Shown in pieces: positions 1 to 52,064 of a stretch of 52,064 nucleotides of DNA. The notes beneath the pieces were generated by a model that did no database searches, had not been told where the DNA came from, and saw only the letters and a program-made list of their open reading frames with translations. Both the position numbers and the translations under genes were made by a program. The stretch comes from a virus. Taxonomy: Duplodnaviria > Caudoviricetes. The stretch lies in the IMG/VR virus record IMGVR_UViG_3300021405_000018, positions 1-52,064 of that record. One strand, given 5' to 3'. How positions within the stretch are numbered: the first letter of the stretch is position 1; the number at the start of each line of letters is the position of its first letter.

Positions 1-455
1 TCTGGCCGGGAATCAAGGCGTGGTGGGGTCGTACGTACGCGGAGCACCAGGAAGAATGGCCGCACCTCTTCATGCAGGATTCGTCCCACATGAACTACGA
101 GGAAGACGTCCAGGTCATCGGGTTCGGTCTCGCGTCGGTCAAGCCGGAAGGCGCTGGTACGATCTACCAGTCCGAAGTACAAGGCTTCATCACGCGGTAC
201 GTCCACCTCGCGTATAGCCTCGGCTATATCGTGACGCAGGAAGAGCTGGAGGACAACCTCTACGAGAAGGTGAGCAAGCGTCGGGCCGCAAGCCTTGCGT
301 TTAGCTTCCGCCAGACCAAGGAGAACGTTGCAGCGAACATCTACAACAACGCCTTCACCTCGGGTGTGCAGTTCCAGGGTGGTGACGGTGTTAGCCTGCT
401 GAACACGGCGCACCCGAATACCTCGGGCGGCACCTTTAGCAACATGCTCGCAGTT
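1..455. repeat. Terminal redundancy copy A (matches 51610-52064)
   Basis: Direct comparison: same sequence at offset 51609 with 23 mismatches; lies inside the capsid gene, so it is a circularisation overlap. Confidence 0.97.
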
Positions 456-881
456 GGTGCAGACTTGTCGGAGGCCTCGCTGGAAGACCTGATCGTTCAG
501 ATCATGGGTGCTACGGATGACGTAGGCAACCTGATCAACATCATGCCTCAGTCGCTCCTGGTCCCTCGTCAGGAATGGTTCAACGCCAACCGGATCATGA
601 AGTCTGTGTTCCAGTCCGGCACGGCCAATAACGACATCAACGTCATCAAGGCCGAAGGCTCGATCCCTGGTGGCATCCACGTCAACCACTACTTCACGTC
701 CCCTCACGCATGGTTCATCCGCACGAACTGTCCTGACGGAATGAAGATGTATCAGCGTGTCGCCATCACGTTCGAACAGGACAACGACTTCGATACGGGC
801 AATGCCAAGGCCAAGAGCCGCGAGCGTTACTCGTTCCTCTGGACCGACCCGCGTGGTCTCTTCGGGAGCAATGGGCCGTGA
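3..881 (+). CDS. Major capsid protein, C-terminal part (gene starts at 51561; about 309 aa when circularised)
   Basis: Open frame from base 3; motifs GFG..KPEG, RYVH..Y, EELEDNLY, TKE.VAAN..NNAF resemble PaP3/LUZ24-type (Mu gpT-like) capsids; follows the scaffold and cement genes. Confidence 0.9.
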   Translation, partial: WPGIKAWWGRTYAEHQEEWPHLFMQDSSHMNYEEDVQVIGFGLASVKPEGAGTIYQSEVQGFITRYVHLAYSLGYIVTQEELEDNLYEKVSKRRAASLAFSFRQTKENVAANIYNNAFTSGVQFQGGDGVSLLNTAHPNTSGGTFSNMLAVGADLSEASLEDLIVQIMGATDDVGNLINIMPQSLLVPRQEWFNANRIMKSVFQSGTANNDINVIKAEGSIPGGIHVNHYFTSPHAWFIRTNCPDGMKMYQRVAITFEQDNDFDTGNAKAKSRERYSFLWTDPRGLFGSNGP

Positions 882-1006
882 AGAAGAAAGTTCCTGTCAC
901 GAAGGCCAAGGCGATGCACAACAAGGCCAAGCCCCTTAAGGATAAGGTGAAGCCTGCCGGTAAGCCGGTGGGCATCCCCAAGATGCGTAAGGGATACGCC
1001 AAGTAG
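878..1006 (+). CDS. Small Lys-rich protein (42 aa)
   Basis: GTG overlaps the capsid TGA; translates as (V)KKKVPVTKAKAMHNKAKPLKDKVKPAGKPVGIPKMRKGYAK; below the ORF-track cutoff. Confidence 0.55.
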   Translation: MKKKVPVTKAKAMHNKAKPLKDKVKPAGKPVGIPKMRKGYAK

Positions 1007-1015
1007 GAGAAGGTC

Positions 1016-1189
1016 ATGCCACTGAAGAAAGGGAAATCGAAGAAGACCATCTCATCGAACATCTCTGAGTTCCACAAGGGCAAGACCTTCGCCCACACTG
1101 CGAAGAAGTTTGGCAAGGCCACTGCGAATAAACAAGCGGTGGCCGTTGCTTTATCTACTGCCCGAAAATCTAAAGGGAGAGGACGATGA
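1016..1189 (+). CDS. Small basic protein (57 aa)
   Basis: RBS AGGAG; MPLKKGKSKKTISSNISEF...KQAVAVALSTARK resembles a recurrent small phage protein family. Confidence 0.75.
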   Translation: MPLKKGKSKKTISSNISEFHKGKTFAHTAKKFGKATANKQAVAVALSTARKSKGRGR

Positions 1190-1389
1190 GCGGCAATAGT
1201 CACAAGATGGATGCAATCGGTAGTCCTAACTCTGAACCGTTCAGGATGAAGATGCAGAAGAAGGGCTTCACCGTACCCCCGGCTGATGTCCCACGTCCCA
1301 TGACGGCTAACCCCGTCAAGAATGTTGCACCAGGGCTTGGCGCGAAAACACTATCGCACCCGTTCAAGGCTGGTAAGTCCCACATTTAA
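1186..1389 (+). CDS. Small basic hypothetical protein
   Basis: ATGA coupling, RBS GGAG, fills the late operon. Confidence 0.65.
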   Translation: MSGNSHKMDAIGSPNSEPFRMKMQKKGFTVPPADVPRPMTANPVKNVAPGLGAKTLSHPFKAGKSHI

Positions 1390-1398
1390 GGAGCCATC

Positions 1399-2178
1399 AT
1401 GGCTATCGTAGCATCTCAACCTCCAATCCGTACTCCCTCGGGCGGTACGACCGATCAGGTATTCCAGCCGCTTGCGGACTGTGGGAACGGCAATCCTGCC
1501 TTCTACCACCAGTTCTTCGATGAGTTCGATCAGGCCTTCTCCTTCACGACAGGTAACACCTACACCATTACGGGTACAGGTAGCTTTGCCGCTACCTCTG
1601 GTGACGGTGGGCTAGGCCTATTCACAACCACGGGTGTATCGAGTGCGGTCGAGACTATTCAGGTAGTCACGCCCTCCTTCACCGTAAACTCGCAGCCTAA
1701 GAAGGTGTTCTTCGAGACTCGTATTACTACGGCCTCGGCACCGGCTACGACCAACATCCTCGCCGGTCTGATTAGCGCGAACACAACCCCCTTCACAGCT
1801 ATCGTGGATGGTGTGTACTTCTCGTGGGTTGGTGGTACTGGCCTCACGATCAACAGTATGCATACGAGTGTCCTCACTTCAGTGACGATCCCTGCGGCGG
1901 CATATACCTTCACGGCGGCTGGGCAGCAGCTTGACCTCGCGTTCTACATTACCCGCCTAGGGGATGTGTTGGCGTACGTGGACAACCAGCTCGTGGGCTT
2001 CGTACCACAGTCGAACATCGGTACAACGAATGGTCCACAGAATGCTGGTGCAGTAGCTCGTATTACTGCGCCCTCCCTACCGACTGCTGTGCTATCTCCT
2101 ACCCTAGGCGTACAGACTTCTAGTGCCGCTATCAAGACGGTGACGTTCGACTTCCTGAACGCACAGAAGGAGCGTTAA
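1399..2178 (+). CDS. Putative virion structural protein
   Basis: RBS AAGGAG; Thr/Gly-rich, beta-type composition; structural operon. Confidence 0.6.
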   Translation: MAIVASQPPIRTPSGGTTDQVFQPLADCGNGNPAFYHQFFDEFDQAFSFTTGNTYTITGTGSFAATSGDGGLGLFTTTGVSSAVETIQVVTPSFTVNSQPKKVFFETRITTASAPATTNILAGLISANTTPFTAIVDGVYFSWVGGTGLTINSMHTSVLTSVTIPAAAYTFTAAGQQLDLAFYITRLGDVLAYVDNQLVGFVPQSNIGTTNGPQNAGAVARITAPSLPTAVLSPTLGVQTSSAAIKTVTFDFLNAQKER

Positions 2179-2179
2179 G

Positions 2180-2629
2180 ATGCCATTCGCCGTCGCTACA
2201 CAAATCCTGGATGACGGCCCCCGCAATACGGTAGCCAAGACGACAGGGGACTTCTCGATGGCAACGCTGCCTACGGCAGTGACCATCCTGGACCCCTCTC
2301 TTCTTACCAGTATGAACCCCGGAATGTCGGGGTCCTTTCTGGCTACCCTACTGCGGCTCGATCATATTGACTACTCCATCTCTGACGGCATTACAGTCCA
2401 GCTCTACTGGGACGCAACTACCCCAGTAGCAATTGCTGAACTATATGGCCGGGGCAAGATCGAGGCGGCAATGTGGGGCGGCTTCCAGAACAATGCTGGT
2501 GCTGGTGTAACCGGGAAGATCATCATGACCGTCATCCTGGCTGACCAGACCGTAACCACCCCCGTGGGGTCGATCTTCCTTGTCCTCAAGACGGTCAAGT
2601 TCCGCCCGATTAGTGCTGGAGGTGCGTGA
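2180..2629 (+). CDS. Putative virion protein
   Basis: RBS AAGGAG; operon context. Confidence 0.6.
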   Translation: MPFAVATQILDDGPRNTVAKTTGDFSMATLPTAVTILDPSLLTSMNPGMSGSFLATLLRLDHIDYSISDGITVQLYWDATTPVAIAELYGRGKIEAAMWGGFQNNAGAGVTGKIIMTVILADQTVTTPVGSIFLVLKTVKFRPISAGGA

Positions 2630-2805
2630 TGTCCAAGGCAAAGCCTCAAGTCGCCCAATTCCATATGGCTGGCGACAAGGTCCTATGGAAGGGCATCCTG
2701 CTCACCGTACTTCGTGTGCGTGAAGACGGCTACATCGAGTGCTGGTCTCCCACCATGCACGTAACCGTTGACACGCATGCCCAGCTTGAGAAGGCTAACA
2801 AGTGA
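2629..2805 (+). CDS. Hypothetical protein (58 aa)
   Basis: TGATG coupling, RBS GGAGG; MSKAKPQVAQFHMAGDKVLWKG...; exactly fills the gap. Confidence 0.6.
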   Translation: MSKAKPQVAQFHMAGDKVLWKGILLTVLRVREDGYIECWSPTMHVTVDTHAQLEKANK

Positions 2806-3125
2806 CTATCAACCTGCTGGCTCAGTACGGTTTTGCTACTCCTACTTCGAGTGGGAATACTACTATCGTCGCCGCTGTTGCAGGCTATAGGATTATCGTA
2901 TCCCAGGTGTGTGTAATAACAAGCGCCACCAACAGTGTCAAGTTCCAGTCCAACGGGACCTCTGACATCAGCGCTCTTATGCCCCTTGCCGCCAATGGTG
3001 GCTTTGTCCTGCCCTACTCTGACCTTGGGTGGATGCAGACGAACATCAGCGAGTCGCTAACCTTCAATATGTCTACCGGGACTTCCACAGGTGTCCAGGT
3101 CGTTTACGCTCTATCAAGCAATTAG
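2802..3125 (+). CDS. Putative virion protein
   Basis: GTGA coupling; beta-rich small protein. Confidence 0.55.
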   Translation: MTINLLAQYGFATPTSSGNTTIVAAVAGYRIIVSQVCVITSATNSVKFQSNGTSDISALMPLAANGGFVLPYSDLGWMQTNISESLTFNMSTGTSTGVQVVYALSSN

Positions 3126-3134
3126 GAGCCTGTC

Positions 3135-3602
3135 ATGTCCCTCTATACAGTATCTCAGCTGAACTTCTCGGTCTCTAGCACCGCGAATGATATCTTCACT
3201 ATTGTCCCTACGGCGAGCCGTATCATCCAGTTGATTGAGTTCTCCGTCTCTGGCATGGCTACTGCCTCGTCAGCGTCTTGTATCAACATCTATGCGATCA
3301 CTACAGCAGGGACTACTGGTACTAGCCCACTGACGCCGCAGCCGTTGAACCCTGCTTATGCGCCAGCATCAACAGTGACGGTTAGTACGGCATGGACCGG
3401 GCAGCCTACCATCGGTACGCAGCCGCTTGTGCCGCTCGCAGTCAACGGCAACGGTGGCGTCTATCGTTGGGTCGCAAGGCCTGATGAGGTAGTACTGGCT
3501 ATTGGTGGTGTAGCTGCTGCCCTTGGCTGGTCCGTCCGCGCCTCAACCGCTCCGACGCAGCCCTACACCATCTCCTGCACGTGGTCCGAGAACCCGTTCT
3601 AA
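3135..3602 (+). CDS. Putative virion protein
   Basis: RBS AGGAG; Thr/Ser/Ala-rich. Confidence 0.6.
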   Translation: MSLYTVSQLNFSVSSTANDIFTIVPTASRIIQLIEFSVSGMATASSASCINIYAITTAGTTGTSPLTPQPLNPAYAPASTVTVSTAWTGQPTIGTQPLVPLAVNGNGGVYRWVARPDEVVLAIGGVAAALGWSVRASTAPTQPYTISCTWSENPF

Positions 3603-3617
3603 CCCGAGCGTGCCATC

Positions 3618-4841
3618 ATGACTGTCGTCATCCTGACGAGTGGCACCTCGTACAATATCCCTGGCGACTGGACCAATACTAACCAGATCGAGACGACTGG
3701 TGGTGGTGGTGCGGGCGGCGGTGGCGCAGGTTCTGCTGGCGGTGGTGGTGGCGGTGGTGGCTACGCAACGGTAAGCAACCAGACAGGGCTTTCAGGTAGC
3801 CAAACAATTGCTATTGGTGCGGCAGGGGCACCTGACCTTGTTAGTTTTACTAATGGGGGTCCTGGCGGCAATACCAGTTTCGGCGCGACTCCTCTTGTAG
3901 CAGCTTCCGGTGGTGGTGGTGGCGCAGACAATGGTGGTGCTGGTGGGAGCGGCGGTACTGCTACTACTGGAACAGGTTCAACTGGTGGTACAGGAGGCAG
4001 TGGGGCTAATATCTTCACTGGTGGCGGCGGTGGTGGGGCGGCAGGCCCATCAGGCGCTGGTAATAACGGTACTACTGGATCAGGTGGTAATGGCGGTCTT
4101 GGGGGCAGTGGTGGTTCCGGTGATAATGGTAGCGGTGGTTCTGGTGCTACTGGTACAACAGGGGCAGGGGCTAACGGTACCGCCAACGCTAATGGTGCGG
4201 GCGGCGCAGCCGGTGGTGCTGGTTCAACTAATGCAGGCGGCAATGGTGCTATAGCCGGTAGTGGTGGTGGTGGTGGTGCAAGCGGGATGGAAGGTTTTGG
4301 TGGCTCTGGGGGTGGTGGACAGATCAGGATCACCTACACGCCTGCGGCAGGCGGTGTCACACCCACATGGACGACGATGCCTGAGGGTCGTGTACGCTGG
4401 GCTCGTGATCCCTGGGGCATGTTCGACTACCTCGGGTGGCAGCGGGGACCCCGTCCTATCGACAGGCAACCTGCGATGCAGCAGGGCATGTTCGACGTGC
4501 CCAGGGGTAAGTACAACTGGGCGTTCTATCAGGACTCCCGTAATACCCCGAGGGTGCCGAACTACAACTTCATCATCCCGATCCCGCCGTGGGCCGAGGT
4601 GCCGAAGGGGCCGTGGAACCCTGCCTACTACCAGTCGTGGCAGCGGGGGCCTACGCCTGCGAACGTTTTCCCGCCGATCCCATCGAGTATGTTTACGACC
4701 CTTCCGCCGAGGGGGCCGATTGATGTCCGCTATATGGTCTACTACCAGGGCGCTCAGGCTTCCCCAGCACCATCGACGGTTGCGCCCCCGCTCCACATAA
4801 CGCGCCTGCCCCTGCTAGGAGTTGGCGAGAACGGCCCCTGA
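3618..4841 (+). CDS. Glycine-rich fibre-like protein with Pro/Trp-rich repetitive C-terminus
   Basis: GGGGAGG...GGGGY and GGSGGGGQIRITY motifs typical of phage Gly-rich domains. Confidence 0.7.
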   Translation: MTVVILTSGTSYNIPGDWTNTNQIETTGGGGAGGGGAGSAGGGGGGGGYATVSNQTGLSGSQTIAIGAAGAPDLVSFTNGGPGGNTSFGATPLVAASGGGGGADNGGAGGSGGTATTGTGSTGGTGGSGANIFTGGGGGGAAGPSGAGNNGTTGSGGNGGLGGSGGSGDNGSGGSGATGTTGAGANGTANANGAGGAAGGAGSTNAGGNGAIAGSGGGGGASGMEGFGGSGGGGQIRITYTPAAGGVTPTWTTMPEGRVRWARDPWGMFDYLGWQRGPRPIDRQPAMQQGMFDVPRGKYNWAFYQDSRNTPRVPNYNFIIPIPPWAEVPKGPWNPAYYQSWQRGPTPANVFPPIPSSMFTTLPPRGPIDVRYMVYYQGAQASPAPSTVAPPLHITRLPLLGVGENGP

Positions 4842-4909
4842 TGTGGTATGATCGGCGCTGAGTGTAAGCCTGCTCCGCAATGGAGCACCCTCCTGTCCGC
4901 GAGGCTTGC

Positions 4910-5143
4910 ATGTTCACATACCTCCGTATCTACCTTACCAACTGGCTCATCTGGCTCGATGAAGGCCTGAACACGCTTCGAGGCGGCGATCCCGGCCAGA
5001 GCCTGTCGGTCGCTGCGGGCATTGCCCAAACTCAGGGCAAGCGGTGGGGCTGCGTCCTCTGCCGATTCCTGTCCTGGTTTCAGGCCAACCACTGCGCCAA
5101 GGCGGTAGCCAACGAAGGCAAGCACAGCTTGTGGGGAGACTGA
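4910..5143 (+). CDS. Small conserved-type phage protein
   Basis: LDEGLNTLRGGDP...S...WGCVLCRFL...HC pattern recurrent next to phage tail genes; GAGG RBS before 4910. Confidence 0.65.
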   Translation: MFTYLRIYLTNWLIWLDEGLNTLRGGDPGQSLSVAAGIAQTQGKRWGCVLCRFLSWFQANHCAKAVANEGKHSLWGD

Positions 5144-5144
5144 T

Positions 5145-5627
5145 ATGGGCGCTCGTGACTACTACAAGAAGGGTGACTGGAACGCTATCTGCTATGTCTG
5201 CGGCTTCAAGCGCAAGGCCTCGGAGATGAAGCTCCGGTGGGATGGCGTCTATGTGTGCCACGAGGACTGGGAGATTCGCCAGCCACAGGACTTCGTGCGG
5301 GGCATCCCCGACGAGCAGCCACTGCCGTGGACGCAGCCCGAGAGTGTGCCTGACGCCTTCAGCGGCCCCATCGTCTATCCCTCGACCAACGTTGTCGTCG
5401 GCAATCCCACGATCTTCGTCAACTCGACCCCTCAGGTATTAGGGGTCAATTACACGATCGCTCTTCCTATCGGCAGTGTGACCTTCATCACCACCTACGC
5501 CCCCGGCTCCGTAATCTCCTGGTCCGGTCAGTGGCTCGATAATGCAGGCCGCACCACTACCTACACCAACGCTTTCCTGTACCTGTGGGCTGACCTCCAG
5601 AGTACCTATCAAATCTACGGGACCTGA
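5145..5627 (+). CDS. Protein with N-terminal Zn-finger-like motif
   Basis: AICYVCGFK...WDG..VC..DWE.RQPQDFVRG; precedes the head-tail adaptor. Confidence 0.7.
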   Translation: MGARDYYKKGDWNAICYVCGFKRKASEMKLRWDGVYVCHEDWEIRQPQDFVRGIPDEQPLPWTQPESVPDAFSGPIVYPSTNVVVGNPTIFVNSTPQVLGVNYTIALPIGSVTFITTYAPGSVISWSGQWLDNAGRTTTYTNAFLYLWADLQSTYQIYGT

Positions 5628-5629
5628 TC

Positions 5630-6361
5630 ATGCCAGTCACTACCACCTTCAGTGTGCAGGCCAACGACATCATGAACCGGGCGCTCCGGCTCTGTGGGAC
5701 GTTCGACGCAACGAACCCACCGGGCTCACAGGACTACGCCAACGTTCAACTAGCCTTCAATATGATGATCAAGGCCTGGATTCGCAAGGGCCTTCCCATG
5801 TGGAAGATTGTTTACAATCAGGTACCTCTACTGACGACACAGAGCCTGTACAACATTGGCCCCTATGCCACTGGTACGGGCTCAGTAGTGTGCCCCAAAA
5901 TCCTCAAGGTGACGTATGCCTTCATCAGAGACGCAAACAACTTCGACACGCCAATCGACCCCCTCTCCATCCAGGAATATAACCAGTATGGAAGCAAAGG
6001 GAGCCTTGGCGTGGTCAATAGTTACTGGTATCAACCTCTTGCTGATAGCACTATTACTGGTGTGAGCAGCTTCATCCAGTTCTACCCGACACCCAGTGAC
6101 AACACGCGGACGATCTTCCTGGTCTGCCTCTCCACCCTGGATGACATCAACCTTGGCACCGACCCGGTAGACTTCCCGCAGGAATGCTACATGGCCCTGT
6201 CATGGTGTCTAGCCAACGAGATATCGATGGAGTATGCGACATCGATGGACCGCGTCGCTGAGATTAAGTCCCGCTCGATGGTCCTATACGAAGAGATGGT
6301 GGACTGGTCGCAGGAGAACACCGACTCGATCCGCTTCATGTACGACACACGGAGCCGGTAA
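5630..6361 (+). CDS. Head-tail adaptor / tail tubular protein (P22 gp4-like position)
   Basis: DIMNRALRLCG...AFNMMIKAW start and FPQECYMALSWCLA.E end; position before the nozzle gene. Confidence 0.7.
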   Translation: MPVTTTFSVQANDIMNRALRLCGTFDATNPPGSQDYANVQLAFNMMIKAWIRKGLPMWKIVYNQVPLLTTQSLYNIGPYATGTGSVVCPKILKVTYAFIRDANNFDTPIDPLSIQEYNQYGSKGSLGVVNSYWYQPLADSTITGVSSFIQFYPTPSDNTRTIFLVCLSTLDDINLGTDPVDFPQECYMALSWCLANEISMEYATSMDRVAEIKSRSMVLYEEMVDWSQENTDSIRFMYDTRSR

Positions 6362-9222
6362 TGGCCGACGCTAAGCCTATTCGTATCCCCCTCATTGAGC
6401 CGCTAGAGACCCGGGATACGACCACCCTCTACGATGCGAAGGGTGTCAACACCGTAACGGACAAGACACCCCGAGGCATGCTGATGGCCCGTAAGCGGCC
6501 AGGGCTGGTGTTTGCCTCGCAGGGTGTGGTAGGTACTGGTCAGGGCATCACCAACTACCAGAACCACCTCTACTCCATCAGTGGGGATTACCTCAACGTC
6601 CTCAGTGGGACGAGTGCGTCGCTGACGGCCCTCCTCTCAACGAACTCGGCGGCCTTCGGCGACCGGGTCGGTCCCATGACGGTGGGCTTCAATGGCTACC
6701 TCTATGTCATGGGCGGCACCACTAGCGGCGGCACTGCCCTCAATGATGTGTGGAGGAGTGCGGACGGCATCAACTGGGGGGAGATTACTACTAGTGCGCC
6801 GTGGGCTGCACGCTCCAAGGGGCAGGCACTGGTGTTCAACAACAAGCTCTACATCATGGGCGGTGCTGCTAGTGCGACGGGCACTCACTATGGGGATGTG
6901 TGGAGTACTTCCGATGGCATTAACTGGACACAGCTTAATGCTGCTGCGTGGCCGGGGCGTCGGCGCTTTGGTGCAACCGTAGCCAACAACCTCATGTGGA
7001 TTGCAGGAGGGGCTGGCCCAACAGACACGCTGAGCCCCGATGGTCTCTACCCCAACACAAAGTACAACGATGTCTGGTACAGCAGCAACGGGTCTGCGTG
7101 GACGCAAGCCACCGGCCTGATGGGTGCCCCGTGGATTGCACGGAGCGACTTCGCATTCTATGGCGTAGGCACATCCCTCTATGTCTGCGGAGGCCTTCTG
7201 ATTGATGCCTTCTCCAATGCAACCTCAGACCTATGGACTGACAACGGAACTGGAGGCACAACATGGTCTCTCGTAAGCGCAAACCCCTTTGGAGTAGCCT
7301 CGTCGGGACTATGGCCAATCGCCGCATTCGATTCCGCCGGTCAAGGCTTCTCGATACCGAGTGCATCGATTACGCTGACTGGTGGCAATGGTTCTGGTGC
7401 TGCGGCCTTCGGCTTTGTAGACGTAGATGATGACCCTGACACTGACTTCGAAGGTGGGCAGTATGTTGAGGTGACCTTCAGTAATGTGGGATCAGGTTAT
7501 ACGATCCCACCGACGATCAGCTTCAATACGACCAACGAGGGCTTCAATGTAGCCGCCTATGCGATGCTCAACGGCACGTCCAACGGTGGCTCGAAGGCCA
7601 TGCGTGTCGCCGTCCTCAACGGGATAACGTACGTGCTGGAGGTCGAAGCAACCGGCACCTATGACCACGTCCTCTGGTCCACAACCAACGGCACCACGTT
7701 CACGAACACGAACACGAACTTCTCCGCAGGCTGGACGCCTCGCGACGGGGAGTTCTTCGCCTATGGCAACCTCTGGTTCACTAGCGGCCTGGACGGCAGC
7801 AACATCTACTACAACGATGTGTGGCACATCACCATCGGTGGGGGATCGTTCGCCCTCAACCCAACCGTACCTAACCTGTTCTACCACTTCAATCAGACCT
7901 CCTCGACAGTAACGAGCCCCTTGCTAGTCTTCAAGTCCACTGCGGACCTGTATGACTTCAATGCCAATCTCTCACTGTTGACGAAGCTGACTACGGTTGC
8001 TAACTACCCTACTACTACGGTGCCAGGACTGGTCGTGCTGGACACCTACTTCTTCGTCATGGACCCGCAAGGGCGCATCTGGAATTCGAACATCAACGAC
8101 CCTACAACGTGGGTCGCTACGCAGGTTATCTCGATGGAGAACGAGCCGAACGGCGGGGTGGCAATTGCCAAGCTCGGGCCGTTCGTTGTGGCCTTCGGAC
8201 AATGGACTACGGAGTTCTTCTACGACAACGGGATTGCGCCCCCGGCGAGTCCGCTCGCCCCTGAATCATCCCTGCCGTTCGACGTAGGTTGCGTCAATGG
8301 GGAAAGCGTGCGTGAGATGCAAGGCAACATCATCTGGATCGGTACGACCAAGATCGAAGGTCAGGGCGTCTACATGTTCCAGAACTACACCCCCGTCAGG
8401 ATCAGTACACCCTTTGTCGATCGTATCTTGCAGGCTGACCCCCTCACTAACATCTCGGCCCTCAACCTGGATGCTTCAGGCTACTCGATCTACATCCTGA
8501 CGCTCCACACCTCCAACATCACACTGGTGTATAACTTCGCCAATCAGGTATGGGACGTATGGACTAGTACGACAGCCAACCAGACTGTCGCCATCCAGGG
8601 TCTGACGAGCGACCCCTATGGGCTGGTGACGGCTAGTGCAACAGGACATGGCCTCTCCGATGGCGACCCTGTACTGGTTGCGGGCGCATCTAATGCTGGG
8701 TATAACGGCTTCCAGAATGCACAGGTCGTAAGCCCGAATGTGTTCCAGTACGTGCTGACGGCGAACCCCGGCACCAATGCCGGTACGGCGACGCTGACGA
8801 ACTACACGGAGAACTGCTTTAGCCCGATTGCCTCGGCACAAATCCTGGATATCGACTACCTGCAAGACCCCACGAATGGGCAAATCTATACGCAGGGCAT
8901 CCTGAACTACAACGACCTGGGCAACCCGATCAATGTGCGGCTGGTGACCGAACGGTGGGATGGTGACACGAGCGAGTGGAAGTTGTGCAGGCGCATCTCC
9001 CTGCTAGGAGACATCGTACAGTCGAACTGCATGATCGCCTACACCGACAACGATTACCAGTCCTACTCCGCGTTCCGCACGATGGCCCTAAACGATGGTC
9101 AGCGGGCTACGGTGGCGGGCGCAGGACGCTTTAGGCGCAGGGCATTCCAGATTCGCCACACCGCATTCACACCCTTCAGGGCAGCGTTCCTGGAGCTGGA
9201 AGTAGTTAAAGGAGGTTTCTGA
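6361..9222 (+). CDS. Tail nozzle / packaged-DNA stabilisation protein (P22 gp10-like) with Kelch-like insertion
   Basis: KRPGL N-terminus, LDTYFFV, IWNSNINDPTTW, AFGQWTTEFFYD, GC, TLVYNF, GRFRRRAF C-terminus; repeated LYVMGG...NDVW.S.DG..W units. Confidence 0.8.
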   Translation: MADAKPIRIPLIEPLETRDTTTLYDAKGVNTVTDKTPRGMLMARKRPGLVFASQGVVGTGQGITNYQNHLYSISGDYLNVLSGTSASLTALLSTNSAAFGDRVGPMTVGFNGYLYVMGGTTSGGTALNDVWRSADGINWGEITTSAPWAARSKGQALVFNNKLYIMGGAASATGTHYGDVWSTSDGINWTQLNAAAWPGRRRFGATVANNLMWIAGGAGPTDTLSPDGLYPNTKYNDVWYSSNGSAWTQATGLMGAPWIARSDFAFYGVGTSLYVCGGLLIDAFSNATSDLWTDNGTGGTTWSLVSANPFGVASSGLWPIAAFDSAGQGFSIPSASITLTGGNGSGAAAFGFVDVDDDPDTDFEGGQYVEVTFSNVGSGYTIPPTISFNTTNEGFNVAAYAMLNGTSNGGSKAMRVAVLNGITYVLEVEATGTYDHVLWSTTNGTTFTNTNTNFSAGWTPRDGEFFAYGNLWFTSGLDGSNIYYNDVWHITIGGGSFALNPTVPNLFYHFNQTSSTVTSPLLVFKSTADLYDFNANLSLLTKLTTVANYPTTTVPGLVVLDTYFFVMDPQGRIWNSNINDPTTWVATQVISMENEPNGGVAIAKLGPFVVAFGQWTTEFFYDNGIAPPASPLAPESSLPFDVGCVNGESVREMQGNIIWIGTTKIEGQGVYMFQNYTPVRISTPFVDRILQADPLTNISALNLDASGYSIYILTLHTSNITLVYNFANQVWDVWTSTTANQTVAIQGLTSDPYGLVTASATGHGLSDGDPVLVAGASNAGYNGFQNAQVVSPNVFQYVLTANPGTNAGTATLTNYTENCFSPIASAQILDIDYLQDPTNGQIYTQGILNYNDLGNPINVRLVTERWDGDTSEWKLCRRISLLGDIVQSNCMIAYTDNDYQSYSAFRTMALNDGQRATVAGAGRFRRRAFQIRHTAFTPFRAAFLELEVVKGGF

Positions 9223-9725
9223 TGGAAGCCATTACAGTTGAGCCCTTCACCAGGGAACTAGCTACAGAGATTACACCCCTTGGGCAGGAAGCCTGGAACG
9301 AGTGCTCTGTGATAAAGAAGGATACATGCGCCTACCACGGGCAGCGCGGCCTTCCTATCGACCCCAACATCGAGCAGTACCTTCGTCTGGCAGACAATGG
9401 TGCCCTGGTAGCTATGACACTACGTATAGATGGTGTCCTGCACGGCTATGCCCTTATGGTCCTCTACTATAGCCTGCACCTCAAGAATGAGCTATGCGGG
9501 AATGTGGACACCTTCTACATCCAGCCAGACTATCGCCGCTTCATGCCAAGGTTCATGTCGATGGTCGAGGACGAGTTCCGGTCACGTAACGTAAGTATTG
9601 TGGGCTGGCCTGTAACCATGACAGGCAAGCTGTTCGACATCCTCAAGAAGCGCGGGTATATCGCAGACGATGTCATTATGGAACTGAAGCTGAAAGACCT
9701 TCCGAGGGGTGAATCATGTGTGTAG
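9222..9725 (+). CDS. GNAT-fold acetyltransferase-like protein
   Basis: DGVLHGY...DTFYIQPDYR...KRGY; usual slot between nozzle and ejection genes. Confidence 0.7.
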   Translation: MEAITVEPFTRELATEITPLGQEAWNECSVIKKDTCAYHGQRGLPIDPNIEQYLRLADNGALVAMTLRIDGVLHGYALMVLYYSLHLKNELCGNVDTFYIQPDYRRFMPRFMSMVEDEFRSRNVSIVGWPVTMTGKLFDILKKRGYIADDVIMELKLKDLPRGESCV

Positions 9726-10912
9726 TTGCAGGAGCAGTTGGTGCAGTTGCGGGTGGGATTGGCTCGCTTGCTAATAGTTTTGGGGGTGGAGGCGGTGTGC
9801 CCTCCGGGGCGCAGGCTGTCTATAATCCGCAGTCGCTAGGGCAGGACCTGACAGGTATCCTCTCGGGTGGCTTGTCTGCGGGCCTTGGTATTAGTGGCCT
9901 TGCTGGCGGCAACCTGAACCAGCTACAGGCAGGAGCGGCTGCGGCCAACCCATTCGGTAGCCAGTCCAACAAGTACTACGGCCCACTACAGAACCTTCTT
10001 GGCGGCGGGCTCCAGAACCAGATCGCAGGTACGCAGGCCGGTGAGCAGAGCGTACTCAACAGCATCACAGGCAACCAGTACATCGGTAGCAACACGGGGC
10101 TGCTGTCGCAGATGGGTAACATCTCGACGCCGGGGGTGACTGCGTCCTTGCAGAATCAGGTCAACAACCCAACGCAGCTCCTGTCGTCAGTCAATCAGGG
10201 GAACAGCCAGATCAGTAATGTGCTAGGTCAGAACCCCTACTCCTTCACCCAGGGTGAGCAGTTCCAGTACAACCAGGGTATGGGCGCTGTGAATGCCTCG
10301 CTGGCGGCGCAAGGTATGGTGGGCTCCGGCAATCAGATGATCAGCCTGGAGAACTACGGCCAGAACTTCGCATCGCAGGCCACACAGCAGAACCTCAACA
10401 ATCTGTTCACCGCCAACTCGCAGGCGCAGGGTTTGCAGGGCATCGTGAACCAGATGGGCACCAATCAGTTCAATGAGACAGCGGGCCTCGGCAACTATCT
10501 GACAGGGCAGCAGCAACAGAGCTTCGGCAACCAGCTTAGCACGCAGCAGCTCTACACCGGGCAGCAGCAGGATACGGCGCAGAACCTGATGAATCTTCTG
10601 TCAGGGCAGGTAGGCATCGGTAGTCAGGGGCTTCAGGCTTTTGAAGGGCTCATCCCCGGCCTCCTCACGGCGACGCAGGCATCGCAGTCTAGTCCTGGTA
10701 CGGCTGGTGGTATCCTTGCAAACCTGGGTGTGGCGAATCAGGCAAGCGCAGGTAACCTTGCCAGTGGTATTGGTGGACTTGCCAATGGTATTGGCAATAT
10801 GCTCAGCGGCGTCAACCTTGGTGGCGGCGGTATCAGCACAATGGGTAGCGAGAACCCCGGCGCTTCCTCAACATCAACCCCGGACGACCTCATCTCGGGT
10901 TACACAGGATAA
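9716..10912 (+). CDS. DNA ejection / internal virion protein
   Basis: MC start with Gly/Ala-rich N-terminus; Gln/Asn-rich; QFQYNQG..AV..S.AA.G..GSGN motif of P22 gp7-like proteins. Confidence 0.7.
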   Translation: MCVVAGAVGAVAGGIGSLANSFGGGGGVPSGAQAVYNPQSLGQDLTGILSGGLSAGLGISGLAGGNLNQLQAGAAAANPFGSQSNKYYGPLQNLLGGGLQNQIAGTQAGEQSVLNSITGNQYIGSNTGLLSQMGNISTPGVTASLQNQVNNPTQLLSSVNQGNSQISNVLGQNPYSFTQGEQFQYNQGMGAVNASLAAQGMVGSGNQMISLENYGQNFASQATQQNLNNLFTANSQAQGLQGIVNQMGTNQFNETAGLGNYLTGQQQQSFGNQLSTQQLYTGQQQDTAQNLMNLLSGQVGIGSQGLQAFEGLIPGLLTATQASQSSPGTAGGILANLGVANQASAGNLASGIGGLANGIGNMLSGVNLGGGGISTMGSENPGASSTSTPDDLISGYTG

Positions 10913-10921
10913 GGAGGCGGT

Positions 10922-12145
10922 ATGCCATTCAGTATGCAAGCCCCAAACAATCTGGTGCAGTCTGCGTTCGACGCCTACAATGCGCCGATCCAGTCGCAAA
11001 TCCTCCAGCAGGACCTTTCCCTCAAGAAAGAGGAGGTCGTAGCACAACAGATGGCTATCCAGAACCAGATCGGTATCCAGCAGGACATGACCAAGATTTG
11101 GGGTCCTGGTGGGATCGGCTCGGCGCAGGATGCCACAGATAACCCGTCCATCGACCAGATGCCCAAGTTCATGGCCACAGCACAGTCCCTTGCGATGCAC
11201 GGACAGCCGCAGGCCGCAATGACTATGCTCTCGACAGCAAGCCTGTTGGGGATGAGGCAGGCAGAGACGCAGAAGTATGCACAGCAAGCTACATGGCGGC
11301 AGCTTGAGGTTGCCGGGTCGGCGCTCGGTGGCGTGAAGGCGGGCGATCAGGCCTCGGAGGATGTTGCACTCGCAACCATGCGGGCGCAAGGTATCGACCC
11401 TGCCAAGTACGGACTCGTCGGCGATATCGCTAGTGACTGGGACAAGATCCCTGCCCTCTCGCAGTCTGCCATGTCTCGTGCCCAGCAGATACATCAGGCC
11501 GACAGGGACCGTACGTTTGCGGAGAAGGTGCAGCAGGACCACTTCCACGATTCGGTTGCATCGATGCGCCTGGGGCAAGGTGCCCAGCGTATTACCATTG
11601 CTAACGGCAATCTTGACCTTCACCAGAAGGAGTTTGTCGACAAGCAGAACGAGGAGAACAAGCGTGATGCTCGGGCGCAGGATGGCCTCGACCTCAAGAC
11701 CAATGACCGTAACGACAAGATTCTCGCTAACGCCCGTCGCGTCACCTCGGTCGATGTCCAGCAGGCGGATGGTGTGGTGCAGTCTGATAGCCGCACCTCG
11801 GGTATTGCACCCCCGCTCCAGAAGGCTATTGCACGGATGGCAGCACGGTATGCCAAGGACGACGTAGCTCATGAGTACGGGCAGGATGCGCCTCCCGGAG
11901 CCTACGACGCAGCCCTGTCGAAGGCACTGGACAAGATGGAGAAGCGCGGTGACTTCAAGCAGGCGCAGAGCAGCGACTACAAGTTCAACGCCCCAGTGCC
12001 TGCTGCACCAAAGTACTCGCCCGTAAAGCCGCCGATCCCCTCTACACCGAAGGGTATCCCGGAAGGTAGCAAGGTCATTGGCAAGACGCCCGATGGGTCG
12101 AAGGATGTGTGGCAGGACCCGAAGGGTAACAAATGGACTGAATGA
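10922..12145 (+). CDS. Putative DNA ejection protein
   Basis: RBS AAGGAGG; Gln/Ala-rich helical protein; position. Confidence 0.6.
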   Translation: MPFSMQAPNNLVQSAFDAYNAPIQSQILQQDLSLKKEEVVAQQMAIQNQIGIQQDMTKIWGPGGIGSAQDATDNPSIDQMPKFMATAQSLAMHGQPQAAMTMLSTASLLGMRQAETQKYAQQATWRQLEVAGSALGGVKAGDQASEDVALATMRAQGIDPAKYGLVGDIASDWDKIPALSQSAMSRAQQIHQADRDRTFAEKVQQDHFHDSVASMRLGQGAQRITIANGNLDLHQKEFVDKQNEENKRDARAQDGLDLKTNDRNDKILANARRVTSVDVQQADGVVQSDSRTSGIAPPLQKAIARMAARYAKDDVAHEYGQDAPPGAYDAALSKALDKMEKRGDFKQAQSSDYKFNAPVPAAPKYSPVKPPIPSTPKGIPEGSKVIGKTPDGSKDVWQDPKGNKWTE

Positions 12146-14724
12146 TGGCACAACCCTATATGGGGGACGTTGTCCCCGGCGCAGCACCACCGTCCAACGA
12201 TGGGCCTAAGCCCTACGAGGGGACGGTCGTGCCTATGCAGAGTGCATTGGCGAAGGCTCCTCCGCAGGCACCACAGGCGCAGCCTCAAGCACCGCAGGGG
12301 CCGCAGCCCTATAGTGGGCCAGTGCAGCAGGCCCCGACGACGACTACCCAGGCGGTAGAGCAGCGTTCGCAGAAGTCGTCTCAGGAGTTGACGAAGGAGT
12401 TCTACTCCATGCAGAACGGTAGTGCCCACCAAAGGGCGCAGCAGGCCATTGCCCGGTTCAACTTCGATGACATGATGAAGAACGACCAGGGCTTCAAGGC
12501 ATTCGTGGCAGGGGCATTCCCTGAGGTACCGCTCGAAGCAACGAAGGCTCTGTTCGCCAAGGTAGGGGCCGCTGCATTCAACAAGATTGGGCAGACCAAT
12601 ATCGGCAAGTCCCTCATCGCCTACTATCAGGCAGGCAAGGATGCGTCCGCACTGGCCGACGACCTGATCAAGCACGACCGCCAGTCCACTGCGCGGGAGC
12701 TACAACTTAAGAAGGACAACGACGAGTTCTTCAAGGCCAACCCGCACTACAAGGCCTTCGATGAGGAGGTCTATCACGCTGGCGAAGACCCTAGCTACAA
12801 GCTCTCCCCGGAGGCTGCCTACTACAAGAAGACCTACCTCGACCCCCGCAAGCAGCGGTTCGACTTCAGTGTGCAGGAGGCCAAGCGCCTGGGCGTGCAG
12901 TTGCCTGACGACATGGTAGACCTCGACAAGTACATGCACCGGCAGTACATGGAGCCGAAGCAGGGGCAGACGTTCTTCAAGACCTTGCAGGATGTGGTTG
13001 ATCCGAATGAGATGTTGCTCAACCACCCATCGACGCGGGGCTTCAGCAGGGACCCGGAGATTTTCCAGGTGCCCAACGCAGGCGTGGTGCAGTCCGCCCA
13101 CACCGGTGAGCGGGGTGGCTACATGATCGACCCTGGCTCACGCATCGTTGACATCTATAAGGGTGGGAAGGTCATTGACCGAGGCAGTATCGTTACCGAT
13201 CCCATTACGGGCGACCGGTCCATTGCCACCAAGAACGGCGGCCTGTGGGACATGGAACGTGGCACGACGAAGGAGATTGAAGCCCATACACCTGCCCGGT
13301 ACTTCAAGAGTGCAGCGGCCTCGATGACGGAGGCGCAGACACAGATCGATGACACCATTGCGAACGCCAAGTTCCTGCAAGGCCTAAAGACGAGCCCGAG
13401 CCTGCTGAAGCATGCCGTGCCCGAAGGTGTGAGGCCGCCTGACAAGTCCTGGGAGAAGGTTGACATCCCCGGCTACAAGGGCTTCGACGGTTGGCACTTC
13501 AATCCGAAAATGGCGAACGTCCTCAACGACTACACCGGCACGAAGATGGACACCAACACCATGATGCAGGGGGTGAATCGCATCATGCAAGGGTCGATCT
13601 TCCTTGACCCGCTGAAGCACTTGTTCAATGTGGAGTTCCATGCGGCGATGCAAGCGGGCCTGTTTGGTGGATTGACGCGGACACTCCAGGGTGGAGTGCG
13701 CCTGCTGACTCCGGGGGAGCAGACCCTCACCCGGCAGGCCATCGAAGGGGTGATCAACAAGGACCCGAAGTACTTGCAGTATGTGAAGGAGAGCCCCGGC
13801 TTGCGGGGGGCGAACAACGCTGTGCGGGACTACGGCAACCAGCTCCTGAAGCAGATGGGTAAGGACCCCAATCAACTAAATACGATGGCGAAGGCGCTCG
13901 GCTACGGCACGGGCGTCAACTTCATCCGTGCGGCCTATCGTGGGTCCAATGCCACCCTATGGGGCGTAGGCGACATGATCCTCTACAAGAGCTTTCTGGC
14001 CTCGGAGATTGAACACCCAGGGGCGACCAAGGCGCAGATCAGCAGCCTTGTGGGTGAGCACGTCCCAACGTATGTTGTGCCCTCAACCATCCTCGGGTCG
14101 AGGTCGTTCTCGAAGCTGGTGCAGAACCCCTGGTTCCTGGGCTTCTCCCGCTACGAGTACAACCGGGCGGCCAGCTACGGCAACCTCCTGAAGGGCCTTG
14201 TCAAGCCGAACGAACTGGAGGACACGGGCCAGTCGATGGACCAGATTGCCTCCCTCATCTTCCATACCGCAGTGACCTACCCGATGGTCAACCACGCCAT
14301 CCAGAAGATGACGAACAATCCCAACGCCTCGCTCGGGTGGTATGGGCCGTACTCCTACATCGGCGCAGGGGAGGACTACGCCGCAGGCAAGAAGACCTTT
14401 GCGCAGGCCGCAGTGCAGACGGCAGTACGCCCAAGTGCAGCGGTCGAGACTGCCGCCGAACTATACTATGGCAAGGAGCTATGGAAGGATGGCGGCAAGG
14501 ACCTCTACCATAGCGCCGGGGAGTTCGGCAAGTACCTGATGGGTAAGACCTACCCCACGCAGGCTATCATGCGGGTGGCAAGCCCACCGAAGGGTGTGAC
14601 GCCGAAGCAGGCCGTCCGGCAGTTCGCCCTTGACTTCATCGGCATCAAGGACCCCACACCGCAGCAGGAAGCGGCCATCACCAAGTACGCTGCCCTTGAA
14701 CTTAAGCGGAGGGCCAAGAAATGA
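12142..14724 (+). CDS. Large internal virion / ejection protein
   Basis: 860 aa helical protein, third in the ejection series. Confidence 0.6.
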   Translation: MMAQPYMGDVVPGAAPPSNDGPKPYEGTVVPMQSALAKAPPQAPQAQPQAPQGPQPYSGPVQQAPTTTTQAVEQRSQKSSQELTKEFYSMQNGSAHQRAQQAIARFNFDDMMKNDQGFKAFVAGAFPEVPLEATKALFAKVGAAAFNKIGQTNIGKSLIAYYQAGKDASALADDLIKHDRQSTARELQLKKDNDEFFKANPHYKAFDEEVYHAGEDPSYKLSPEAAYYKKTYLDPRKQRFDFSVQEAKRLGVQLPDDMVDLDKYMHRQYMEPKQGQTFFKTLQDVVDPNEMLLNHPSTRGFSRDPEIFQVPNAGVVQSAHTGERGGYMIDPGSRIVDIYKGGKVIDRGSIVTDPITGDRSIATKNGGLWDMERGTTKEIEAHTPARYFKSAAASMTEAQTQIDDTIANAKFLQGLKTSPSLLKHAVPEGVRPPDKSWEKVDIPGYKGFDGWHFNPKMANVLNDYTGTKMDTNTMMQGVNRIMQGSIFLDPLKHLFNVEFHAAMQAGLFGGLTRTLQGGVRLLTPGEQTLTRQAIEGVINKDPKYLQYVKESPGLRGANNAVRDYGNQLLKQMGKDPNQLNTMAKALGYGTGVNFIRAAYRGSNATLWGVGDMILYKSFLASEIEHPGATKAQISSLVGEHVPTYVVPSTILGSRSFSKLVQNPWFLGFSRYEYNRAASYGNLLKGLVKPNELEDTGQSMDQIASLIFHTAVTYPMVNHAIQKMTNNPNASLGWYGPYSYIGAGEDYAAGKKTFAQAAVQTAVRPSAAVETAAELYYGKELWKDGGKDLYHSAGEFGKYLMGKTYPTQAIMRVASPPKGVTPKQAVRQFALDFIGIKDPTPQQEAAITKYAALELKRRAKK

Positions 14725-16037
14725 AAGTCCTCGTCATCGATACCTATGGCGTAGCTGTGGACTTCTGCCTGCGTTGCCAGTGGGCAGGCCACGATGTGAA
14801 GCACTACCTGTCACCGGGCAAGTATGACTGCGTCGGCAAGGGCCTCACCCACCGCGTATCAAACTGGCGTGACCACATGAAGTGGGCCGACATCATCGTA
14901 TGCACGGCCTCGGCCAAGTACGGCTGGGAAATGGAGAACTACTATGAAGCAGGCTATCCTATCTTTGGTGCTAATGAGGACTGCGCCAAGCTCGAACTGG
15001 ATCGTTGTGTCGGTATGGAAACTCTTACAAACCACGATATTGATGTCCTCCCTTATACTCGCTTCTCTCGCTACGATGATGCTCTTCGCCATGTTCGGGC
15101 TACTGGGGGAAGCTATGCTTGCAAACCTATAGGGGATGCGGACCGAGCACTCAGCTATGTGGCATCGGGGCCTGACGACATGATATCGATGATGCGTCGG
15201 GCCAAGCGCATGCACGGGGAGGCCAAGCAGGACTTCATCCTCCAGCAGAAGGCAGGCGGGATTGAGTTCGCTGTGGGCGGATGGTTCGGCCCACATGGAT
15301 TCAACAACGTATGGGAGGAGAACTTCGAACACAAGAAGTTCTTTGCTGGGGACACGGGCGTCAACACCGGCGAAATGGGCACGGCCATGAAGTACACGGA
15401 CGAGAGCAAGCTCGGCGAGATGCTGCTACGCCCACTGGAACGTGCCCTGAAAGCCCTGAAGTTCTGCGGCAACATCGACATCTCCGTCATGATCGATGAG
15501 AAGGGCAAGCCATGGCCTCTCGAATTCACCATGCGCATGGGCTGGCCCGCCTTCTACCTAAACCAGCACCTCCACAAGGGTGACCCTGTCCAGTGGATGT
15601 ACGACCTCGTCCACGGACGTGACAGCCTGAAGGTCAGCTACGACCACTGCATCGGCGTATGTGTGGTGGGGCCTAACTTCCCCCACAACTCGAAGGTCGC
15701 CGACGAGTGTGAAGGCATCCCTATCTATGGTATCAACCACGACAACATTGCCAACGTCCACTTCTGTGAAGTGATGGCATGTTCGGAGGAAGTATATGAA
15801 GAAGGTAAGTGGCGTTCTGTGGACCTGTTTGCCACTGCTGGCAGTTGGCCACTCGTTGTATGTGGTACTGGACCGTCTGTGGTACGGGCGAAGAAGCAGG
15901 CATACGATGTGATTGGGCAGATCAGGATTCCCAACTCGCATGGGCACCGCCCTGATATTGGGGACCGCTGCAAGGACCACATCAAGCAGCTCCAGTCGAT
16001 GGGCTATGCCAAGTCATGGGAGTACGGTGATGCCTAA
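14721..16037 (+). CDS. PurD-like ATP-grasp ligase (divergent)
   Basis: EHKK...GDTGVNTGEMG versus PurD DHKR...GDTGPNTGGMG; LEFTMRMGWP versus LEFN.RFGDP; C-terminal R.DIG. Confidence 0.8.
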   Translation: MKVLVIDTYGVAVDFCLRCQWAGHDVKHYLSPGKYDCVGKGLTHRVSNWRDHMKWADIIVCTASAKYGWEMENYYEAGYPIFGANEDCAKLELDRCVGMETLTNHDIDVLPYTRFSRYDDALRHVRATGGSYACKPIGDADRALSYVASGPDDMISMMRRAKRMHGEAKQDFILQQKAGGIEFAVGGWFGPHGFNNVWEENFEHKKFFAGDTGVNTGEMGTAMKYTDESKLGEMLLRPLERALKALKFCGNIDISVMIDEKGKPWPLEFTMRMGWPAFYLNQHLHKGDPVQWMYDLVHGRDSLKVSYDHCIGVCVVGPNFPHNSKVADECEGIPIYGINHDNIANVHFCEVMACSEEVYEEGKWRSVDLFATAGSWPLVVCGTGPSVVRAKKQAYDVIGQIRIPNSHGHRPDIGDRCKDHIKQLQSMGYAKSWEYGDA

Positions 16038-16770
16038 CGTCAGCCCAAACCTCGACAAGCCGCCAAGTGGTCCTACAGAGGACTGGCGTACCCTCAGGCA
16101 TTGGCTCTTCAAGCTATGGACGATTGTGCGTAACTTCGACCTGACCGCTGCTGCATCCGGCAATACTCAGATCGATGGGAACCTGACTGTGACGGGCGGG
16201 ATTAATGTACCTGCTGGGTCGAACATCACTGGGATGCCCCTCTCGTTGCTGGCGGCTGCTGCTGGGGAGCAGGATGGGACCGCATCGTCTAATGGCACTC
16301 AGGGTGGGCAATTCCTTGGGCCTGTGATTGCGATGAGCGCGGTGAACACTAGCGCACAGTCCTTCACCAATACCGGAGCACTAGCTACAGTAACAGGATG
16401 GTCTACTGTATTCGACACTGCTAGTGCCTTTGTGCCTTCTACGGGTATCTACACGATTCCGGTAAGTGGGCTATATCAAGTTAGTGGTAGTGTTCTAATG
16501 AATACGATAACATACCCTGCTGCTGGGTACGTACAACTAATAGTGGTATTCAATGCTACACCAACCCATATATACAACCACCTGAATCAGCCCTTCGGAG
16601 TTGCTGCTACATCTTCATGCTACCTCGATTGTCAGGTCAATATACTACGGCGCTTCAATGCGGGCGATACTATATTCATGCAGCTAGGGCATATCGCCAA
16701 CGCAGCTAACACTATGTACTCCGACCCCAACCAAGAGTACAACCATTTTGAAATCCTCAAGGTAGGCTAA
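16030..16770 (+). CDS. Tail fibre/spike with C1q/TNF-like C-terminal domain
   Basis: F..STGIYTIPVSGLYQVS...FNAGDTI motif; ATG at 16030 with GGAG upstream. Confidence 0.7.
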   Translation: MPNVSPNLDKPPSGPTEDWRTLRHWLFKLWTIVRNFDLTAAASGNTQIDGNLTVTGGINVPAGSNITGMPLSLLAAAAGEQDGTASSNGTQGGQFLGPVIAMSAVNTSAQSFTNTGALATVTGWSTVFDTASAFVPSTGIYTIPVSGLYQVSGSVLMNTITYPAAGYVQLIVVFNATPTHIYNHLNQPFGVAATSSCYLDCQVNILRRFNAGDTIFMQLGHIANAANTMYSDPNQEYNHFEILKVG

Positions 16771-16771
16771 C

Positions 16772-17272
16772 ATGTCCGTCGAACAAACCCATGAAGAGAA
16801 AGAGACCCTGTCAGTAGATGTTGACCTGCCAGGACACGACCCACGAGTAACTACGGCGATGTTCCGTAAGACCAAGCGCATGTTGATGAAGGTGGCGAAT
16901 GCGATGGGCTTCGACTTCAAGCGACCAGCAGGGCGGTGCTGGATATGCGACAAGACGGAGGCCGACCTCGGTCAGCCCCTCGAAGCACACCACTTCGGCA
17001 TCGAGCGGGCGTACATCGATGCGGCTATCCGCTGGAATGTGGTAGCCCAGGACTTCCCCATCTTCGACTGGAAGAACTTCAATCCGGCAAACCCTGCTGA
17101 TTTCATAGATAATATGGTGGCGCAAGGTGTGCTGCTATGCAAAGAGCACCATACTGGAAAGGATACTGGAGTGCATACGCTCCCCTTTAGCCTGTGGATC
17201 ATGCAGCGCTACCTTGCCGATGGAACCCGCTTTAACCCTACTGAGGTGATCGAACATGGCACTGATATCTGA
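16772..17272 (+). CDS. HNH-like Zn-binding protein
   Basis: CWIC...LEAHH...LLCKEHH...GVH. Confidence 0.55.
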   Translation: MSVEQTHEEKETLSVDVDLPGHDPRVTTAMFRKTKRMLMKVANAMGFDFKRPAGRCWICDKTEADLGQPLEAHHFGIERAYIDAAIRWNVVAQDFPIFDWKNFNPANPADFIDNMVAQGVLLCKEHHTGKDTGVHTLPFSLWIMQRYLADGTRFNPTEVIEHGTDI

Positions 17273-17714
17273 TCCCGTATCGGCGGTCGCTGGTGTCGTC
17301 CAGTCGATCATCAACGAGTTCCCCAACCCGGAGCAGAAGGCGGCGGCGCAGCAGTCGCTCGCCAACATGTACATGACTGGGCAGCTCCAGGCTATGACCA
17401 CCCAGGCGGGCGTCATTACAGCCGAGGAGAACAGCATGAACAAGCTGGAGTCCTCATGGCGGCCCGTACTGATGTACGTCTTCATGGTGATCCTGGTGTT
17501 TAACTATATCCTGGCCCCCATCATGCAGGCTATCCTCCACGTGACCCTCTCGCTACCGATCCCGCCCAACATGTGGACCCTGCTCGACATCGGTGTCGGC
17601 GGCTACATCTCAAGCCGTGGGCTGGAGAAGATGACCACACCACACCCAGTTACGGGCGTAAGCCCAATTGCCTCGACGGTACAGTCGGTGGCTAACGTCT
17701 TCAAGGGGCATTGA
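17256..17714 (+). CDS. Holin (3TM / GTA-type)
   Basis: SWRP.L + TM, W.LL..G.GGY...RGLEK signature. Confidence 0.8.
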   Translation: MALISDPVSAVAGVVQSIINEFPNPEQKAAAQQSLANMYMTGQLQAMTTQAGVITAEENSMNKLESSWRPVLMYVFMVILVFNYILAPIMQAILHVTLSLPIPPNMWTLLDIGVGGYISSRGLEKMTTPHPVTGVSPIASTVQSVANVFKGH

Positions 17715-17715
17715 T

Positions 17716-18051
17716 ATGACCTTCTCAACTGTACAGTACCTCCGTCTAGTCCAGGTCGCCATTGCCACGGCCACGACGACCCAGTACACAACGCCTGCGG
17801 CCCGTCAGGACGTGATCAAGGACTATGAGATTTGCAACACTACGGCGGCGGCCATCACCGTCAGCCTCTACATTGTCCCCACGGGCAATAGTGCAGGCAC
17901 GGCCAACGCCATCCTGCTCTCGGCCTCGATCCCAGCCAACCAGACGTTCCACTGGACTGGGACTATCGTCATGAACGCGAGTGACTTCATTGCCACTGCT
18001 GCTTCTGCCACCGGTCTGACCTTGACGGTGAGTGGGCTGGAGTCGCAATAA
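17716..18051 (+). CDS. Putative tail-associated protein
   Basis: YTTPA...ICNTT...VSG.E pattern; beta-rich. Confidence 0.6.
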   Translation: MTFSTVQYLRLVQVAIATATTTQYTTPAARQDVIKDYEICNTTAAAITVSLYIVPTGNSAGTANAILLSASIPANQTFHWTGTIVMNASDFIATAASATGLTLTVSGLESQ

Positions 18052-18596
18052 TGACTACTGGAATGGTACCGGAGTTCGGGCTGGAGATTGTCAACCTGTA
18101 TGCACCAGCAGGGACGCGTATCCCTATGCAGCAAGCCGCCCCTCCGCTTGGGTGGACATCGGACACGAGCACACCTATGACCGACTGCTCCATGCGTATT
18201 AATAGTGGGACTGGTGGCGGGAATGGCGGTACGACCGGGTGGTCGAGCTGGAACTTCGGCGGCGTGTTCAACGTTAATGCCTTCTCACTGTCCATCGCGC
18301 AGCTTGCTGCACACGCGCACACTGACGTAGGCCACGGGCACGGTGTGAATGATGGAGGCCACGCTCACTTGCTCGGAGCGGCGTACTGCTACCTCGCGGG
18401 TGGTGGGGACCTCTCCGGTAACGGCGGCACTAATGTTCACTACCAGAACAACGGGACAACTGCCGCAACCACTGGCGTTAGCATCCAGGCAGGCTTCGCA
18501 GGCATCACAAACACAGGCTCCGGTGCAGCCATCCAGCCAAACTACACCACCCCCCAGGTCAAGTACGCTGACCACATCATGGCGGTCAAATCATGA
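18051..18596 (+). CDS. Tail fibre (collar-like) protein
   Basis: PAGT...Q.A.P.GWT, LSIAQL.AH.H, H.H repeats, TGSG motifs. Confidence 0.7.
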   Translation: MTTGMVPEFGLEIVNLYAPAGTRIPMQQAAPPLGWTSDTSTPMTDCSMRINSGTGGGNGGTTGWSSWNFGGVFNVNAFSLSIAQLAAHAHTDVGHGHGVNDGGHAHLLGAAYCYLAGGGDLSGNGGTNVHYQNNGTTAATTGVSIQAGFAGITNTGSGAAIQPNYTTPQVKYADHIMAVKS

Positions 18597-18916
18597 GCAA
18601 GAACCTATGCCCGTTCTGGAAGAAGGAATGCATCGAGCATGACTGTGTCATGTATATGCGCATCTCCTGGGTACATCCGCAGACAGGCCTGGGTGAGGAT
18701 AAGTTCGCCTGCGCAATCCCTACCGGGGTGATGATGCAGGTTGAGAGCGCCCGGCAGACCAGGGGCGTACAAGCCTCCGTCGATAGCATGCGCAACGAGG
18801 TTGTGAAGCGTCAGGATGTCCTGAACGCTGCTATTGAGGAGCGCAAGCATGAAGTCCCTACTGTTACCTTTGACCATACTGGTAGCCCAAGCCTGCACGA
18901 CGGCACCTCCCGCTAA
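18593..18916 (+). CDS. Cys-containing protein downstream of the fibre gene
   Basis: CP...KECIEHDC...CAI...ASVDSMRNE; ATGA coupling. Confidence 0.65.
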   Translation: MSKNLCPFWKKECIEHDCVMYMRISWVHPQTGLGEDKFACAIPTGVMMQVESARQTRGVQASVDSMRNEVVKRQDVLNAAIEERKHEVPTVTFDHTGSPSLHDGTSR

Positions 18917-19463
18917 CCCCTACATGCAGGCGAGGGCAACGACGGTCCTTGTCAACAACCTCAAGGGGTCTATTGGTACGGGTAATGTCGTCAACGACAA
19001 GTGCGTCCTCACTGCGGCCCACGTCGCAGACCAGGACATCGTTGACCTCGTAACGGCGTCCGACAAAGAGTTCATTGCAATGCGGGTGGCCCACGATGAA
19101 GCCGAAGACATTGCGGTCGTCTGCACTACAGTCGCACTTGACTCGCCGCCAGTTTCGATTGGCCCGGACCCGGCTACTTACGACCCTGTATTCACTATTG
19201 GCTATCCGAAGGGGCGACACCTCTTCCTCACGACCGGCCAGTGGGAAGACAACGACACGATAAGTGCGGACTGTGCCCCCGGCAACTCGGGCGGTGGCGT
19301 CTTCGACATGACTGACCACTACGTAGGGTTTGTTGATGCAGTCGCAATCACCCTGGTCAACAAGTCCCCCAACCTGATTTACCATATCTGCGACATCGTA
19401 GGGACGAAAGCCATTACGAAGTTCCTTGACACGAACCACATCCAATACCAGGGACACATATGA
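18849..19463 (+). CDS. Trypsin-like (S1) serine protease, exported, possible lipoprotein
   Basis: LTAAHV, DIAV and PGNSGGG catalytic-triad motifs; hydrophobic N-terminus ending AQAC; RBS GAGGAG. Confidence 0.85.
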   Translation: MKSLLLPLTILVAQACTTAPPANPYMQARATTVLVNNLKGSIGTGNVVNDKCVLTAAHVADQDIVDLVTASDKEFIAMRVAHDEAEDIAVVCTTVALDSPPVSIGPDPATYDPVFTIGYPKGRHLFLTTGQWEDNDTISADCAPGNSGGGVFDMTDHYVGFVDAVAITLVNKSPNLIYHICDIVGTKAITKFLDTNHIQYQGHI

Positions 19464-19642
19464 GCGAAGAACGATTTGACTGTCTGGAGCAGCGCCTGGA
19501 CAAGATGCAGGTGCAGATGGACCAGATACTTGAGATGGTAGCCGTAGGCAAGGGCGCTCTCGTGGCAGCCAAGCTACTCGGCTGGATCACTGCCACGGGC
19601 GTCGCTTGCGTCGAACTATGGCGTACCTTTAGGGGGCACTAG
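19460..19642 (+). CDS. Small coiled-coil + TM protein (lysis-associated)
   Basis: Heptad N-terminus, C-terminal TM; directly before the endolysin. Confidence 0.55.
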   Translation: MSEERFDCLEQRLDKMQVQMDQILEMVAVGKGALVAAKLLGWITATGVACVELWRTFRGH

Positions 19643-19644
19643 AA

Positions 19645-20133
19645 ATGCAAACTGACTTTGAATACTGTGTAGCTATTGTCCTGCAAGATGAGGGCGGGCT
19701 CGTCAATAATCCGCACGACCCCGGTGGCACCACCAACTTCGGGATCAGCCAGCGGGCATACCCAAGCCTCAACATTGCTGCTCTCACCAAGGAGCAAGCC
19801 GCACAAATCTACTACGATGATTACTGGACGCCCAACAACTGTGGGGATGTACCACTGCAACTGGGCCTTTACTTCTTCACTGTCTGTGTCATGTCGGGTG
19901 GGATGACGGCGACAAAGCTGCTCCAGCAACTTGTGGGAGTAACGGTGGATGGTGCGTATGGGCCTCACACTTCGAATGCTGTCCATAGCTTCCCTGCTGA
20001 ACGTCACTACGAGTATCTTACGCTGTTCATTCAACATCTCATGACCCTCTCAGACTGGGGACCGTTCGCTAAAGGTTGGCTAAATCGGGTTTTACGGCTG
20101 GCTTCTTTAGCACCACCTTCGCAGCAACCGTAA
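19645..20133 (+). CDS. Endolysin, glycoside hydrolase family 108
   Basis: EGG..N.P.DPGG.TNFGI motif; LLQ...GV.VDG..GP.T; F.KGWLNR. Confidence 0.92.
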   Translation: MQTDFEYCVAIVLQDEGGLVNNPHDPGGTTNFGISQRAYPSLNIAALTKEQAAQIYYDDYWTPNNCGDVPLQLGLYFFTVCVMSGGMTATKLLQQLVGVTVDGAYGPHTSNAVHSFPAERHYEYLTLFIQHLMTLSDWGPFAKGWLNRVLRLASLAPPSQQP

Positions 20134-21292
20134 CCGTCTCGATCAACCCACTCCTCTTCAGGCCCTTGACTATCTCATCGAAGTCTCGCGGCTTGGGGAG
20201 GCTACCCCGGATGTAAGCGAACGCCTCTCCTATCTCTACACCCTGTACCCCATGCCGCGCAATGAAGTCAACCAGTCTGTCGGAAACGTTGCTTGTCTCC
20301 GTCTTCCCGATACGGTCAAAGATTGACAGAAGCGTGGACTCAAGGTTTGATACGTGGTGCTCAGCCGTTTGAAGGTCCTCTCTGCTGATAACGAGGGAGT
20401 CATCCCTCGCTGCAGAAAGAACCATTGCGAGCTTATGGAGGTGAGAAGCCTTGCGCGAGTAGAAGCCGCCAAGTCTAGAGTCGTCCTTCCCCTTGCCGTG
20501 GAGCGCACAATGTGCGTCGTACCAATCGATGCCCCACTGCACAGCATCAGGAGCAAGAGTGTACTCACCCTCAAGCCGTCCGATGGCATTGAGGTCGTCC
20601 AGCAAATACCGTTTGAGTGTGTTGTGCTCACGCCATTTCTCCTTTGAGATTTGCAGGCCAGGGTACATGATATTCTGGCGCTTCTCGTCCGCGTAGACCC
20701 ACATGATCCGGGAGACGAGGCCCCCCTCGATCATGTATGTGGGTATGTTGTCACTGATCCATGATGGGGTTGTGCAGCCGATGAGGTTGAGGAAGGGGTG
20801 TTCTACCTGCTCACTGCCATTCCCCTTCGTTGCCTTGTCGAGGGGGCCGCAGTCCCATAGGGTGGTGAGCATGTCCATCATCTGGCGGTCGTCAGTCGAT
20901 ATGAGGTTGCCGAGTTCGCCCGATTCGATGGTAAGGGAGTACGTCTCGACCGTGTTTCCGGGGGAATACTCCACCATCCTGACTGCTTTCTCGAAAGAAG
21001 ACACCAGCGCCTGCCATGTGGTGACGTTGGGTCCCATGTGGATATCGTCCACCTTCCGTAGGAGGCGCATTGCAAGACCCGCATTGGTCGATTTGGCGAT
21101 GACCCCCGGTGGTGCAACGAGGACCACGAACATGTTGGGGTACCACTGGAATGTAAGCTGATCAAACCACACCTTCCTCTGGAGTGCGCCTGCAATGGCA
21201 GAAACGCCTGACCAGAATAGAATGTGATCAGGCGCTTCACCTACATGCCCCAGTTCGATAAACCCCTGGAGCCAATTTGATAGTTTCCTCAT
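20069..21292 (-). CDS. DUF3987-like replication protein (P-loop-like, putative helicase)
   Basis: LVAPPG..AKST, LTTLWD, LIGCTTP.W, GGLVSR; ATGA-coupled to the polymerase. Confidence 0.7.
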   Translation of the reverse strand: MRKLSNWLQGFIELGHVGEAPDHILFWSGVSAIAGALQRKVWFDQLTFQWYPNMFVVLVAPPGVIAKSTNAGLAMRLLRKVDDIHMGPNVTTWQALVSSFEKAVRMVEYSPGNTVETYSLTIESGELGNLISTDDRQMMDMLTTLWDCGPLDKATKGNGSEQVEHPFLNLIGCTTPSWISDNIPTYMIEGGLVSRIMWVYADEKRQNIMYPGLQISKEKWREHNTLKRYLLDDLNAIGRLEGEYTLAPDAVQWGIDWYDAHCALHGKGKDDSRLGGFYSRKASHLHKLAMVLSAARDDSLVISREDLQTAEHHVSNLESTLLSIFDRIGKTETSNVSDRLVDFIARHGVQGVEIGEAFAYIRGSLPKPRDFDEIVKGLKRSGLIETVTVAAKVVLKKPAVKPDLANL

Positions 21293-22023
21293 TGACAATC
21301 CCCCCAACTCTTCTCACTCATTTTCAATCCAACGGGGATGACCAATGGTTCCGGGTAGGGGATGACGATGGTGGCTTCTCGCTTGACGGCTTCTGCGTAG
21401 TCCCCATCGCACTGAATGGGCCACTGCATAGTAAGGCTGTCGTGTACCTGCAACAGAATGTCCACCAGAGGTAGGTTATGGTCGATATTGACATATGCGT
21501 GATTGATGAGGATGCCTACTGTTGATTGGGGAACCCAGGCTACCATACGGTTAAGGATGTTACCCTCTATGCGTTCATAGAACTTCTTTTTGTACCCGAA
21601 AGCATTGGAGACAGTGCCTGTGCGTATGCAACGCTTAACGAACGCATCCTGCCAGCGCTTAATCTCGGGAAACATTTCAAAGTACCAATGCTGGATGCGC
21701 TCCACCTCCTTGACCAGTAGCCCACACTGCCCCGCAATCTCTGGTGCCTTACCCAGGTAGTTCGTAGCGTGGCATAGCTTCTTGAACGCATAGTAGCGCG
21801 GGTCCTCCGTACCATCAGAGCGCTTCTTCTGAATGCTGTTGTCATGGTAGTACTCTCGGGCCACCTGGAGGTATGGTTTTTTCCCCTCCCGGAATAAAGC
21901 CTTCATCCCTTTGCAGTCGCTCTCCCATGTCACTATCCGAAGGTCTGCGCTGTCCAGGTCCAGGTCGGCCATGACCATCCCCTCGTCCGGTATGAACATC
22001 GTACGGATATTGGGCATCGGCAT
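21289..22023 (-). CDS. DNA polymerase family A, C-terminal (palm/fingers) subunit
   Basis: NIR.MFIPD.G, motif A DLDSADLR, motif B KKLCHATNYLG, motif C LQVHDSL; own RBS GGAG. Confidence 0.9.
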   Translation of the reverse strand: MPMPNIRTMFIPDEGMVMADLDLDSADLRIVTWESDCKGMKALFREGKKPYLQVAREYYHDNSIQKKRSDGTEDPRYYAFKKLCHATNYLGKAPEIAGQCGLLVKEVERIQHWYFEMFPEIKRWQDAFVKRCIRTGTVSNAFGYKKKFYERIEGNILNRMVAWVPQSTVGILINHAYVNIDHNLPLVDILLQVHDSLTMQWPIQCDGDYAEAVKREATIVIPYPEPLVIPVGLKMSEKSWGDCQ

Positions 22024-22237
22024 AGCCTTCTCCTAGCATTAGGTAATCGAGGGTGACATCAAGGACACGGGCCAGTTCAAGGAGTGCCCAGTAGCCTGGG
22101 TGGACACCCATGTCCTCGTAGAGGTGCATCGATGTGGGATGCAGACGGGCTCGCTTGGCTAGGACATGGCGCAGGATTCCACGCTCCTCCCGTAGCCGTC
22201 GCAGGCGGGCACCAAAGGTTTCGAAGTCGTTGTTCAT
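21842..22237 (-). CDS. XRE/Cro-C1 HTH protein inserted between the polymerase halves
   Basis: FGARLRRLREERG...LA...YE...P...LARVLDVTLDYL.G; last ~60 codons overlap the polymerase out of frame. Confidence 0.8.
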   Translation of the reverse strand: MNNDFETFGARLRRLREERGILRHVLAKRARLHPTSMHLYEDMGVHPGYWALLELARVLDVTLDYLMLGEGYADAQYPYDVHTGRGDGHGRPGPGQRRPSDSDMGERLQRDEGFIPGGEKTIPPGGPRVLP

Positions 22238-23883
22238 AGCTTTTCCCTTCCATCCGTGATGTTTTGCAGGTTCATTCCCGAGCCGAAGGCGTCTGCGCTA
22301 CTGGAGAACCTGAAAGTGATCGCCCCATTGATATTGTAGCTACAGTGGATACGTCCGTCGTATCCAATTGCAGTGGCCTTAAGTGCGTTCGAAGCGAGGG
22401 TTTCGCAAGACCTAAACGTTGCGATACGATCAGTGATAGGCCTAAGAAATACCTCTCGTTGTCCAATTTTCTCAAGCGCTTCATCGTCACAACAGAGTGC
22501 CTTTGTCTTCCGATTGCGGATAGGCGTTGCGCCCATCTCGTCGTAGAAGAAGGTACACATCTGCTTCGGACTCTTCGGGTTGAGCGGATAGCCGACCATC
22601 TCCGTAATCTCTGCTTCAAGCTGCTTCGCATGGTCCTTTAACTCCTTCAACATTGCTTGGCGTCGGGCGTTGTCAACACGAACCCCACGCGCCATCGTCC
22701 TAAGCACAGGACCAAAGAGAGATTGCTGGAAGTCGTGCGGTCCACGTAGACCCATTCTATCGACCACCGACTGTAGAACGGTATCGCATTCATACGTTCG
22801 AATACAGTCCTCACAGTTGTATGCCCAATACTTGTCTTCATCCTGGTCTGCTCCCTTGTCCCACTCCTTGCCGTCATCCTTCCAGTAGACGTACCACTCG
22901 CAATACATCGAGGCAATGAAGTCGAGGGACTTCTGCATGCCGGGGAAGCACGTGTGCTGGGCTACCATTGTATCTCGAACTTGACGCGGAACCCAGTGCC
23001 AGTGCCGAAGTATATACTGCGCATCGTAGATGAAATTTTGCCCAACGGTGAGTACGTTTGGGTGTGTGAGTAGCCGATACAGCAGCCAAACAATCTCAGA
23101 TTCATCGTCTTCGTTCCAGTATCCCTGCGGTCGTTCGACACAGAGAAATGGCATACAGAGTGCTTCATGATTACTCCACGCTATACCAAGGCACGCAATG
23201 TGCCCGGCTCGGGTTTCAATGTCACATGCCAGTTTCAGGGCTCCTGCTTCAGCCTTGTGATATAGCATGTCAAGACAGTCCCGCACCTGGGACATTGTAG
23301 GCCGTACCTGAAACGCCCATCCGGGTCGATGAGGAACCCGTTGCACACAAGAGGCCGCTCTCCGCAAGTCTTGCACGACAATCGGCTTAAGTGTCCATTG
23401 GCGCAAGACAGCGGCGGGGTGATAGGTAGGTAGCACGATCCCATGTTCCGTCTCCAGGGTACTGCCTCGCCACTTCGCAACGCTATCGAGACCAGTGAGT
23501 GCCCACAGGGCAGTGTTACCGAGGGCGATGATGACGGTCGGACGTACGGCTCTAATTTCAGCAAGTAGTAGAAGGTGCCCCCGAGCGACGTGAGGATGCA
23601 CAGGCCTGCCACGCACCATGACAAAGCCTCCTGCCAGTCCCGCATGCTGCTTCTCCTTCGTGGTGGGCATCCAGAGGTCCATCTTGTTGCCTGGGGGCCG
23701 CTCCCGACAGACGTTCGTGATCCGCACCGAGGCACGGGCGATGCCAACGGCGGAGAGCATCTGGTCCAGGAGTTGGCCGCTGTAGCCCACAAAGGGCTCA
23801 CCAAGGCGCTCCTCGTCCACGCCGGGGGCTTCACCCACTATCATGATGCGGGCGTCCATAGGGCCTATGCTACCGACTGTCAT
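22234..23883 (-). CDS. Uracil-DNA glycosylase (family 4-like) + 3'-5' exonuclease + N-terminal part of family A polymerase
   Basis: GEAPG..E...G.PFVG.SG, TYHPAAVLR; exonuclease DIET / NFIYD / YNCED; NPKSPKQ; RFSSS...NLQNI followed by a stop. Confidence 0.9.
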   Translation of the reverse strand: MTVGSIGPMDARIMIVGEAPGVDEERLGEPFVGYSGQLLDQMLSAVGIARASVRITNVCRERPPGNKMDLWMPTTKEKQHAGLAGGFVMVRGRPVHPHVARGHLLLLAEIRAVRPTVIIALGNTALWALTGLDSVAKWRGSTLETEHGIVLPTYHPAAVLRQWTLKPIVVQDLRRAASCVQRVPHRPGWAFQVRPTMSQVRDCLDMLYHKAEAGALKLACDIETRAGHIACLGIAWSNHEALCMPFLCVERPQGYWNEDDESEIVWLLYRLLTHPNVLTVGQNFIYDAQYILRHWHWVPRQVRDTMVAQHTCFPGMQKSLDFIASMYCEWYVYWKDDGKEWDKGADQDEDKYWAYNCEDCIRTYECDTVLQSVVDRMGLRGPHDFQQSLFGPVLRTMARGVRVDNARRQAMLKELKDHAKQLEAEITEMVGYPLNPKSPKQMCTFFYDEMGATPIRNRKTKALCCDDEALEKIGQREVFLRPITDRIATFRSCETLASNALKATAIGYDGRIHCSYNINGAITFRFSSSADAFGSGMNLQNITDGREKL

Positions 23884-24086
23884 TACCGCACCCGATACAG
23901 ATTGTTGGGATCAGGACGCTTCGAGGGGCGTGCCAGCTTACGGTCGATGTACCCAAAGCAGGCCTCACCATCCGCCAGCACTGCAAGCCACGTATGTGCC
24001 GGGTGGGAGTCAACGTAGACAGTCCCATGGAAAGTGTTGCTCATATGATCCCACTCAACCCTATCACCTTTCTTGAAGTCCATCAT
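23883..24086 (-). CDS. Hypothetical protein (SH3-like start FKKGDRV)
   Basis: Coupled ORF, RBS AGGAG. Confidence 0.6.
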   Translation of the reverse strand: MMDFKKGDRVEWDHMSNTFHGTVYVDSHPAHTWLAVLADGEACFGYIDRKLARPSKRPDPNNLYRVR

Positions 24087-24343
24087 AGACTCCTCATGAA
24101 GTCCTCGTGCCCCTGCCTGTCGAACCCTTCAGGACCGTGATTGGTCCTGGTGTACTGCTGCCAGCGCTCCTCAACGAAGGCCATAGCCCCCGCATTAAAC
24201 GGTACAGCAAGGTCATCTGTTGTATCGAAGAACGCAGTCTCCCCATCCATCGGGTTATAAGCGATAAACACAAACTCGACCCCGTGCTCATAGAACAGGG
24301 TAGAGGATGTAGGCACCTCATACGCGTAGAAGATCATGCTCAT
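24083..24343 (-). CDS. Hypothetical protein with shared C-terminal motif
   Basis: Coupled ORF; ends PEGFDRQGHEDFMRSL. Confidence 0.65.
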   Translation of the reverse strand: MSMIFYAYEVPTSSTLFYEHGVEFVFIAYNPMDGETAFFDTTDDLAVPFNAGAMAFVEERWQQYTRTNHGPEGFDRQGHEDFMRSL

Positions 24344-24534
24344 GTGTCATCGTCCTCGTCAATGTCGGGGTATTCCTGAAGCGCTTCTTCGCCCTCAGAC
24401 ACATAATTGTCCGTAGGCGGAAGCTCCTCTGCCTCTACCGTCAGGTACACAGTCTGGTCCATACTGTTGTAGTACGAGCCCATCGTGGATGACCAGCATG
24501 TGCAGGCAGGCACGACTGCGGTGTAGAGGATCAT
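24340..24534 (-). CDS. Acidic hypothetical protein
   Basis: ATGA coupling, RBS AAGGAG. Confidence 0.55.
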   Translation of the reverse strand: MILYTAVVPACTCWSSTMGSYYNSMDQTVYLTVEAEELPPTDNYVSEGEEALQEYPDIDEDDDT

Positions 24535-24710
24535 GACGGCTCCTTAATCTCCATCAGGAAGTTACCGTTGGGCATAGGCCCGTACTTGAAGTCCGGGAAC
24601 AGGACCATTGCTGCGTCGGCCTCTTCACGGGTTACCTCAATACGACCCCCAGCTTTCTGCACCAGGGCAAGGATGATCATCATCAGGACAGCTTCGTTCT
24701 CGTGCATCAT
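24531..24710 (-). CDS. Hypothetical protein (59 aa)
   Basis: MMHENEAVLMMIILALVQKAGGRIEV...; ATGA overlaps at both ends. Confidence 0.6.
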   Translation of the reverse strand: MMHENEAVLMMIILALVQKAGGRIEVTREEADAAMVLFPDFKYGPMPNGNFLMEIKEPS

Positions 24711-25132
24711 AGACCTCTCATAAATTCGTCGTAAGCCTTCTTGTCGATTGCCTCGGGCGCAAGTCCGGGGCGTGTCTCGGCAGGGTTCGCCACAGACGGC
24801 GGCGCAGGATCAGGCGGTCGCCGGATAGGCATACCATTGGGACCTGTCGTTGCGGTGTTGCGTGGATGGACAGCCCCCGCACTGATGCCCATACCTGCGG
24901 TGTTGGTGCGCATCGAGGCGAAGGGGTCGAGCTTCCCTCCAGCCTGATACCAGTTCATGTGGGGCGCTGCCTTACAGATGTCGCACTCAGTACAGTGGGA
25001 CATGTTAGTATCGAACATCCCACACTTGAAGCAAGCCCGCGTAGGCTTAACCCCAAGGGTGGACGCGGATATCTTAGCGTGGTACCCCAGCAGATCAGGG
25101 ATAGCCCTCATGTCGTGCGATGGATGGATCAT
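24707..25132 (-). CDS. Cys-rich hypothetical protein with shared C-terminal motif
   Basis: CFKC...CTECDIC; ends PEAIDKKAYDEFMRGL. Confidence 0.6.
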   Translation of the reverse strand: MIHPSHDMRAIPDLLGYHAKISASTLGVKPTRACFKCGMFDTNMSHCTECDICKAAPHMNWYQAGGKLDPFASMRTNTAGMGISAGAVHPRNTATTGPNGMPIRRPPDPAPPSVANPAETRPGLAPEAIDKKAYDEFMRGL

Positions 25133-25581
25133 GTCGGCCTCTTAACTTGATTGACTAGAATCTTACCTTGTTCCCGCAGGACCTTGACCACGCGTGGATC
25201 GTCGTCGTAGGCGCAGATAACCCGATCTTGGGGAACCGGGGAGACGGTGAGCCACTTCAGCTTCGTAGTCTCCGTTGGTTCCGCCACTGCTACTGCCTTC
25301 GGCCTTAAGAGGAGCTGTTCGAACGGTACGCCGTTGTTCCTTAGCCATACTTCTGTCTGACTCCTGATACGTTCGGTCCTGCCCGACCAGCACCATACCT
25401 GCTTGCCGAAGGCCTTGAAGGCGCGGGCCACAAGGATCGTAGGCATGATGGGCTGGTCGTAGATGCACTGATCCTCAAACTCGTCCCAGTCCATCTCATC
25501 ACGCTTGAAGTAATGGAGTCGGTGGTCCATGTCGGCCAGGGTGTTGTCGATATCGAAGAGGACGATGTTGGGTTCCATCAT
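25129..25581 (-). CDS. HAD phosphatase (T4 PNKP/PseT phosphatase-domain-like)
   Basis: FDIDNTLA, WSGR, LLLRP, K, YDDDPRVV. Confidence 0.85.
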   Translation of the reverse strand: MMEPNIVLFDIDNTLADMDHRLHYFKRDEMDWDEFEDQCIYDQPIMPTILVARAFKAFGKQVWCWSGRTERIRSQTEVWLRNNGVPFEQLLLRPKAVAVAEPTETTKLKWLTVSPVPQDRVICAYDDDPRVVKVLREQGKILVNQVKRPT

Positions 25582-25823
25582 TGTGCCTTGCGGTTACCGT
25601 GGCGGTCGTAGGTGACGTTCTCGTTGGCTTTCAGGACAACACAACGAGCCTGTGTCAGATACCATGTGCTACCGTCCTCAAGCGTGTTGGGCTCAAGGTT
25701 CTGGTTGATCATGTTGGCACACGCGGTGACCGAGGGCATGACTGCATGCGCCTGCACCACTTCGCCGGTTGCACCGTTGGTGAAGTAGCCGACTGCAACT
25801 ACGATGAGGGTTGGGACTAACAT
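25578..25823 (-). CDS. Small exported protein
   Basis: Hydrophobic N-terminus, two Cys. Confidence 0.55.
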   Translation of the reverse strand: MLVPTLIVVAVGYFTNGATGEVVQAHAVMPSVTACANMINQNLEPNTLEDGSTWYLTQARCVVLKANENVTYDRHGNRKAQ

Positions 25824-25832
25824 TTTACACTC

Positions 25833-26495
25833 CTAGAAACGATATGAAAGGTACAACATGTGCAGGCCAGTGACGAGGCCCGGATTCGGGTTCCATGCCT
25901 CGCGGACCTGATAGTAGCGGTAGTGGAGGCCCCACCGACCGCGCTCAACACCCGCCCCCATGACCCAGCCGAACTGCGTTGAGGTCTTGTGGTTGTAGTT
26001 GCCCCCGCCTGCGGCCTCGTGCCACGTAGCCCACACTGCGGAGGGGCCTGCCTCGACACTGAACCGGAACCCACCATAGGTGTACCCCGGCTCAAAGGTC
26101 AGGCTGACCACCTGAACGTGCCCGAACCCATTGAAGGCGGTACGGGGGCCGTTGTAGTGTCCGGAGTAGTAGTCGGCGTCGGACACGCACATGCAGGCGG
26201 CAGACTGCTGTCCAGCATAGGTGTAGTCAAGATGAAGTAGACCATCCCAGCGACCAGCATGGTACAGAGGAAATACAAGGCCAACCACCACCGCTGGCGA
26301 GGTGAGTTTTTCACTGTCAGGCACTCCTTTCTTTTGCTGCCATACATCATCGCCGATGTCCTTGCCCGCCACTACGGCACCGAGGCCTACCTCGGCCTGG
26401 AAGAAGGACTCAGCCCTCGCCTCATTGATAAGCACTATGAGTAGTACGAATACGAATACCACCATAGCAATGCCTAGTTTCGTTGGTGCTTTCAT
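25833..26495 (-). CDS. Outer-membrane beta-barrel protein
   Basis: Signal peptide ending ARA, alternating amphipathic strands, C-terminal LYLSYRF (BAM-type motif). Confidence 0.75.
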   Translation of the reverse strand: MKAPTKLGIAMVVFVFVLLIVLINEARAESFFQAEVGLGAVVAGKDIGDDVWQQKKGVPDSEKLTSPAVVVGLVFPLYHAGRWDGLLHLDYTYAGQQSAACMCVSDADYYSGHYNGPRTAFNGFGHVQVVSLTFEPGYTYGGFRFSVEAGPSAVWATWHEAAGGGNYNHKTSTQFGWVMGAGVERGRWGLHYRYYQVREAWNPNPGLVTGLHMLYLSYRF

Positions 26496-26806
26496 GTCAG
26501 TTTCCCATCCACGATATCGTCAGCCAGTTTCCGAAGCTCCTTCTCCCGCTTCGTCTCCTTTGCCAGTTCCTTTTGCCGCTTCTCTCGCAGGGCAACCATC
26601 CCTGTAGGCTTCGGCAACGACGTAAACTCCACCACTTCACTGATGCGCACGATGTATGTCTTGTCGGCGCTCATATTGAAGACCCTTATGCTCAGGTCGT
26701 GTGGCACATCGGGTGGCGTGAAGTGCTCGAATGGCTTGAGCGTTCGCTCTGCATACGGCACCTCCTCCACCTTGTGCTTCACGCCTTTGACGGCGTCATC
26801 CTTCAT
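26492..26806 (-). CDS. Hypothetical protein
   Basis: GGAG RBS, coupled stop. Confidence 0.55.
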   Translation of the reverse strand: MKDDAVKGVKHKVEEVPYAERTLKPFEHFTPPDVPHDLSIRVFNMSADKTYIVRISEVVEFTSLPKPTGMVALREKRQKELAKETKREKELRKLADDIVDGKLT

Positions 26807-27104
26807 TTGGGTGGCTCCCATCCGTGATGGCGAGGAGGTTCTGGATACGGTCGTTGATCTTACCTGACTGTTCCACGAACGTTTCTCGTAGGGCGTCCTG
26901 CTTCATGCGCAGTGAGTGAATCTGACGCGCAGTGAATTCTCCCGGCGACAGCTCCTTAATCTCCACCTCAATATCACAGATGTACACATACTCCTGTGCC
27001 TCAAGACACTTACGGTCGTCGGTGGCATTGAAGAAGTGGTAGCGGGCAATGTCCTCCCACTCATACTTCTTTGCATATACTGAAATCATGTTCAACATGT
27101 TCAA
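26796..27104 (-). CDS. Hypothetical protein
   Basis: GGAG RBS; coiled-coil C-terminus. Confidence 0.6.
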   Translation of the reverse strand: MNMLNMISVYAKKYEWEDIARYHFFNATDDRKCLEAQEYVYICDIEVEIKELSPGEFTARQIHSLRMKQDALRETFVEQSGKINDRIQNLLAITDGSHPNEG

Positions 27105-27203
27105 TCTCCATTGAAAGTTATGGAAGGGTTCTTTCGGGGGACAGGCGAACCCTTACCTTGAAGCCTGCGGAGGAGGGACATGCAACCCTTCCCCCTGCGC
27201 AGC

Positions 27204-27650
27204 TTACGCTGCGGCTACAGAACGGATGTCCTCTTGCGGCTTGCCTTCATAGACGCGATGCTTCACGTCGATCAGGGCGTTGCCGCCGATGATGTCGTTG
27301 AGGGGGCCGGTAGGCTTACCCACTGCAGCCCTGACTTGACCCATCTCCCAGTTGTCGCCTTTCTTCTTCGACAACTTGCCGGTGTCCGGGTCGAGGCGCA
27401 GGAACATACGCTGCGTTAGGTACACCTTCTCGCGGCCCATCTCTTCGAGGACTGCAGGCTCAGTGATACTCCACTTGATAGCGGCCTGTGCCCAGGGGCT
27501 GCCGTCATCGTTGCTGCCGTGCTTCAGATCGATTGCCTCGATGAAGGCGGCATGTACGCCGATGGGTACAAGCGCCCGCTCGGTTGAAAGTTCTTCCTGT
27601 TCTTCGTCAAGGAAGGTATCGGGATCAAAGATTGACATAAGATTGCTCAC
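27204..27650 (-). CDS. Putative single-stranded DNA-binding protein (DUF669-like OB fold)
   Basis: FDPDTFL...VP.G.H.A.I...VKHR.YEG; downstream of the AAA ATPase and nuclease. Confidence 0.6.
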   Translation of the reverse strand: MSNLMSIFDPDTFLDEEQEELSTERALVPIGVHAAFIEAIDLKHGSNDDGSPWAQAAIKWSITEPAVLEEMGREKVYLTQRMFLRLDPDTGKLSKKKGDNWEMGQVRAAVGKPTGPLNDIIGGNALIDVKHRVYEGKPQEDIRSVAAA

Positions 27651-27885
27651 TTACAATAGGTTTATAACGTAGGCTTAACGCCGGAAGGCCTAGCTTGCGC
27701 TCAAGTTCTCGATATACCCAGCTATACCGGGCAAGATAGTTATTGCTGTACTCCTCTCCGTATTGATGCCCGTCGATCAGGATGCGCTCGACGTATACGC
27801 TCTTGGGCTCTTCTATCAACCGCCATCCCTGAATGCGGCAGTCGATGTCGCCTACACTGATGTGGATGTAGAAGTGGCTGATCAC
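27625..27885 (-). CDS. Hypothetical protein
   Basis: GTG start with AGGAG RBS. Confidence 0.5.
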   Translation of the reverse strand: MISHFYIHISVGDIDCRIQGWRLIEEPKSVYVERILIDGHQYGEEYSNNYLARYSWVYRELERKLGLPALSLRYKPIVSEQSYVNL

Positions 27886-28031
27886 TCGGTGCTCTCCTGA
27901 CAGGTACAGTACTCAAACTCAGGGCAGGTTTCATCTACCGTTAGGAAGTCCCAATCAGCACAGTAGTGTGCATGCTCTCCTGTCAGGACCCGGCCATGCT
28001 CTGCAATACAGTCGAATTCGAAGTCTGTCAA
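27882..28031 (-). CDS. Small Cys/His-rich protein (49 aa)
   Basis: TTG coupled to the ATPase stop; GRVLTGEHAHYCADWDFLTVDETCPEFEYCTC. Confidence 0.55.
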   Translation of the reverse strand: MTDFEFDCIAEHGRVLTGEHAHYCADWDFLTVDETCPEFEYCTCQESTE

Positions 28032-28885
28032 TTTCGTGCTCCGGTCGAACGGCTCAGCCACTTGTCGTACAGGGGCTGGAAGGAAGGCGGCAACCCACTG
28101 GAGAGGGCAAGGTTCCTGTTCTTCACATCGGCATTGGCCTCCGCAGTACTCCAGGAGAACTTGTTCGTATCCTTCTTGGTCAGCACCACGTCGCTGAACT
28201 TCGCCGGGATGATCGGGGCGATAGCCTTCCCGAGGGTGCTAACCATCAGCTTGATTCCACCTTGAACGACATCAACTTCACGCTCGACGTGTGCAATCAG
28301 TACAAAATGGCAGCGGCATCCGTCGCATAGCTTTTTGATAAGGGACATGACATAAGCCTGTGCAACTCCCCAGTCAGTCTGTGTACGCTCTGCTCGCCCT
28401 CCGATGACGAGCTGCATAGCGTAATCGTTAAGCCCAGTGAGTCCGTCGAGCACGATAACTCTGTCCGTTCCCCATTGGTCTGCAGGCTCAAAGACCTGAC
28501 CGGTTCTTTGATCAGTAAATCCATGAAGCGCAGTAAGTAGCTTGAGATATCCATCGTACTTGTTCCTCCGTGCGTCAACCATCTTCATTACAGCGTCATG
28601 TGGAAGAGTGTTCGTCTTCTTCGCGGCCTCCGCGATGTCCATGAAGGAGGATTGCGGCTGCTGGAGAGCGTGAAGGTGAAGATTCGTGGGCACTGGTTGC
28701 CCTTCGTCAGTCCAGTAACCCACAAGACTTTCCGCTCCTGACTCCAGAGGAATGTAGAAAACTTCCAGACCGGTCTCCACGAGTGTGCCGATTGCATGTG
28801 TCTTCCCTGTGCCACTAGGTCCCATGAGGATGACGTTGAACCCATTGATGACATCTACTACTACTGTCGTATTGTTTCCAGTCAT
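28028..28885 (-). CDS. AAA ATPase (Sak4/AAA_24-like recombination protein)
   Basis: Walker A GPSGTGKT, Walker B IVLDG, LIAHVE, F.DV. Confidence 0.8.
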   Translation of the reverse strand: MTGNNTTVVVDVINGFNVILMGPSGTGKTHAIGTLVETGLEVFYIPLESGAESLVGYWTDEGQPVPTNLHLHALQQPQSSFMDIAEAAKKTNTLPHDAVMKMVDARRNKYDGYLKLLTALHGFTDQRTGQVFEPADQWGTDRVIVLDGLTGLNDYAMQLVIGGRAERTQTDWGVAQAYVMSLIKKLCDGCRCHFVLIAHVEREVDVVQGGIKLMVSTLGKAIAPIIPAKFSDVVLTKKDTNKFSWSTAEANADVKNRNLALSSGLPPSFQPLYDKWLSRSTGARN

Positions 28886-29445
28886 ACAATCCCCTTCACA
28901 TCCAGGATAAGGTGGATGCGCTCGGTCGTTCCGGTGTTGGAGAAGGCATGGCTCTCACGGTGGTTGAACCACCACAGTTCACCTGTGCTGAAGTGCTGGG
29001 TCTCCAGTTCGATACCCTTCTCCACCGCCATCTCACACCACTGGTTGGTCCGCAGCGCGACGTGCAGCCGGTGAGTTGATTCGGCGTACTTACCTTCGTC
29101 AACATGCCAGTCAACCCTCGTGTCGCGGGGGAGTCGCGCAATGATAATGCGGCCCAGGCCATGCACACCGGGGCATGCATGCTGCATCGCATGGACAATG
29201 GGCAGGAGGGCGTGGAAGCACTCCTGCATGTGCGGGTACGGCTCGGTGGTGCAATCGTCAAAGATTTTGTTGAGGTCGTGCTTCTCCTGGGTGCCCATCA
29301 GGATGATGGACTTTGTGGAATGGTGCGCCGACCCAGCGTAGCTCTGGCGCAGGGTCATCTCCTCCCACCAGTCGGGATGGGCGTCGAGGATGTCGAGCAG
29401 CGGCTGCACCGGGAGGTGGTCTGCCAGCTTCTTGAAGTATTTCAT
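28882..29445 (-). CDS. 2OG-Fe(II) oxygenase, Asp/Asn beta-hydroxylase family
   Basis: HVD, RLHV.L, GELWWFN...H...N.G...RIHLILD. Confidence 0.85.
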   Translation of the reverse strand: MKYFKKLADHLPVQPLLDILDAHPDWWEEMTLRQSYAGSAHHSTKSIILMGTQEKHDLNKIFDDCTTEPYPHMQECFHALLPIVHAMQHACPGVHGLGRIIIARLPRDTRVDWHVDEGKYAESTHRLHVALRTNQWCEMAVEKGIELETQHFSTGELWWFNHRESHAFSNTGTTERIHLILDVKGIV

Positions 29446-29759
29446 ATCGGGTTCACCACAGGTGGTGTGGGGACAACAACCTGTCCCGGCGTTGGGTTAC
29501 TGACGGTAACATTGCCCTGGGTTGCGAGCAACTGGACTGCGACGTTGGCAGGCAGGCCCAGGGGGTAGAATGCAGCGGCGATAGCCTGGGCCACAAGCCC
29601 CTCCAGTTGCGGGACACTCGCGGACGTGGGCATGTCCACGAGGACCTGGAAAGTACACATCCAAGTGGTGGTGGCGGCAAAGGGACCACCCTGCGGTGTG
29701 CCCTGACCCTGGCCGGGACCTTGGCCTTGGCCGGGAGCGGCGACGATGACGGCAGGCAT
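29442..29759 (-). CDS. Low-complexity hypothetical protein
   Basis: GQGQGPGQGQG repeat; coupled. Confidence 0.5.
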   Translation of the reverse strand: MPAVIVAAPGQGQGPGQGQGTPQGGPFAATTTWMCTFQVLVDMPTSASVPQLEGLVAQAIAAAFYPLGLPANVAVQLLATQGNVTVSNPTPGQVVVPTPPVVNPI

Positions 29760-29768
29760 ATCTGTCCC

Positions 29769-30089
29769 TTATTCAGGCAGTGAGTCGTGGTGCTTCAGAA
29801 TCTGCTCCACTACATTGACGCCCTCAACCTTTGGGAAGGTCTGGACAGTCTCCTTGATGCTCTTGCGGCCTCCACCCTGCCGAACCCACCAGAAGCCCTT
29901 GGCGAGGCGGTCTGTTGAATAGAGTCGGCCTTCCTTCTTGCAGTAGTGCTCCTTGGGATGGCACACTGCCCATGCATAACGAACGGTGTTGTCGGCCTCG
30001 ATGTCGTAGGCGACTGTAACCCCTCCTGTTGGCTCAAGATGTCCGAAGAAGGGGTCTCTAACTCGGAGGTGAATGAATTTGACAGCCAT
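29769..30089 (-). CDS. Conserved-type phage protein
   Basis: GGVTVAY...AVCHPKE.YCKK.GR; RBS AGGAG. Confidence 0.65.
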   Translation of the reverse strand: MAVKFIHLRVRDPFFGHLEPTGGVTVAYDIEADNTVRYAWAVCHPKEHYCKKEGRLYSTDRLAKGFWWVRQGGGRKSIKETVQTFPKVEGVNVVEQILKHHDSLPE

Positions 30090-30098
30090 GATGTACTC

Positions 30099-30998
30099 CT
30101 ATCTAGATAAAGGGTTCCACATGCTTTCTTCAAAGCCTGTGGATAACCAGTTCACCCGTCTATCGGGCGGGATGGAGCAGATGCCTTTGAAGATGCATCC
30201 GCCGTAATCGTTGCAAGTGTCGTCCAGCGCGGGCTCCCAATAGCCTCCCTTATAGTACGAAAGCGCCTGAGTAATGAGGTGGTCCCTGTGCTCGACCCAC
30301 TCGTCAATCTTCCAGTCGGGTGCATTGACAATAGCCTGAGCTGTCTCATACTTTGTCTTGAGTATGGAAACACCCCGCACAAGCGTCCCCTGAAGGCTAA
30401 GACCAAGTACGCGGCCTGCCCAAGCGTATCCTGTGAATTGCGAGCGAAGTTCCCATTGGTTAGACCACTTCGCACCCAGGGCTTTGGTCGTCTTGTCGTC
30501 TTCGGCATATCGGGCTCCACAGAAGTCCATTATCGTATCAGTGCGGCCTGCGTATAAGAGAGGCATACCCGTGTCTGGGTTGTTAAAGGGCAATGGGAGC
30601 GCAAAACGCCATTCAACCGCAGGTACTCCAGCAATGGTGGATATTCTGGCAGGGTCGTCGTCAAGCGGGTATTCACTGAAGTAGTACTCAAGGGCTCCCA
30701 CCATTCGATCAAGAGTCTTGCTCTCTGTATCGGGGCATTCCGCATCTCCGTACTCCTCAATCAGTGCAGCAGTGCCCATCTCAAGGCATTGCTCGGGGTC
30801 ATGCTGGCGCATGTAAGCCCCCCGAGCTACTTCAAGGCCCTTCGCGTAGGCCTTGCCCGCTGTTAGGTGGATCGACTCAGACGACCCAATCGGGGTGTAG
30901 CGACATACGTGCGCAAGAAAGAACTTCCTCGGACACCGCATCGACGCCAGCATCGTTGAGTCGAGGACTGGGGGAAACTTCGGCAGGTTGTTCGGCAT
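30099..30998 (-). CDS. Cas4-like PD-(D/E)XK exonuclease
   Basis: CPRK; GRTD; DDKTT; QFTGY; C....GC.F...C (4-Cys cluster pattern). Confidence 0.85.
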   Translation of the reverse strand: MPNNLPKFPPVLDSTMLASMRCPRKFFLAHVCRYTPIGSSESIHLTAGKAYAKGLEVARGAYMRQHDPEQCLEMGTAALIEEYGDAECPDTESKTLDRMVGALEYYFSEYPLDDDPARISTIAGVPAVEWRFALPLPFNNPDTGMPLLYAGRTDTIMDFCGARYAEDDKTTKALGAKWSNQWELRSQFTGYAWAGRVLGLSLQGTLVRGVSILKTKYETAQAIVNAPDWKIDEWVEHRDHLITQALSYYKGGYWEPALDDTCNDYGGCIFKGICSIPPDRRVNWLSTGFEESMWNPLSR

Positions 30999-31296
30999 GA
31001 TCGGGCTTCATTGCTTCGTTAATGGCGTCCTGGGCTTCCCACTTGGCTACCTGCTCACGACACCATGCAAGACAGGCAGCCTTGTCTAACCACGTATGGG
31101 GGGAGACCCGATTGTAGCCGCCATAGATGTCCATGTACTGCTGGTCGGACAGGCATGCCACGTAAGGAGTGACATCCCCAAACGTACGAGCGGCAATGCC
31201 GATCACACATCCGCAGGGACTGCTGAAGTTGAACGGGAGGCGGCTTTGCTCTACTGCATCAAGTAGTGCTACGAACCTTTGATACTTGCTCATCAT
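30877..31296 (-). CDS. Hypothetical protein
   Basis: ORF in operon orientation; C-terminus overlaps the nuclease gene. Confidence 0.5.
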   Translation of the reverse strand: MMSKYQRFVALLDAVEQSRLPFNFSSPCGCVIGIAARTFGDVTPYVACLSDQQYMDIYGGYNRVSPHTWLDKAACLAWCREQVAKWEAQDAINEAMKPDHAEQPAEVSPSPRLNDAGVDAVSEEVLSCARMSLHPDWVV

Positions 31297-31594
31297 TACT
31301 CTCACTGGTTGGTTCGGACGTATCGATGTCCGGGTCGTTGAGGGGGAAGAGGCAGCTCCGTGCTACCGTGTTGCGCTTGTCGCGGGTCTCTGTGCCTGTG
31401 CTGCTACCGATCCCCCTAATAGGCTCCGGGAAGTCCATCAGGTAGGCGTCACGGGTGAACTTCTCCAGTTCGCCGTGGCGGTTGCGGAAGGTCCACTGTC
31501 CACGGTGCTGGACAACCGTACACTGCGCCCCAAGATTCTCCTTGAAGCTGGTGGAGATTAGAAGGCACAATGTGCCGGGTTTCAGGACCTTCAT
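31259..31594 (-). CDS. Hypothetical protein
   Basis: LKPG.LC...N.G...TV...L.PL.DPD pattern seen in phage proteins. Confidence 0.6.
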   Translation of the reverse strand: MKVLKPGTLCLLISTSFKENLGAQCTVVQHRGQWTFRNRHGELEKFTRDAYLMDFPEPIRGIGSSTGTETRDKRNTVARSCLFPLNDPDIDTSEPTSESNDEQVSKVRSTT

Positions 31595-31601
31595 GTCAGC
31601 C

Positions 31602-31796
31602 TCAGATCATGTGACGGGCGAACTGGAATGCGGCGTAGGCGATACCCGCCCAGCCACTGGCCCGTGCTGCGGTTTCCAGGTTGTTGATGTGCAGGGTAAG
31701 TGCCGCCCACTTGTCGTGAACGTCCTTCTCGTACTGGTGGACGACCGTTGTCACCTTGCCTTCGGCATCGGTGGTTTGTACAGTGTTGGTGCTCAT
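31602..31796 (-). CDS. Hypothetical protein
   Basis: GGAG RBS. Confidence 0.5.
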   Translation of the reverse strand: MSTNTVQTTDAEGKVTTVVHQYEKDVHDKWAALTLHINNLETAARASGWAGIAYAAFQFARHMI

Positions 31797-31797
31797 G

Positions 31798-32028
31798 TCA
31801 GTGCGCTCCGTCAATACGTTGCTTGGCTTCGATCAGGGACATCATCTCGTTCACGAGGTCCGAGGCCATTTCGGCTTCCTTGCCGCTCCTCGCTGCGTCG
31901 CGGGCCTCGGTGATACCCTTGATGTACATCGCGTACATCAGTGCGCGTAGGGATAGACGGGCTTCCGGGGGAATCTCTTCCGTGCTGAAGCCCTTCAGGG
32001 TTTCGTCAAATGCTGTCTTGCACGTCAT
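31798..32028 (-). CDS. Hypothetical protein
   Basis: GGAG RBS. Confidence 0.55.
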   Translation of the reverse strand: MTCKTAFDETLKGFSTEEIPPEARLSLRALMYAMYIKGITEARDAARSGKEAEMASDLVNEMMSLIEAKQRIDGAH

Positions 32029-32029
32029 G

Positions 32030-32251
32030 TCACTCTCCATTGAGTATGTTGTCCAGCAACTCGTCGCCGCTCGCCTTGGCGGCACGCTTCGCTGGGCGTT
32101 TTGCTTCTACTGCTTCGATGACCTTGCCTCGGGCTTCACGGACCATTGCGACCGCTTCCTTGACGAGGGCAGCCTTGCGCGATTCGGGTGTTTCGGGCAG
32201 CGCCAGTTCCGCGCGGATTGCAGCCATTCTGCCCCTAATTTCAGGTGTCAT
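32030..32251 (-). CDS. Hypothetical protein
   Basis: Coupled; Ala/Lys-rich. Confidence 0.6.
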   Translation of the reverse strand: MTPEIRGRMAAIRAELALPETPESRKAALVKEAVAMVREARGKVIEAVEAKRPAKRAAKASGDELLDNILNGE

Positions 32252-32409
32252 GATTTCGGCCTTAAGTCCTCCTGAATTATCTTGAGGTCAGCCAGCGCCT
32301 GCGTCAATTTGGCCTTTTCAATTGCCAGATCGTCCTCGATAGCCACGATGCTCGCCTCAATCGCCCTGACGCGGGCCACCACCGACCCAAGCTGATTCTC
32401 GAAGCTCAT
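32248..32409 (-). CDS. Coiled-coil hypothetical protein
   Basis: GGAG RBS, heptad pattern. Confidence 0.55.
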   Translation of the reverse strand: MSFENQLGSVVARVRAIEASIVAIEDDLAIEKAKLTQALADLKIIQEDLRPKS

Positions 32410-32513
32410 AGCAGCTCCCTCTTGACCCAGTTCCACGCCTTGTGCGTGAGGATGCCCATGACCCACCCGAACATGAAGATCATGAGCAACCACAGGTTGA
32501 GTGCAGTAGCCAT
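32406..32513 (-). CDS. Small membrane protein (35 aa)
   Basis: MATALNLWLLMIFMFGWVMGILTHKAWNWVKRELL; RBS GGAG; coupled. Confidence 0.5.
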   Translation of the reverse strand: MATALNLWLLMIFMFGWVMGILTHKAWNWVKRELL

Positions 32514-32514
32514 C

Positions 32515-33000
32515 CTAGTACTCCGGGTCCGGGAAGCAGTCCTCAGTGAGGACACTACTGATCCGGTTGATCACGTCCTCAGGGGTGGTGTAGTTTTCGT
32601 GTGGCATGAACAGATACTCAGCTGCAAACTCATCCAGGTCATAGAACTCAGTCAGGGCGGACCAACCCCTCTCATCGTTGAACATTACACGCCCGTCCTT
32701 CTCTGTCATGAACCCACGCTCCCGGAACCATGGGTCGAGACCAGCATAGCCAGTGGCGCATGCAGTACAACCACAGTTGTGTGGGATCAGGAGGAACTGT
32801 TCCTTCTCCATTGCGGCATAGAACTTGTCGGAGGCTTCCTTGGCCTCGCCGCCAGTGTAGCGTCCAAGGCCGATGTTCTCGATGTCACCATCGCCGTAGT
32901 CGACGTTGACGCCAACGAAGGTTTCGAGGCTGAAATTCAGCTTGTACCTGATCACGTCCTCCAGGACGCGTACGGTTTGCTCCAGTGCTTCACGGTTCAT
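32515..33000 (-). CDS. Hypothetical protein
   Basis: CGCTACA.GY...P.F motif; GGAG RBS. Confidence 0.6.
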   Translation of the reverse strand: MNREALEQTVRVLEDVIRYKLNFSLETFVGVNVDYGDGDIENIGLGRYTGGEAKEASDKFYAAMEKEQFLLIPHNCGCTACATGYAGLDPWFRERGFMTEKDGRVMFNDERGWSALTEFYDLDEFAAEYLFMPHENYTTPEDVINRISSVLTEDCFPDPEY

Positions 33001-33149
33001 ACTAGTGCTCCAAGGAATCCATTGAAAATGCTCAGGGCAATAATGCCTACCCACCACAGGCGTTTATCCCCACCTACCAGGGCTTCACCAAAGATACCCC
33101 AGGCACTGCCTGAAGCAATGCACCATACCATCAGGAGAACGAAGTTCAT
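32997..33149 (-). CDS. Small 2-TM protein (50 aa)
   Basis: ATGA overlaps at both ends; hydrophobic. Confidence 0.5.
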   Translation of the reverse strand: MNFVLLMVWCIASGSAWGIFGEALVGGDKRLWWVGIIALSIFNGFLGALV

Positions 33150-33325
33150 TTCTTCCTTCCTTTGCCCATGCGAATGCGGCGTTCACGTTCAATGACGGCG
33201 GCGAGGTGTGCAGCACTCGCCTCCTTGCTGCGCTTCTTGTAGTGCGGACGGTCCTGCGGGGCCAAGTTCATGAACCCCGAGGCCGCTTGCCTACGTCGAG
33301 CTTTTGCCTGCTGGGTTGCTGACAT
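33146..33325 (-). CDS. Small basic protein
   Basis: GGAGG RBS; Arg/Lys-rich. Confidence 0.5.
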   Translation of the reverse strand: MSATQQAKARRRQAASGFMNLAPQDRPHYKKRSKEASAAHLAAVIERERRIRMGKGRKK

Positions 33326-33494
33326 CCTTACCCTCCATAAAGGCGTTGAAGGCGTCCTTGCACGATGGGCAGAGGTGCTTTTCCTCGTTCCACTCGAAGA
33401 GATAGAAGGATGTCCACCGTAGGCGAGCAAACCAGCCTACATCGGTCTTTTCACCACATCTATCACAGGTGTAGACCTGTCTCGTAGCCATCAT
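33291..33494 (-). CDS. Zn-ribbon protein
   Basis: CDRC...LCPSC. Confidence 0.65.
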   Translation of the reverse strand: MMATRQVYTCDRCGEKTDVGWFARLRWTSFYLFEWNEEKHLCPSCKDAFNAFMEGKDVSNPAGKSST

Positions 33495-34339
33495 TTTCCC
33501 ACCTGAATCAGGGGGATAGCGCCCCCAAGCATGTATTGCGGATACTCCCCATTCCACTTCTCGACCTTCAGCTTCTCGATGATGGCAGGGTTGGCTTCAA
33601 GCGACTTGCCGAGGAGGTCGTTGGCCTGTGCCTGATTACGCGCAGCTTCGAGGTCGGCCTGACTCTGGATGACGCGCTTCTGCGAGTCGAACTGGGTCTG
33701 CTTCAGCTCGTTCTGTGCCTGGATGGACTTCTGCTGGGCACTCGCTGCTGCCTCGATGGCGTCGTTGTATTGCTGACTGAAGTCAAGGTTGAGCAGGGCT
33801 GTGCTGACGACGGTGATGCCGTAGGGCGCTAGGCGGGACTTGAGGTTATCGGTGATTTTCTGGTTCACCGAGTCCCGTTGGGTCACTAGCTGGTTCGTGT
33901 CGAACTGCGAGATGGTTGCCTTCGCAACGTCCACCATGGTCGGCTGGATGATCCGGTTGGCAGGGTCGTTGGAGAGGTCCCGATAGACACTGACGGCGGC
34001 AGCAGGGTTGACGCGGTAGTTCAGGGCGAAGTCCACCGTGACGACCTGTTTGTCGTTACTGGCTGCTGCCAGCTTCTCGTCCACACGGGCCGTACCTACA
34101 TAGACGGGGTGGACCGTATCGCGTACAGGCATGCGGAAGTGCAGTCCCGCAGGCATCACCTCGGGGGATAGGCCGTCGAAGTTCTGCACGACGCCCACAT
34201 AACCGGGCTCCACGGTGACGACCGGGCGCATCGAGTACCCCATGATGAGGAGGATCAGGACAATGATGGTCCCGACCGTCCACTTGACTACCTTCAGGAA
34301 TGATGCATCATCCCTACTCAACTCTTGCTGCTGTGCCAT
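33491..34339 (-). CDS. SPFH/prohibitin (band 7) membrane protein
   Basis: N-terminal TM, V.PG.VGV, GLHF..P, coiled coil, EKWNG..P. Confidence 0.9.
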   Translation of the reverse strand: MAQQQELSRDDASFLKVVKWTVGTIIVLILLIMGYSMRPVVTVEPGYVGVVQNFDGLSPEVMPAGLHFRMPVRDTVHPVYVGTARVDEKLAAASNDKQVVTVDFALNYRVNPAAAVSVYRDLSNDPANRIIQPTMVDVAKATISQFDTNQLVTQRDSVNQKITDNLKSRLAPYGITVVSTALLNLDFSQQYNDAIEAAASAQQKSIQAQNELKQTQFDSQKRVIQSQADLEAARNQAQANDLLGKSLEANPAIIEKLKVEKWNGEYPQYMLGGAIPLIQVGK

Positions 34340-34363
34340 GACTTACTCCTTAACTCAATTGAA

Positions 34364-34448
34364 TGGTCCCCCACCCAGGAATCGAACCTGGCTGGCCAGA
34401 GGCAACGGGGTTACGGCCCGCCCCACATCCATAGTGGTCTAATGAGGG
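34364..34448 (-). tRNA. tRNA-Tyr(GUA), non-canonical
   Basis: Acceptor CCCTCAT/GTGGGGG + A + CCA; anticodon arm GCGGG-CCGTAAC-CCCGT; long variable arm; T arm CCAGG-TTCGATT-CCTGG; 85 nt. Confidence 0.8.
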
Positions 34449-34455
34449 TACTGCT

Positions 34456-34719
34456 TCAGTTTATGGTCTTGCCGGTATCAACCACTATGGATGTGGGATG
34501 CATTTCCTCCTTGCAGTAGCGGTCATAGTACATTGCATTGAGGACGACTAGCTGGCGTTCAAGGTGACCGGGTTGTGCCTCCTCCAGTGCGTTGCTACGA
34601 CGCACGGTGGTGGCGATGCCACTCTCGTCCGAGATACTGATTGCAAGGCTCATACCCTTGCTTTCGACGGCGGCCAGCATCTCAACAATCTTCGTCAGGA
34701 TTTCCTGAGGCTTCGACAT
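34456..34719 (-). CDS. Hypothetical protein
   Basis: AGGAG RBS. Confidence 0.55.
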   Translation of the reverse strand: MSKPQEILTKIVEMLAAVESKGMSLAISISDESGIATTVRRSNALEEAQPGHLERQLVVLNAMYYDRYCKEEMHPTSIVVDTGKTIN

Positions 34720-34948
34720 CTTGCTTCTCCTTTCCACAGTAGGTCTTGCGCAGGAGGTTCCACGAGCCTTTCTCGTCTAGCCTCCATAGTTCACGGGCAC
34801 TGCCGACTGCGCGGTCGAATGTGCATGTCACGTTGTAGTGCGACTCATCGATGTCGATGGTGATGCCGTTGCTGATGCACTTGTAGAGGGTTGGACCGGG
34901 GCAGCGGATTGCCTTGCCGTCGATGATGAGGGTGCTTCCAGCGATCAT
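34682..34948 (-). CDS. Hypothetical protein
   Basis: AGGAG RBS. Confidence 0.5.
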   Translation of the reverse strand: MIAGSTLIIDGKAIRCPGPTLYKCISNGITIDIDESHYNVTCTFDRAVGSARELWRLDEKGSWNLLRKTYCGKEKQDVEASGNPDEDC

Positions 34949-34949
34949 G

Positions 34950-35096
34950 TCAGGCTCCTACGAACGGGCGTGCGATGTTGGCGAGGAAGAGGGTTATGCA
35001 TAAGGCTAGGCCAACGAAGTCGTCGTCCCTGAGACTGTTATAGCCGCACCAGCCAACAGTTCCGCCAACGATCATACTGAACAGGATGCTCATCAT
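34950..35096 (-). CDS. Small membrane protein (48 aa)
   Basis: Coupled start; two hydrophobic segments. Confidence 0.45.
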   Translation of the reverse strand: MMSILFSMIVGGTVGWCGYNSLRDDDFVGLALCITLFLANIARPFVGA

Positions 35097-35287
35097 GCTG
35101 CGTTCCTCAACAGGGTTACGACATCGGACAGGGTGCCCTTGGCAAGCACGGGGCGTTCCTCACATTCGAGGTAGATGTCACAACAGCCATCGTTATCTTC
35201 CGAGGCGGCGACGAGCGATACGAGGTCCCGGTTGATCCACACGTCATTGTGCGCTTCCGAGGGTGCTTCAATCTTAACGAGATGCAT
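35093..35287 (-). CDS. Small hypothetical protein
   Basis: GGAGG RBS; VWIN.D.V..V pattern. Confidence 0.6.
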   Translation of the reverse strand: MHLVKIEAPSEAHNDVWINRDLVSLVAASEDNDGCCDIYLECEERPVLAKGTLSDVVTLLRNAA

Positions 35288-35288
35288 G

Positions 35289-35519
35289 TTAGTCCTCCAG
35301 ACCGACAAGGTAATCAATACTGCATTCAAGTACTATAGCCATCTTGATGATGGATCGCAAGCTGGGGTAAACCCCACGATTCTCGTAGGCCGTGATCTGG
35401 CATTGATGAAGGAAGCATTCGGCTGCAAACCTCTCAATGCCGTAACCACGGCGCATACGCTCGGCCTTGAGGCGGGTCCCAAGAGCCCCAAAGGCCTCCT
35501 TACGTTTATACGGCTTCAC
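35289..35519 (-). CDS. XRE-family HTH protein
   Basis: LGTRLK..R...G...YE....PS......A.VL.CSIDYLVG; GTGA-coupled to Ro60. Confidence 0.8.
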   Translation of the reverse strand: MKPYKRKEAFGALGTRLKAERMRRGYGIERFAAECFLHQCQITAYENRGVYPSLRSIIKMAIVLECSIDYLVGLED

Positions 35520-36964
35520 GCCTGGGCCTCCACAGCCCGGATGAAGTCAACTGAGGCTTCGCTGAAGCCATCAATATGCGTCCACTTTCCGTAACCAATC
35601 CCGTTCTTTGCGCTTGCCACGTTGATGAGGTATGCCCGACCACATCCAGGTTCCGCCAGCTTCGGGGATTGCGCATGATCAACAGCACAATCCTGCTCGT
35701 CCGTGACAACGACGATGCGGTCATACATTTCACGCTCGTTGATGAAGTCGAGCATGGGTTTGAGGAAGATGCCTCCTCCACCAAGCACTCTGTAGGACTC
35801 ATGGAATGCTGCAACGAGAGCCATTCCGTGCCTAGCTGGTACAGATTTCGTGGCGTGTGTTCGTGTGCGGTCGCTTCCTGCTGTTGCATAGACTACTGCC
35901 TCCTCACATTGTTCGCGCAGGATTGCGCACAGGGCGGCACCAGCGTCGATACGATTCAGGGTGGACTTGCTCGACAGCATGCTGCCCATCGAGCCCGACA
36001 CGTCGAGGACGATCAGCGTCCTCCCTTCAAGTTTCGGACCGTCCTGGAGTCCTTGCACCATCGCACCATCGAGCACAGCTTCGAACTGAGGGGCCTCGCG
36101 GGCTGCGCTGATGAAACGGAACGGGAGGACCTTGCTTGCGCCTTTACGGGCCTGGATGGCTTGTTCAATGAGGCCACGGTCCACCCCCAGTTCAGTCATC
36201 TTGCGCAGGTTCCGAAGGAGGGCCATATAGGGCAGCTTCCCCTCACGCAACATCACTTCGAATACATCTTTACTGCCACCTTCATCCCCCTTAGCTGCGC
36301 TAAGGCCCACTTCCCATGTCTCGGGCGTCTTGAGGGTGCGGTCAACGATGCGCCGATACAACTGTTCTTCAGGTGTAGTGCCCGCAGTGCTGCTCAACCG
36401 GTTACCAATGCCTTGCGCACGTTGATGCTTCGTGCCGTAGGCACCACTGACCGACTTCGGCTTCCCATGCACCATGAACAGAACGTCGCGCAGCTTGATA
36501 GGCGAGTCGGCCTTCTCCCATTTCGAGAACTGATACTCATCGAACTTGCGGAAGGCACGGGCAAGGCCGACCTTAACCTGCTTCGCAAGGGGACACTTAC
36601 CGTCCTTCCAGTAGATGGCCATGAATTCGGCTATCTCGTCGGGCCGTTGGATCACCCTAGCGAGGGTATCTCCAACCAGTTTGCCTCTCGCACATCGAGC
36701 AAGCGCCCGCACGAGCAGCAACGGTACGTGCCGAAGGTGTTGCTGTTCCCTTGCCTCAATGGCGAGTTGTGCAACAGTTGCAGGGTCGCATGCTGGCACC
36801 AGCTCTGCGATCCGACTAGCGATTGAGCCGCCTGATTCATACGCTTCGCCCTCCCAAAGCATGCACGACAGCACCGTGCGGCGTAGTTCTTCAATCGGGG
36901 TAAGGTGGAAGGCCTCTGCGCCGCCATGGGTACGAGGGCCTTCTGGATGGTTGGTACTGGACAT
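35516..36964 (-). CDS. rsr: Ro60/Rsr RNA-binding protein (TROVE + vWA)
   Basis: TROVE motifs LR.VP, RPDE..E, FDEYQ..KW, LRDVL...H.KP, TWE..LS, YMALLRNLR, LPFRF..A; vWA MIDAS DVSGSM, VTDEQ, GFSE; RBS AGGAG. Confidence 0.93.
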   Translation of the reverse strand: MSSTNHPEGPRTHGGAEAFHLTPIEELRRTVLSCMLWEGEAYESGGSIASRIAELVPACDPATVAQLAIEAREQQHLRHVPLLLVRALARCARGKLVGDTLARVIQRPDEIAEFMAIYWKDGKCPLAKQVKVGLARAFRKFDEYQFSKWEKADSPIKLRDVLFMVHGKPKSVSGAYGTKHQRAQGIGNRLSSTAGTTPEEQLYRRIVDRTLKTPETWEVGLSAAKGDEGGSKDVFEVMLREGKLPYMALLRNLRKMTELGVDRGLIEQAIQARKGASKVLPFRFISAAREAPQFEAVLDGAMVQGLQDGPKLEGRTLIVLDVSGSMGSMLSSKSTLNRIDAGAALCAILREQCEEAVVYATAGSDRTRTHATKSVPARHGMALVAAFHESYRVLGGGGIFLKPMLDFINEREMYDRIVVVTDEQDCAVDHAQSPKLAEPGCGRAYLINVASAKNGIGYGKWTHIDGFSEASVDFIRAVEAQA

Positions 36965-37001
36965 TACTGGTACTCCTAACTAACTTCAAGCCCCCGAAGG
37001 G

Positions 37002-37108
37002 GAGGGAACAGACATACAGGGACAAGACCTCATAAGAGGCCCCAGGATTCGAACCTGAACGCACCCGAAGGTGAGTATCAACCGATGTAACCCTGTACTA
37101 CACCACTT
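37002..37108 (-). ncRNA. Y-RNA-like gene 4 (T-arm-containing)
   Basis: AGTGGTGTAG-TACAGGG-TTACATCG...CCCTGTA-TGTCTGTTCCCT; internal CACC-TTCG-GGTG, CAGG-TTCGAAT-CCTG and GGCCTC/GAGGTC hairpins. Confidence 0.75.
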
Positions 37109-37287
37109 AAACTTGACTGGCGACGCCTTACGGGCGTCAATCGAGCGAAGATTTACCGTTTGCTTGAGTCTACGCTGTTGACCCACTCGACACGTAACGG
37201 CTTGTGGCTAGGGTATCGGCTTCCCCTTTGCAACTCTGCGCCCCGACACAAGGGCCTACCGAGAGTACGACGGTACTGCTGCAAATC

Positions 37288-37357
37288 TTTGGCGGGAACA
37301 AACGAGGACGGAAGGATTTCGACCTAAACGAAGTAACCGTACTCTTCACCACGCAAA
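37288..37357 (-). ncRNA. Y-RNA-like gene 3 (minimal)
   Basis: GCGTGGTGAAG-AGTACGG-TTACTTCG...CCGTCCTC-GTTTGTTCCCGC. Confidence 0.7.
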
Positions 37358-37395
37358 CCTTGGCCTCATTGCGGGGAGGTCCATCCTCGTAAGAC

Positions 37396-37455
37396 AAAAA
37401 GGAGTCACCAGGGCAGAGAGTTGGGGAAGACCTGCCACTGAGTCGTGTGACTCCG
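37396..37455 (-). other. Long hairpin followed by a T-tract (structured RNA or terminator)
   Basis: GGAGTCAC..CAG.GGCAG...CTGCC-CTG-GTGACTCC-TTTTT. Confidence 0.45.
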
Positions 37456-37461
37456 TAAAAC

Positions 37462-37530
37462 TGGCGGGACCCCACGGAATTGAACCGGGGTAGGAGATTC
37501 GCGAAAATGCTCCTAGTGCCAACACGTCCC
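37462..37530 (-). ncRNA. tRNA-like element ending in CCA (pseudo-tRNA)
   Basis: GGGAC/GTCCC-G-CCA, T loop GGTTCAATTCC, mini D hairpin GTG-TTGG-CAC, arm TAGGAG-13nt-CTCCTA. Confidence 0.6.
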
Positions 37531-37534
37531 AGTG

Positions 37535-37662
37535 TTGCGGCAACAAGCGATACGACGAACGTAAGTGCTCTAACCAACTGAGCTACATCCTTTCGGATGA
37601 CGGGACTCGAACCCGCGACCTCTCGCTTAGCAGGCGAAGTATGTCGTATCTTCAGCACGCAA
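37535..37662 (-). ncRNA. yrlA: YrlA-type Y RNA with circularly permuted tRNA domain (Y-RNA-like gene 2)
   Basis: Terminal stem GCGTGCTGAAGATACGAC/GTCGTATCGCTTGTTGCCGC; T arm GCGGGTTCGAGTCCCGT, then closed acceptor CATCC-GAAA-GGATG, then D arm TAGCTCAGTTGGTTAGAGCA. Confidence 0.88.
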
Positions 37663-37667
37663 ACTGG

Positions 37668-37763
37668 TTGGGGCAACAAGCAAGACGGCAGACAGTCGTA
37701 GCCAGGACTAGCCTGACATACGCCCGAATGGTGAGCGATGTAAGCCATCTCTTCAGCACCCAA
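37668..37763 (-). ncRNA. Y-RNA-like gene 1
   Basis: GGGTGCTGAAG-AGATGGC-TTACATCG...GCCGTCT-TGCTTGTTGCCCC. Confidence 0.75.
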
Positions 37764-38010
37764 AGGTGCAGGGTCTTTGCACGAGCCCACATTAGCACAT
37801 CCCCGCGAGGTCGGATGCCTTGTGGTACAAAGGCCCTGCCCTTTGAAGGCTGGGGACCCTTCCTGTTATCGAGTGGAAGGAACAAGCATCTCGCAAGCGC
37901 CGAGTGTAGGTGTCATCCACTCAGGCTTGAAGGGTGGGGCAACGGTTCGTTCCACTGGCCTGTTAGCGGGACGGGGGTACCATAGCAGTCAGCAGCGTTG
38001 CCCCATAAAG

Positions 38011-38418
38011 CTATGCTGCGTCCGCGTCATGTTCCGGGTAGTTCAGTACGATGGGATGCGCATTGAGATACTGCTCAATCGCCCGCGTCACCACTTCCCC
38101 AAGCACTCCAGTCCGAATGACCCCACCTCCACGATGCAACAGATACGACTGTAGCCTGTCATGGACTGCTTCGTCAACCGAAACATGAATGTACTTCCTC
38201 CCCTTCGCTGCTGGGTGCCCCATGTGTAACTCCCTTTGTGCCTCTAGCACGTTGATGCGACAGTGCAGTCGCGTAAACTCTTTCCAGTGATCGGAGACGA
38301 CATCCCTTGATGGACATGTCCGAACACTGTACCCACTTGCCGCCTTCAGGGCTAGGTCCATCGCTGCCTTGAGTGCGACCAGCTCCTCCGGCGACACGTT
38401 AAGCAGCATCCGCAGCAC
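38011..38418 (-). CDS. Protein with C-terminal ribbon-helix-helix-like segment (possible internal start at 38223)
   Basis: KYIHVSVDEAVHDRL...EVVTRAIEQYL. Confidence 0.5.
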   Translation of the reverse strand: MLRMLLNVSPEELVALKAAMDLALKAASGYSVRTCPSRDVVSDHWKEFTRLHCRINVLEAQRELHMGHPAAKGRKYIHVSVDEAVHDRLQSYLLHRGGGVIRTGVLGEVVTRAIEQYLNAHPIVLNYPEHDADAA

Positions 38419-38899
38419 GCTCCTCTTCTACCGGAGCAAGCAGTCCGTCGAGGACGCTGTCGCCGTCCGTCTCCCCCTTGTACTTCGCAATGAGAGCCGA
38501 GATACGCTGGGTGCCACGCAGCTTCGCCTGATCACCCTTGGACATGGCCTTGACAACCCCATCCGCTACTGCCGGTTCGATGCCCTTGAGCTCTGCCAGC
38601 GCACGTACCAGCGGAGTGTACTTAGGACCACCCTCGCCCAATAGGGACCATTTGCCCTCATCAGACGCATCGACAAGCGCATCGAACTTCTGGCATGCCT
38701 TGTCGGCATCGTCCGCACTGTTAATCGCGGCGAGCGCCTTCGACTTCGCGCCTGTGCTCGCATACCGATGGTAGAGGTCGTGGTCGGGGGCAACTGCCCA
38801 CACTCGTGTCTGTCCATTCGTGAATGTGAAGGTATGTGTGAATCCGCCATCGGCGTGGTGTTCTGTACTTACCTCAACTTTTGCCTGCTTTGCTGCCAT
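38399..38899 (-). CDS. Hypothetical protein
   Basis: GGAGG RBS; 166 aa. Confidence 0.7.
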   Translation of the reverse strand: MAAKQAKVEVSTEHHADGGFTHTFTFTNGQTRVWAVAPDHDLYHRYASTGAKSKALAAINSADDADKACQKFDALVDASDEGKWSLLGEGGPKYTPLVRALAELKGIEPAVADGVVKAMSKGDQAKLRGTQRISALIAKYKGETDGDSVLDGLLAPVEEERAADAA

Positions 38900-38900
38900 T

Positions 38901-39125
38901 TCATGCCTCCACTGGTTGTTTGCTTAACCACAAGCGTAACGTGTTGGTGCTACTGTAGTACCTTCCGTCAACCCATCCTACCCCTAAAGCATCTGCCATC
39001 AGGGTTACGAGATCTTTACGTTCTTGAACCTTTGCCTCGTCGGCGATGGTTATGAGAGCCTTCCCATGCTTCTGCAGGTCCCGTACCACGGTACAGGCAA
39101 CTACCACATCTTCAAGCTTTACCAT
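38901..39125 (-). CDS. Hypothetical protein
   Basis: AGGAG RBS. Confidence 0.5.
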   Translation of the reverse strand: MVKLEDVVVACTVVRDLQKHGKALITIADEAKVQERKDLVTLMADALGVGWVDGRYYSSTNTLRLWLSKQPVEA

Positions 39126-39603
39126 TCTGCTGCTCCTGCACTAACTTTTCCTGATATGCCCGCTCTAGGGCATCTCCTGACATGTCCTTGGCAATTTCCA
39201 GGGGATCAGCACTGTGCTTCTCCCGTTGCCACTCATCCCCATCTATTGCTGCCCTTTGCACGGCTACCTCAGGGGACATTACCCGATTCGAGATAGTCAA
39301 CATATCCTTACGTACCTTGAACACAAAGTACTTACTAGCCTTCTGTAAAGGATCGCCCAACGCATTGACCTGAAGCGACTCCTTCAAGCGCCATAGACGG
39401 TACTTCGTGTTCATGGCCTGATTGTCAGTGTCGAAGCGCATGGTTAGTTGACCGTGATCTGCGACATACTGAAGTGTCTCGAAGTCAATCGGCAGGAAGC
39501 GATCTAGTGCTGGCGGCTTCTTTGGGCTTCCCATCTTAAGTCTCCTGCTGTGTTGCCCCGTCACCTTTGAATCAAGTGTAGTAGAGAATTTCTTGTCTGT
39601 CAA
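39112..39603 (-). CDS. Hypothetical protein
   Basis: 163 aa ORF, first gene left of the AT-rich region. Confidence 0.55.
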   Translation of the reverse strand: MTDKKFSTTLDSKVTGQHSRRLKMGSPKKPPALDRFLPIDFETLQYVADHGQLTMRFDTDNQAMNTKYRLWRLKESLQVNALGDPLQKASKYFVFKVRKDMLTISNRVMSPEVAVQRAAIDGDEWQREKHSADPLEIAKDMSGDALERAYQEKLVQEQQNGKA

Positions 39604-39735
39604 TGGATTTTTTCAATGGGGCGCACTAGTTCGATAGATGCATTTATGAATTACTGCAATTACTGCGATGATACTATGAAACTATGACACTCAGCACCCC
39701 CCCTATACCCGGGTAGGGACACCTCCAAAAATATT

Positions 39736-39764
39736 TTTATATTTTTTCATTTACCCCTTGACAA
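39736..39764 (-). promoter_or_regulatory. Possible overlapping leftward sigma70-like promoter
   Basis: TTGTCA-17 bp-TATAAA sharing the palindromic CTTGACAAG. Confidence 0.4.
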
Positions 39765-39786
39765 GTAGAAAAAGGTGTGCTACTCT
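39758..39786 (+). promoter_or_regulatory. Sigma70-like promoter (rightward)
   Basis: TTGACA-17 bp-TACTCT with extended -10 TG and an AT-rich UP-like tract. Confidence 0.6.
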
Positions 39787-40022
39787 CCTTATATACAGTA
39801 GGAAATGTAGGAAGACCCATTGGTTATTCACTTTTAAATATTCAACAGCGGTGTAGTTGTAAAAATACAACAAAAATGGATGGGTAGGTCAGGGTATAGC
39901 CCTAGCCCGAGTGTCATAGTTTTATAGTTTCATTGCAGAAATTCTCTAGTTTTTTCCGAAATTTTCGTTTTCCCCCCAGGTTTGGCACCCTTTCAGGTGC
40001 CTACCCGTCAAAACAGCCTCCC

Positions 40023-40196
40023 CTAGATACCAAACAGCCGCCCAAGGCTTCCGAGCGAAGCCAGCAGTACCACAGTACCCACGACGAGGCCGACCTCCTG
40101 TACAGGCCCGTAGCGGCCCGAGCGGTACCTCATTTCGATCCAGGCAAGCAGCGAGAGCGCTGCCGCCACCCAACCTATCAGTTCCAGCACTCTCAT
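40023..40196 (-). CDS. Small 2-TM protein (57 aa)
   Basis: AGGAG RBS; MRVLELIGWVAAALSLLAW... Confidence 0.55.
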   Translation of the reverse strand: MRVLELIGWVAAALSLLAWIEMRYRSGRYGPVQEVGLVVGTVVLLASLGSLGRLFGI

Positions 40197-40205
40197 AGCC
40201 GTCTC

Positions 40206-40394
40206 CTATTCAGCCACCCTGTAGTGGCACAGTCCGTTGTTGATTAGCGCCTGAGCCATCCGGCCATACGCGCCCTGAAGAGCCCACACCTGTCCTGAGT
40301 CGATCAGTTCCTGGAACAGTTCGACCGTTGCGTCCTCGTCCAGGTCTCCACTCTCCCAGGCAATCATCCTTCCGAGTTGATCACGGCGTTCCAC
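40206..40394 (-). CDS. Small conserved-type early protein
   Basis: IAWESG.L.......LFQ.LID.G..W.LQG.YGR.A; GGAGG RBS. Confidence 0.65.
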   Translation of the reverse strand: MERRDQLGRMIAWESGDLDEDATVELFQELIDSGQVWALQGAYGRMAQALINNGLCHYRVAE

Positions 40395-40587
40395 GAGGCA
40401 CCTCCAGTTGTTCCAGTGTTGCCAGCTCGGCGAGCAGGCACTCGTAATCGACGGCAGTGAATGAGTGGATCGTTTCCAGAATCCACGGCTCAACCGGAGT
40501 CAATCCCTTGAAGGGGTAGACCAGTCCATCGGCGATCACGAGATAGTCGCCGCCCACTACACCCTGATACTCGATGTTTGCCATCAT
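40381..40587 (-). CDS. Hypothetical protein
   Basis: GAGG RBS; coupled. Confidence 0.5.
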   Translation of the reverse strand: MMANIEYQGVVGGDYLVIADGLVYPFKGLTPVEPWILETIHSFTAVDYECLLAELATLEQLEVPRGTP

Positions 40588-40742
40588 TTCACCTCATGAG
40601 TGATCACAACGTAGCAGTCAGGAAAGCGCCGCAGGGCCTCGCTGAGTGCTGTCGCCTCATCGCTCGCAGTGATGCGCACTTTGAACGATCCCTTTACTCC
40701 TGGCGTAGCCAGTTCCACGTCCCACCTCTTAACTGCTGTCAT
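40584..40742 (-). CDS. Hypothetical protein (52 aa)
   Basis: TGATG coupling; MTAVKRWDVELATPGVKGSFKVRITA... Confidence 0.5.
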   Translation of the reverse strand: MTAVKRWDVELATPGVKGSFKVRITASDEATALSEALRRFPDCYVVITHEVK

Positions 40743-41041
40743 CACATACTCCTTCCAAAGTCCTTGTGGGCGTCCCAGTCAATTGCTTCAGGGTCGAGTC
40801 CTGCGATATGTCCCGTATCCTTCTCCCCACTTGCAGCGGGCGCAGCCTCGATGTGCTCAAGGTACGCGGGCGTTGTGTTCCATGAGCCATCGTCCATTGC
40901 ACCCTTGACGCCATCGTCACGTAGTACCCATACATGGGTGCGGCTCGTCTTTGCGACCGTACCTGTGTAGGGGCCTTTCAGAAGCCCGCGCTCCTTGTCG
41001 GCCCGTGTCCTTACGCGGTCGCCGACCTTAAACTCCGACAT
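40742..41041 (-). CDS. SH3-like early protein with shared C-terminal motif
   Basis: FKVGDRV start; ends PEAIDWDAHKDFGRSM; GGAGG RBS. Confidence 0.65.
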   Translation of the reverse strand: MSEFKVGDRVRTRADKERGLLKGPYTGTVAKTSRTHVWVLRDDGVKGAMDDGSWNTTPAYLEHIEAAPAASGEKDTGHIAGLDPEAIDWDAHKDFGRSM

Positions 41042-41343
41042 ACGTCCTCCTTCCCTAACTTAAACTGCATTCCATCCTCGAATGGTTGCGTGCTGTGCTG
41101 CACGTTGTTCTCCACGTACCATTCACCCTTGTGCTGATAGACCCTGAAGCCGCTATTGCAGAACTGATTGGCGAACTGGTTCATCCGCAGCTTCGTTGTC
41201 GCCGTCCTCCACCCACCTGAGTCGAGCCGCACATACTGCCCTTCCTTGAGTGCGACAAGGGTCCCGTGATATGTGACCCCTACACCACGTGCCGTACTGC
41301 GCACGGTCGTCGCGCGCCCCCTACACCATTGGTTCTGTGACAT
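41011..41343 (-). CDS. Conserved-type early protein
   Basis: YHGT.V...L.SGGW.T.TTK.RMN...VYQ..G.WYV. Confidence 0.65.
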   Translation of the reverse strand: MSQNQWCRGRATTVRSTARGVGVTYHGTLVALKEGQYVRLDSGGWRTATTKLRMNQFANQFCNSGFRVYQHKGEWYVENNVQHSTQPFEDGMQFKLGKEDVCRSLRSATA

Positions 41344-41411
41344 CCCCACCTCCATGTTGTTTCCCTGTAAGACACAGGAGACTGGCCTCCACCAGTCCTA
41401 TGTGCCCTTTG

Positions 41412-42023
41412 TTAAAGGCTGTCGCCGATCTTGGGTAACCAGCTATTGAGTATCTTCAATGCTAGCTCACCCTGTTGAACGTGGTAATCCCGTAGAAACC
41501 CTGACTTGACATACACCTTATTCACAAGATGCGCCACCACGACCCAGCGTTCATCGTCGTCGTCCCATGGCTCGCCATTGGCCTTGTTTATGCGCGTATC
41601 AATGAGGGGGTCGATCTTGCGAAAGGCCGCAGTCTGGACCTTGTTCATGAACGCCGAGACCATCATATGGGCGAGGCCACTACGTGGGTTCATATCCTTC
41701 ATGTCGATGCCGGTGGACCACGATACCGTCTCATCTTCCCCTGACACCGCCATGTTCCCGGCCACGCCCATTGCGCTAATGACCGTAATGTCCGCTCCAC
41801 TCAACTCTGTGGGCATCTTGGGATGGCCGTGAATCACGAACAGGTCTTTGACGAGCCTGAACTCGTCAGGCAGATTGACGCCCGTCGCATCGCCTTCCTT
41901 CTCAAAGCAACGCCGTCCATCAGGCAGCAGGCCTATCGCCTTCTCCAGTCCCTTCGCATGCGCAAAGGTCTTGACATCCTGCATCGCTTCTTCAATGCCC
42001 CTATACTTCGGCAATTCGATCAT
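41412..42023 (-). CDS. JAB/MPN-like metalloprotein
   Basis: E...IHGHP.....LSGAD spacing of the JAMM motif. Confidence 0.5.
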   Translation of the reverse strand: MIELPKYRGIEEAMQDVKTFAHAKGLEKAIGLLPDGRRCFEKEGDATGVNLPDEFRLVKDLFVIHGHPKMPTELSGADITVISAMGVAGNMAVSGEDETVSWSTGIDMKDMNPRSGLAHMMVSAFMNKVQTAAFRKIDPLIDTRINKANGEPWDDDDERWVVVAHLVNKVYVKSGFLRDYHVQQGELALKILNSWLPKIGDSL

Positions 42024-42196
42024 GTCACTCTCCAGTGAGCGTTAATCAACATCATGGCAAAGCCATGCGCATGCCCTTGGGCATGAGATTGGCATCGCAG
42101 GGAGCCCGTGTCTATCGGGCGTTCCCACCACTCCCTACTCCTTCACCCTGAACGCCAGTACGGCAATGACGATGAACACAACGATGGTGTAGTCCA

Positions 42197-42388
42197 TCAT
42201 GCCTCCCCTAACAGCACACCTAGCGCGCGGTCCGCCATTGGCGCGAAGCCAAACATCTCAGCGAACTTGGCGGCGGTGTGAGCCTGAAAGTAGAACTCCA
42301 GAAGCGCCCATAGCAGTGCGAACACCAGTGCGGCAATGATCCGGTGTTGGTCTGTGGCGCTTGCGATAGCCTTGACGAGCTTATGCAT
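42197..42388 (-). CDS. Small membrane protein
   Basis: Hydrophobic segment. Confidence 0.45.
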   Translation of the reverse strand: MHKLVKAIASATDQHRIIAALVFALLWALLEFYFQAHTAAKFAEMFGFAPMADRALGVLLGEA

Positions 42389-42390
42389 GG

Positions 42391-42534
42391 TCAGGCATTA
42401 CCCTGAATCATCACTACCCACAGGCCGGTGCAGTCGCGCTCAAGCATGAAGGCCGTATAGCCGTCCTCCGCCAACATATCGACGTGATAGTTCGCCACAT
42501 CCGCACTCGCGTACGTTCCATAAACTTGCCACAT
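42391..42534 (-). CDS. Hypothetical protein (47 aa)
   Basis: GGAG RBS; MWQVYGTYAS... Confidence 0.45.
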   Translation of the reverse strand: MWQVYGTYASADVANYHVDMLAEDGYTAFMLERDCTGLWVVMIQGNA

Positions 42535-42617
42535 GATGGTTCTCCCGTCTCATTACCCGCCTATGGCGGTTCCCTGCGAAGGTGCAGGACCAAGCCTGTC
42601 GGCTTGGCTATGCGCCC

Positions 42618-42965
42618 TCACTCGTACACACCTACCTCCACAATCCCGTGGTACAGCACAGCTTTGAGCCCACGGCGTGCGGTCGTTTGCGCAAACGCGA
42701 TAGCGTCCACCTGACATTGGAACTCCACCTCATCCAACTGATCAGGCTCTTCAAACGGACTGTCCTCATCCGCTGGCTCGCACACCGTGACGACCCAATT
42801 CCCGACTCGCGCATCGACCGGTTCTACGTCCGGGACATCCTTTGCCCCTACCTCCGGTAGGCTCCCAGTGTAATGATCGTCCAGTCCATACCTATGCTGA
42901 TCCGCCTTAAGCTCGTCAATCTCGAAATGATCGAGCCCGAGCAATGCCGCATCATCGGCTCCCAT
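42618..42965 (-). CDS. Acidic early protein
   Basis: GGAGG RBS; Asp/Glu-rich. Confidence 0.5.
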   Translation of the reverse strand: MGADDAALLGLDHFEIDELKADQHRYGLDDHYTGSLPEVGAKDVPDVEPVDARVGNWVVTVCEPADEDSPFEEPDQLDEVEFQCQVDAIAFAQTTARRGLKAVLYHGIVEVGVYE

Positions 42966-43193
42966 GGCTATCCCCTCCTATACACCCACACATTCACCGC
43001 AAAAGCCAGCAGGCCTAACACCAGACCTGCGGCAACGATGATGACATCATGCATACAACCCCCAAAACATCATCATGTACCCCACGTACAAGCTGAACGG
43101 GTCCATACTCACCTCCTGATTTGCCTACCCCGCACCTGCGGTGCGCCTACAGGATGTAGGGGATAACCCATACGGGCTATCCTATGCAACCTG

Positions 43194-43520
43194 CTAAAGG
43201 AGCTTGAAGTACTCAGGGTCGAACGGTCCCCACACGCTGGCATTCGGTCCGACAAGATCCCCCTCGCATTCGGCGAGGTCGTACTGCGCAATAGCATCCT
43301 GGTCGAGCATGGCTGCAATCTTCCATGCCTTGTCCCGACTCCATCCACTGACGTGCGCAATGTACGTGCCCTCCACCTCCGTGCCCGGTTCGGGCAGGGC
43401 TTCCCTGTACTTGAGCTCCACTACCTCAAACCGCTCAAAGGCGTTGCGTATCTCATGCCTTGCGACATGCGCATCCGCCCCATTGTTGCGATTGAGCCCG
43501 ATATTGATCAATGCATGCAT
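43194..43520 (-). CDS. Early hypothetical protein
   Basis: NIGL...E.T.IA...L.QDAIA...G.LVGP...WG.FDP.YF pattern seen in phage early genes. Confidence 0.65.
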   Translation of the reverse strand: MHALINIGLNRNNGADAHVARHEIRNAFERFEVVELKYREALPEPGTEVEGTYIAHVSGWSRDKAWKIAAMLDQDAIAQYDLAECEGDLVGPNASVWGPFDPEYFKLL

Positions 43521-43984
43521 TTCCCATCCCCTATTAAATACGCCCTCACCATGAAGGCGCATTCAAAGGAAGAGCAAGGGTTTGTCCACAACACTCACAG
43601 ACAGGGGTTCTAATGCCTGCACTGCGGTGCGCCCTTGCACCTGCTCTGTACCATTGTCCCTAGTTGTTAAAGAGAGCAGCGACCTAGCCAGTACTACAAG
43701 GGATTCAACCTTCTGGCCTTCTGCTGCCAGCAACACATGTTCCGTTGCCTTGACTCAAGGTTAGGTCGCCCCATCGCAGCGTTCAAGGTCTTTTTGCTCA
43801 GGACAAACACCTAAGGGTTCATACCTATCTCTCTTGCATGGGACTGCCTTATGTATGCGAGTATGACGAATGCGTCGATTGCTCATACTCACACTAGCAG
43901 TTGTACGTAGGCATAAACCACTAGCCTTGCAGGCACGTTGCATGCAGTCTGTCGCGCTGTCTGCAAGGTCCATGCCCCCTCACG

Positions 43985-44035
43985 TAGGTATCCACCCGTA
44001 GGTAATCACCCCTAGGTAGAAACCCCCCCGGGGGG
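43985..44035. repeat. Three 14-bp tandem repeats followed by a C7G6 palindrome
   Basis: TAGGTATCCACCCG / TAGGTAATCACCCC / TAGGTAGAAACCCC. Confidence 0.6.
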
Positions 44036-44173
44036 CAACTGGATTGCGCGAAAACCGGGCTTTAGCACCATGGGGTGTAGCTGCGCACATGCACGCGAAT
44101 GTTGCAGTGCAACATGGCTACGCCACAAAATTTTTGCGCCCATGCTAGTATCGAGAAAGTTTAGGAGAGTGAT

Positions 44174-44326
44174 ATGACCCTACTTGATCGTGTAGCCCTG
44201 ATGGACTCGCAGGGAATCGACCGGGACACCATTGCGCATGACCTCATGCTCACACGCGAGATGGTCGATTGGCTCATGGACTCCGACTCCTTCGCCGTGG
44301 TGAGAGAGCGCTATGAAGATTCTTGA
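44174..44326 (+). CDS. Small HTH-like protein (50 aa)
   Basis: AGGAG RBS; G.DRDTIAHDL.LTREMV. Confidence 0.55.
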   Translation: MTLLDRVALMDSQGIDRDTIAHDLMLTREMVDWLMDSDSFAVVRERYEDS

Positions 44327-44891
44327 CGATGGGACCGTCATCCTTGAGGATGCGCAGGACGAGAGCGACAATGCGCCTGACGGACGGGTCGCATGGGAGG
44401 TGGCAGCCTGCCACTATTATGTGAACGTTGGCAACATTGCAGCAACCGCTCGCCGCTTCAATACGACCGTCTACGAAATCAAGAAGTTGATGGGCACGCC
44501 GTGGTGGCAGGAGGAGGCCGCCCGCATCCGTAGCGATAGCCGGGTCAAGATCGACGCGGGGTTCACTCGGGTGGTCGAGAAGGGCATCCAGCTACTCGAA
44601 GACCGACTGGAGCATGGCGACATTAGCCGCATCAAGGAGATGCCCGATGGGCGCAAGATCGTCACCCGTACCGCAGTCAAGGCCGTCGATATTGCCCGCA
44701 TCGTGGACATGGCGTTCATGAAGCGCCAGCTCGTCCGCAACGAACCTACTGTTGTGGCAGGGGATACGCAGGCGATGTCCGTCCTGGCGCAGAAGCTACG
44801 CGCCCTCGGAAGGAAAGACCCCGACATGCTCAATGCGCCTACCGAAGGTAGGGGGATGACGGATACGGGAGGCAGCAATGCCGGAGAATAG
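44313..44891 (+). CDS. Terminase small subunit (putative)
   Basis: N-terminal HTH, WW motif; directly upstream of TerL. Confidence 0.7.
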   Translation: MKILDDGTVILEDAQDESDNAPDGRVAWEVAACHYYVNVGNIAATARRFNTTVYEIKKLMGTPWWQEEAARIRSDSRVKIDAGFTRVVEKGIQLLEDRLEHGDISRIKEMPDGRKIVTRTAVKAVDIARIVDMAFMKRQLVRNEPTVVAGDTQAMSVLAQKLRALGRKDPDMLNAPTEGRGMTDTGGSNAGE

Positions 44892-46338
44892 AATCCATGT
44901 CGATGCAGACCTCGTTGAGGGCTTCGTCGAAGCCTTCCTCCTGGGGGACTTCGATCAGGCGAAGCCAACCCCTCCGTTCCACCGTGAACTGTGGGGACTT
45001 CTATGCAGTGATGAACCTCTTATGGCAGTGGCGGCCCCACGTGGTCATGCCAAGTCAACCGCAGGCACTCTTGCCTTTACTCTTGCGTCGCTACTGTTCG
45101 GGTCCGACGACTTCGTACTTCTGGTATCAGCCACTGAGAGACTTGCCGCTGCTCACCTCTCTAATATGGCTCGGGTACTGACGACGAATGAGGACCTGAA
45201 GACAGAATTCGGTGTAGTGGTAACGCGGTGCAACGAGACCGAGCTGACGTGCTCCATCGGGCAGCGGGAGTTCCACATCCTCGGCAAGGGCGCAGAGCAG
45301 GCCGTCCGCGGAGCCCTCTGGAACAATAAGCGTCCCTCCCTGATCATCATCGATGACCTGGAGAATGACGAAGCAGTGATGTCCAAGGAACGTAGGGAGA
45401 AACTTCGTGATTGGTTTGACAACGCCCTTCTGCCGTGTGGGGCCGATAATCTGCGCGTACGCTTCCTCGGAACAATCCTACACCTCGATAGCCTACTGGA
45501 GCGGCTCATCACTGACACTGAAGGCGGATGGAAGGGTCGTCGCTTTAAGGCGCACAAGTCGTTCGATGACTTCCGCGAACTACTCTGGCCTGAGAAGTGG
45601 ACAGAGACTCGCCTGCGCCGTGAACGTCAGCGCTACATTGCCGCTGGTAATCCCTCGGGTTACTCTCAGGAGTACCTTTCTAACCCTGTTGCTGAAGCCG
45701 ACGCCTACTTCAGGCGCACAGACATCCGTCCAATGACACAGGACGACCACCTCCAGCCGAAGACAATGTATGCCTCAATCGACTTCGCCCTGGGCAAGGA
45801 TGATAAGGGGGATAACACTGCGATCTGCATTGCGGGCATGGACTCCTCAGGCATCCTCCATGTTGTGGACATGTACGCGCACAGGTATAGCCCAACCGAA
45901 GCGGTCGATAAGATGTTCGAACTTCAGGAGATGTACGACATCCAGACCTGGGTGGTGGAGGATGACAACATCTCCAAGGCTATCGGTCCGTTCCTCGACC
46001 AGGAGATGATGAAGCGCCAAGTGTTCCTCTACCTCGAAAGGATCAGACCGCACAAGGACAAGCAGGCCCGAGCCACATCCATCCAGGCACGCATGCGTGC
46101 CCAGGGCGTTCGCTTCAATTCCACGGCCCCCTGGTACTTCGACCTCTTCAATGAACTTGTTAACTTCCCAAGGGGAAAGACAGATGACCGCGTTGACGCC
46201 CTCGCATGGATCGGCCTCATGCTCGCAAAGATGGTCCCTTCTGCAACACGGGAGGAACTTGACGAGCTTGCCTGGGAGGAAGAAATGGGCATCGATGACT
46301 ACGACCAGGGAGGGCGCAGTGCAATCACTGGGTACTAA
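44878..46338 (+). CDS. terL: Terminase large subunit
   Basis: APRGHAKST, IIIDDLEND, GTILH, IDFA, DDRVDAL. Confidence 0.95.
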   Translation: MPENRIHVDADLVEGFVEAFLLGDFDQAKPTPPFHRELWGLLCSDEPLMAVAAPRGHAKSTAGTLAFTLASLLFGSDDFVLLVSATERLAAAHLSNMARVLTTNEDLKTEFGVVVTRCNETELTCSIGQREFHILGKGAEQAVRGALWNNKRPSLIIIDDLENDEAVMSKERREKLRDWFDNALLPCGADNLRVRFLGTILHLDSLLERLITDTEGGWKGRRFKAHKSFDDFRELLWPEKWTETRLRRERQRYIAAGNPSGYSQEYLSNPVAEADAYFRRTDIRPMTQDDHLQPKTMYASIDFALGKDDKGDNTAICIAGMDSSGILHVVDMYAHRYSPTEAVDKMFELQEMYDIQTWVVEDDNISKAIGPFLDQEMMKRQVFLYLERIRPHKDKQARATSIQARMRAQGVRFNSTAPWYFDLFNELVNFPRGKTDDRVDALAWIGLMLAKMVPSATREELDELAWEEEMGIDDYDQGGRSAITGY

Positions 46339-46428
46339 GGCGCATCCCGTAGGGATGGGGTTGGATACGCAGTGCGGTCAATGTGGCCGCGACATGTCCT
46401 CCTGCACCTGTGACTTCGGAGTATGACG

Positions 46429-46530
46429 ATGGACTTCTGGACATGGCTTGGCTACTCACTCCTCGGCCTCCTGGTCATTGCGGCCATCTTTGTGGTCTTC
46501 TACATTCACCTTCTTGCGAGTATTGACTGA
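46429..46530 (+). CDS. Small membrane protein (33 aa)
   Basis: GGAG RBS; single TM; TGATG-coupled to the portal. Confidence 0.45.
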   Translation: MDFWTWLGYSLLGLLVIAAIFVVFYIHLLASID

Positions 46531-48830
46531 TGGACAACGAAGACAAAGATGGCAACGAGTGGTTGCCAGTTGAATTCACCACGAAGATTACTCTCGACGT
46601 GGAGACCCTTCGCTCACCCAATCTGGTGCCCCGCTTCAGCGAGGACGAGATGGATGCGCTCGGGCATATGGTTGTGGAGGACTTCGAACGCGACCGCCAG
46701 ACCCGCTTCGAGTGGGAACAGCGGATGGCGAACGCCTTGCGCCTCGCCCTCCAGGTGACCGAGAAGAAGACATTCCCCTGGGAGGGCGCAGCCAATGTCA
46801 AGTTCCCGCTCATCACCATTGCAGCCATGCAATACCAGAGCCGAGCCTATCCTGCTCTCGTTAATGGTCCTAGTCCTGTTGCCGCTCGCCCTCTGGTGTC
46901 CATGCCGAAGATGCGTATGCCGCCGATGCCGCCTCAGCAGCAAGGTCAGCAGCCTGATCCGAAGGCCCAGGCCGCCATGCAGCAGTTCCAGCAACAAGCC
47001 CAGCAAGTGAAGGCCAAGTACGATGCTGAGTGCGACCGTGCTGAAGCTATCGCTAACCACATGTCCTACCAGATTCTGGAAGAGGACGAACAATGGGAAG
47101 AGAACCATGACAAGGCACTCCTCATCCAGTCAATACTTGGCTGCGTATTTAAGAAGTCTTACTTCGACCCAATACGCTGCCACAACGTCAGCGAGTGTGT
47201 CAGCCCCAGGGACATCGTCGTTGACTACTTCACACAATCCATCGAGACAGCCCCCAGGCTCACCCACATCGTCTACCTCTCCGCCAACGATTGTTACGAG
47301 AGAACTGCACGCGGAATCTTCTCTGCGATGCATACGGACGCCCCTAAGCCAGACCCCAAGCTCACCTACGCCACCGACCAGGAGCAGAACGAGCGCATGG
47401 GACTCGTCCAGCAGCCCGACGACCATGACGCGCCATATGAGCTGCTGGAACAGCATAGGACACTTGATTTTGACGGCGACGGATACGGAGAACCTTATAC
47501 AGTTACTGTCCGTTATGACACACGGCAGGTGCTGCGCATCGTGCCGCGATTCACTCGCTCGTGCATTACTTACGCCCCCACCGGAAAGCTCCTAAGGATC
47601 GAGCCGGTCTGCGCCTTCACCAAGTACCCCTTCATCCCTTCGCCGGATGGAGGCTTCTATGATCTTGGCTTCGGCGCACTCCTCGGCCCCATCAACGAGA
47701 CCATCGATAGTGCCATCAATCAGCTCCTCGATGCGGGTACCCTCCAGACTGCTGGAGGAGGATTTGTCGGAAGGGGCTTCAAGAACAAGAAAGGCGAGTA
47801 CAGGTTCCGCCCAGGTGAGTGGAAGACAGTCGATAGCACAGGCGACGACATCAGGAAGAACGTCGTCCCCCTACCGACTAACCCGCCGTCTCCGGCCCTC
47901 TTTCAGTTGCTGACCCTTCTGATCGAGTATGGCGAAGCCGTTGCAGGCGCAGTAGACATCCTCCAGGGCAAGAACCCCGGCCAGAATACCCCGGCAGAGA
48001 CGAGCCGGGCGATGGTCGAACAAGGCATGAAGGTCTTCAATGGAATCTACAAGCGTACCCATCGTGCCCAAACGCAGGAGTTCCGCAAGCTCTATCGCCT
48101 CAATACCATCTTCCTCTCCGAGGACATGCCCTACTATGCACGAGCCGTCCCTCTCGAATCCCAAAGTGCCGCAGGCCTCTATAAAGGTGCTAATGTCAAC
48201 ATCAGATGTTCAGCTGATCCTTTCTATATGTCAGACGCCCAGCGGTATAACCAGGCAACAGCACTACTGCAAGCTGCGCACGCGAGCCCCGGCTACGACC
48301 TCTATCAGGTCAACCGCTACTACCTACAGGCCCTGAAGATCCCGAGCATCGACACCTTCCTGCCCGACCCCAAAGGACCCTTTGCGGTGCCGCCGATGCC
48401 GAACCCGAAGATCGTGGAAGCGCAGATGAAAGCCCAAGCTGCCCAGCTTAAGGAGCAACTGAACTTCAAGATGAAGTTGATGGAGCTGATCCAGAAGGCC
48501 GAGTTGCAGGCAGCACAGATCAAGCTAATGGAAGCACAGGCAGTACAGGCCTTGGCAGAAGCAAAGGGAGTAGACACAGGACACCAGATCGCCCTGCTCG
48601 ATGCCCAAATCGCGGCCGCCAAGAACAAGCAGGAGGGCACTCTCGAAGCCATCAAGCTCCTGCATGAGATGAGTCAAGGAGATGAAGATGGTGGAAGTAA
48701 GTCGGGAGGAATGGGTTCTATGGCGGGATCATCCGGTGACGGAGGCGCTATGGGCAATGCTGCAACGGCACCACAAGGACCTGGAGGAGGCCCATTTGGA
48801 GCGCTTCCGACAGCAGGTAGTCCTTTCTGA
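46530..48830 (+). CDS. Portal protein
   Basis: PWEGAANV..P, FKKSYFD, GFY.LG.G, NQL.DAG; Gln-rich helical barrel; follows TerL. Confidence 0.9.
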   Translation: MDNEDKDGNEWLPVEFTTKITLDVETLRSPNLVPRFSEDEMDALGHMVVEDFERDRQTRFEWEQRMANALRLALQVTEKKTFPWEGAANVKFPLITIAAMQYQSRAYPALVNGPSPVAARPLVSMPKMRMPPMPPQQQGQQPDPKAQAAMQQFQQQAQQVKAKYDAECDRAEAIANHMSYQILEEDEQWEENHDKALLIQSILGCVFKKSYFDPIRCHNVSECVSPRDIVVDYFTQSIETAPRLTHIVYLSANDCYERTARGIFSAMHTDAPKPDPKLTYATDQEQNERMGLVQQPDDHDAPYELLEQHRTLDFDGDGYGEPYTVTVRYDTRQVLRIVPRFTRSCITYAPTGKLLRIEPVCAFTKYPFIPSPDGGFYDLGFGALLGPINETIDSAINQLLDAGTLQTAGGGFVGRGFKNKKGEYRFRPGEWKTVDSTGDDIRKNVVPLPTNPPSPALFQLLTLLIEYGEAVAGAVDILQGKNPGQNTPAETSRAMVEQGMKVFNGIYKRTHRAQTQEFRKLYRLNTIFLSEDMPYYARAVPLESQSAAGLYKGANVNIRCSADPFYMSDAQRYNQATALLQAAHASPGYDLYQVNRYYLQALKIPSIDTFLPDPKGPFAVPPMPNPKIVEAQMKAQAAQLKEQLNFKMKLMELIQKAELQAAQIKLMEAQAVQALAEAKGVDTGHQIALLDAQIAAAKNKQEGTLEAIKLLHEMSQGDEDGGSKSGGMGSMAGSSGDGGAMGNAATAPQGPGGGPFGALPTAGSPF

Positions 48831-48930
48831 TGACTGGACCAAGGTAAGAGACGCCAAGGCTATAGGCGCATACGAAGTGTATAGCTACCTTCTAGATATG
48901 GATGAAGAAGATGTCAACGCAAGTGAATAG
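48688..48930 (+). CDS. Small post-portal protein
   Basis: EEW..W.DHPVT motif; overlaps the low-complexity portal tail. Confidence 0.65.
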   Translation: MVEVSREEWVLWRDHPVTEALWAMLQRHHKDLEEAHLERFRQQVVLSDDWTKVRDAKAIGAYEVYSYLLDMDEEDVNASE

Positions 48931-49168
48931 AGTTACAGCCTTCCAGGCCGCAGTCAACGCAATGCATAGGCTTGAGGACGACCTCGCAAGAGGCGCAAAG
49001 GTCCGTAAGGACGACCTCGACCTGATCCGCTATGCCCTCCGCTCGGGCTTCATCAAGGCGCTCATCGAGAACGCCCTGTCCGATGCTGAGCGTAAGGAGT
49101 TCGATGCAATGGAGAAGGCGCATGTCATGAAGTTCTTCGCCGAAGAGGACAAGAGTAATGTTTACTAA
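48911..49168 (+). CDS. Hypothetical protein
   Basis: Operon context. Confidence 0.55.
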   Translation: MSTQVNRVTAFQAAVNAMHRLEDDLARGAKVRKDDLDLIRYALRSGFIKALIENALSDAERKEFDAMEKAHVMKFFAEEDKSNVY

Positions 49169-49466
49169 ATGGAAACCCGCAGGACAGTTCGTCCTCGTGG
49201 CGATGGACAAGGTCCCTGAGAAGGTGGGCAGTATCATCATGCCCCCGGCGAAGACAGAGCGCGAAGAGATGGCGCACATGGAAGGCACCCTCGTAGCTGT
49301 AGGCTGCGATGCATGGGCTGACCGTCATGCGCCCGCCAAGGTAGGCGATAGAGTCCTCTTTGCCAAGTACGCAGGCTTCCTGCGCGAAGAGAACGGCGTC
49401 AAGTACCGTGTAATGCACGACCTCGACATCGTCATGGTCCTGCACAAGGAGAACAATGATGACTGA
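49158..49466 (+). CDS. groES: Co-chaperonin GroES-like protein
   Basis: KP.G..VLV...GSIIMP...G.LVAVG...KVGDRVLFAKYAG...Y.VM...DI. Confidence 0.9.
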   Translation: MFTKWKPAGQFVLVAMDKVPEKVGSIIMPPAKTEREEMAHMEGTLVAVGCDAWADRHAPAKVGDRVLFAKYAGFLREENGVKYRVMHDLDIVMVLHKENNDD

Positions 49467-50313
49467 TGAAGTGATGGATGATGGTAACGAAGGGATCGAT
49501 CCGGTAGTACTCGCGGAGGCCGCCGAGCAAGGCTGGGTCCCGCAGGACCAATGGAAGGGTAAGCCCGAGGAGTGGAGTGATGCCGAAACCTTTGTGCGGC
49601 GCGGTCGTGAGATTAACCCGATTCTACGCAAGGCCCTCAAGAAGGAACGTGAGCGCACAGCGGCCCTGGAGACCGAGCTTAGAGCAACTGGGGCAACCGT
49701 TGCGGAGTTGCGAGAGTACCTCGCTAAGGTGGAGGAGCGTGCGACGGCCAATGCCCTGGCCTCCCTGAAGCGTGCCCGCACAGCCGCCCTCGAAGCCGGG
49801 GATCATGCCGCCGCAGCGGAGGCCGAAGAGCAGATGGACCAGCTCAAGGACTCTCCTTCTGCGGTCCCGAAGGCCAAGACCGCCACCACCCAAACGATCC
49901 ATCCTCAGGTCCAGTCCTGGATGGACGACAACCCTTGGTACAATGACGACGAAGACATGAAGGCGTATGCTGATGGCATTGCCCAACGTCTGATGCAAGC
50001 TCGTGCAGGTACGACCTTCGAGCCGAAGGATATCCTGCCCACCGTGACGGATAAGGTGAAGAAGATGTTCCCGGCCAAGTTCCAGGGCGATGCGCCGCCG
50101 AGCGCCATGTTTGAAGGTGGGGGTGGTGGTGGCACCGGAGGCACGCGTAGCGGCCTCCCCACTGGCGGTAAGAGCGCCTTCGACAAGCTGCCCGCCGAGG
50201 CCCGTTCCCAGTTCAAGCGCTTCTACGAGGCTGGCTACTATATCGACCTCAAGACCAAGAAGCCTCTCGACCTCAAAGCCGCCCAGGCGGAATACCTCAA
50301 GGAGTATGAATAA
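49456..50313 (+). CDS. Capsid scaffolding protein (putative)
   Basis: A..QGW.P...W.G...W.DA..F, coiled coil, W...NPWY; upstream of the capsid gene. Confidence 0.75.
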   Translation: MMTDEVMDDGNEGIDPVVLAEAAEQGWVPQDQWKGKPEEWSDAETFVRRGREINPILRKALKKERERTAALETELRATGATVAELREYLAKVEERATANALASLKRARTAALEAGDHAAAAEAEEQMDQLKDSPSAVPKAKTATTQTIHPQVQSWMDDNPWYNDDEDMKAYADGIAQRLMQARAGTTFEPKDILPTVTDKVKKMFPAKFQGDAPPSAMFEGGGGGGTGGTRSGLPTGGKSAFDKLPAEARSQFKRFYEAGYYIDLKTKKPLDLKAAQAEYLKEYE

Positions 50314-50852
50314 TGTCCAAGCCGTACGAAGTCCGTCATCCTGACGCCATCCCGAGTCGGGCACAGGTGCAGAATGATCTGGCCCCAGAAAAGGCTCCTG
50401 CACAAGAGCCTGTAACATCTGGTAACAATGATACCTTGCCCCGTCGTCGCATGATTGGCGGCGGAAGTAAACTTGGTGTAGACTGTCGCAAACTCATAGA
50501 AGCGGGGTTCCACCCCTACTGGCGCAACGATATGGACGGCAGAGTCCAGGAAGCGCTTGCCAATGGCTATGAGTTCGTCCATCCAGACGAGATTGAGGAA
50601 GTAAATCTCCGCGTCGGCGCACAGCCGATGTCGGCGGATAAAGTTAGCCGGATTGTTGGCTACACAGACAAGGGTGATCCCATCACTGCCTACTTGATGA
50701 AGATCAAGAAAGAGTGGTTCGAGGAGAATCAGGCCTTCTACCAGAAGCGCAATGACGCCATTGATCGTGCAGTCAGGACCGGGAACATTTCTTCGGTAGA
50801 GCAAGGCTACTCCCCCAAAGAGGGCATTACCTACCAGACTCGAAATCGTTAA
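50313..50852 (+). CDS. Conserved head-module protein
   Basis: GF...W.ND..GR......GYEFV...AYLMKI..EW. Confidence 0.65.
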   Translation: MSKPYEVRHPDAIPSRAQVQNDLAPEKAPAQEPVTSGNNDTLPRRRMIGGGSKLGVDCRKLIEAGFHPYWRNDMDGRVQEALANGYEFVHPDEIEEVNLRVGAQPMSADKVSRIVGYTDKGDPITAYLMKIKKEWFEENQAFYQKRNDAIDRAVRTGNISSVEQGYSPKEGITYQTRNR

Positions 50853-50864
50853 TGGAGGCCTGAA

Positions 50865-51548
50865 ATGGCTAACCCGGCAGCACCACATGGCATGTGCCCC
50901 GTGGCGTACCTCAACGGTGCGCCCTGGACAGGCAAGGCCAACCTCTACCACATCCAGTCCACCGACACCATTGCCTACTACATTGGCGACATCATGCAGG
51001 CTGTTACTGCAACTGCCAACGGTAGTACGGTCGGGTCGGATAGCCTGGGTGTCCCGAATGTGACGGGCTTCCCGCTCGGCGTCTCGGTCACTGGCTATGG
51101 TGCTTCCGGCACTGCCAACGTCGGTGCCTTCATTGGCCCTATCGTCGGCGTGCAAGTAGCGCCCGTAGGCGCTGGTGCCAACAATGCGCAAGGCCAGAAC
51201 GTCAACCTGAACGTCATGTCGGTCCCTGCCGTCAAGACTCACGACTACTATGTGTGGATCGCAGATGACCCGAACCTGATCTTTGAGATTCAGGGATCGG
51301 CTTCTCTCGCCTGCACAGCCTCCAACACAGTTGAGTCGAACACTACGTTCTTCCCGACTGCACCGGCAACCTCGTTCGGCCCGGTGTCGGCAACCGTAGT
51401 GGACACTCTGGTGACCTCTGCGACTGCGCCTCTGAAGGTCGTAAGCATCCCCTACCGCGTGAACGTTAGCTTCGGTGTGAATATGCCGCTGCTTGTGAAG
51501 TTCAACACGCACTTCCTCAACGTCGCGTCCGGTACTACCGGCCAGTAA
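50865..51548 (+). CDS. Minor capsid / cement protein (putative)
   Basis: MAN..AP.G..PV...G, DDPN..FEIQ, V.FN.H; directly before the capsid gene. Confidence 0.7.
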   Translation: MANPAAPHGMCPVAYLNGAPWTGKANLYHIQSTDTIAYYIGDIMQAVTATANGSTVGSDSLGVPNVTGFPLGVSVTGYGASGTANVGAFIGPIVGVQVAPVGAGANNAQGQNVNLNVMSVPAVKTHDYYVWIADDPNLIFEIQGSASLACTASNTVESNTTFFPTAPATSFGPVSATVVDTLVTSATAPLKVVSIPYRVNVSFGVNMPLLVKFNTHFLNVASGTTGQ

Positions 51549-51560
51549 TAGGAGACTATC

Positions 51561-52064
51561 ATGCCAGGAATTGGCGGTATCATCACCACAGGCGCACACC
51601 CCAAGGCGCTCTGGCCGGGAATCAAGGCGTGGTGGGGTCGTACGTACGCGGAACACCAGGAAGAATGGCCGCACCTCTTCATGCAGGATTCGTCCCACAT
51701 GAACTACGAGGAAGACGTCCAGGTCATCGGGTTCGGTCTCGCGTCGGTCAAGCCGGAAGGCGCTGGTACGATCTACCAGTCCGAAGTACAGGGCTTCATC
51801 ACGCGGTACGTCCACCTCGCGTATAGCCTCGGCTATATCGTGACGCAGGAAGAGCTGGAGGACAACCTCTACGAGAAGGTGAGCAAGCGGAGGGCAGCAT
51901 CGCTGGCCTTTAGCTTCCGCCAGACCAAGGAGAACGTTGCAGCGAACATCTACAACAACGCCTTCACCTCGGGTGTGCAGTTCCAGGGTGGGGATGGAGT
52001 GTCGCTCCTGAATGTGGCTCACCCGAATACCTCGGGCGGCACCTTCAGCAACATGCTCGCAGTT
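51561..52064 (+). CDS. Major capsid protein, N-terminal part (runs off the contig end, continues at the start)
   Basis: AGGAG RBS; MPGIGGIITTGAHPKALWPGIKAWWG... Confidence 0.9.
   Translation, partial: MPGIGGIITTGAHPKALWPGIKAWWGRTYAEHQEEWPHLFMQDSSHMNYEEDVQVIGFGLASVKPEGAGTIYQSEVQGFITRYVHLAYSLGYIVTQEELEDNLYEKVSKRRAASLAFSFRQTKENVAANIYNNAFTSGVQFQGGDGVSLLNVAHPNTSGGTFSNMLAV
51610..52064. repeat. Terminal redundancy copy B
   Basis: Matches 1-455. Confidence 0.97.

Follow-up and report, generated by a model that had tools for sequence, protein, structure and literature searches.

In T4-like phages, genes in pieces arise from free-standing homing endonucleases (Aeh1 nrdA with mobE; insertions in gp43): an endonuclease gene occupies the gap in a conserved enzyme gene, and the separated halves still function together. 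Our literature search found nothing that joins genes in pieces, homing endonucleases and phage DNA polymerases, and a search on two-subunit split family A phage polymerases returned, as judged by the listing, other subjects only. Because both polymerases split in phages and genes in pieces produced by endonucleases have been described before, the present locus is no new principle. In LUZ24-like Pseudomonas phages (NC_010325; PMC3890496, the latter in the part available to us), a family A polymerase lies in pieces with other genes, including endonucleases, between them, and these pieces are annotated as exonuclease subunit, "DNA polymerase part II" and "DNA polymerase" (NC_010325). Split DNA polymerases also occur in other phage groups, namely MEP401-type OM43 phages and an uncultured marine cyanophage lineage; the available portion of those accounts presents inserted ORFs without a recognisable family and describes no comparison of junction cargo across relatives. 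The B-family polymerase of PhiKZ is split as well, and its DNAP-N and DNAP-C form a stable 1:1 complex (PMC13648687); the accessible part of that source mentions no cargo gene between the halves.

The locus described here belongs to a soil phage and lies on the minus strand of a 52,064-nt stretch (hereafter, the window), the whole of IMG/VR virus record IMGVR_UViG_3300021405_000018, which CheckV rates as a complete genome and which holds a single PolC match. It is a well-documented new example of a split phage polymerase, of family A and not B as in PhiKZ. The N-terminal subunit gene, PolN (22234-23883, 549 aa), encodes a UDG-like domain (Pfam UDG, E 1.2e-28), a 3′-5′ exonuclease (DNA_pol_A_exo1) and the thumb, and its translation ends in NLQNITDGREKL directly before the stop codon. 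The C-terminal subunit gene, PolC (21289-22023, 244 aa), begins with MPMPNIRTMF and encodes palm and fingers with the catalytic motifs. Both pieces score above the gathering cut-off of DNA_pol_A (PF00476, 34.3 bits) and jointly cover the profile, PolN with 56.2 bits at positions 5-132 and PolC with 60.7 bits at positions 140-357, so judged by its profile matches the locus is a family A DNA polymerase encoded as two pieces. The break falls between profile positions 132 and 140, after NLQNI and before PNIR and motif A. In LUZ24 it is elsewhere, with gp34 running past position 150 and gp36 covering 295-381, and the pieces are further apart than in the window.

Both halves are conserved. PolC contains DLDLDSADLR and LLQVHDSL, as expected of a family A catalytic domain, and 47 of its columns are invariant across 37 sequences (36 short PolC proteins plus the window's own), including D20, D22, K81, Y89, H194 and D195; these acidic residues, the fingers Lys/Tyr and the HD are what we take to be motifs A, B and C. 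PolN is 56-82% identical to the stand-alone PolN of four relatives (L006, L007, L014, L026), and more than 100 columns are invariant in seven split-type PolN. Downstream of PolC, and overlapping its end by 19 nt, lies a DUF3987 gene recognised by Pfam (20069-21307), an order also found in relatives with a continuous polymerase. A continuous gene, which the first-pass annotation had proposed to seek among orthologues, is indeed present in the nearest relatives from GenBank: Bacteriophage sp. ctMlz233 (MW202489) and Microcystis phage Mel-JY34 (PP438425), 53% and 34% identical in PolC, respectively, share the UDG-exo-PolA domain order and a downstream DUF3987-type gene, but carry the polymerase as one gene of 779 or 810 aa. 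Their loop after NLQNIP is unbroken and of variable length, with 12-21 residues before LPNIR/LPDVR, and this is the loop in which the window's polymerase is broken.

PolN and PolC lie in one frame, as their start coordinates, each a multiple of 3, show, and the stretch between them, which has four stops in that frame, holds an HTH ORF in another frame (21842-22237, 131 aa). Both junctions read E-K in the polymerase frame, with GAA AAG CTA TGA at 22245-22234 and GAG AAG GCT ATG at 22032-22021. At the first one, the HTH start ATG (22237-22235) overlaps the PolN stop TGA (22236-22234) in an ATGA (22234-22237), from which, by what is established about such overlaps, translation of the HTH gene would be coupled to that of PolN. 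A purine-rich GGAAGGG lies upstream of this overlap. The HTH domain occupies residues 1 to about 70 (22027-22237); the ORF has no stop of its own before it runs out of frame over PolC for 60 codons, overlapping it by 182 nt (22023 down to 21842), and this overprinted tail (21842-22026, about 60 codons in the -1 frame of PolC) crosses the PolC RBS, start codon and motif A region. PolC itself has an ordinary-looking translation start (22021-22033) with GGAG at 22033-22030, a 6-nt spacer and ATG at 22023-22021. Re-read directly, everything the first-pass annotation had stated about the sequence held, namely the ORFs, the frame shared by the polymerase halves, the E-K junctions, the HTH in another frame, its run of some 60 codons over the polymerase without a stop and the GGAG RBS of the C-terminal half.

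The HTH ORF belongs to the XRE/Cro-C1 type through HTH_31 (PF13560, 37.8 bits against a cut-off of 27, residues 8-63); HTH_3 (PF01381) stays below its cut-off (17.8 against 23 bits). Its PHROG match is to transcriptional regulators. AlphaFold2 predicts a compact helical fold with helices at residues 8-18, 23-29, 34-42, 49-59 and 63-73 and pLDDT block means of 86-95 for residues 11-70, while the tail (residues 75-131, pLDDT <50) is predicted to be disordered. Tails of the same kind occur in L003, L006, L008, L009, P0124, P0125 and P0126, and shorter ones in L092 (22 codons) and L093 (9 codons). Only six homologues were found, the closest being the HTH ORF that occupies the corresponding position in L007 (49% identity). 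The product is most likely a small sequence-specific DNA-binding regulator carried as cargo. A repeat scan of the whole window for possible operators returned nothing tied to the HTH gene; across 20000-27000, three promoter-like and three terminator-like sites were found, not above shuffled sequence and none at the junctions. Complex prediction of PolN 190-549 and PolC with the HTH ORF as the scored partner, run without controls, gave 0.00 against a mark of 0.32, a score that weighs neither for nor against binding.

The break is shared well beyond this phage. Among kept IMG/VR loci, 13 of 80 are split at the same loop as the window. Scoring of 80 metagenome loci gave 21 split, 56 continuous and 3 undecidable; two of the split ones (L133 and L139) proved continuous at the loop, leaving 19, and after duplicate removal there are 23 distinct split loci, window included. 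PolC starts 0-14 residues before PNIR in 86 of the best 120 short PolC proteins. In the PolC tree the window falls within a 12-row clade, all split (SH-aLRT 100), inside which PolC identity goes down to 57-59%. What lies between the halves varies: the gap is -4 to +7 nt in seven loci (L048, L070, L102, L135, L142, L149, L160) and reaches about 1475 nt in L094, and the cargo may be an XRE HTH, a winged-helix-like ORF, a MazG-like pyrophosphatase or an HNH homing endonuclease. HTH_3 cargo is found in L003, L006 and L007 and pyrophosphatase cargo (phrog_5658) in L009 and L014, and in L009, L014, L094, L096 and L099 the cargo consists of at least two ORFs in different frames. The split is under no frame constraint, with the halves in one frame at 7 of 19 distinct split loci where about one third is expected by chance. 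Every C-half has its own start codon, and start signals are kept at all junctions examined. The middle segments of the HTH-bearing ORFs of L006 and L009 looked AP2-like by eye, a reading that had no Pfam support and also failed in BLASTP against the L007 HNH ORF (E 0.49 and 6.5).

Since the same loop is broken in relatives that have no insert or carry unrelated cargo, the HTH gene is not required for the split. The first-pass annotation had offered, as one of two options, a two-subunit PolA created by insertion of a regulator gene; the two subunits agree with the clade-wide split, but the insertion need not have created them, since uninserted splits exist. We consider it very probable, given the shared site, the variable gap, cargo and frames and the C-half's own starts, that this is a polymerase of two subunits, with the junction between their genes acting as a cargo bay, and not a case of bypass, splicing or frameshift. 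The phage's only family A DNA polymerase would be made as two polypeptides, PolN and PolC, by a split that is passed down in a clade of phages from soil and freshwater and was not made here by the HTH gene. The two would assemble non-covalently into an active enzyme, for which the PhiKZ complex provides a working model of joint action. The break lies in a surface loop, acidic and variable, that separates NLQNI from PNIR/motif A. The bay lies between two very conserved coding ends and is empty or filled with other small genes in relatives. In the window, the XRE-type HTH gene in the bay would be translated as a separate protein from the ATG that overlaps the PolN stop, its frame running over the PolC start, and PolC would initiate at its own GGAG-N6-ATG.

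Natural break points of this kind mark where a polymerase tolerates cutting. The cut between thumb and palm puts motif A at the very N-terminus of the second chain, and many phages have retained this break despite deep divergence. Split-polymerase engineering can profit from this, and so can annotation, since two-gene forms will be mis-handled by gene callers and by virus phylogenies built on polymerases. The loci form a natural series of empty junction, HTH, HTH plus HNH endonuclease and other cargo, suited to studying how the break in a gene turns into a hot spot where mobile and regulatory genes settle.

The L007 junction shows signs of homing endonuclease insertion. Its gap holds an HNH endonuclease (phrog_374, E 2e-50) with an HTH gene directly upstream; the HNH ORF opens with the old PolC start, MEKSMPMPNI, and PolC now begins with a recoded copy of those codons. 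This HNH with its duplicated, recoded target fits the pattern of the T4-like genes in pieces. L087 has the same arrangement with the HTH and without the HNH. Over the 5′ flank the two loci match at 92 of 95 nt. On the 3′ side of the insertion point they match at 140 of the first 150 nt compared, all within PolC, after which identity drops to 72-86% per 50-nt window. They look like endonuclease-minus and endonuclease-plus alleles, and the HNH in L007 looks like a later insertion into an arrangement already holding the HTH. A nuclease in the gap, the mark of T4-like genes in pieces, is thus present in L007, whereas the window's own gap contains an XRE HTH only: its ORF matches HTH families alone and no nuclease gene was found there. 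The HTH gene could also be a DNA-binding remnant of a homing endonuclease cassette that has decayed, and not a working regulator. This would suit the position of its closest counterpart, which immediately precedes an HNH gene within one bay, and the identity gradient around the junction of the L087/L007 pair. This origin seems unlikely to us: the HTH is there in L087 without the HNH, which looks like a later arrival in L007, BLASTP found no similarity between the L007 HNH ORF and the HTH-bearing ORFs of L006 and L009, and the window's bay has an intact, confidently folded HTH domain (AlphaFold2) and no nuclease domain.

An unlikely extension of the cargo-bay reading is that the junction is a selected co-expression slot and no passive landing pad, in which inserted DNA-binding proteins act with the polymerase. 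Unrelated DNA-binding proteins, of at least three HTH or winged-helix types, recur directly upstream of PolC, with ORFs that cross the PolC start and end in an overprinted tail. Where an ORF reads into PolC, the first stop in the open frame comes later (median codon 32, n=12) than elsewhere (codon 10, n=110; Mann-Whitney p 7e-5, uncorrected for relatedness), which hints that reading through the PolC start matters beyond a simple cargo model. In a test for T before risk codons the counts were 0 of 57 and 15 of 135 (Fisher p 0.006); the group was picked for lacking stops, which makes the comparison partly circular and too little to rely on by itself. If such a slot existed, the inserts could be a DNA-tethering or origin-targeting accessory subunit, or could govern the PolN:PolC ratio via ribosomes crossing the PolC start.

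A break in a catalytic-domain gene resembles gene decay, and the locus might be a dead polymerase pseudogene broken by insertion in a phage that uses host polymerases. This is very unlikely, as the genome is complete, ORFs and conserved columns are intact in both halves despite the low PolC identities within the clade, the start position recurs in the short PolC proteins, and start signals are kept at every junction examined.

Two programmed frameshifts (-1 near GAA AAG and +1 near the PolC start) would yield a single chain with the HTH in the thumb-palm loop. The frame order of PolN (-1), HTH (+1) and PolC fits, the HTH ORF lacks its own stop, the GAA AAG at the PolN end contains A AAG, which is presumably shift-prone, and the frame tends to stay open longer where an ORF reads into PolC. 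We nonetheless regard this as highly improbable. There is no in-frame canonical X XXY YYZ heptamer, the slippery run is absent from the first junctions of relatives, and five loci have at least two cargo ORFs in different frames. As start signals, the ATGA overlap and the GGAG-ATG are ordinary, and no longer protein holding the HTH domain was found among 346 candidates, which is weak evidence.

The other option of the first-pass annotation, recoding into one chain, is extremely unlikely. A hop over 213 nt from AAG 22242-22240 to AAG 22029-22027, or an RNA excision, would give NLQNITDGREKAMPMPNIR, and the window does have matched AAG codons, a stop two codons past the first of them and both halves in one frame. 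Known translational bypass gaps are about 50 nt. Unlike a T4 gene 60-type bypass, the AAG/AAG pair is found in the window only, the relatives' PolN ending in GGD, GEEE, GDKE, GD or GDE with no E-K/AAG match at their first junction; the halves share a frame at just those 7 of 19 loci; some loci have no gap and others one of up to about 1.5 kb, with several ORFs inside; and within the 213 nt lies a conserved HTH domain that starts at an ATG of its own and has a high-confidence predicted fold, followed by a PolC with its own RBS and ATG. Nor does the insert behave as a self-splicing intron or intein, given its stops in the polymerase frame and no Rfam match to an intron or ribozyme in 21000-24200 (E up to 1).

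That the split stems from a chimera or indels, as its source in a metagenome assembly might suggest, is practically negligible, because an independent soil metagenome run gives identical contigs over both junctions and the same architecture recurs in many unrelated assemblies. The 624-nt contig of run X3 (another sample and study) covers 21909-22532 and spans both junctions with 0 differences, and run X4 likewise matches with 0 differences in contigs at 21952-22138 and 22186-22336; neither run's contigs showed any reported insertion, deletion or joint. In two metatranscriptome runs, whose libraries may also contain DNA, contigs were recovered at 23213-23615 only, inside PolN.

The polymerase locus reads as three tightly packed ORFs on the minus strand. 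PolN, the N-terminal polymerase gene (22234-23883, 549 aa), holds UDG-like, 3′-5′ exonuclease and family A polymerase regions, the last covering profile positions 5-132 (Pfam), and ends in NLQNITDGREKL; its TGA overlaps the ATG of an XRE-type HTH ORF as ATGA. The HTH ORF (21842-22237, minus strand, 131 aa) matches Pfam HTH_31 at residues 8-63 with 37.8 bits (cut-off 27), meets no stop in its own frame ahead of PolC and overruns 182 nt of that gene. PolC, the C-terminal gene with palm, fingers and catalytic motifs (21289-22023, minus strand, 244 aa; family A polymerase profile positions 140-357 in Pfam), starts at the ATG at 22023, six bases after a GGAG, in the same reading frame as PolN, with four stops between the two in that frame. 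The first-pass annotation had given the PolN end, the GGAG ahead of PolC and the shared frame exactly as we read them, and the 182-nt overlap bears out its claim that the HTH ORF has no stop of its own and reads onto the polymerase. By CheckV the 52,064-bp record is a complete virus genome, and its PolC match is single.

Several soil metagenome runs contain the polymerase-junction stretch. In one run from another sample and study (X3), a 624-nt contig crosses both junctions (21909-22532) with 0 differences, and contigs from a further sample and study (X4) reproduce 21952-22138 and 22186-22336, again with 0 differences; neither contig comparison lists indels or joints at the junctions. Misassembly, which the annotation had wanted checked, is thus set aside by independent contigs, and the split arrangement is not an artefact. 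Two soil metatranscriptome libraries yielded contigs at 98-100% identity that cover 23213-23615 only, inside PolN; these RNA libraries contain the phage or a close relative, DNA carry-over being possible.

The continuous orthologue that the annotation suggested looking for exists. In GenBank, the nearest phages (MW202489 and Microcystis phage Mel-JY34) carry a single polymerase gene (779 and 810 aa, respectively) followed by the same DUF3987-type gene as in the window, and alignment with them places the break within a variable-length loop, from NLQNIP to LPNIR. Among related loci, 13 of the 80 kept from IMG/VR have the break at this loop (L003, L006-L014, L026, L048 and L070). A first scoring of 80 metagenome loci gave 21 split, 56 continuous and 3 undecidable; two of the 21, L133 and L139, were then rejected as continuous at the loop and broken inside the exonuclease region, leaving 19. 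After duplicate removal there are 23 distinct split loci, the window counted. In the two rejected loci, which are more distant relatives (L133:831-3211, L139:828-3214), the loop reads NLENW...PPPN[IV]RR without a break, and ORFs of 348-350 and 444-445 aa overlap by 1 or 4 nt in the exonuclease region, which gives the polymerase family a second natural break point. Short proteins consisting of PolC only are plentiful in metagenomes, with 327 matches (E below 1e-10, 134-427 aa). Start positions were classed for the best 120 of these: 86 start 0-14 residues ahead of PNIR, 15 are fragments cut from continuous genes, and the remaining 19 begin at other positions (9 downstream of PNIR, 7 downstream of motif A, 3 with longer N-extensions). 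In an 80-row PolC tree, the window falls in a 12-row all-split clade (SH-aLRT 100); L048 and L070 are split members of a group that is otherwise continuous. Three state changes are needed on the tree, of which well-supported branches force just one.

Split phage polymerases are known. Family A splits have been published for three phage groups, including LUZ24-like phages (PMC3890496) and an uncultured cyanophage lineage (10.1101/325100). The LUZ24 break, the one of the three whose position was compared here, lies elsewhere, near profile position 290. In the literature examined, we found no report of a UDG-exonuclease-PolA split at the NLQNI/PNIR loop or of variable cargo there, and we regard this split with its variable cargo as a solid, well-populated new case.

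What lies in the gap between the two halves varies by locus. Seven loci have no gap (L048, L070, L102, L135, L142, L149 and L160), stop and start overlapping or lying at most 7 nt apart, with the KGD codons forming the RBS. XRE HTH cargo comes in three types, one shared by the window, L007 and L087, a second by L003 and L093, and a third in L006. Cargo ORFs of L008 and L092 look winged-helix-like by eye, the former having no Pfam or PHROGs match and the latter being judged by eye alone; L099 carries three small ORFs. A MazG-like pyrophosphatase recurs as first cargo gene in several lineages (L009:3195-3590, L014:3178-3558, L094:710-1075 and L096:1633-2055), followed by a helix-rich second ORF; the L009 and L014 ORFs match the phrog_5658 profile (E down to 8e-66), and those of L094 and L096 were judged MazG-like by eye, on their resemblance to the L014 ORF.

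In L007 the HTH ORF is joined in the gap by a second cargo gene, an HNH endonuclease (phrog_374, E 2e-50), which comes after it. The L007 HTH is the closest relative of the window HTH (49% identity), and the two DNAs align through ...GGAGAAG..TATGCC.ATGCCCAA.AT, beyond which L007 enters the HNH ORF, so that this ORF begins with the old PolC start, MEKSMPMPNI. The true L007 PolC starts with a recoded copy, ATGCCCCTACCTAATATTAGG, and the HNH gene thus sits just inside the PolC start (L007:3526-4014 with L007:3974-4040). In the HNH-less form (L087:1-170) the same HTH end is fused directly to PolC. The two loci are identical at 92 of 95 nt in the 5′ flank and, on the 3′ side of the insertion point, at 140 of the first 150 nt compared, a stretch lying wholly in PolC; across the following 350 nt, identity drops to 72-86% per 50-nt window. 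Homing leaves an endonuclease gene with a recoded copy of its target and a high-identity tract around the site. This single L007/L087 pair is suggestive of the junction being a homing site, and since L087 bears the HTH but no HNH, the comparison shows the HTH as the apparently older arrival in the L007 lineage.

AlphaFold2 (10-row alignment) predicts helices from residue 8 to 73 of the HTH ORF, with pLDDT block means of 86-95, and pLDDT below 50 for residues 75-131, which derive from the -1 frame of PolC. This overprinted tail (21842-22026, minus strand), predicted to be disordered, runs over the motif A region, the most conserved part of PolC. Similar tails occur in L003, L006, L008, L009 and the metagenomic proteins P0124, P0125 and P0126, on N-terminal parts that are mutually unrelated. 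In the window, L003, L006 and L008 the tail frame remains open as far as codon 51-56, and in L009 as far as codon 111; the window and L008 are both open to codon 56 although they share only 44% of third codon positions in the stretch. Its first stop falls at a median of codon 32 in 12 distinct loci with an ORF reading into PolC (5 at codon 51 or later) versus codon 10 in the other 110, where four reach codon 51 (Mann-Whitney p 7e-5, uncorrected for relatedness); L007 and L087, both members of the clade that holds the window, account for two of these four. Two points speak against the tail being required: it is short in L092 (22 codons) and L093 (9 codons), and in the unrelated L145 chance has left 97 codons open. 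We therefore treat the tail as tolerated and probably translated; a role for it is possible but unproven. Only 6 homologues of the HTH ORF were found, and no longer protein holding the domain. As to function, a small DNA-binding regulator carried as cargo is the likeliest reading of the HTH protein, and a remnant of an endonuclease cassette the main alternative.

Whatever the cargo, the split locus fits a polymerase made of two chains. Conservation argues against a dead gene, with 47 invariant PolC columns in 37 sequences (including the DLDLDSADLR acidic residues, K81/Y89 and the HD of LLQVHDSL) and more than 100 invariant PolN columns in 7 split-form sequences, both halves being conserved among split forms. 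Besides a two-subunit PolA created by regulator insertion, the first-pass annotation had offered recoding, by AAG-to-AAG bypass or RNA excision. Frameshift or bypass would yield a junction peptide ...GREK-A-MNND or ...GREKAMPMPNIR. Bypass or excision relying on the matched AAG codons and shared frame is for practical purposes ruled out, because the two halves lie in a common frame at 7 of the 19 loci with both ends visible (about the chance rate), PolN of relatives ends in GGD*, GEEE*, GDKE*, GD*, GDE* or KGDD* with the window's E-K not repeated, a start codon stands at the same position in every PolC, and the locus matches no intron or ribozyme family.

As a two-chain enzyme, the polymerase is most likely made as follows. 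PolN translation would end at the TGA, and ribosomes would proceed via the overlapping ATG to the HTH protein, passing the PolC RBS and start in a different frame; PolC would start at its own GGAG-N6-ATG. PolN (exonuclease, thumb) and PolC (palm, fingers) would then join as the replicative polymerase, much as in the split B-family enzyme of PhiKZ, whose two chains are reported to associate (PMC13648687).

Elsewhere in the window, 1-300 and 51610-51909 form a direct repeat at the record ends with 97% rather than 100% identity, in a record classed as linear; it could be a terminal repeat, or the genome could be circular, with a mixed population behind the assembly. An A+T-rich inverted repeat, the longest in the window, has 35-nt arms that are 89% complementary and lie 216 nt apart (39658-39692 and 39909-39943); it could mark a regulatory region or an origin. 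A 407-aa ORF on the plus strand (3618-4841) is filled with GGT/GGC-rich imperfect repeats (families D1, D3, D4, D8 and D17) and therefore encodes a glycine-rich product, probably a structural or fibre protein.

What the first reader, a model, noticed from the sequence alone, without database searches (positions are those of the whole stretch)
35289..37990. Phage-encoded Ro60 with a ~1 kb array of paralogous Y RNAs and other structured RNAs
Seen: an intact TROVE-vWA gene (35516-36964, -) lies directly downstream of ~1 kb with no credible ORF. That stretch holds four elements (37668-37763, 37535-37662, 37288-37357, 37002-37108) with a common frame: 5' GTG[CG]TG[AT]AG - variable 7-8 bp stem - [TA]TAC[AT]TCG - variable module - complementary stem - [CT]TGTT[GC]CC 3'. 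The variable stems differ in sequence but stay paired (GATACGAC/GTCGTATC, AGATGGC/GCCGTCT, TACAGGG/CCCTGTA), which is compensatory change. Known: bacterial Ro60/Rsr binds Y RNAs encoded next to it; in Deinococcus a Y RNA tethers Rsr to PNPase; Ro60 and YrlA occur in some mycobacteriophages. Inference: this lytic-looking podophage of a diderm host makes one Ro60 ring with several interchangeable RNA adaptors. They might redirect host RNA decay or repair, or decoy tRNA-targeting defences.
Basis: partly seen in the sequence, partly recalled or inferred. Interest (0 to 1): 0.92.

Follow-up and report, generated by a model that had tools for sequence, protein, structure and literature searches.

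The report
Phage Ro60 gene with four Y RNAs
A 52-kb soil phage carries a Ro60 (TROVE) RNA-binding ring protein preceded by four small RNA genes that share a likely Ro60-docking stem but have different outer parts; this is a known kind of system, and similar RNA arrays sit beside most related phage Ro60 genes.

Summary
A Ro60 gene (35516-36964, -) follows a 1046-nt stretch without a credible ORF. That stretch holds four co-oriented elements: E1 37666-37766, E2 37531-37665, E3 37286-37359, E4 36996-37113. All four share one frame: a lower stem, a GUG[C/G]UG[A/U]AG internal loop, a variable 8-bp stem, [U/A]UAC[A/U]UCG, a variable module, then the complementary strands with GUU[G/C]CC. The 24-nt 5' pattern occurs 4 times against 0 expected. 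Of 15 pairs, 9 change on both sides among the four copies.

E2 is YrlA-like, but below Rfam's cut-off. A covariance model built from the four copies finds 106 more elements in 38 of 47 related TROVE loci. All lie on the TROVE strand, 105 of them upstream, in arrays of up to 8.

So these are very probably Ro60-bound Y RNAs. That makes the locus a new member of a known kind (Chen 2014; Thermus phage phiLo 2025), not a new system. Binding, processing and function remain inferred. The "other structured RNAs" are weakly supported. The idea of a decoy for anticodon nucleases is disfavoured, because this architecture has no anticodon loop and no free CCA end. What may be under-described is that tandem arrays are the rule, and that most members lack a full tRNA-like domain.

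The parts
35516..36964 (-). Ro60/Rsr orthologue (482 aa): TROVE HEAT-repeat ring plus a vWA domain with the DxSxS metal-site motif
   Evidence: Pfam TROVE 56.4 bits; vWA_Ro60 26.4 bits, under the 27.7 cut-off. PHROG 850 at 3.5e-39. phmmer to PDB 9kop/9l5y (Thermus phage phiLo Ro60) at E 2.1e-19 over residues 7-477. AlphaFold model pLDDT 80.1, pTM 0.75. The 12 best PDB fold matches listed are all Ro60 chains; 9kop has TM 0.68/0.70. D321, S323, S325, T421 and D422 are invariant in 16 homologues.
37666..37766 (-). E1: Y-RNA-like element. Shared frame plus a module of two hairpins without tRNA-like T or D arms. Has the rare C-G form of the lower-stem pair next to the loop.
   Evidence: R1 90.5 bits. 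Fold. Class '--'. C-G pair seen in 3 of 110 elements. Contigs of two RNA libraries cover 37528/37521-37746 with no differences.
37531..37665 (-). E2: YrlA-like Y RNA. Shared frame plus a permuted tRNA-like module: T arm, closed 5-bp acceptor-like stem with a GAAA loop, then D arm.
   Evidence: Rfam YrlA, full length 1-114, 43.5 bits, E 4.5e-8, below the gathering score of 69. R1 111.8 bits. T and D motifs in the order T before D. blastn finds the module at about 80% identity upstream of TROVE in Xanthomonas phages.
37462..37530 (-). tRNA-like hairpin cluster directly after E2: 5-bp terminal stem, long hairpin, T-loop-like hairpin, 3' GCCA. A possible processing signal; weak evidence.
   Evidence: MFE -26.8 kcal/mol, z -1.76, 11 of 200 shuffles as good. 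Not called by ARAGORN even at relaxed settings. No Rfam tRNA hit at E<=10. No similarity in other loci.
37396..37454 (-). Long GC-closed hairpin followed by U5: a terminator-like end of an E1-E2 unit (inferred).
   Evidence: z -2.68, 1 of 200 shuffles as good. Not called by the terminator scan, whose loop limit is 8. One RNA-library contig, 37352-37502, runs across it.
37286..37359 (-). E3: minimal Y-RNA-like element (74 nt). The frame is capped by a short hairpin. The upper stem has one U.C mismatch.
   Evidence: R1 71 bits. Class '--', which has a median of 76 nt and holds 51 of 110 elements. Fold z only -0.70.
37114..37285 (-). Spacer between E3 and E4, unexplained.
   Evidence: Fold z +0.83. 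No R1 hit with filters off. No Rfam hit. No blastn or nhmmer similarity to the other loci. The ORFs across it have no PHROG hit.
36996..37113 (-). E4: Y-RNA-like element. Frame plus a UUCG hairpin, a T arm (GGUUCGAAUCC type) and an acceptor-like hairpin; no D arm. It ends 31 nt before the Ro60 start codon.
   Evidence: R1 94.2 bits. Class 'T-'. Fold. Relaxed ARAGORN makes a poor pseudo-tRNA of it.
37767..38010 (-). Leader between the upstream ORF and E1, unexplained. Holds hairpins and a very weak frame-like stretch at 37870-37927.
   Evidence: Fold z -1.44. R1 6.4 bits, E 0.25, with filters off. No similarity in other loci. No sigma-70-like promoter was called inside the array.
35289..35519 (-). 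Small XRE-type HTH protein (76 aa). Its start overlaps the Ro60 stop by 4 nt, so it is probably co-transcribed. Not conserved beside TROVE in relatives.
   Evidence: Pfam HTH_3 24.8 bits. PHROG 3/8/4 transcriptional regulators. The genes downstream of TROVE differ in Xanthomonas, Brevundimonas and Caulobacter phages.

Best explanation
The phage encodes a Ro60 (Rsr) ring protein and, directly upstream on the same strand, four Y-RNA paralogues.

Shown by computation:
- Each RNA pairs its 5' and 3' ends into a lower stem, a conserved internal loop and a variable 8-bp upper stem. This is the architecture of the Ro60 docking site of known Y RNAs.
- Each RNA carries a different outer module: a full permuted tRNA mimic (E2), a T arm plus hairpins (E4), a minimal cap (E3), and two non-tRNA hairpins (E1).

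Inferred:
- The RNAs are made as one or two precursors. One would be E1-E2-tRNA-like-hairpin/U5. The other would be E3-spacer-E4-Ro60-HTH.
- The precursors are cut into separate small RNAs, and each small RNA binds the outer face of the Ro60 ring.
- This gives several RNP species in the infected cell. The RNAs with modules tether Ro60 to host factors. The best precedent is the exoribonuclease PNPase, as in Deinococcus and Salmonella RYPER and in Thermus phage phiLo in vitro. The minimal RNAs mainly gate or occupy the ring.
- The likely net effect is to redirect decay or quality control of structured host RNA during infection.
For: Protein:
- Pfam TROVE above its cut-off.
- Full-length match to the solved phage Ro60 of phiLo, E 2.1e-19.
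- The predicted fold matches only Ro60 chains at the top of the list.
- The metal-site residues are invariant in 16 homologues.

RNAs within the window:
- The 24-nt frame pattern occurs 4 times against 0 expected.
- 91.7% of cells pair and 9 of 15 pairs change on both sides. No shuffle of 500 was as good, and slid controls were far lower.
- The pair next to the loop is C-G in E1 and E2 and G-C in E3 and E4.
- E2 aligns end to end with Rfam YrlA (43.5 bits, E 4.5e-8).
- The loop motif is a close variant of the published Rsr motif GNCGAAN0-1G. The YUAY motif is present in all four (passages of PMC4201824).

Across other loci:
- Model R1, built from the four copies, finds 106 further elements at E<=0.001 in 38 of 47 related TROVE loci. 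All are on the TROVE strand and 105 of 106 lie upstream of the gene. Array sizes are 1-8.
- 37 of 71 gaps between neighbouring elements are 10 nt or less.
- In 5 whole phage records, 26 of 26 hits lie in one cluster next to the TROVE gene.
- Over the 110 elements, 96.3% of 1630 cells pair (shuffled 62.3%). All 15 pairs change on both sides. The covariation score is 0.875 against at most 0.138 when slid.

RNA libraries: two soil metatranscriptome runs from different studies hold contigs identical to 37528/37521-37746 (E1+E2). One of them also holds 36853-37087 and 37098-37349.

Precedents (passages read):
- M. smegmatis YrlA and YrlB are cut from one precursor upstream of rsr.
- phiLo Ro60 binds two upstream Y-like RNAs and forms ternary complexes with host PNPase.
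- Listeria phage CKA15 has three very abundant transcripts within 2 kb upstream of an Rsr-like gene, in the same direction.
Against: - No binding, 5'/3' ends or discrete transcripts were shown. RNA-library contigs can stem from carried-over DNA. In run X7, other genes are covered at similar depth. One contig of run X12 crosses the terminator-like hairpin.
- Single-sequence folding is unremarkable: z -0.70 to -1.83 for E1-E4.
- No Rfam family reaches its gathering score anywhere in the window. E2 scores 43.5 bits against the 69 needed. E1, E3 and E4 have no Rfam match at E<=10.
- The YrlA model also gives sub-threshold hits in 6 of 14 well-known control genomes. That hit alone is therefore weak.
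- The loop motif has U where the published motif has C, and E4 has U for an A.
- The large covariation counts are on hits chosen by, and aligned to, a model that already holds this structure. The invariance of UUACUUC-type letters is partly circular for the same reason.
- 9 of 47 related loci gave no hit, though some have almost no upstream DNA.
- 2 of 6 hits in five MAG genomes are stand-alone genes with no TROVE within 7-8 kb.
- PNPase tethering and any role in infection rest on analogy only.
Confidence: 0.8

Rival explanations
1. The elements are not free small RNAs. They are cis-acting parts of the Ro60 mRNA leader: repeated Ro60 binding sites through which the protein controls its own translation or mRNA stability.
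For: 105 of 106 elements in other loci are upstream of the TROVE gene and on its strand. E4 ends 31 nt before the start codon, with no terminator called in between. No promoter-like site was called inside the array.
Against: A strong hairpin plus U5 separates E1-E2 from E3-E4-Ro60. The elements lie downstream of TROVE in Microcystis phage Mvi-JY20 and in L004. Stand-alone copies with a promoter-like and a U-rich end exist in two MAGs. M. smegmatis Y RNAs upstream of rsr are processed out of the precursor and bound in trans. The two readings are not exclusive.
Confidence: 0.1
2. The main role of the tRNA-like modules is to act as decoys or sponges for host tRNA-targeting defences. Ro60 would serve only to stabilise them.
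For: E2 carries T and D arms close to the tRNA consensus, and E4 carries a T arm. YrlA RNAs are substrates of tRNA-modifying enzymes (passages of PMC4201824). The phage also has a PNKP-type phosphatase-domain protein at 25129-25581, an end-healing family.
Against: In this architecture the place of the anticodon arm is taken by the stem that leads to the Ro60 site. There is no anticodon loop and no free CCA end. E2's acceptor-like stem is a closed 5-bp hairpin. Only 25 of 110 elements have both T and D arms, and 51 have neither, so the shared feature is the frame and not tRNA mimicry. No RNA ligase was found among the ORFs scanned. Not all ORFs were scanned.
Confidence: 0.05
3. The elements are decayed tRNA genes or tRNA-derived repeats with no link to Ro60.
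For: Public records annotate the equivalent elements as tRNA-Thr, tRNA-Ser and tRNA-Gln. Relaxed ARAGORN makes pseudo-tRNAs of E2 and E4. TROVE genes often lie near tRNA clusters in large phages.
Against: E1 and E3 have no tRNA-like part yet keep the whole frame. The frame covaries and is found only beside TROVE in 5 whole phage records, 26 of 26 hits. Where T and D arms both occur, the T arm always precedes the D arm (25 of 25). That is the permuted YrlA order, not the tRNA order.
Confidence: 0.03

Closest known systems
Thermus phage phiLo Ro60 with Yrl1 and Yrl2 (NAR 2025, PMC12135203; PDB 9KOP, 9L5Y)
   Same: A phage-encoded Ro60 with Y-like RNAs directly upstream of the gene. It is the best sequence and fold match of the window's protein. 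Both have a stem-bulge-stem RNA with a CGAA-type motif (passages).
   Different: Only 22% sequence identity in the fold alignment. Two RNAs there against four here. Binding and PNPase complexes were shown in vitro there; nothing was shown here. I could not compare the RNA sequences, because the record was not among the tblastn rows I saw and supplements are closed.
Bacterial Rsr with YrlA/YrlB (Salmonella Typhimurium, Mycobacterium smegmatis; Chen et al. 2014, PMC4201824; Rfam RF02553)
   Same: E2 has the YrlA layout: docking stem, YUAY, T arm, closed acceptor-like stem, D arm. It aligns full length to RF02553. As in M. smegmatis, there is more than one Y RNA upstream of the gene. E3 and E4 recall YrlB, which has a possible T arm.
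   Different: E2 is below Rfam's gathering score (43.5 against 69 bits). The loop motif has U for the published C. There are four RNAs rather than two. No rtcB/rtcA partners were seen. The context is a phage, not a cellular genome.
Deinococcus radiodurans Rsr-Yrn1-PNPase (RYPER)
   Same: This is the mechanistic model: a Y RNA docks on Ro60 and its other end tethers an exoribonuclease (abstract and passages). The Ro60 fold matches 2NVO.
   Different: The tRNA-like parts of Yrn1 are arranged differently and are thought to have evolved independently. No PNPase link was tested here.
Y-like RNA arrays of other phages (CcrColossus, Xanthomonas phages Tabio and 10KY502B, Brevundimonas phage Gurke; Listeria phage CKA15 transcripts, PMC12282133)
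   Same: The same frame in tandem, co-oriented and upstream of TROVE: 8, 5, 5 and 4 copies. CKA15 shows three very abundant RNAs upstream of an Rsr-like gene.
   Different: Ro60 identity to the window is only 45-48%. The modules and their order are not conserved. In the public records these elements are unannotated or called tRNAs. CKA15 itself was not examined here.
Metazoan Ro60 with its small family of Y RNAs
   Same: One Ro60 protein with several paralogous Y RNAs that share the terminal docking stem and differ in the loop part (recalled; general statements).
   Different: No Rfam Y_RNA match at E<=10. The metazoan RNAs are separate RNA polymerase III genes (abstract in the listing); these appear to be packed into one or two units.

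Membership tests
Ro60 / Rsr (TROVE + vWA ring protein) | TROVE (HEAT-repeat) domain | tested here: met
   Pfam PF05731 56.4 bits against a cut-off of 23. PHROG 850 at 3.5e-39.
Ro60 / Rsr (TROVE + vWA ring protein) | C-terminal vWA domain with MIDAS residues | tested here: met
   Pfam vWA_Ro60 26.4 bits, just under the cut-off of 27.7. D321-x-S323-x-S325, T421 and D422 are invariant in 16 homologues. An alpha/beta domain is predicted at 312-465. vWA domains follow the Ro60 chains in the fold-match list.
Ro60 / Rsr (TROVE + vWA ring protein) | Overall fold like solved Ro60 rings | tested here: met
   Foldseek: the 12 best listed chains are all Ro60 (phiLo, Xenopus, human, Deinococcus), with TMq 0.58-0.69 and E down to 4e-17. 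phmmer to 9kop at 2.1e-19 over residues 7-477.
Ro60 / Rsr (TROVE + vWA ring protein) | Binds Y RNA and misfolded RNA | not testable with these tools
   Needs co-purification or gel-shift assays.
Y RNA (Ro60-associated small RNA, any lineage) | 5' and 3' ends pair into a long stem that carries the Ro60 site | tested here: met
   15-pair structure, 91.7% paired, 9 pairs with compensatory change among the 4 copies. 96.3% paired over 110 elements, on a model-fitted alignment.
Y RNA (Ro60-associated small RNA, any lineage) | Conserved 5'-strand recognition motif (bacterial form GNCGAAN0-1G, Chen 2014) | tested here: inconclusive
   The window has GCUGAAG (E1, E2), GGUGAAG (E3) and GGUGUAG (E4), a one- or two-letter variant of the motif. 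Among the 110 elements the third letter is U in 58 and C in 52. Motif quoted from passages.
Y RNA (Ro60-associated small RNA, any lineage) | Encoded next to the Ro60 gene | tested here: met
   All four lie within 31-802 nt upstream on the same strand. 105 of 106 relatives do likewise.
Y RNA (Ro60-associated small RNA, any lineage) | Exists as a discrete stable RNA bound by Ro60 | tested here: inconclusive
   Identical contigs in RNA libraries of two studies cover E1+E2. Contigs cannot show ends, strand or level, and DNA carry-over is possible. Binding is not testable here.
YrlA (Rfam RF02553) | Score at or above Rfam's gathering cut-off (69 bits) | tested here: not met
   E2 scores 43.5 bits. 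E1, E3 and E4 have no match at E<=10. Relatives in other phages score 31-56 bits, none over the cut-off. I therefore call E2 YrlA-like and do not file it as a curated member.
YrlA (Rfam RF02553) | Permuted tRNA-like domain: T arm, closed acceptor-like stem, D arm, preceded by YUAY | tested here: met
   Met for E2 only. The alignment to the model covers positions 1-114 with the T, AS and D helices. T comes before D. E4 has T and AS but no D. E1 and E3 have neither T nor D.

The most novel reading that the evidence does not exclude
Phage Ro60 loci are adaptor libraries. A near-invariant docking frame (GUGGYGWAG / UUACUUC / GUUCCC) is duplicated in tandem 2-8 times and fused to fast-changing outer modules. 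One phage ring protein would then be aimed at several different host partners or RNA substrates at once. About half of the copies, the minimal 70-76-nt ones like E3, would act as gates or competitors rather than tethers. If so, arrays rather than single Y RNAs are the functional unit. They would evolve by duplication and module swapping under pressure from host RNA-decay and defence systems. Searches centred on YrlA would have missed about three quarters of phage Y RNAs.
Probability: 0.3. Interest if true: 0.7.

Novelty: new member of a known kind. Interest (0 to 1): 0.45.

Why it matters
What the outer modules of bacterial and phage Y RNAs do is still open. This locus is a compact, complete example: one Ro60 gene and four RNAs with one docking frame and four different modules.

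The model built from it shows the same layout beside most related phage TROVE genes. These include cultured, non-pathogenic systems such as CcrColossus on Caulobacter, which has 8 copies. That gives a direct way to test whether different Y RNAs recruit different partners.

It also gives a practical annotation point. These elements are missed at Rfam's threshold or are mislabelled as tRNAs in public phage records. Only 25 of the 110 elements have the full tRNA-like domain that earlier searches relied on.

Tried and rejected
- Rfam at gathering thresholds over the whole window found nothing. At E<=10 over 36900-38100 it found only YrlA for E2 and a weak tRNA match inside E2.
- ARAGORN found only tRNA-Tyr at 34364-34448. 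With relaxed settings it produced poor pseudo-tRNAs over E2 and E4 and nothing at 37462-37530. I therefore keep 'tRNA-like' for that piece only as a description of its fold.
- The promoter and terminator scan gave no site inside the array, and its counts did not exceed the shuffles.
- A fifth copy: R1 with filters off gave 6.4 bits, E 0.25, at 37870-37927. Not accepted.
- Conserved RNAs in the two unexplained stretches and in the tRNA-like/hairpin stretch: blastn and nhmmer against all fetched loci and the rest of the window found nothing.
- Close relatives of this phage, wanted for orthologous covariation: none were found. The best Ro60 identities are 48% in phage records, 47% in IMG/VR, 46-59% (partial) in metagenome contigs and 48% in genome contigs.
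- R1 found nothing beside TROVE in Ralstonia phage RsoM2USA or crAss-like cr106_1. It also found nothing in 9 of the 47 loci. The model may be too narrow, or those flanks too short.
- Parts of the 7-kb stretch without cover in the RNA runs are not evidence of silence.
- Host and tail type: not resolved.
- Reviews PMC10870794 and PMC6047535 are not held. The supplementary tables of Chen 2014, which list YrlA copies per phage, are closed. My statement that long arrays are under-described rests only on searches and the passages read. Those tables may already list several copies per phage.
- Complex prediction was not used, because the partner in question is RNA.

Full report
What the window is. 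The window is a whole IMG/VR virus record of 52,064 bases, classed as linear, with a CheckV completeness estimate of 100%. It has phage genes for terminase, portal, DNA polymerase (in two ORFs), primase-helicase and a Sak4-like annealing protein. The terminase is at most 41% identical to any record of the phage collection. The lineage is therefore new. Host and tail type remain open. The runs that hold this DNA are labelled soil metagenomes.

The protein. ORF 35516-36964 (-) encodes 482 aa. Pfam gives TROVE at 56.4 bits (cut-off 23) and vWA_Ro60 at 26.4 bits, just under its cut-off of 27.7. PHROG 850 'RNA-binding protein' matches at 3.5e-39. Against all PDB sequences only the Ro60 of Thermus phage phiLo matches (9kop, 9l5y; E 2.1e-19; residues 7-477 on 18-482). 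An AlphaFold model built on 16 homologues has pLDDT 80.1 and pTM 0.75. Its 12 best listed PDB matches are all Ro60 chains from phiLo, Xenopus, human and Deinococcus, with TMq 0.58-0.69. The DxSxS metal-site residues of the vWA domain are invariant in the 16 sequences. This is an intact Ro60/Rsr orthologue. A 76-aa XRE-type HTH gene (35289-35519) overlaps its stop codon.

The observation. No credible ORF lies between the Ro60 start (36964) and the stop of the next ORF upstream (38011). The five ORFs that cross this stretch have no PHROG match. The pattern GTGSTGWAG-N7-WTACWTCG matches exactly four times in the window, against 0 in 100 shuffles. A MAFFT alignment of the four (A1) supports one common frame:
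- a lower stem of 7 pairs with a bulged U;
- an internal loop whose 5' strand is UG[A/U]A;
- an upper stem of 8 pairs;
- [U/A]UAC[A/U]UCG;
- a module of 12 to about 71 nt;
- the 3' strand of the upper stem, then a few letters and GUU[G/C]CC with the lower-stem complement.

With this structure 91.7% of 60 cells pair and 9 of 15 pairs change on both sides. No shuffle of 500 reaches the covariation score (0.789). Sliding the partners by 1-3 columns drops pairing to 37-52%. Seven of the eight upper-stem pairs show a change on both sides among the four copies. The lower-stem pair next to the loop is C-G in E1 and E2 and G-C in E3 and E4. Single-sequence folding energies are not remarkable, with z from -0.70 to -1.83. 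The case therefore rests on the shared frame and on compensation, not on stability.

What the modules are.
- E2 (37531-37665) aligns over all 114 positions of Rfam YrlA: T arm, a closed 5-bp acceptor-like stem with a GAAA loop, then a D arm. It scores 43.5 bits, E 4.5e-8, below the curated 69 bits.
- E4 (36996-37113) has a UUCG hairpin, a T arm with a consensus-like loop and an acceptor-like hairpin, but no D arm.
- E3 (37286-37359) is a minimal 74-nt form.
- E1 (37666-37766) has two hairpins with nothing tRNA-like.

A caution applies to E2. The YrlA model also gives sub-threshold matches in 6 of 14 well-known control genomes. Chen et al. warned that tandem tRNAs can mimic YrlA. The Rfam hit alone would therefore not suffice.

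The frame in other loci. I built a covariance model (R1) from the four copies using only the 15 frame pairs. In the window it finds only those four. With filters off the next best match scores 6.4 bits, E 0.25. tblastn shows TROVE homologues in 88 phage records. I fetched 47 related loci that I then searched together:
- 8 from named phage records;
- 4 from IMG/VR;
- 32 of the 33 metagenome loci;
- 7 from genome contigs.
L005, L014 and L010 were left out as near-duplicates or the window's own record.

R1 gives 110 matches at E<=0.001, of which 106 lie outside the window, in 38 of the 47 loci. All 106 are on the strand of the TROVE gene, and 105 lie upstream of its start. The number of copies per locus, window included, is: 1 in 11 loci, 2 in 9, 3 in 5, 4 in 9, 5 in 3, 7 in one and 8 in one (Caulobacter phage CcrColossus). 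Neighbouring elements are tightly packed: 37 of 71 gaps are 10 nt or less and 22 are 11-40 nt.

Specificity. In five whole phage records (280, 322, 43, 43 and 72 kb), all 26 hits lie in one cluster beside the TROVE gene. Over the 110 elements 96.3% of 1630 cells pair, against 62.3% when shuffled. All 15 pairs change on both sides. The covariation score is 0.875, against at most 0.138 for slid partners. These hits were chosen by the model and aligned to it, which favours its structure, so the size of the effect should be read with that in mind. Four further loci from more distant phages gave mixed results:
- one hit upstream in Rhizobium phage RHph_TM39;
- two hits just downstream of TROVE in Microcystis phage Mvi-JY20;
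- none in Ralstonia phage RsoM2USA or crAss-like cr106_1.

By simple motif tests only 25 of the 110 have both T and D arms, always in the order T before D. A further 33 have a T arm only, 1 has a D arm only, and 51 have neither (median length 76 nt). A UNC[U/A]UC motif follows the upper stem in 108 of 110. The shared feature is therefore the frame, not tRNA mimicry. The Rfam YrlA model found 10 sub-threshold matches in the nine loci where R1 found 35.

Exceptions. In five MAG genomes that carry TROVE (15.9 Mb in all), R1 gave 6 hits. Four lie beside TROVE. The other two are stand-alone genes of 70-76 nt with a promoter-like sequence upstream and a U-rich end. They sit before a P-loop GTPase-type ORF that I recall as Era-like but did not test. 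No TROVE homologue lies within 7-8 kb, and no Rfam family matches them. The TROVE loci of those same two genomes (L045, L046) had no R1 hit beside them. These may be Y RNAs encoded in trans, but I did not follow this up.

Transcription. No promoter-like site was called in the array. Between E2 and E3 lies a 69-nt hairpin cluster with a T-loop-like hairpin and a 3' GCCA (37462-37530; z -1.76). After it comes a long GC-closed hairpin followed by U5 (37396-37454; z -2.68, with 1 of 200 shuffles as good). My reading, which is inferred, is two units: E1-E2-tRNA-like-terminator, and E3-spacer-E4-Ro60-HTH. Endonucleases would release the small RNAs, as in M. smegmatis. The tRNA-like piece could mark the 3' end of E2. 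However, ARAGORN and Rfam do not see a tRNA there and it has no counterpart in other loci.

RNA libraries. Three soil metatranscriptome runs hold parts of the stretch. Contigs of two of them, from different studies, match 37528-37746 and 37521-37746 without a difference. That is E1 without its first 17-20 nt, plus all of E2. The contigs stop within a few bases of the E2/tRNA-like junction. One run also holds 36853-37087 and 37098-37349. This is a weak hint of expression. Contigs show no strand, ends or level. DNA carry-over cannot be excluded. Run X7 covers other genes at similar depth. A 151-nt contig of run X12 runs across the terminator-like hairpin.

How it most likely works. Shown by computation: an intact Ro60, four co-oriented RNAs with a compensating docking-type stem, and an association of that frame with TROVE genes across many phages. 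Inferred from established knowledge of Ro60/Y RNA systems (passages): each RNA binds the outer face of the ring through the 5' strand of the stem. The module end recruits a partner, with PNPase the best precedent, including for a phage Ro60 in vitro. The bound RNA also gates access to the ring's cavity. With four RNAs the infected cell would hold four RNP species. The minimal E3 type, which is the commonest class overall, has little to offer a partner and may act mainly as a gate or competitor.

Comparison and novelty. Phage Ro60 genes with YrlA-like RNAs were reported in 22 phages in 2014. According to the phiLo paper, these include mycobacteriophages, CcrColossus and Bacillus phage G. phiLo Ro60 with two upstream Y-like RNAs was characterised structurally in 2025. 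A Listeria phage study suspected that three abundant upstream transcripts are Y RNAs. The window is therefore a new member of a known kind, in a new phage lineage. What I did not find in print is the generality of tightly packed arrays of up to 8 and the finding that most members lack the full tRNA-like domain. That statement rests on searches and on passages of five papers. Two reviews are not held, and the supplements of the 2014 paper are closed and may list several copies per phage. This is a useful extension, not a new category.

Verdict. Interest is 0.45.

Noticed in passing
L007:2292-2359, L008:2296-2370, L009:1655-1722: Public records annotate tRNA-Thr (Xanthomonas phage 10KY502B), tRNA-Ser (Brevundimonas phage Gurke) and tRNA-Gln (CcrColossus) at places that lie inside frame-bearing Y-like elements (R1 hits L007:2286-2422, L008:2296-2432, L009:1649-1818). 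These are probably mis-called tRNA-like modules.
   Followed up: partly
L056:2691-2766 and L057:3553-3623: Two stand-alone 70-76-nt genes with the same frame, a promoter-like sequence and a U-rich end. They sit before a P-loop GTPase-type ORF in two unrelated MAG genomes. Each genome has a TROVE gene elsewhere (L045, L046) with no such element beside it. No TROVE lies within 7-8 kb, and there is no Rfam match. They may be Y RNAs encoded in trans.
   Followed up: partly
window 25129-25581 (-): A 150-aa protein matches the phosphatase domain of polynucleotide kinase-phosphatase (Pfam HAD_PNKP, 49.1 bits). The adjacent ORF 24707-25132 has no family hit. It could be an RNA or DNA end-healing function in the same phage.
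   Followed up: no
window 22234-23883 and 21289-22023 (-): DNA polymerase (PHROG 17) is split over two ORFs that match profile positions 478-986 and 996-1233. A 131-aa ORF (21842-22237) overlaps the junction. This could be a natural split, a frameshift or an inserted element.
   Followed up: no
window 34364-34448 (-) and 33491-34339 (-): A tRNA-Tyr (GTA) gene is the only tRNA that ARAGORN calls. It lies about 840 nt downstream of the HTH gene and directly before an SPFH/Band 7 protein gene.
   Followed up: no
window 37098 (inside E4), run X3: An RNA-library contig matches 37098-37349 with two differences and then departs from the window inside E4's upper stem. This suggests a co-occurring strain with a different E4 stem.
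   Followed up: no
L052:3881-3953 and 3959-4096; L004:5228-5301: In Microcystis phage Mvi-JY20 the two frame-bearing elements lie just downstream of the TROVE gene and before a tRNA cluster. In IMG/VR locus L004 the single element lies about 850 nt downstream. The upstream position is therefore common but not obligatory.
   Followed up: partly
L008:5872-6217: Brevundimonas phage Gurke has a permuted tmRNA above Rfam's cut-off (57.7 bits against 47) about 2 kb downstream of its TROVE gene, next to a tRNA.
   Followed up: no
window 37114-37285 and 37360-37530 (-): The two larger gaps in the window's array are 172 and 171 nt, about the size of one element each. The first 59 nt of the 37114-37285 gap fold into an 8-bp terminal stem around two hairpins. 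It might be a decayed copy, but R1 does not detect it.
   Followed up: partly
window 28882-29445 (-) and 30099-30998 (-): An Asp/Arg beta-hydroxylase-like protein (Pfam 39.7 bits) and a PD-(D/E)XK nuclease lie next to the Sak4-like annealing protein.
   Followed up: no

Follow-up and report, generated by a model that had tools for sequence, protein, structure and literature searches.

Four probable phage Y RNAs with a shared docking stem and variable tips in a row upstream of a Ro60 orthologue gene

The RNAs most similar to those considered here are YrlA and YrlB of Salmonella Typhimurium and Mycobacterium smegmatis and the mycobacteriophage YrlA (Rfam RF02553), which are encoded beside rsr, the gene of the Ro60 orthologue, on the same strand. 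In an alignment of seven YrlA sequences, a GNCGAA(N)G motif is followed, after 7–9 nt, by GUUAC, GUUAU or CUAC, then by a stem-loop and a T arm; the tetramer, named YUAY, is assigned to the beginning of the V loop (PMC4201824), and in the crystal structure of Salmonella YrlA its conserved UA introduces a kink of ~30 degrees where the tRNA-like domain joins the Rsr module (bioRxiv 10.1101/312249). Phage YrlAs, several per phage, appear in the 2014 supplement, where Table S2 has three for Caulobacter phage CcrColossus (PMC4201824). A Deinococcus Y RNA tethers PNPase (PMC4201824). In vitro, the two Y-like RNAs of Thermus phage phiLo bind the phage Ro60 as well as the PNPase of the host, and slow the latter (PMC12135203). 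In Yrn1 and Yrn2 of Deinococcus radiodurans, as well as in metazoan Y RNAs, the docking helix is bulged and conserved in both strands, and a modular handle with an effector loop recurs in several paralogues per genome. A modular picture of scaffold and effector is already accepted for Y RNAs (PMC4201824; bioRxiv 10.1101/312249).

We analysed the whole of a virus record of 52,064 bases, hereinafter the window, which is a complete phage genome (rated 100% complete). The window encodes a Ro60 orthologue (Rsr) with a TROVE match in Pfam of 56.4 bits (cut-off 23) and a vWA_Ro60 match of 26.4 bits, below the cut-off of 27.7; the nearest solved chains by sequence are those of the Thermus phage phiLo Ro60 (9KOP/9L5Y, E = 2e-19), and D321, S323 and S325 of the DxSxS motif are invariant in an alignment of 5 relatives. 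The ~1 kb upstream of rsr (36965-38010) contains no credible gene. An open reading frame for 206 aa in this region (37170-37790, −) was rejected as a gene because its product has no Pfam match and it overlaps RNAs that covary. These RNAs, four in number (c1 to c4; Table 1), all lie on the minus strand, the same as rsr, 38–802 nt upstream of it and thus well inside the ~4 kb around the Ro60 gene in which Y RNAs are looked for. We estimate a probability of roughly 0.82 that they form a row of phage Y RNAs leading toward rsr, with a shared docking stem and variable tips. Placement beside rsr on the same strand, a GNCGAA-type motif near the 5' end and several copies per locus, phages included, are all shared with the YrlA systems, and a phage Ro60 gene with Y-like RNAs just upstream is shared with phiLo (PMC12135203). 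Downstream of rsr, on the same strand (33491-34448, −), are the genes for an SPFH/Band 7 protein (104 bits) and a tRNA-Tyr.

Table 1 Coordinates and elements of the four RNAs, rsr and adjacent candidate signals
Feature	Position	Strand	Elements	Heptamer	Basis
rsr, phage Ro60 orthologue	35516..36964	−	482 aa; TROVE ring and vWA with DxSxS		Pfam and nearest structures
Hairpin between c1 and the rsr ribosome-binding site	36991..37002	−	CCCC-UUCG-GGGG		read from sequence
c1	36995..37113	−	V-type hairpin CACC-UUCG-GGUG (37073-62); T arm CAGG-TTCGAAT-CCTG (37057-43); acceptor-like hairpin (37041-26); without D arm	37089-83	
c2, minimal	37285..37359	−	scaffold and single hairpin UUCG/UUUAGGU/CGAA (37332-18)	37335-29	
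Terminator-like hairpin between the tRNA-like element and c2	37396..37454	−	long hairpin, then UUUUU		fold
tRNA-like element directly 3' of c3	37462..37530	−	compact cloverleaf; encoded CCA; no anticodon loop		fold
c3, YrlA-type	37531..37664	−	V hairpin UUCGC/CUGCUAA/GCGAG (37638-22); V loop AGGUC; T arm (37616-00); acceptor-like hairpin (37598-87); UA; D arm (37583-67)	37641-35	
c4, reduced	37663..37766	−	hairpins CGCUC/ACCAUUC/GGGCG (37737-21) and GUCAGG/CUAGU/CCUGGC (37717-01)	37742-36	

The copies share their 5' part in register; for this part, a 24-nt pattern (GTGSTGWAGW-N6-WTACWTCG) was scanned with up to 2 mismatches against dinucleotide shuffles as the control. Four matches were found (37106-37083, 37352-37329, 37658-37635 and 37759-37736), all on the minus strand and without mismatches, where 0.04 were expected and the maximum in 100 shuffles was 1. 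By contrast with the full pattern, the heptamer UAC[AU]UCG that ends it is common in the window by itself (24 matches vs. 8.15 expected), so that only its fixed register is meaningful. The docking motif occurs in the window as GGUGAAG, GGUGUAG and GCUGAAG, i.e. with U at the third base where the bacterial GNCGAAN0-1G has C; the exact GGCGAAG is present in modules of relatives.

The four RNAs escape existing family models at their cut-offs. At the gathering score, Rfam matched nothing in the whole window. With a permissive threshold, c3 matches the YrlA family RF02553 at 43.5 bits (E = 4.9e-8), short of the gathering score of 69, whereas c1, c2 and c4 have no match to it at E ≤ 10; no Rfam family is reached at its gathering score by any of the four, and the Rfam Y_RNA family gives no match at E ≤ 10. 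Relatives score 32.8–55.9 bits against RF02553. ARAGORN finds no tRNA within 36965-38010, its sole call in the window being the tRNA-Tyr (34364-34448). A covariance model built from an alignment of 29 short relatives scores c2 at 66.7 bits (c2 being itself a training row), c4 at 38.5 and c1 at 33.6; over the window, this model detects no fifth copy and misses c3 (3.5 bits). A weak stray match of the model at 9244-9286 (−; 11.4 bits, E = 0.48) lacks the upper stem and is probably due to chance. Folding energies of the single sequences are close to those of shuffles (z from −0.7 to −1.7) and, with z values this small, individual folds give no support on their own.

A search with the Rsr protein yielded 4 viral loci, and a search with an alignment of five proteins yielded 170 viral stretches encoding Rsr relatives, of which the best 80 were used; because 3 of these duplicate earlier loci, the survey comprised 81 related phage loci and the window. 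The loci were scanned for modules by a procedure blind to the heptamer, whereby G[GC][TC]GN[AT](A)GN and a 6-nt strand had to be followed, within 8–300 nt, by a partner strand pairing at 5 or more of the 6 positions and then by 5 nt and [TA]GTT[CG]C[CT]. Across the loci, 165 matches lay on the same strand as rsr and 15 on the other. Once each match had been assigned its nearest partner, and the 3 repeated loci and all sequence duplicates had been discarded, there were 126 modules, among them the window's four copies and two stray window matches.

Pairing of the 5' and 3' ends into a two-part scaffold stem is supported by covariation in both short and long copies. In the alignment of 29 short copies, 17 named pairs are paired in 89.7% of cells, compared with 62.7% in shuffles and 44–52% when the partners are slid, and the covariation score of 0.741 (0.215 in shuffles) was reached by none of 500 shuffles. 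The pairing of the upper stem was itself a selection criterion, so that the statistics of this stem are partly circular; in the lower stem, which lies outside the selection criteria, 8 of the 9 pairs changed on both sides. Among the long copies, 41 of 47 were aligned (six were dropped for lack of a clear D arm or for odd lengths), with c3 as the first row. All six helices are supported: across 36 pairs, 91.0% of cells are paired overall (lower stem 90.0%, upper stem 90.5%, V 71.7%, T 99.5%, acceptor-like 96.8% and D 100%), with 13 compensatory cells at each of two V hairpin pairs. Furthermore, in the modules that carry the junction motif in its looser form (see below), base 2 of the 5' motif faces the [CG] of GUU[CG]C as G-C in 97 cases and as C-G in 5, with no mismatch among 102, and this G-C/C-G exchange explains the GCUG...UUGCC form of c3 and c4. 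The lower stem of c1 is weak (in the model alignment, 4 of its pairs are non-standard). In the window, the docking helix can be recognised by both of its strands; according to PMC4201824, this holds for the Deinococcus and metazoan RNAs and not for those of Salmonella and M. smegmatis. With both stems covarying around inserts that vary, the Y RNA assignment of the original prediction is supported, for four copies at the coordinates first given, as is its proposal of a fixed scaffold with variable cargo, which is the accepted model for Y RNAs and not a new inference.

The tips themselves appear to represent different degrees of reduction of one arrangement. The tip of c3, the only copy with a full permuted tRNA-like domain, would be a complete, circularly permuted tRNA mimic with its parts ordered as in YrlA: YUAY comes first, the V hairpin and the T arm follow, and the closed acceptor-like stem is succeeded by UA and the D arm. 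That of c1 would differ by the loss of the D arm, and resembles the second Y RNA of M. smegmatis, YrlB, which has the T arm only (PMC4201824). Yrn1 of D. radiodurans has its tRNA-like parts in a different orientation (PMC4201824). The tip of c4 may be a further reduced version of the c1 type: read by eye, its insert is like that of c1, with a T-like loop two bases shorter and without the acceptor-like hairpin, and the CAGG-CTAGT-CCTG hairpin previously noted as different is found at 37715-03. Finally, c2 would retain the first hairpin only; its upper-stem strands are 25 nt apart, 17 of these nt lying after the conserved TTACTTCG, which agrees with its earlier description as a short copy, and it is similar to Yrl1 and Yrl2 of phiLo, small stem-bulge-stem RNAs without a full tRNA mimic, although the phiLo locus has two RNAs, defined by a CGAA motif, and the window has four (PMC12135203). 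Neither the D arm nor the T arm is intact in c2 or c4. Effector modules were expected to be swapped or deleted among the copies; deletion or reduction is what we observe, and swapping is not.

Given T and D arms of the tRNA type, the elements might be regarded as genes or pseudogenes of a phage tRNA cluster, the more so as c3 has a weak match to the Rfam tRNA family (21 bits, E = 0.19, cut-off 29) and real tRNA genes are interleaved with the RNAs in relatives (e.g. a tRNA-Pro in the phage compared below). This explanation is hardly credible: the T arm comes ahead of the D arm, the acceptor-like stem is of the closed kind, ARAGORN calls no tRNA among the copies, and a Ro60-type stem is common to all of them, next to rsr.

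Comparison with a phage whose Rsr is 72% identical to that of the window (L006) shows which tips have been retained. The YrlA-type copy of L006 is 80% identical to c3 over 133 nt, and its T-arm-only copy is 79% identical to c1 over 82 nt. The acceptor-like hairpins of c1 and its orthologue differ in sequence with pairing intact in both, and the UUCG hairpin of c1 is conserved. For c1, then, the T arm, the following hairpin and the absence of a D arm are as originally described; the UUCG hairpin, described as an extra one, is not extra, as it fills the place of the V arm and is conserved in L006. For c2 and c4, no orthologue was found in L006, the match being confined to the scaffold, and the spacers between the copies have no match there. 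Two spacers considered as further elements (37109-37250 and 37764-37900) were rejected, as they fold no better than shuffles and show no conservation in L006. Between the Y RNA copies of L006 there are tRNA-like elements in addition to the tRNA-Pro.

The heptamer marks the point where the constant and the variable parts meet. Among the 126 modules, the upper stem runs straight into NTAC[AT]TC in 88, or in 102 if the looser NTNCNTC is accepted. The heptamer is thus conserved in homologues; its absence from them was one of the two outcomes by which the original prediction was to be refuted. By length of the insert, the strict motif is present in 33 of 40 modules with up to 35 nt, 19 of 25 with 36–80 nt, 36 of 51 with 81–105 nt and none of the 10 with longer inserts; the latter look like false matches of the scanner. 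In the window, [UA]UAC is found 7 nt downstream of the final G in the docking motif, the spacing by which its UAC equates to the UAY of YUAY, and the order of elements in the published YrlA alignment implies that the heptamer comprises YUAY and the beginning of the V stem. The heptamer is therefore, to judge by its register, not new, its UAC being the already described YUAY/UA-kink motif of YrlA RNAs; the tetramer reads UUAC in c1, c2 and c4, and in c3 it starts with a purine instead (AUAC). Rfam's model places the heptamer elsewhere: cmscan aligns it with positions 8–13 rather than with CUAc. We read this placement as a slip by one helix, because the alignments skip the GNYGWAG motif and contain many non-standard pairs, which is an argument and not a test. 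Since the motif persists in copies without a tRNA-like domain, the comparison shows that the YUAY kink motif is part of the handle–tip junction and not of the tRNA-like domain.

What follows YUAY distinguishes these phages from the described YrlAs. Junction positions 5–7 are T in 100, T in 108 and C in 108 of the 126 modules, i.e. as conserved as UAC, and this near-invariant UUC of the clade is absent from the seven published YrlA sequences. From junction positions 4–7, a hairpin of at least 4 bp can start in 58 of the 102 modules with the loose motif (mean of 38 and maximum of 46 in shuffles), and in 31 of these 102 the loop has 7 nt (mean of 6.3 and maximum of 13), an approximately five-fold excess over shuffles; the side of the loop facing UUC is A-rich. 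When the hairpin was forced to start at position 5, a requirement later relaxed, only 20 of the 102 had at least 4 bp with a 7-nt loop. In the predicted folds of the window's RNAs, the UCG end of the heptamer is paired in such a local hairpin in c2, c3 and c4, and c1 has none. Thus, the earlier statement that the heptamer is kept in all four copies is confirmed, and the statement that it is unpaired holds only in part. We also considered whether CUUC might pair with the GAAG in the 5' motif and rejected this for lack of covariation, given that the commonest 5' motif, GGUGUAGA (18 of 102), occurs with CUUC unchanged.

One possible reading of these data is that a protein (Rsr itself, the host PNPase through its KH/S1 domains, or some other partner) recognises the heptamer by its sequence, chiefly by the invariant UUC, in which case the heptamer would be more than a hinge and a stem strand. 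The UUC is as conserved as UAC even though it falls within a hairpin where structure alone would permit change; published YrlAs carry other letters at these positions; among 36 short copies, only 12 have a hairpin of at least 4 bp at this place, so that the motif may sit in a loop there; and the 3' side of the loop is rich in A. However, in the map of phiLo Ro60 with Yrl2, only the stem-bulge with CGAA is resolved at the protein (PMC12135203), and the partner of UUC in long copies is GAG, GGG or GAA at the matching columns. We consider such a contact a tentative explanation with a minor but appreciable likelihood.

Another reading takes the first hairpin as a mimic of an anticodon arm, mostly of tRNAs that read ANN codons, serving as a decoy, sensor or substrate for tRNA-directed enzymes on Ro60; anticodon nucleases and modification enzymes would be the candidate targets. 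With a wider range of starts, a stem of at least 4 bp with a 7-nt loop is present in 44 of the 102 modules, and 31 of these 44 loops combine U at position 2 with a purine at position 6 (in 21 of the 31, position 5 is U as well), the commonest triplets being GCU (6), GUU (4), UGU (4) and CAU (3). The excess of 7-nt loops over shuffles fits the same idea, as does the fact that one such RNA was called a tRNA-Asn by ARAGORN and another a tRNA-Thr in GenBank. Yet, more than half of the modules have no such loop, and in the window the full fit is found in c3 only: c2 carries G at position 6 and lacks U at position 5, c4 lacks U at position 2, and no such loop exists in c1. Moreover, the resemblance could have been inherited from an ancestral tRNA, in line with the model of a dimeric-tRNA origin (cited in bioRxiv 10.1101/312249). 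This reading therefore appears quite improbable. A broader version, which we also regard as improbable if slightly less remote, is that, in this clade of phages and soil bacteria, the UUAC-UUC junction together with the anticodon-arm-like hairpin, and not the tRNA elbow, is the constant element on the effector side, surviving in minimal Y RNAs from which the T, D and acceptor-like parts are gone, and the primary working element, which could provide a second protein contact or a decoy or sensor for enzymes acting on ANN-reading tRNAs. If true, the Y RNAs described here would be living intermediates of the proposed descent from a tRNA dimer, with the anticodon arm, V loop and T arm of the first tRNA still in order.

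The mechanism that we favour is a row of Y RNAs with one docking stem and different tips. In each RNA, the ends would pair into the two-part stem, an internal loop of which would carry the Ro60-docking motif opposite ..CUUGUUSCC; docking by Ro60 is what we infer from the motif, the gene neighbourhood and the literature. The docking stem would be the constant handle and the tip the variable effector. The heptamer would lie exactly where handle and tip meet, with [AU]UCG as the 5' strand of the V hairpin, and may act both as a hinge and as the beginning of a helix, determining the way in which the tip is held out from Ro60; it is retained even where the tRNA-like part has been lost. By analogy with Deinococcus and Thermus phage phiLo, the resulting particles probably dock the host PNPase or tRNA-binding proteins and, as the tips differ, one Ro60 could gain different partners.

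A less favourable view of the locus is that c2 and c4 are decaying duplicates with no function of their own, c3 and perhaps c1 being the only working RNAs. Apart from the common scaffold, neither has an orthologue in L006, the T-like loop of c4 is two bases short and its acceptor-like hairpin is missing, and its ACCAUUC loop lacks the usual U at the second position. Nonetheless, both have their scaffold pairs complete, with a compensated C-G pair among those of c4; minimal copies turn up regularly as a class, with inserts of up to 35 nt in 40 of the 126 modules and the junction motif in 33 of these 40; the lower stem covaries across 29 minimal copies; and there are two short copies in each of the cultured Xanthomonas phages 10KY502B and Olaya. 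In addition, contigs from RNA libraries, which show neither strand nor ends nor true transcription, span c4 and most of c2. Decay of c2 and c4 is thus unlikely in our judgement.

These contigs come from Logan assemblies of 13 sequencing runs that matched the window, three of which are RNA libraries from three studies (X3, X8 and X12). They cover 36853-37087, 37098-37349 (2 differences) and 37528-37746 in X3, 37521-37746 in X8 and 37352-37502 in X12, and are otherwise identical to the window; carry-over of DNA is possible in such libraries. The contig end at 37746, shared by X3 and X8, falls inside c4. Stretches that are uncovered (33000-36200 in X3 and 38340-41000 in all three RNA runs) carry no weight, and neither do the runs with small shares (X9–X11 and X13).

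As for transcription signals, a scan for promoter and terminator consensus sequences revealed no enrichment (1 found vs. 0.6 expected and 0 vs. 1.4 expected, respectively). Directly 3' of c3, the fold of 37533-37462 (−26.7 kcal/mol, z = −1.55) contains a tRNA-like cloverleaf spanning 37531-37465, with a D stem of 3 bp and a long, closed 'anticodon' stem ending in a tetraloop; it is called neither by ARAGORN nor by the Rfam tRNA model at E ≤ 10, and it may be a processing signal. Comparable tRNA-like elements adjoin Y RNAs at L005 6303-6379, in another viral locus, and at L006 ~1783-1870. The long hairpin with a U run that comes next was not called as a terminator by the consensus scan, and a comparable hairpin and U run follows the YrlA-type copy of L006 (2134-2180). 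The presence of this arrangement after the YrlA-type copy in both phages suggests two transcription units, one with c4, c3 and the tRNA-like element and the other with c2, c1 and rsr. Between c1 and rsr, the fold of 37010-36985 pairs a stem (37009-04/36995-90) that overlaps the CCCC-UUCG-GGGG hairpin and is insignificant alone.

Overall, this is a known Y RNA system, and the row of copies is itself ordinary. At least one module with the loose motif was found in 54 of the 82 sources (one in 25, two in 16, three in 8, four in 4 and five in 1), these counts being lower bounds because the scanner misses variants, and rows of two to five copies are common among the surveyed loci. The cultured Xanthomonas phages 10KY502B and Olaya have five such RNAs each, upstream of an rsr-like gene annotated as 'hypothetical protein'; the scanner caught three in each and the other two were read by eye. 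A pattern scan of bacterial genomes gave at least 122 loci, with rsr within 2.5 kb in 16 (Acidobacteriota, Bradyrhizobium, Hyphomonadaceae and others); the other 106 were set aside as probably due to chance or lacking flanking sequence. Compared with YrlA, the window copies fall below the Rfam cut-off and have U in place of C at the third base of the motif, and their clade has the near-invariant UUC after YUAY and minimal copies with one hairpin. What is new is a matter of degree, namely that UUAC-UUC marks the junction across the clade, that there is a minimal class with a single hairpin and that both docking strands are retained.

These results bear on annotation, given that Rfam at the gathering score and ARAGORN miss all four RNAs and that relatives are mislabelled as tRNA-Asn or tRNA-Thr. 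The family data define a compact, ~60-nt minimal class of Y RNAs and, together with the junction motif, this class offers simple test objects for what the tips of bacterial and phage Y RNAs bind. The 'tRNA-Asn' called by ARAGORN at L004 3320-3395 is actually part of a Y RNA, the V hairpin having been read as an anticodon arm, and the 'tRNA-Thr' of GenBank at L086 3122-3189, in Xanthomonas phage 10KY502B, is likewise part of a Y RNA. Two further elements were observed in L005, a viral contig: just downstream of rsr (~5470-5620), there is a tRNA-like gene whose acceptor, D and T arms are normal, the last two being separated by a long insertion, and behind a tRNA cluster, at 8994-9377, there is a match to bacterial RNase P RNA class A (55 bits), truncated at the end of the locus.
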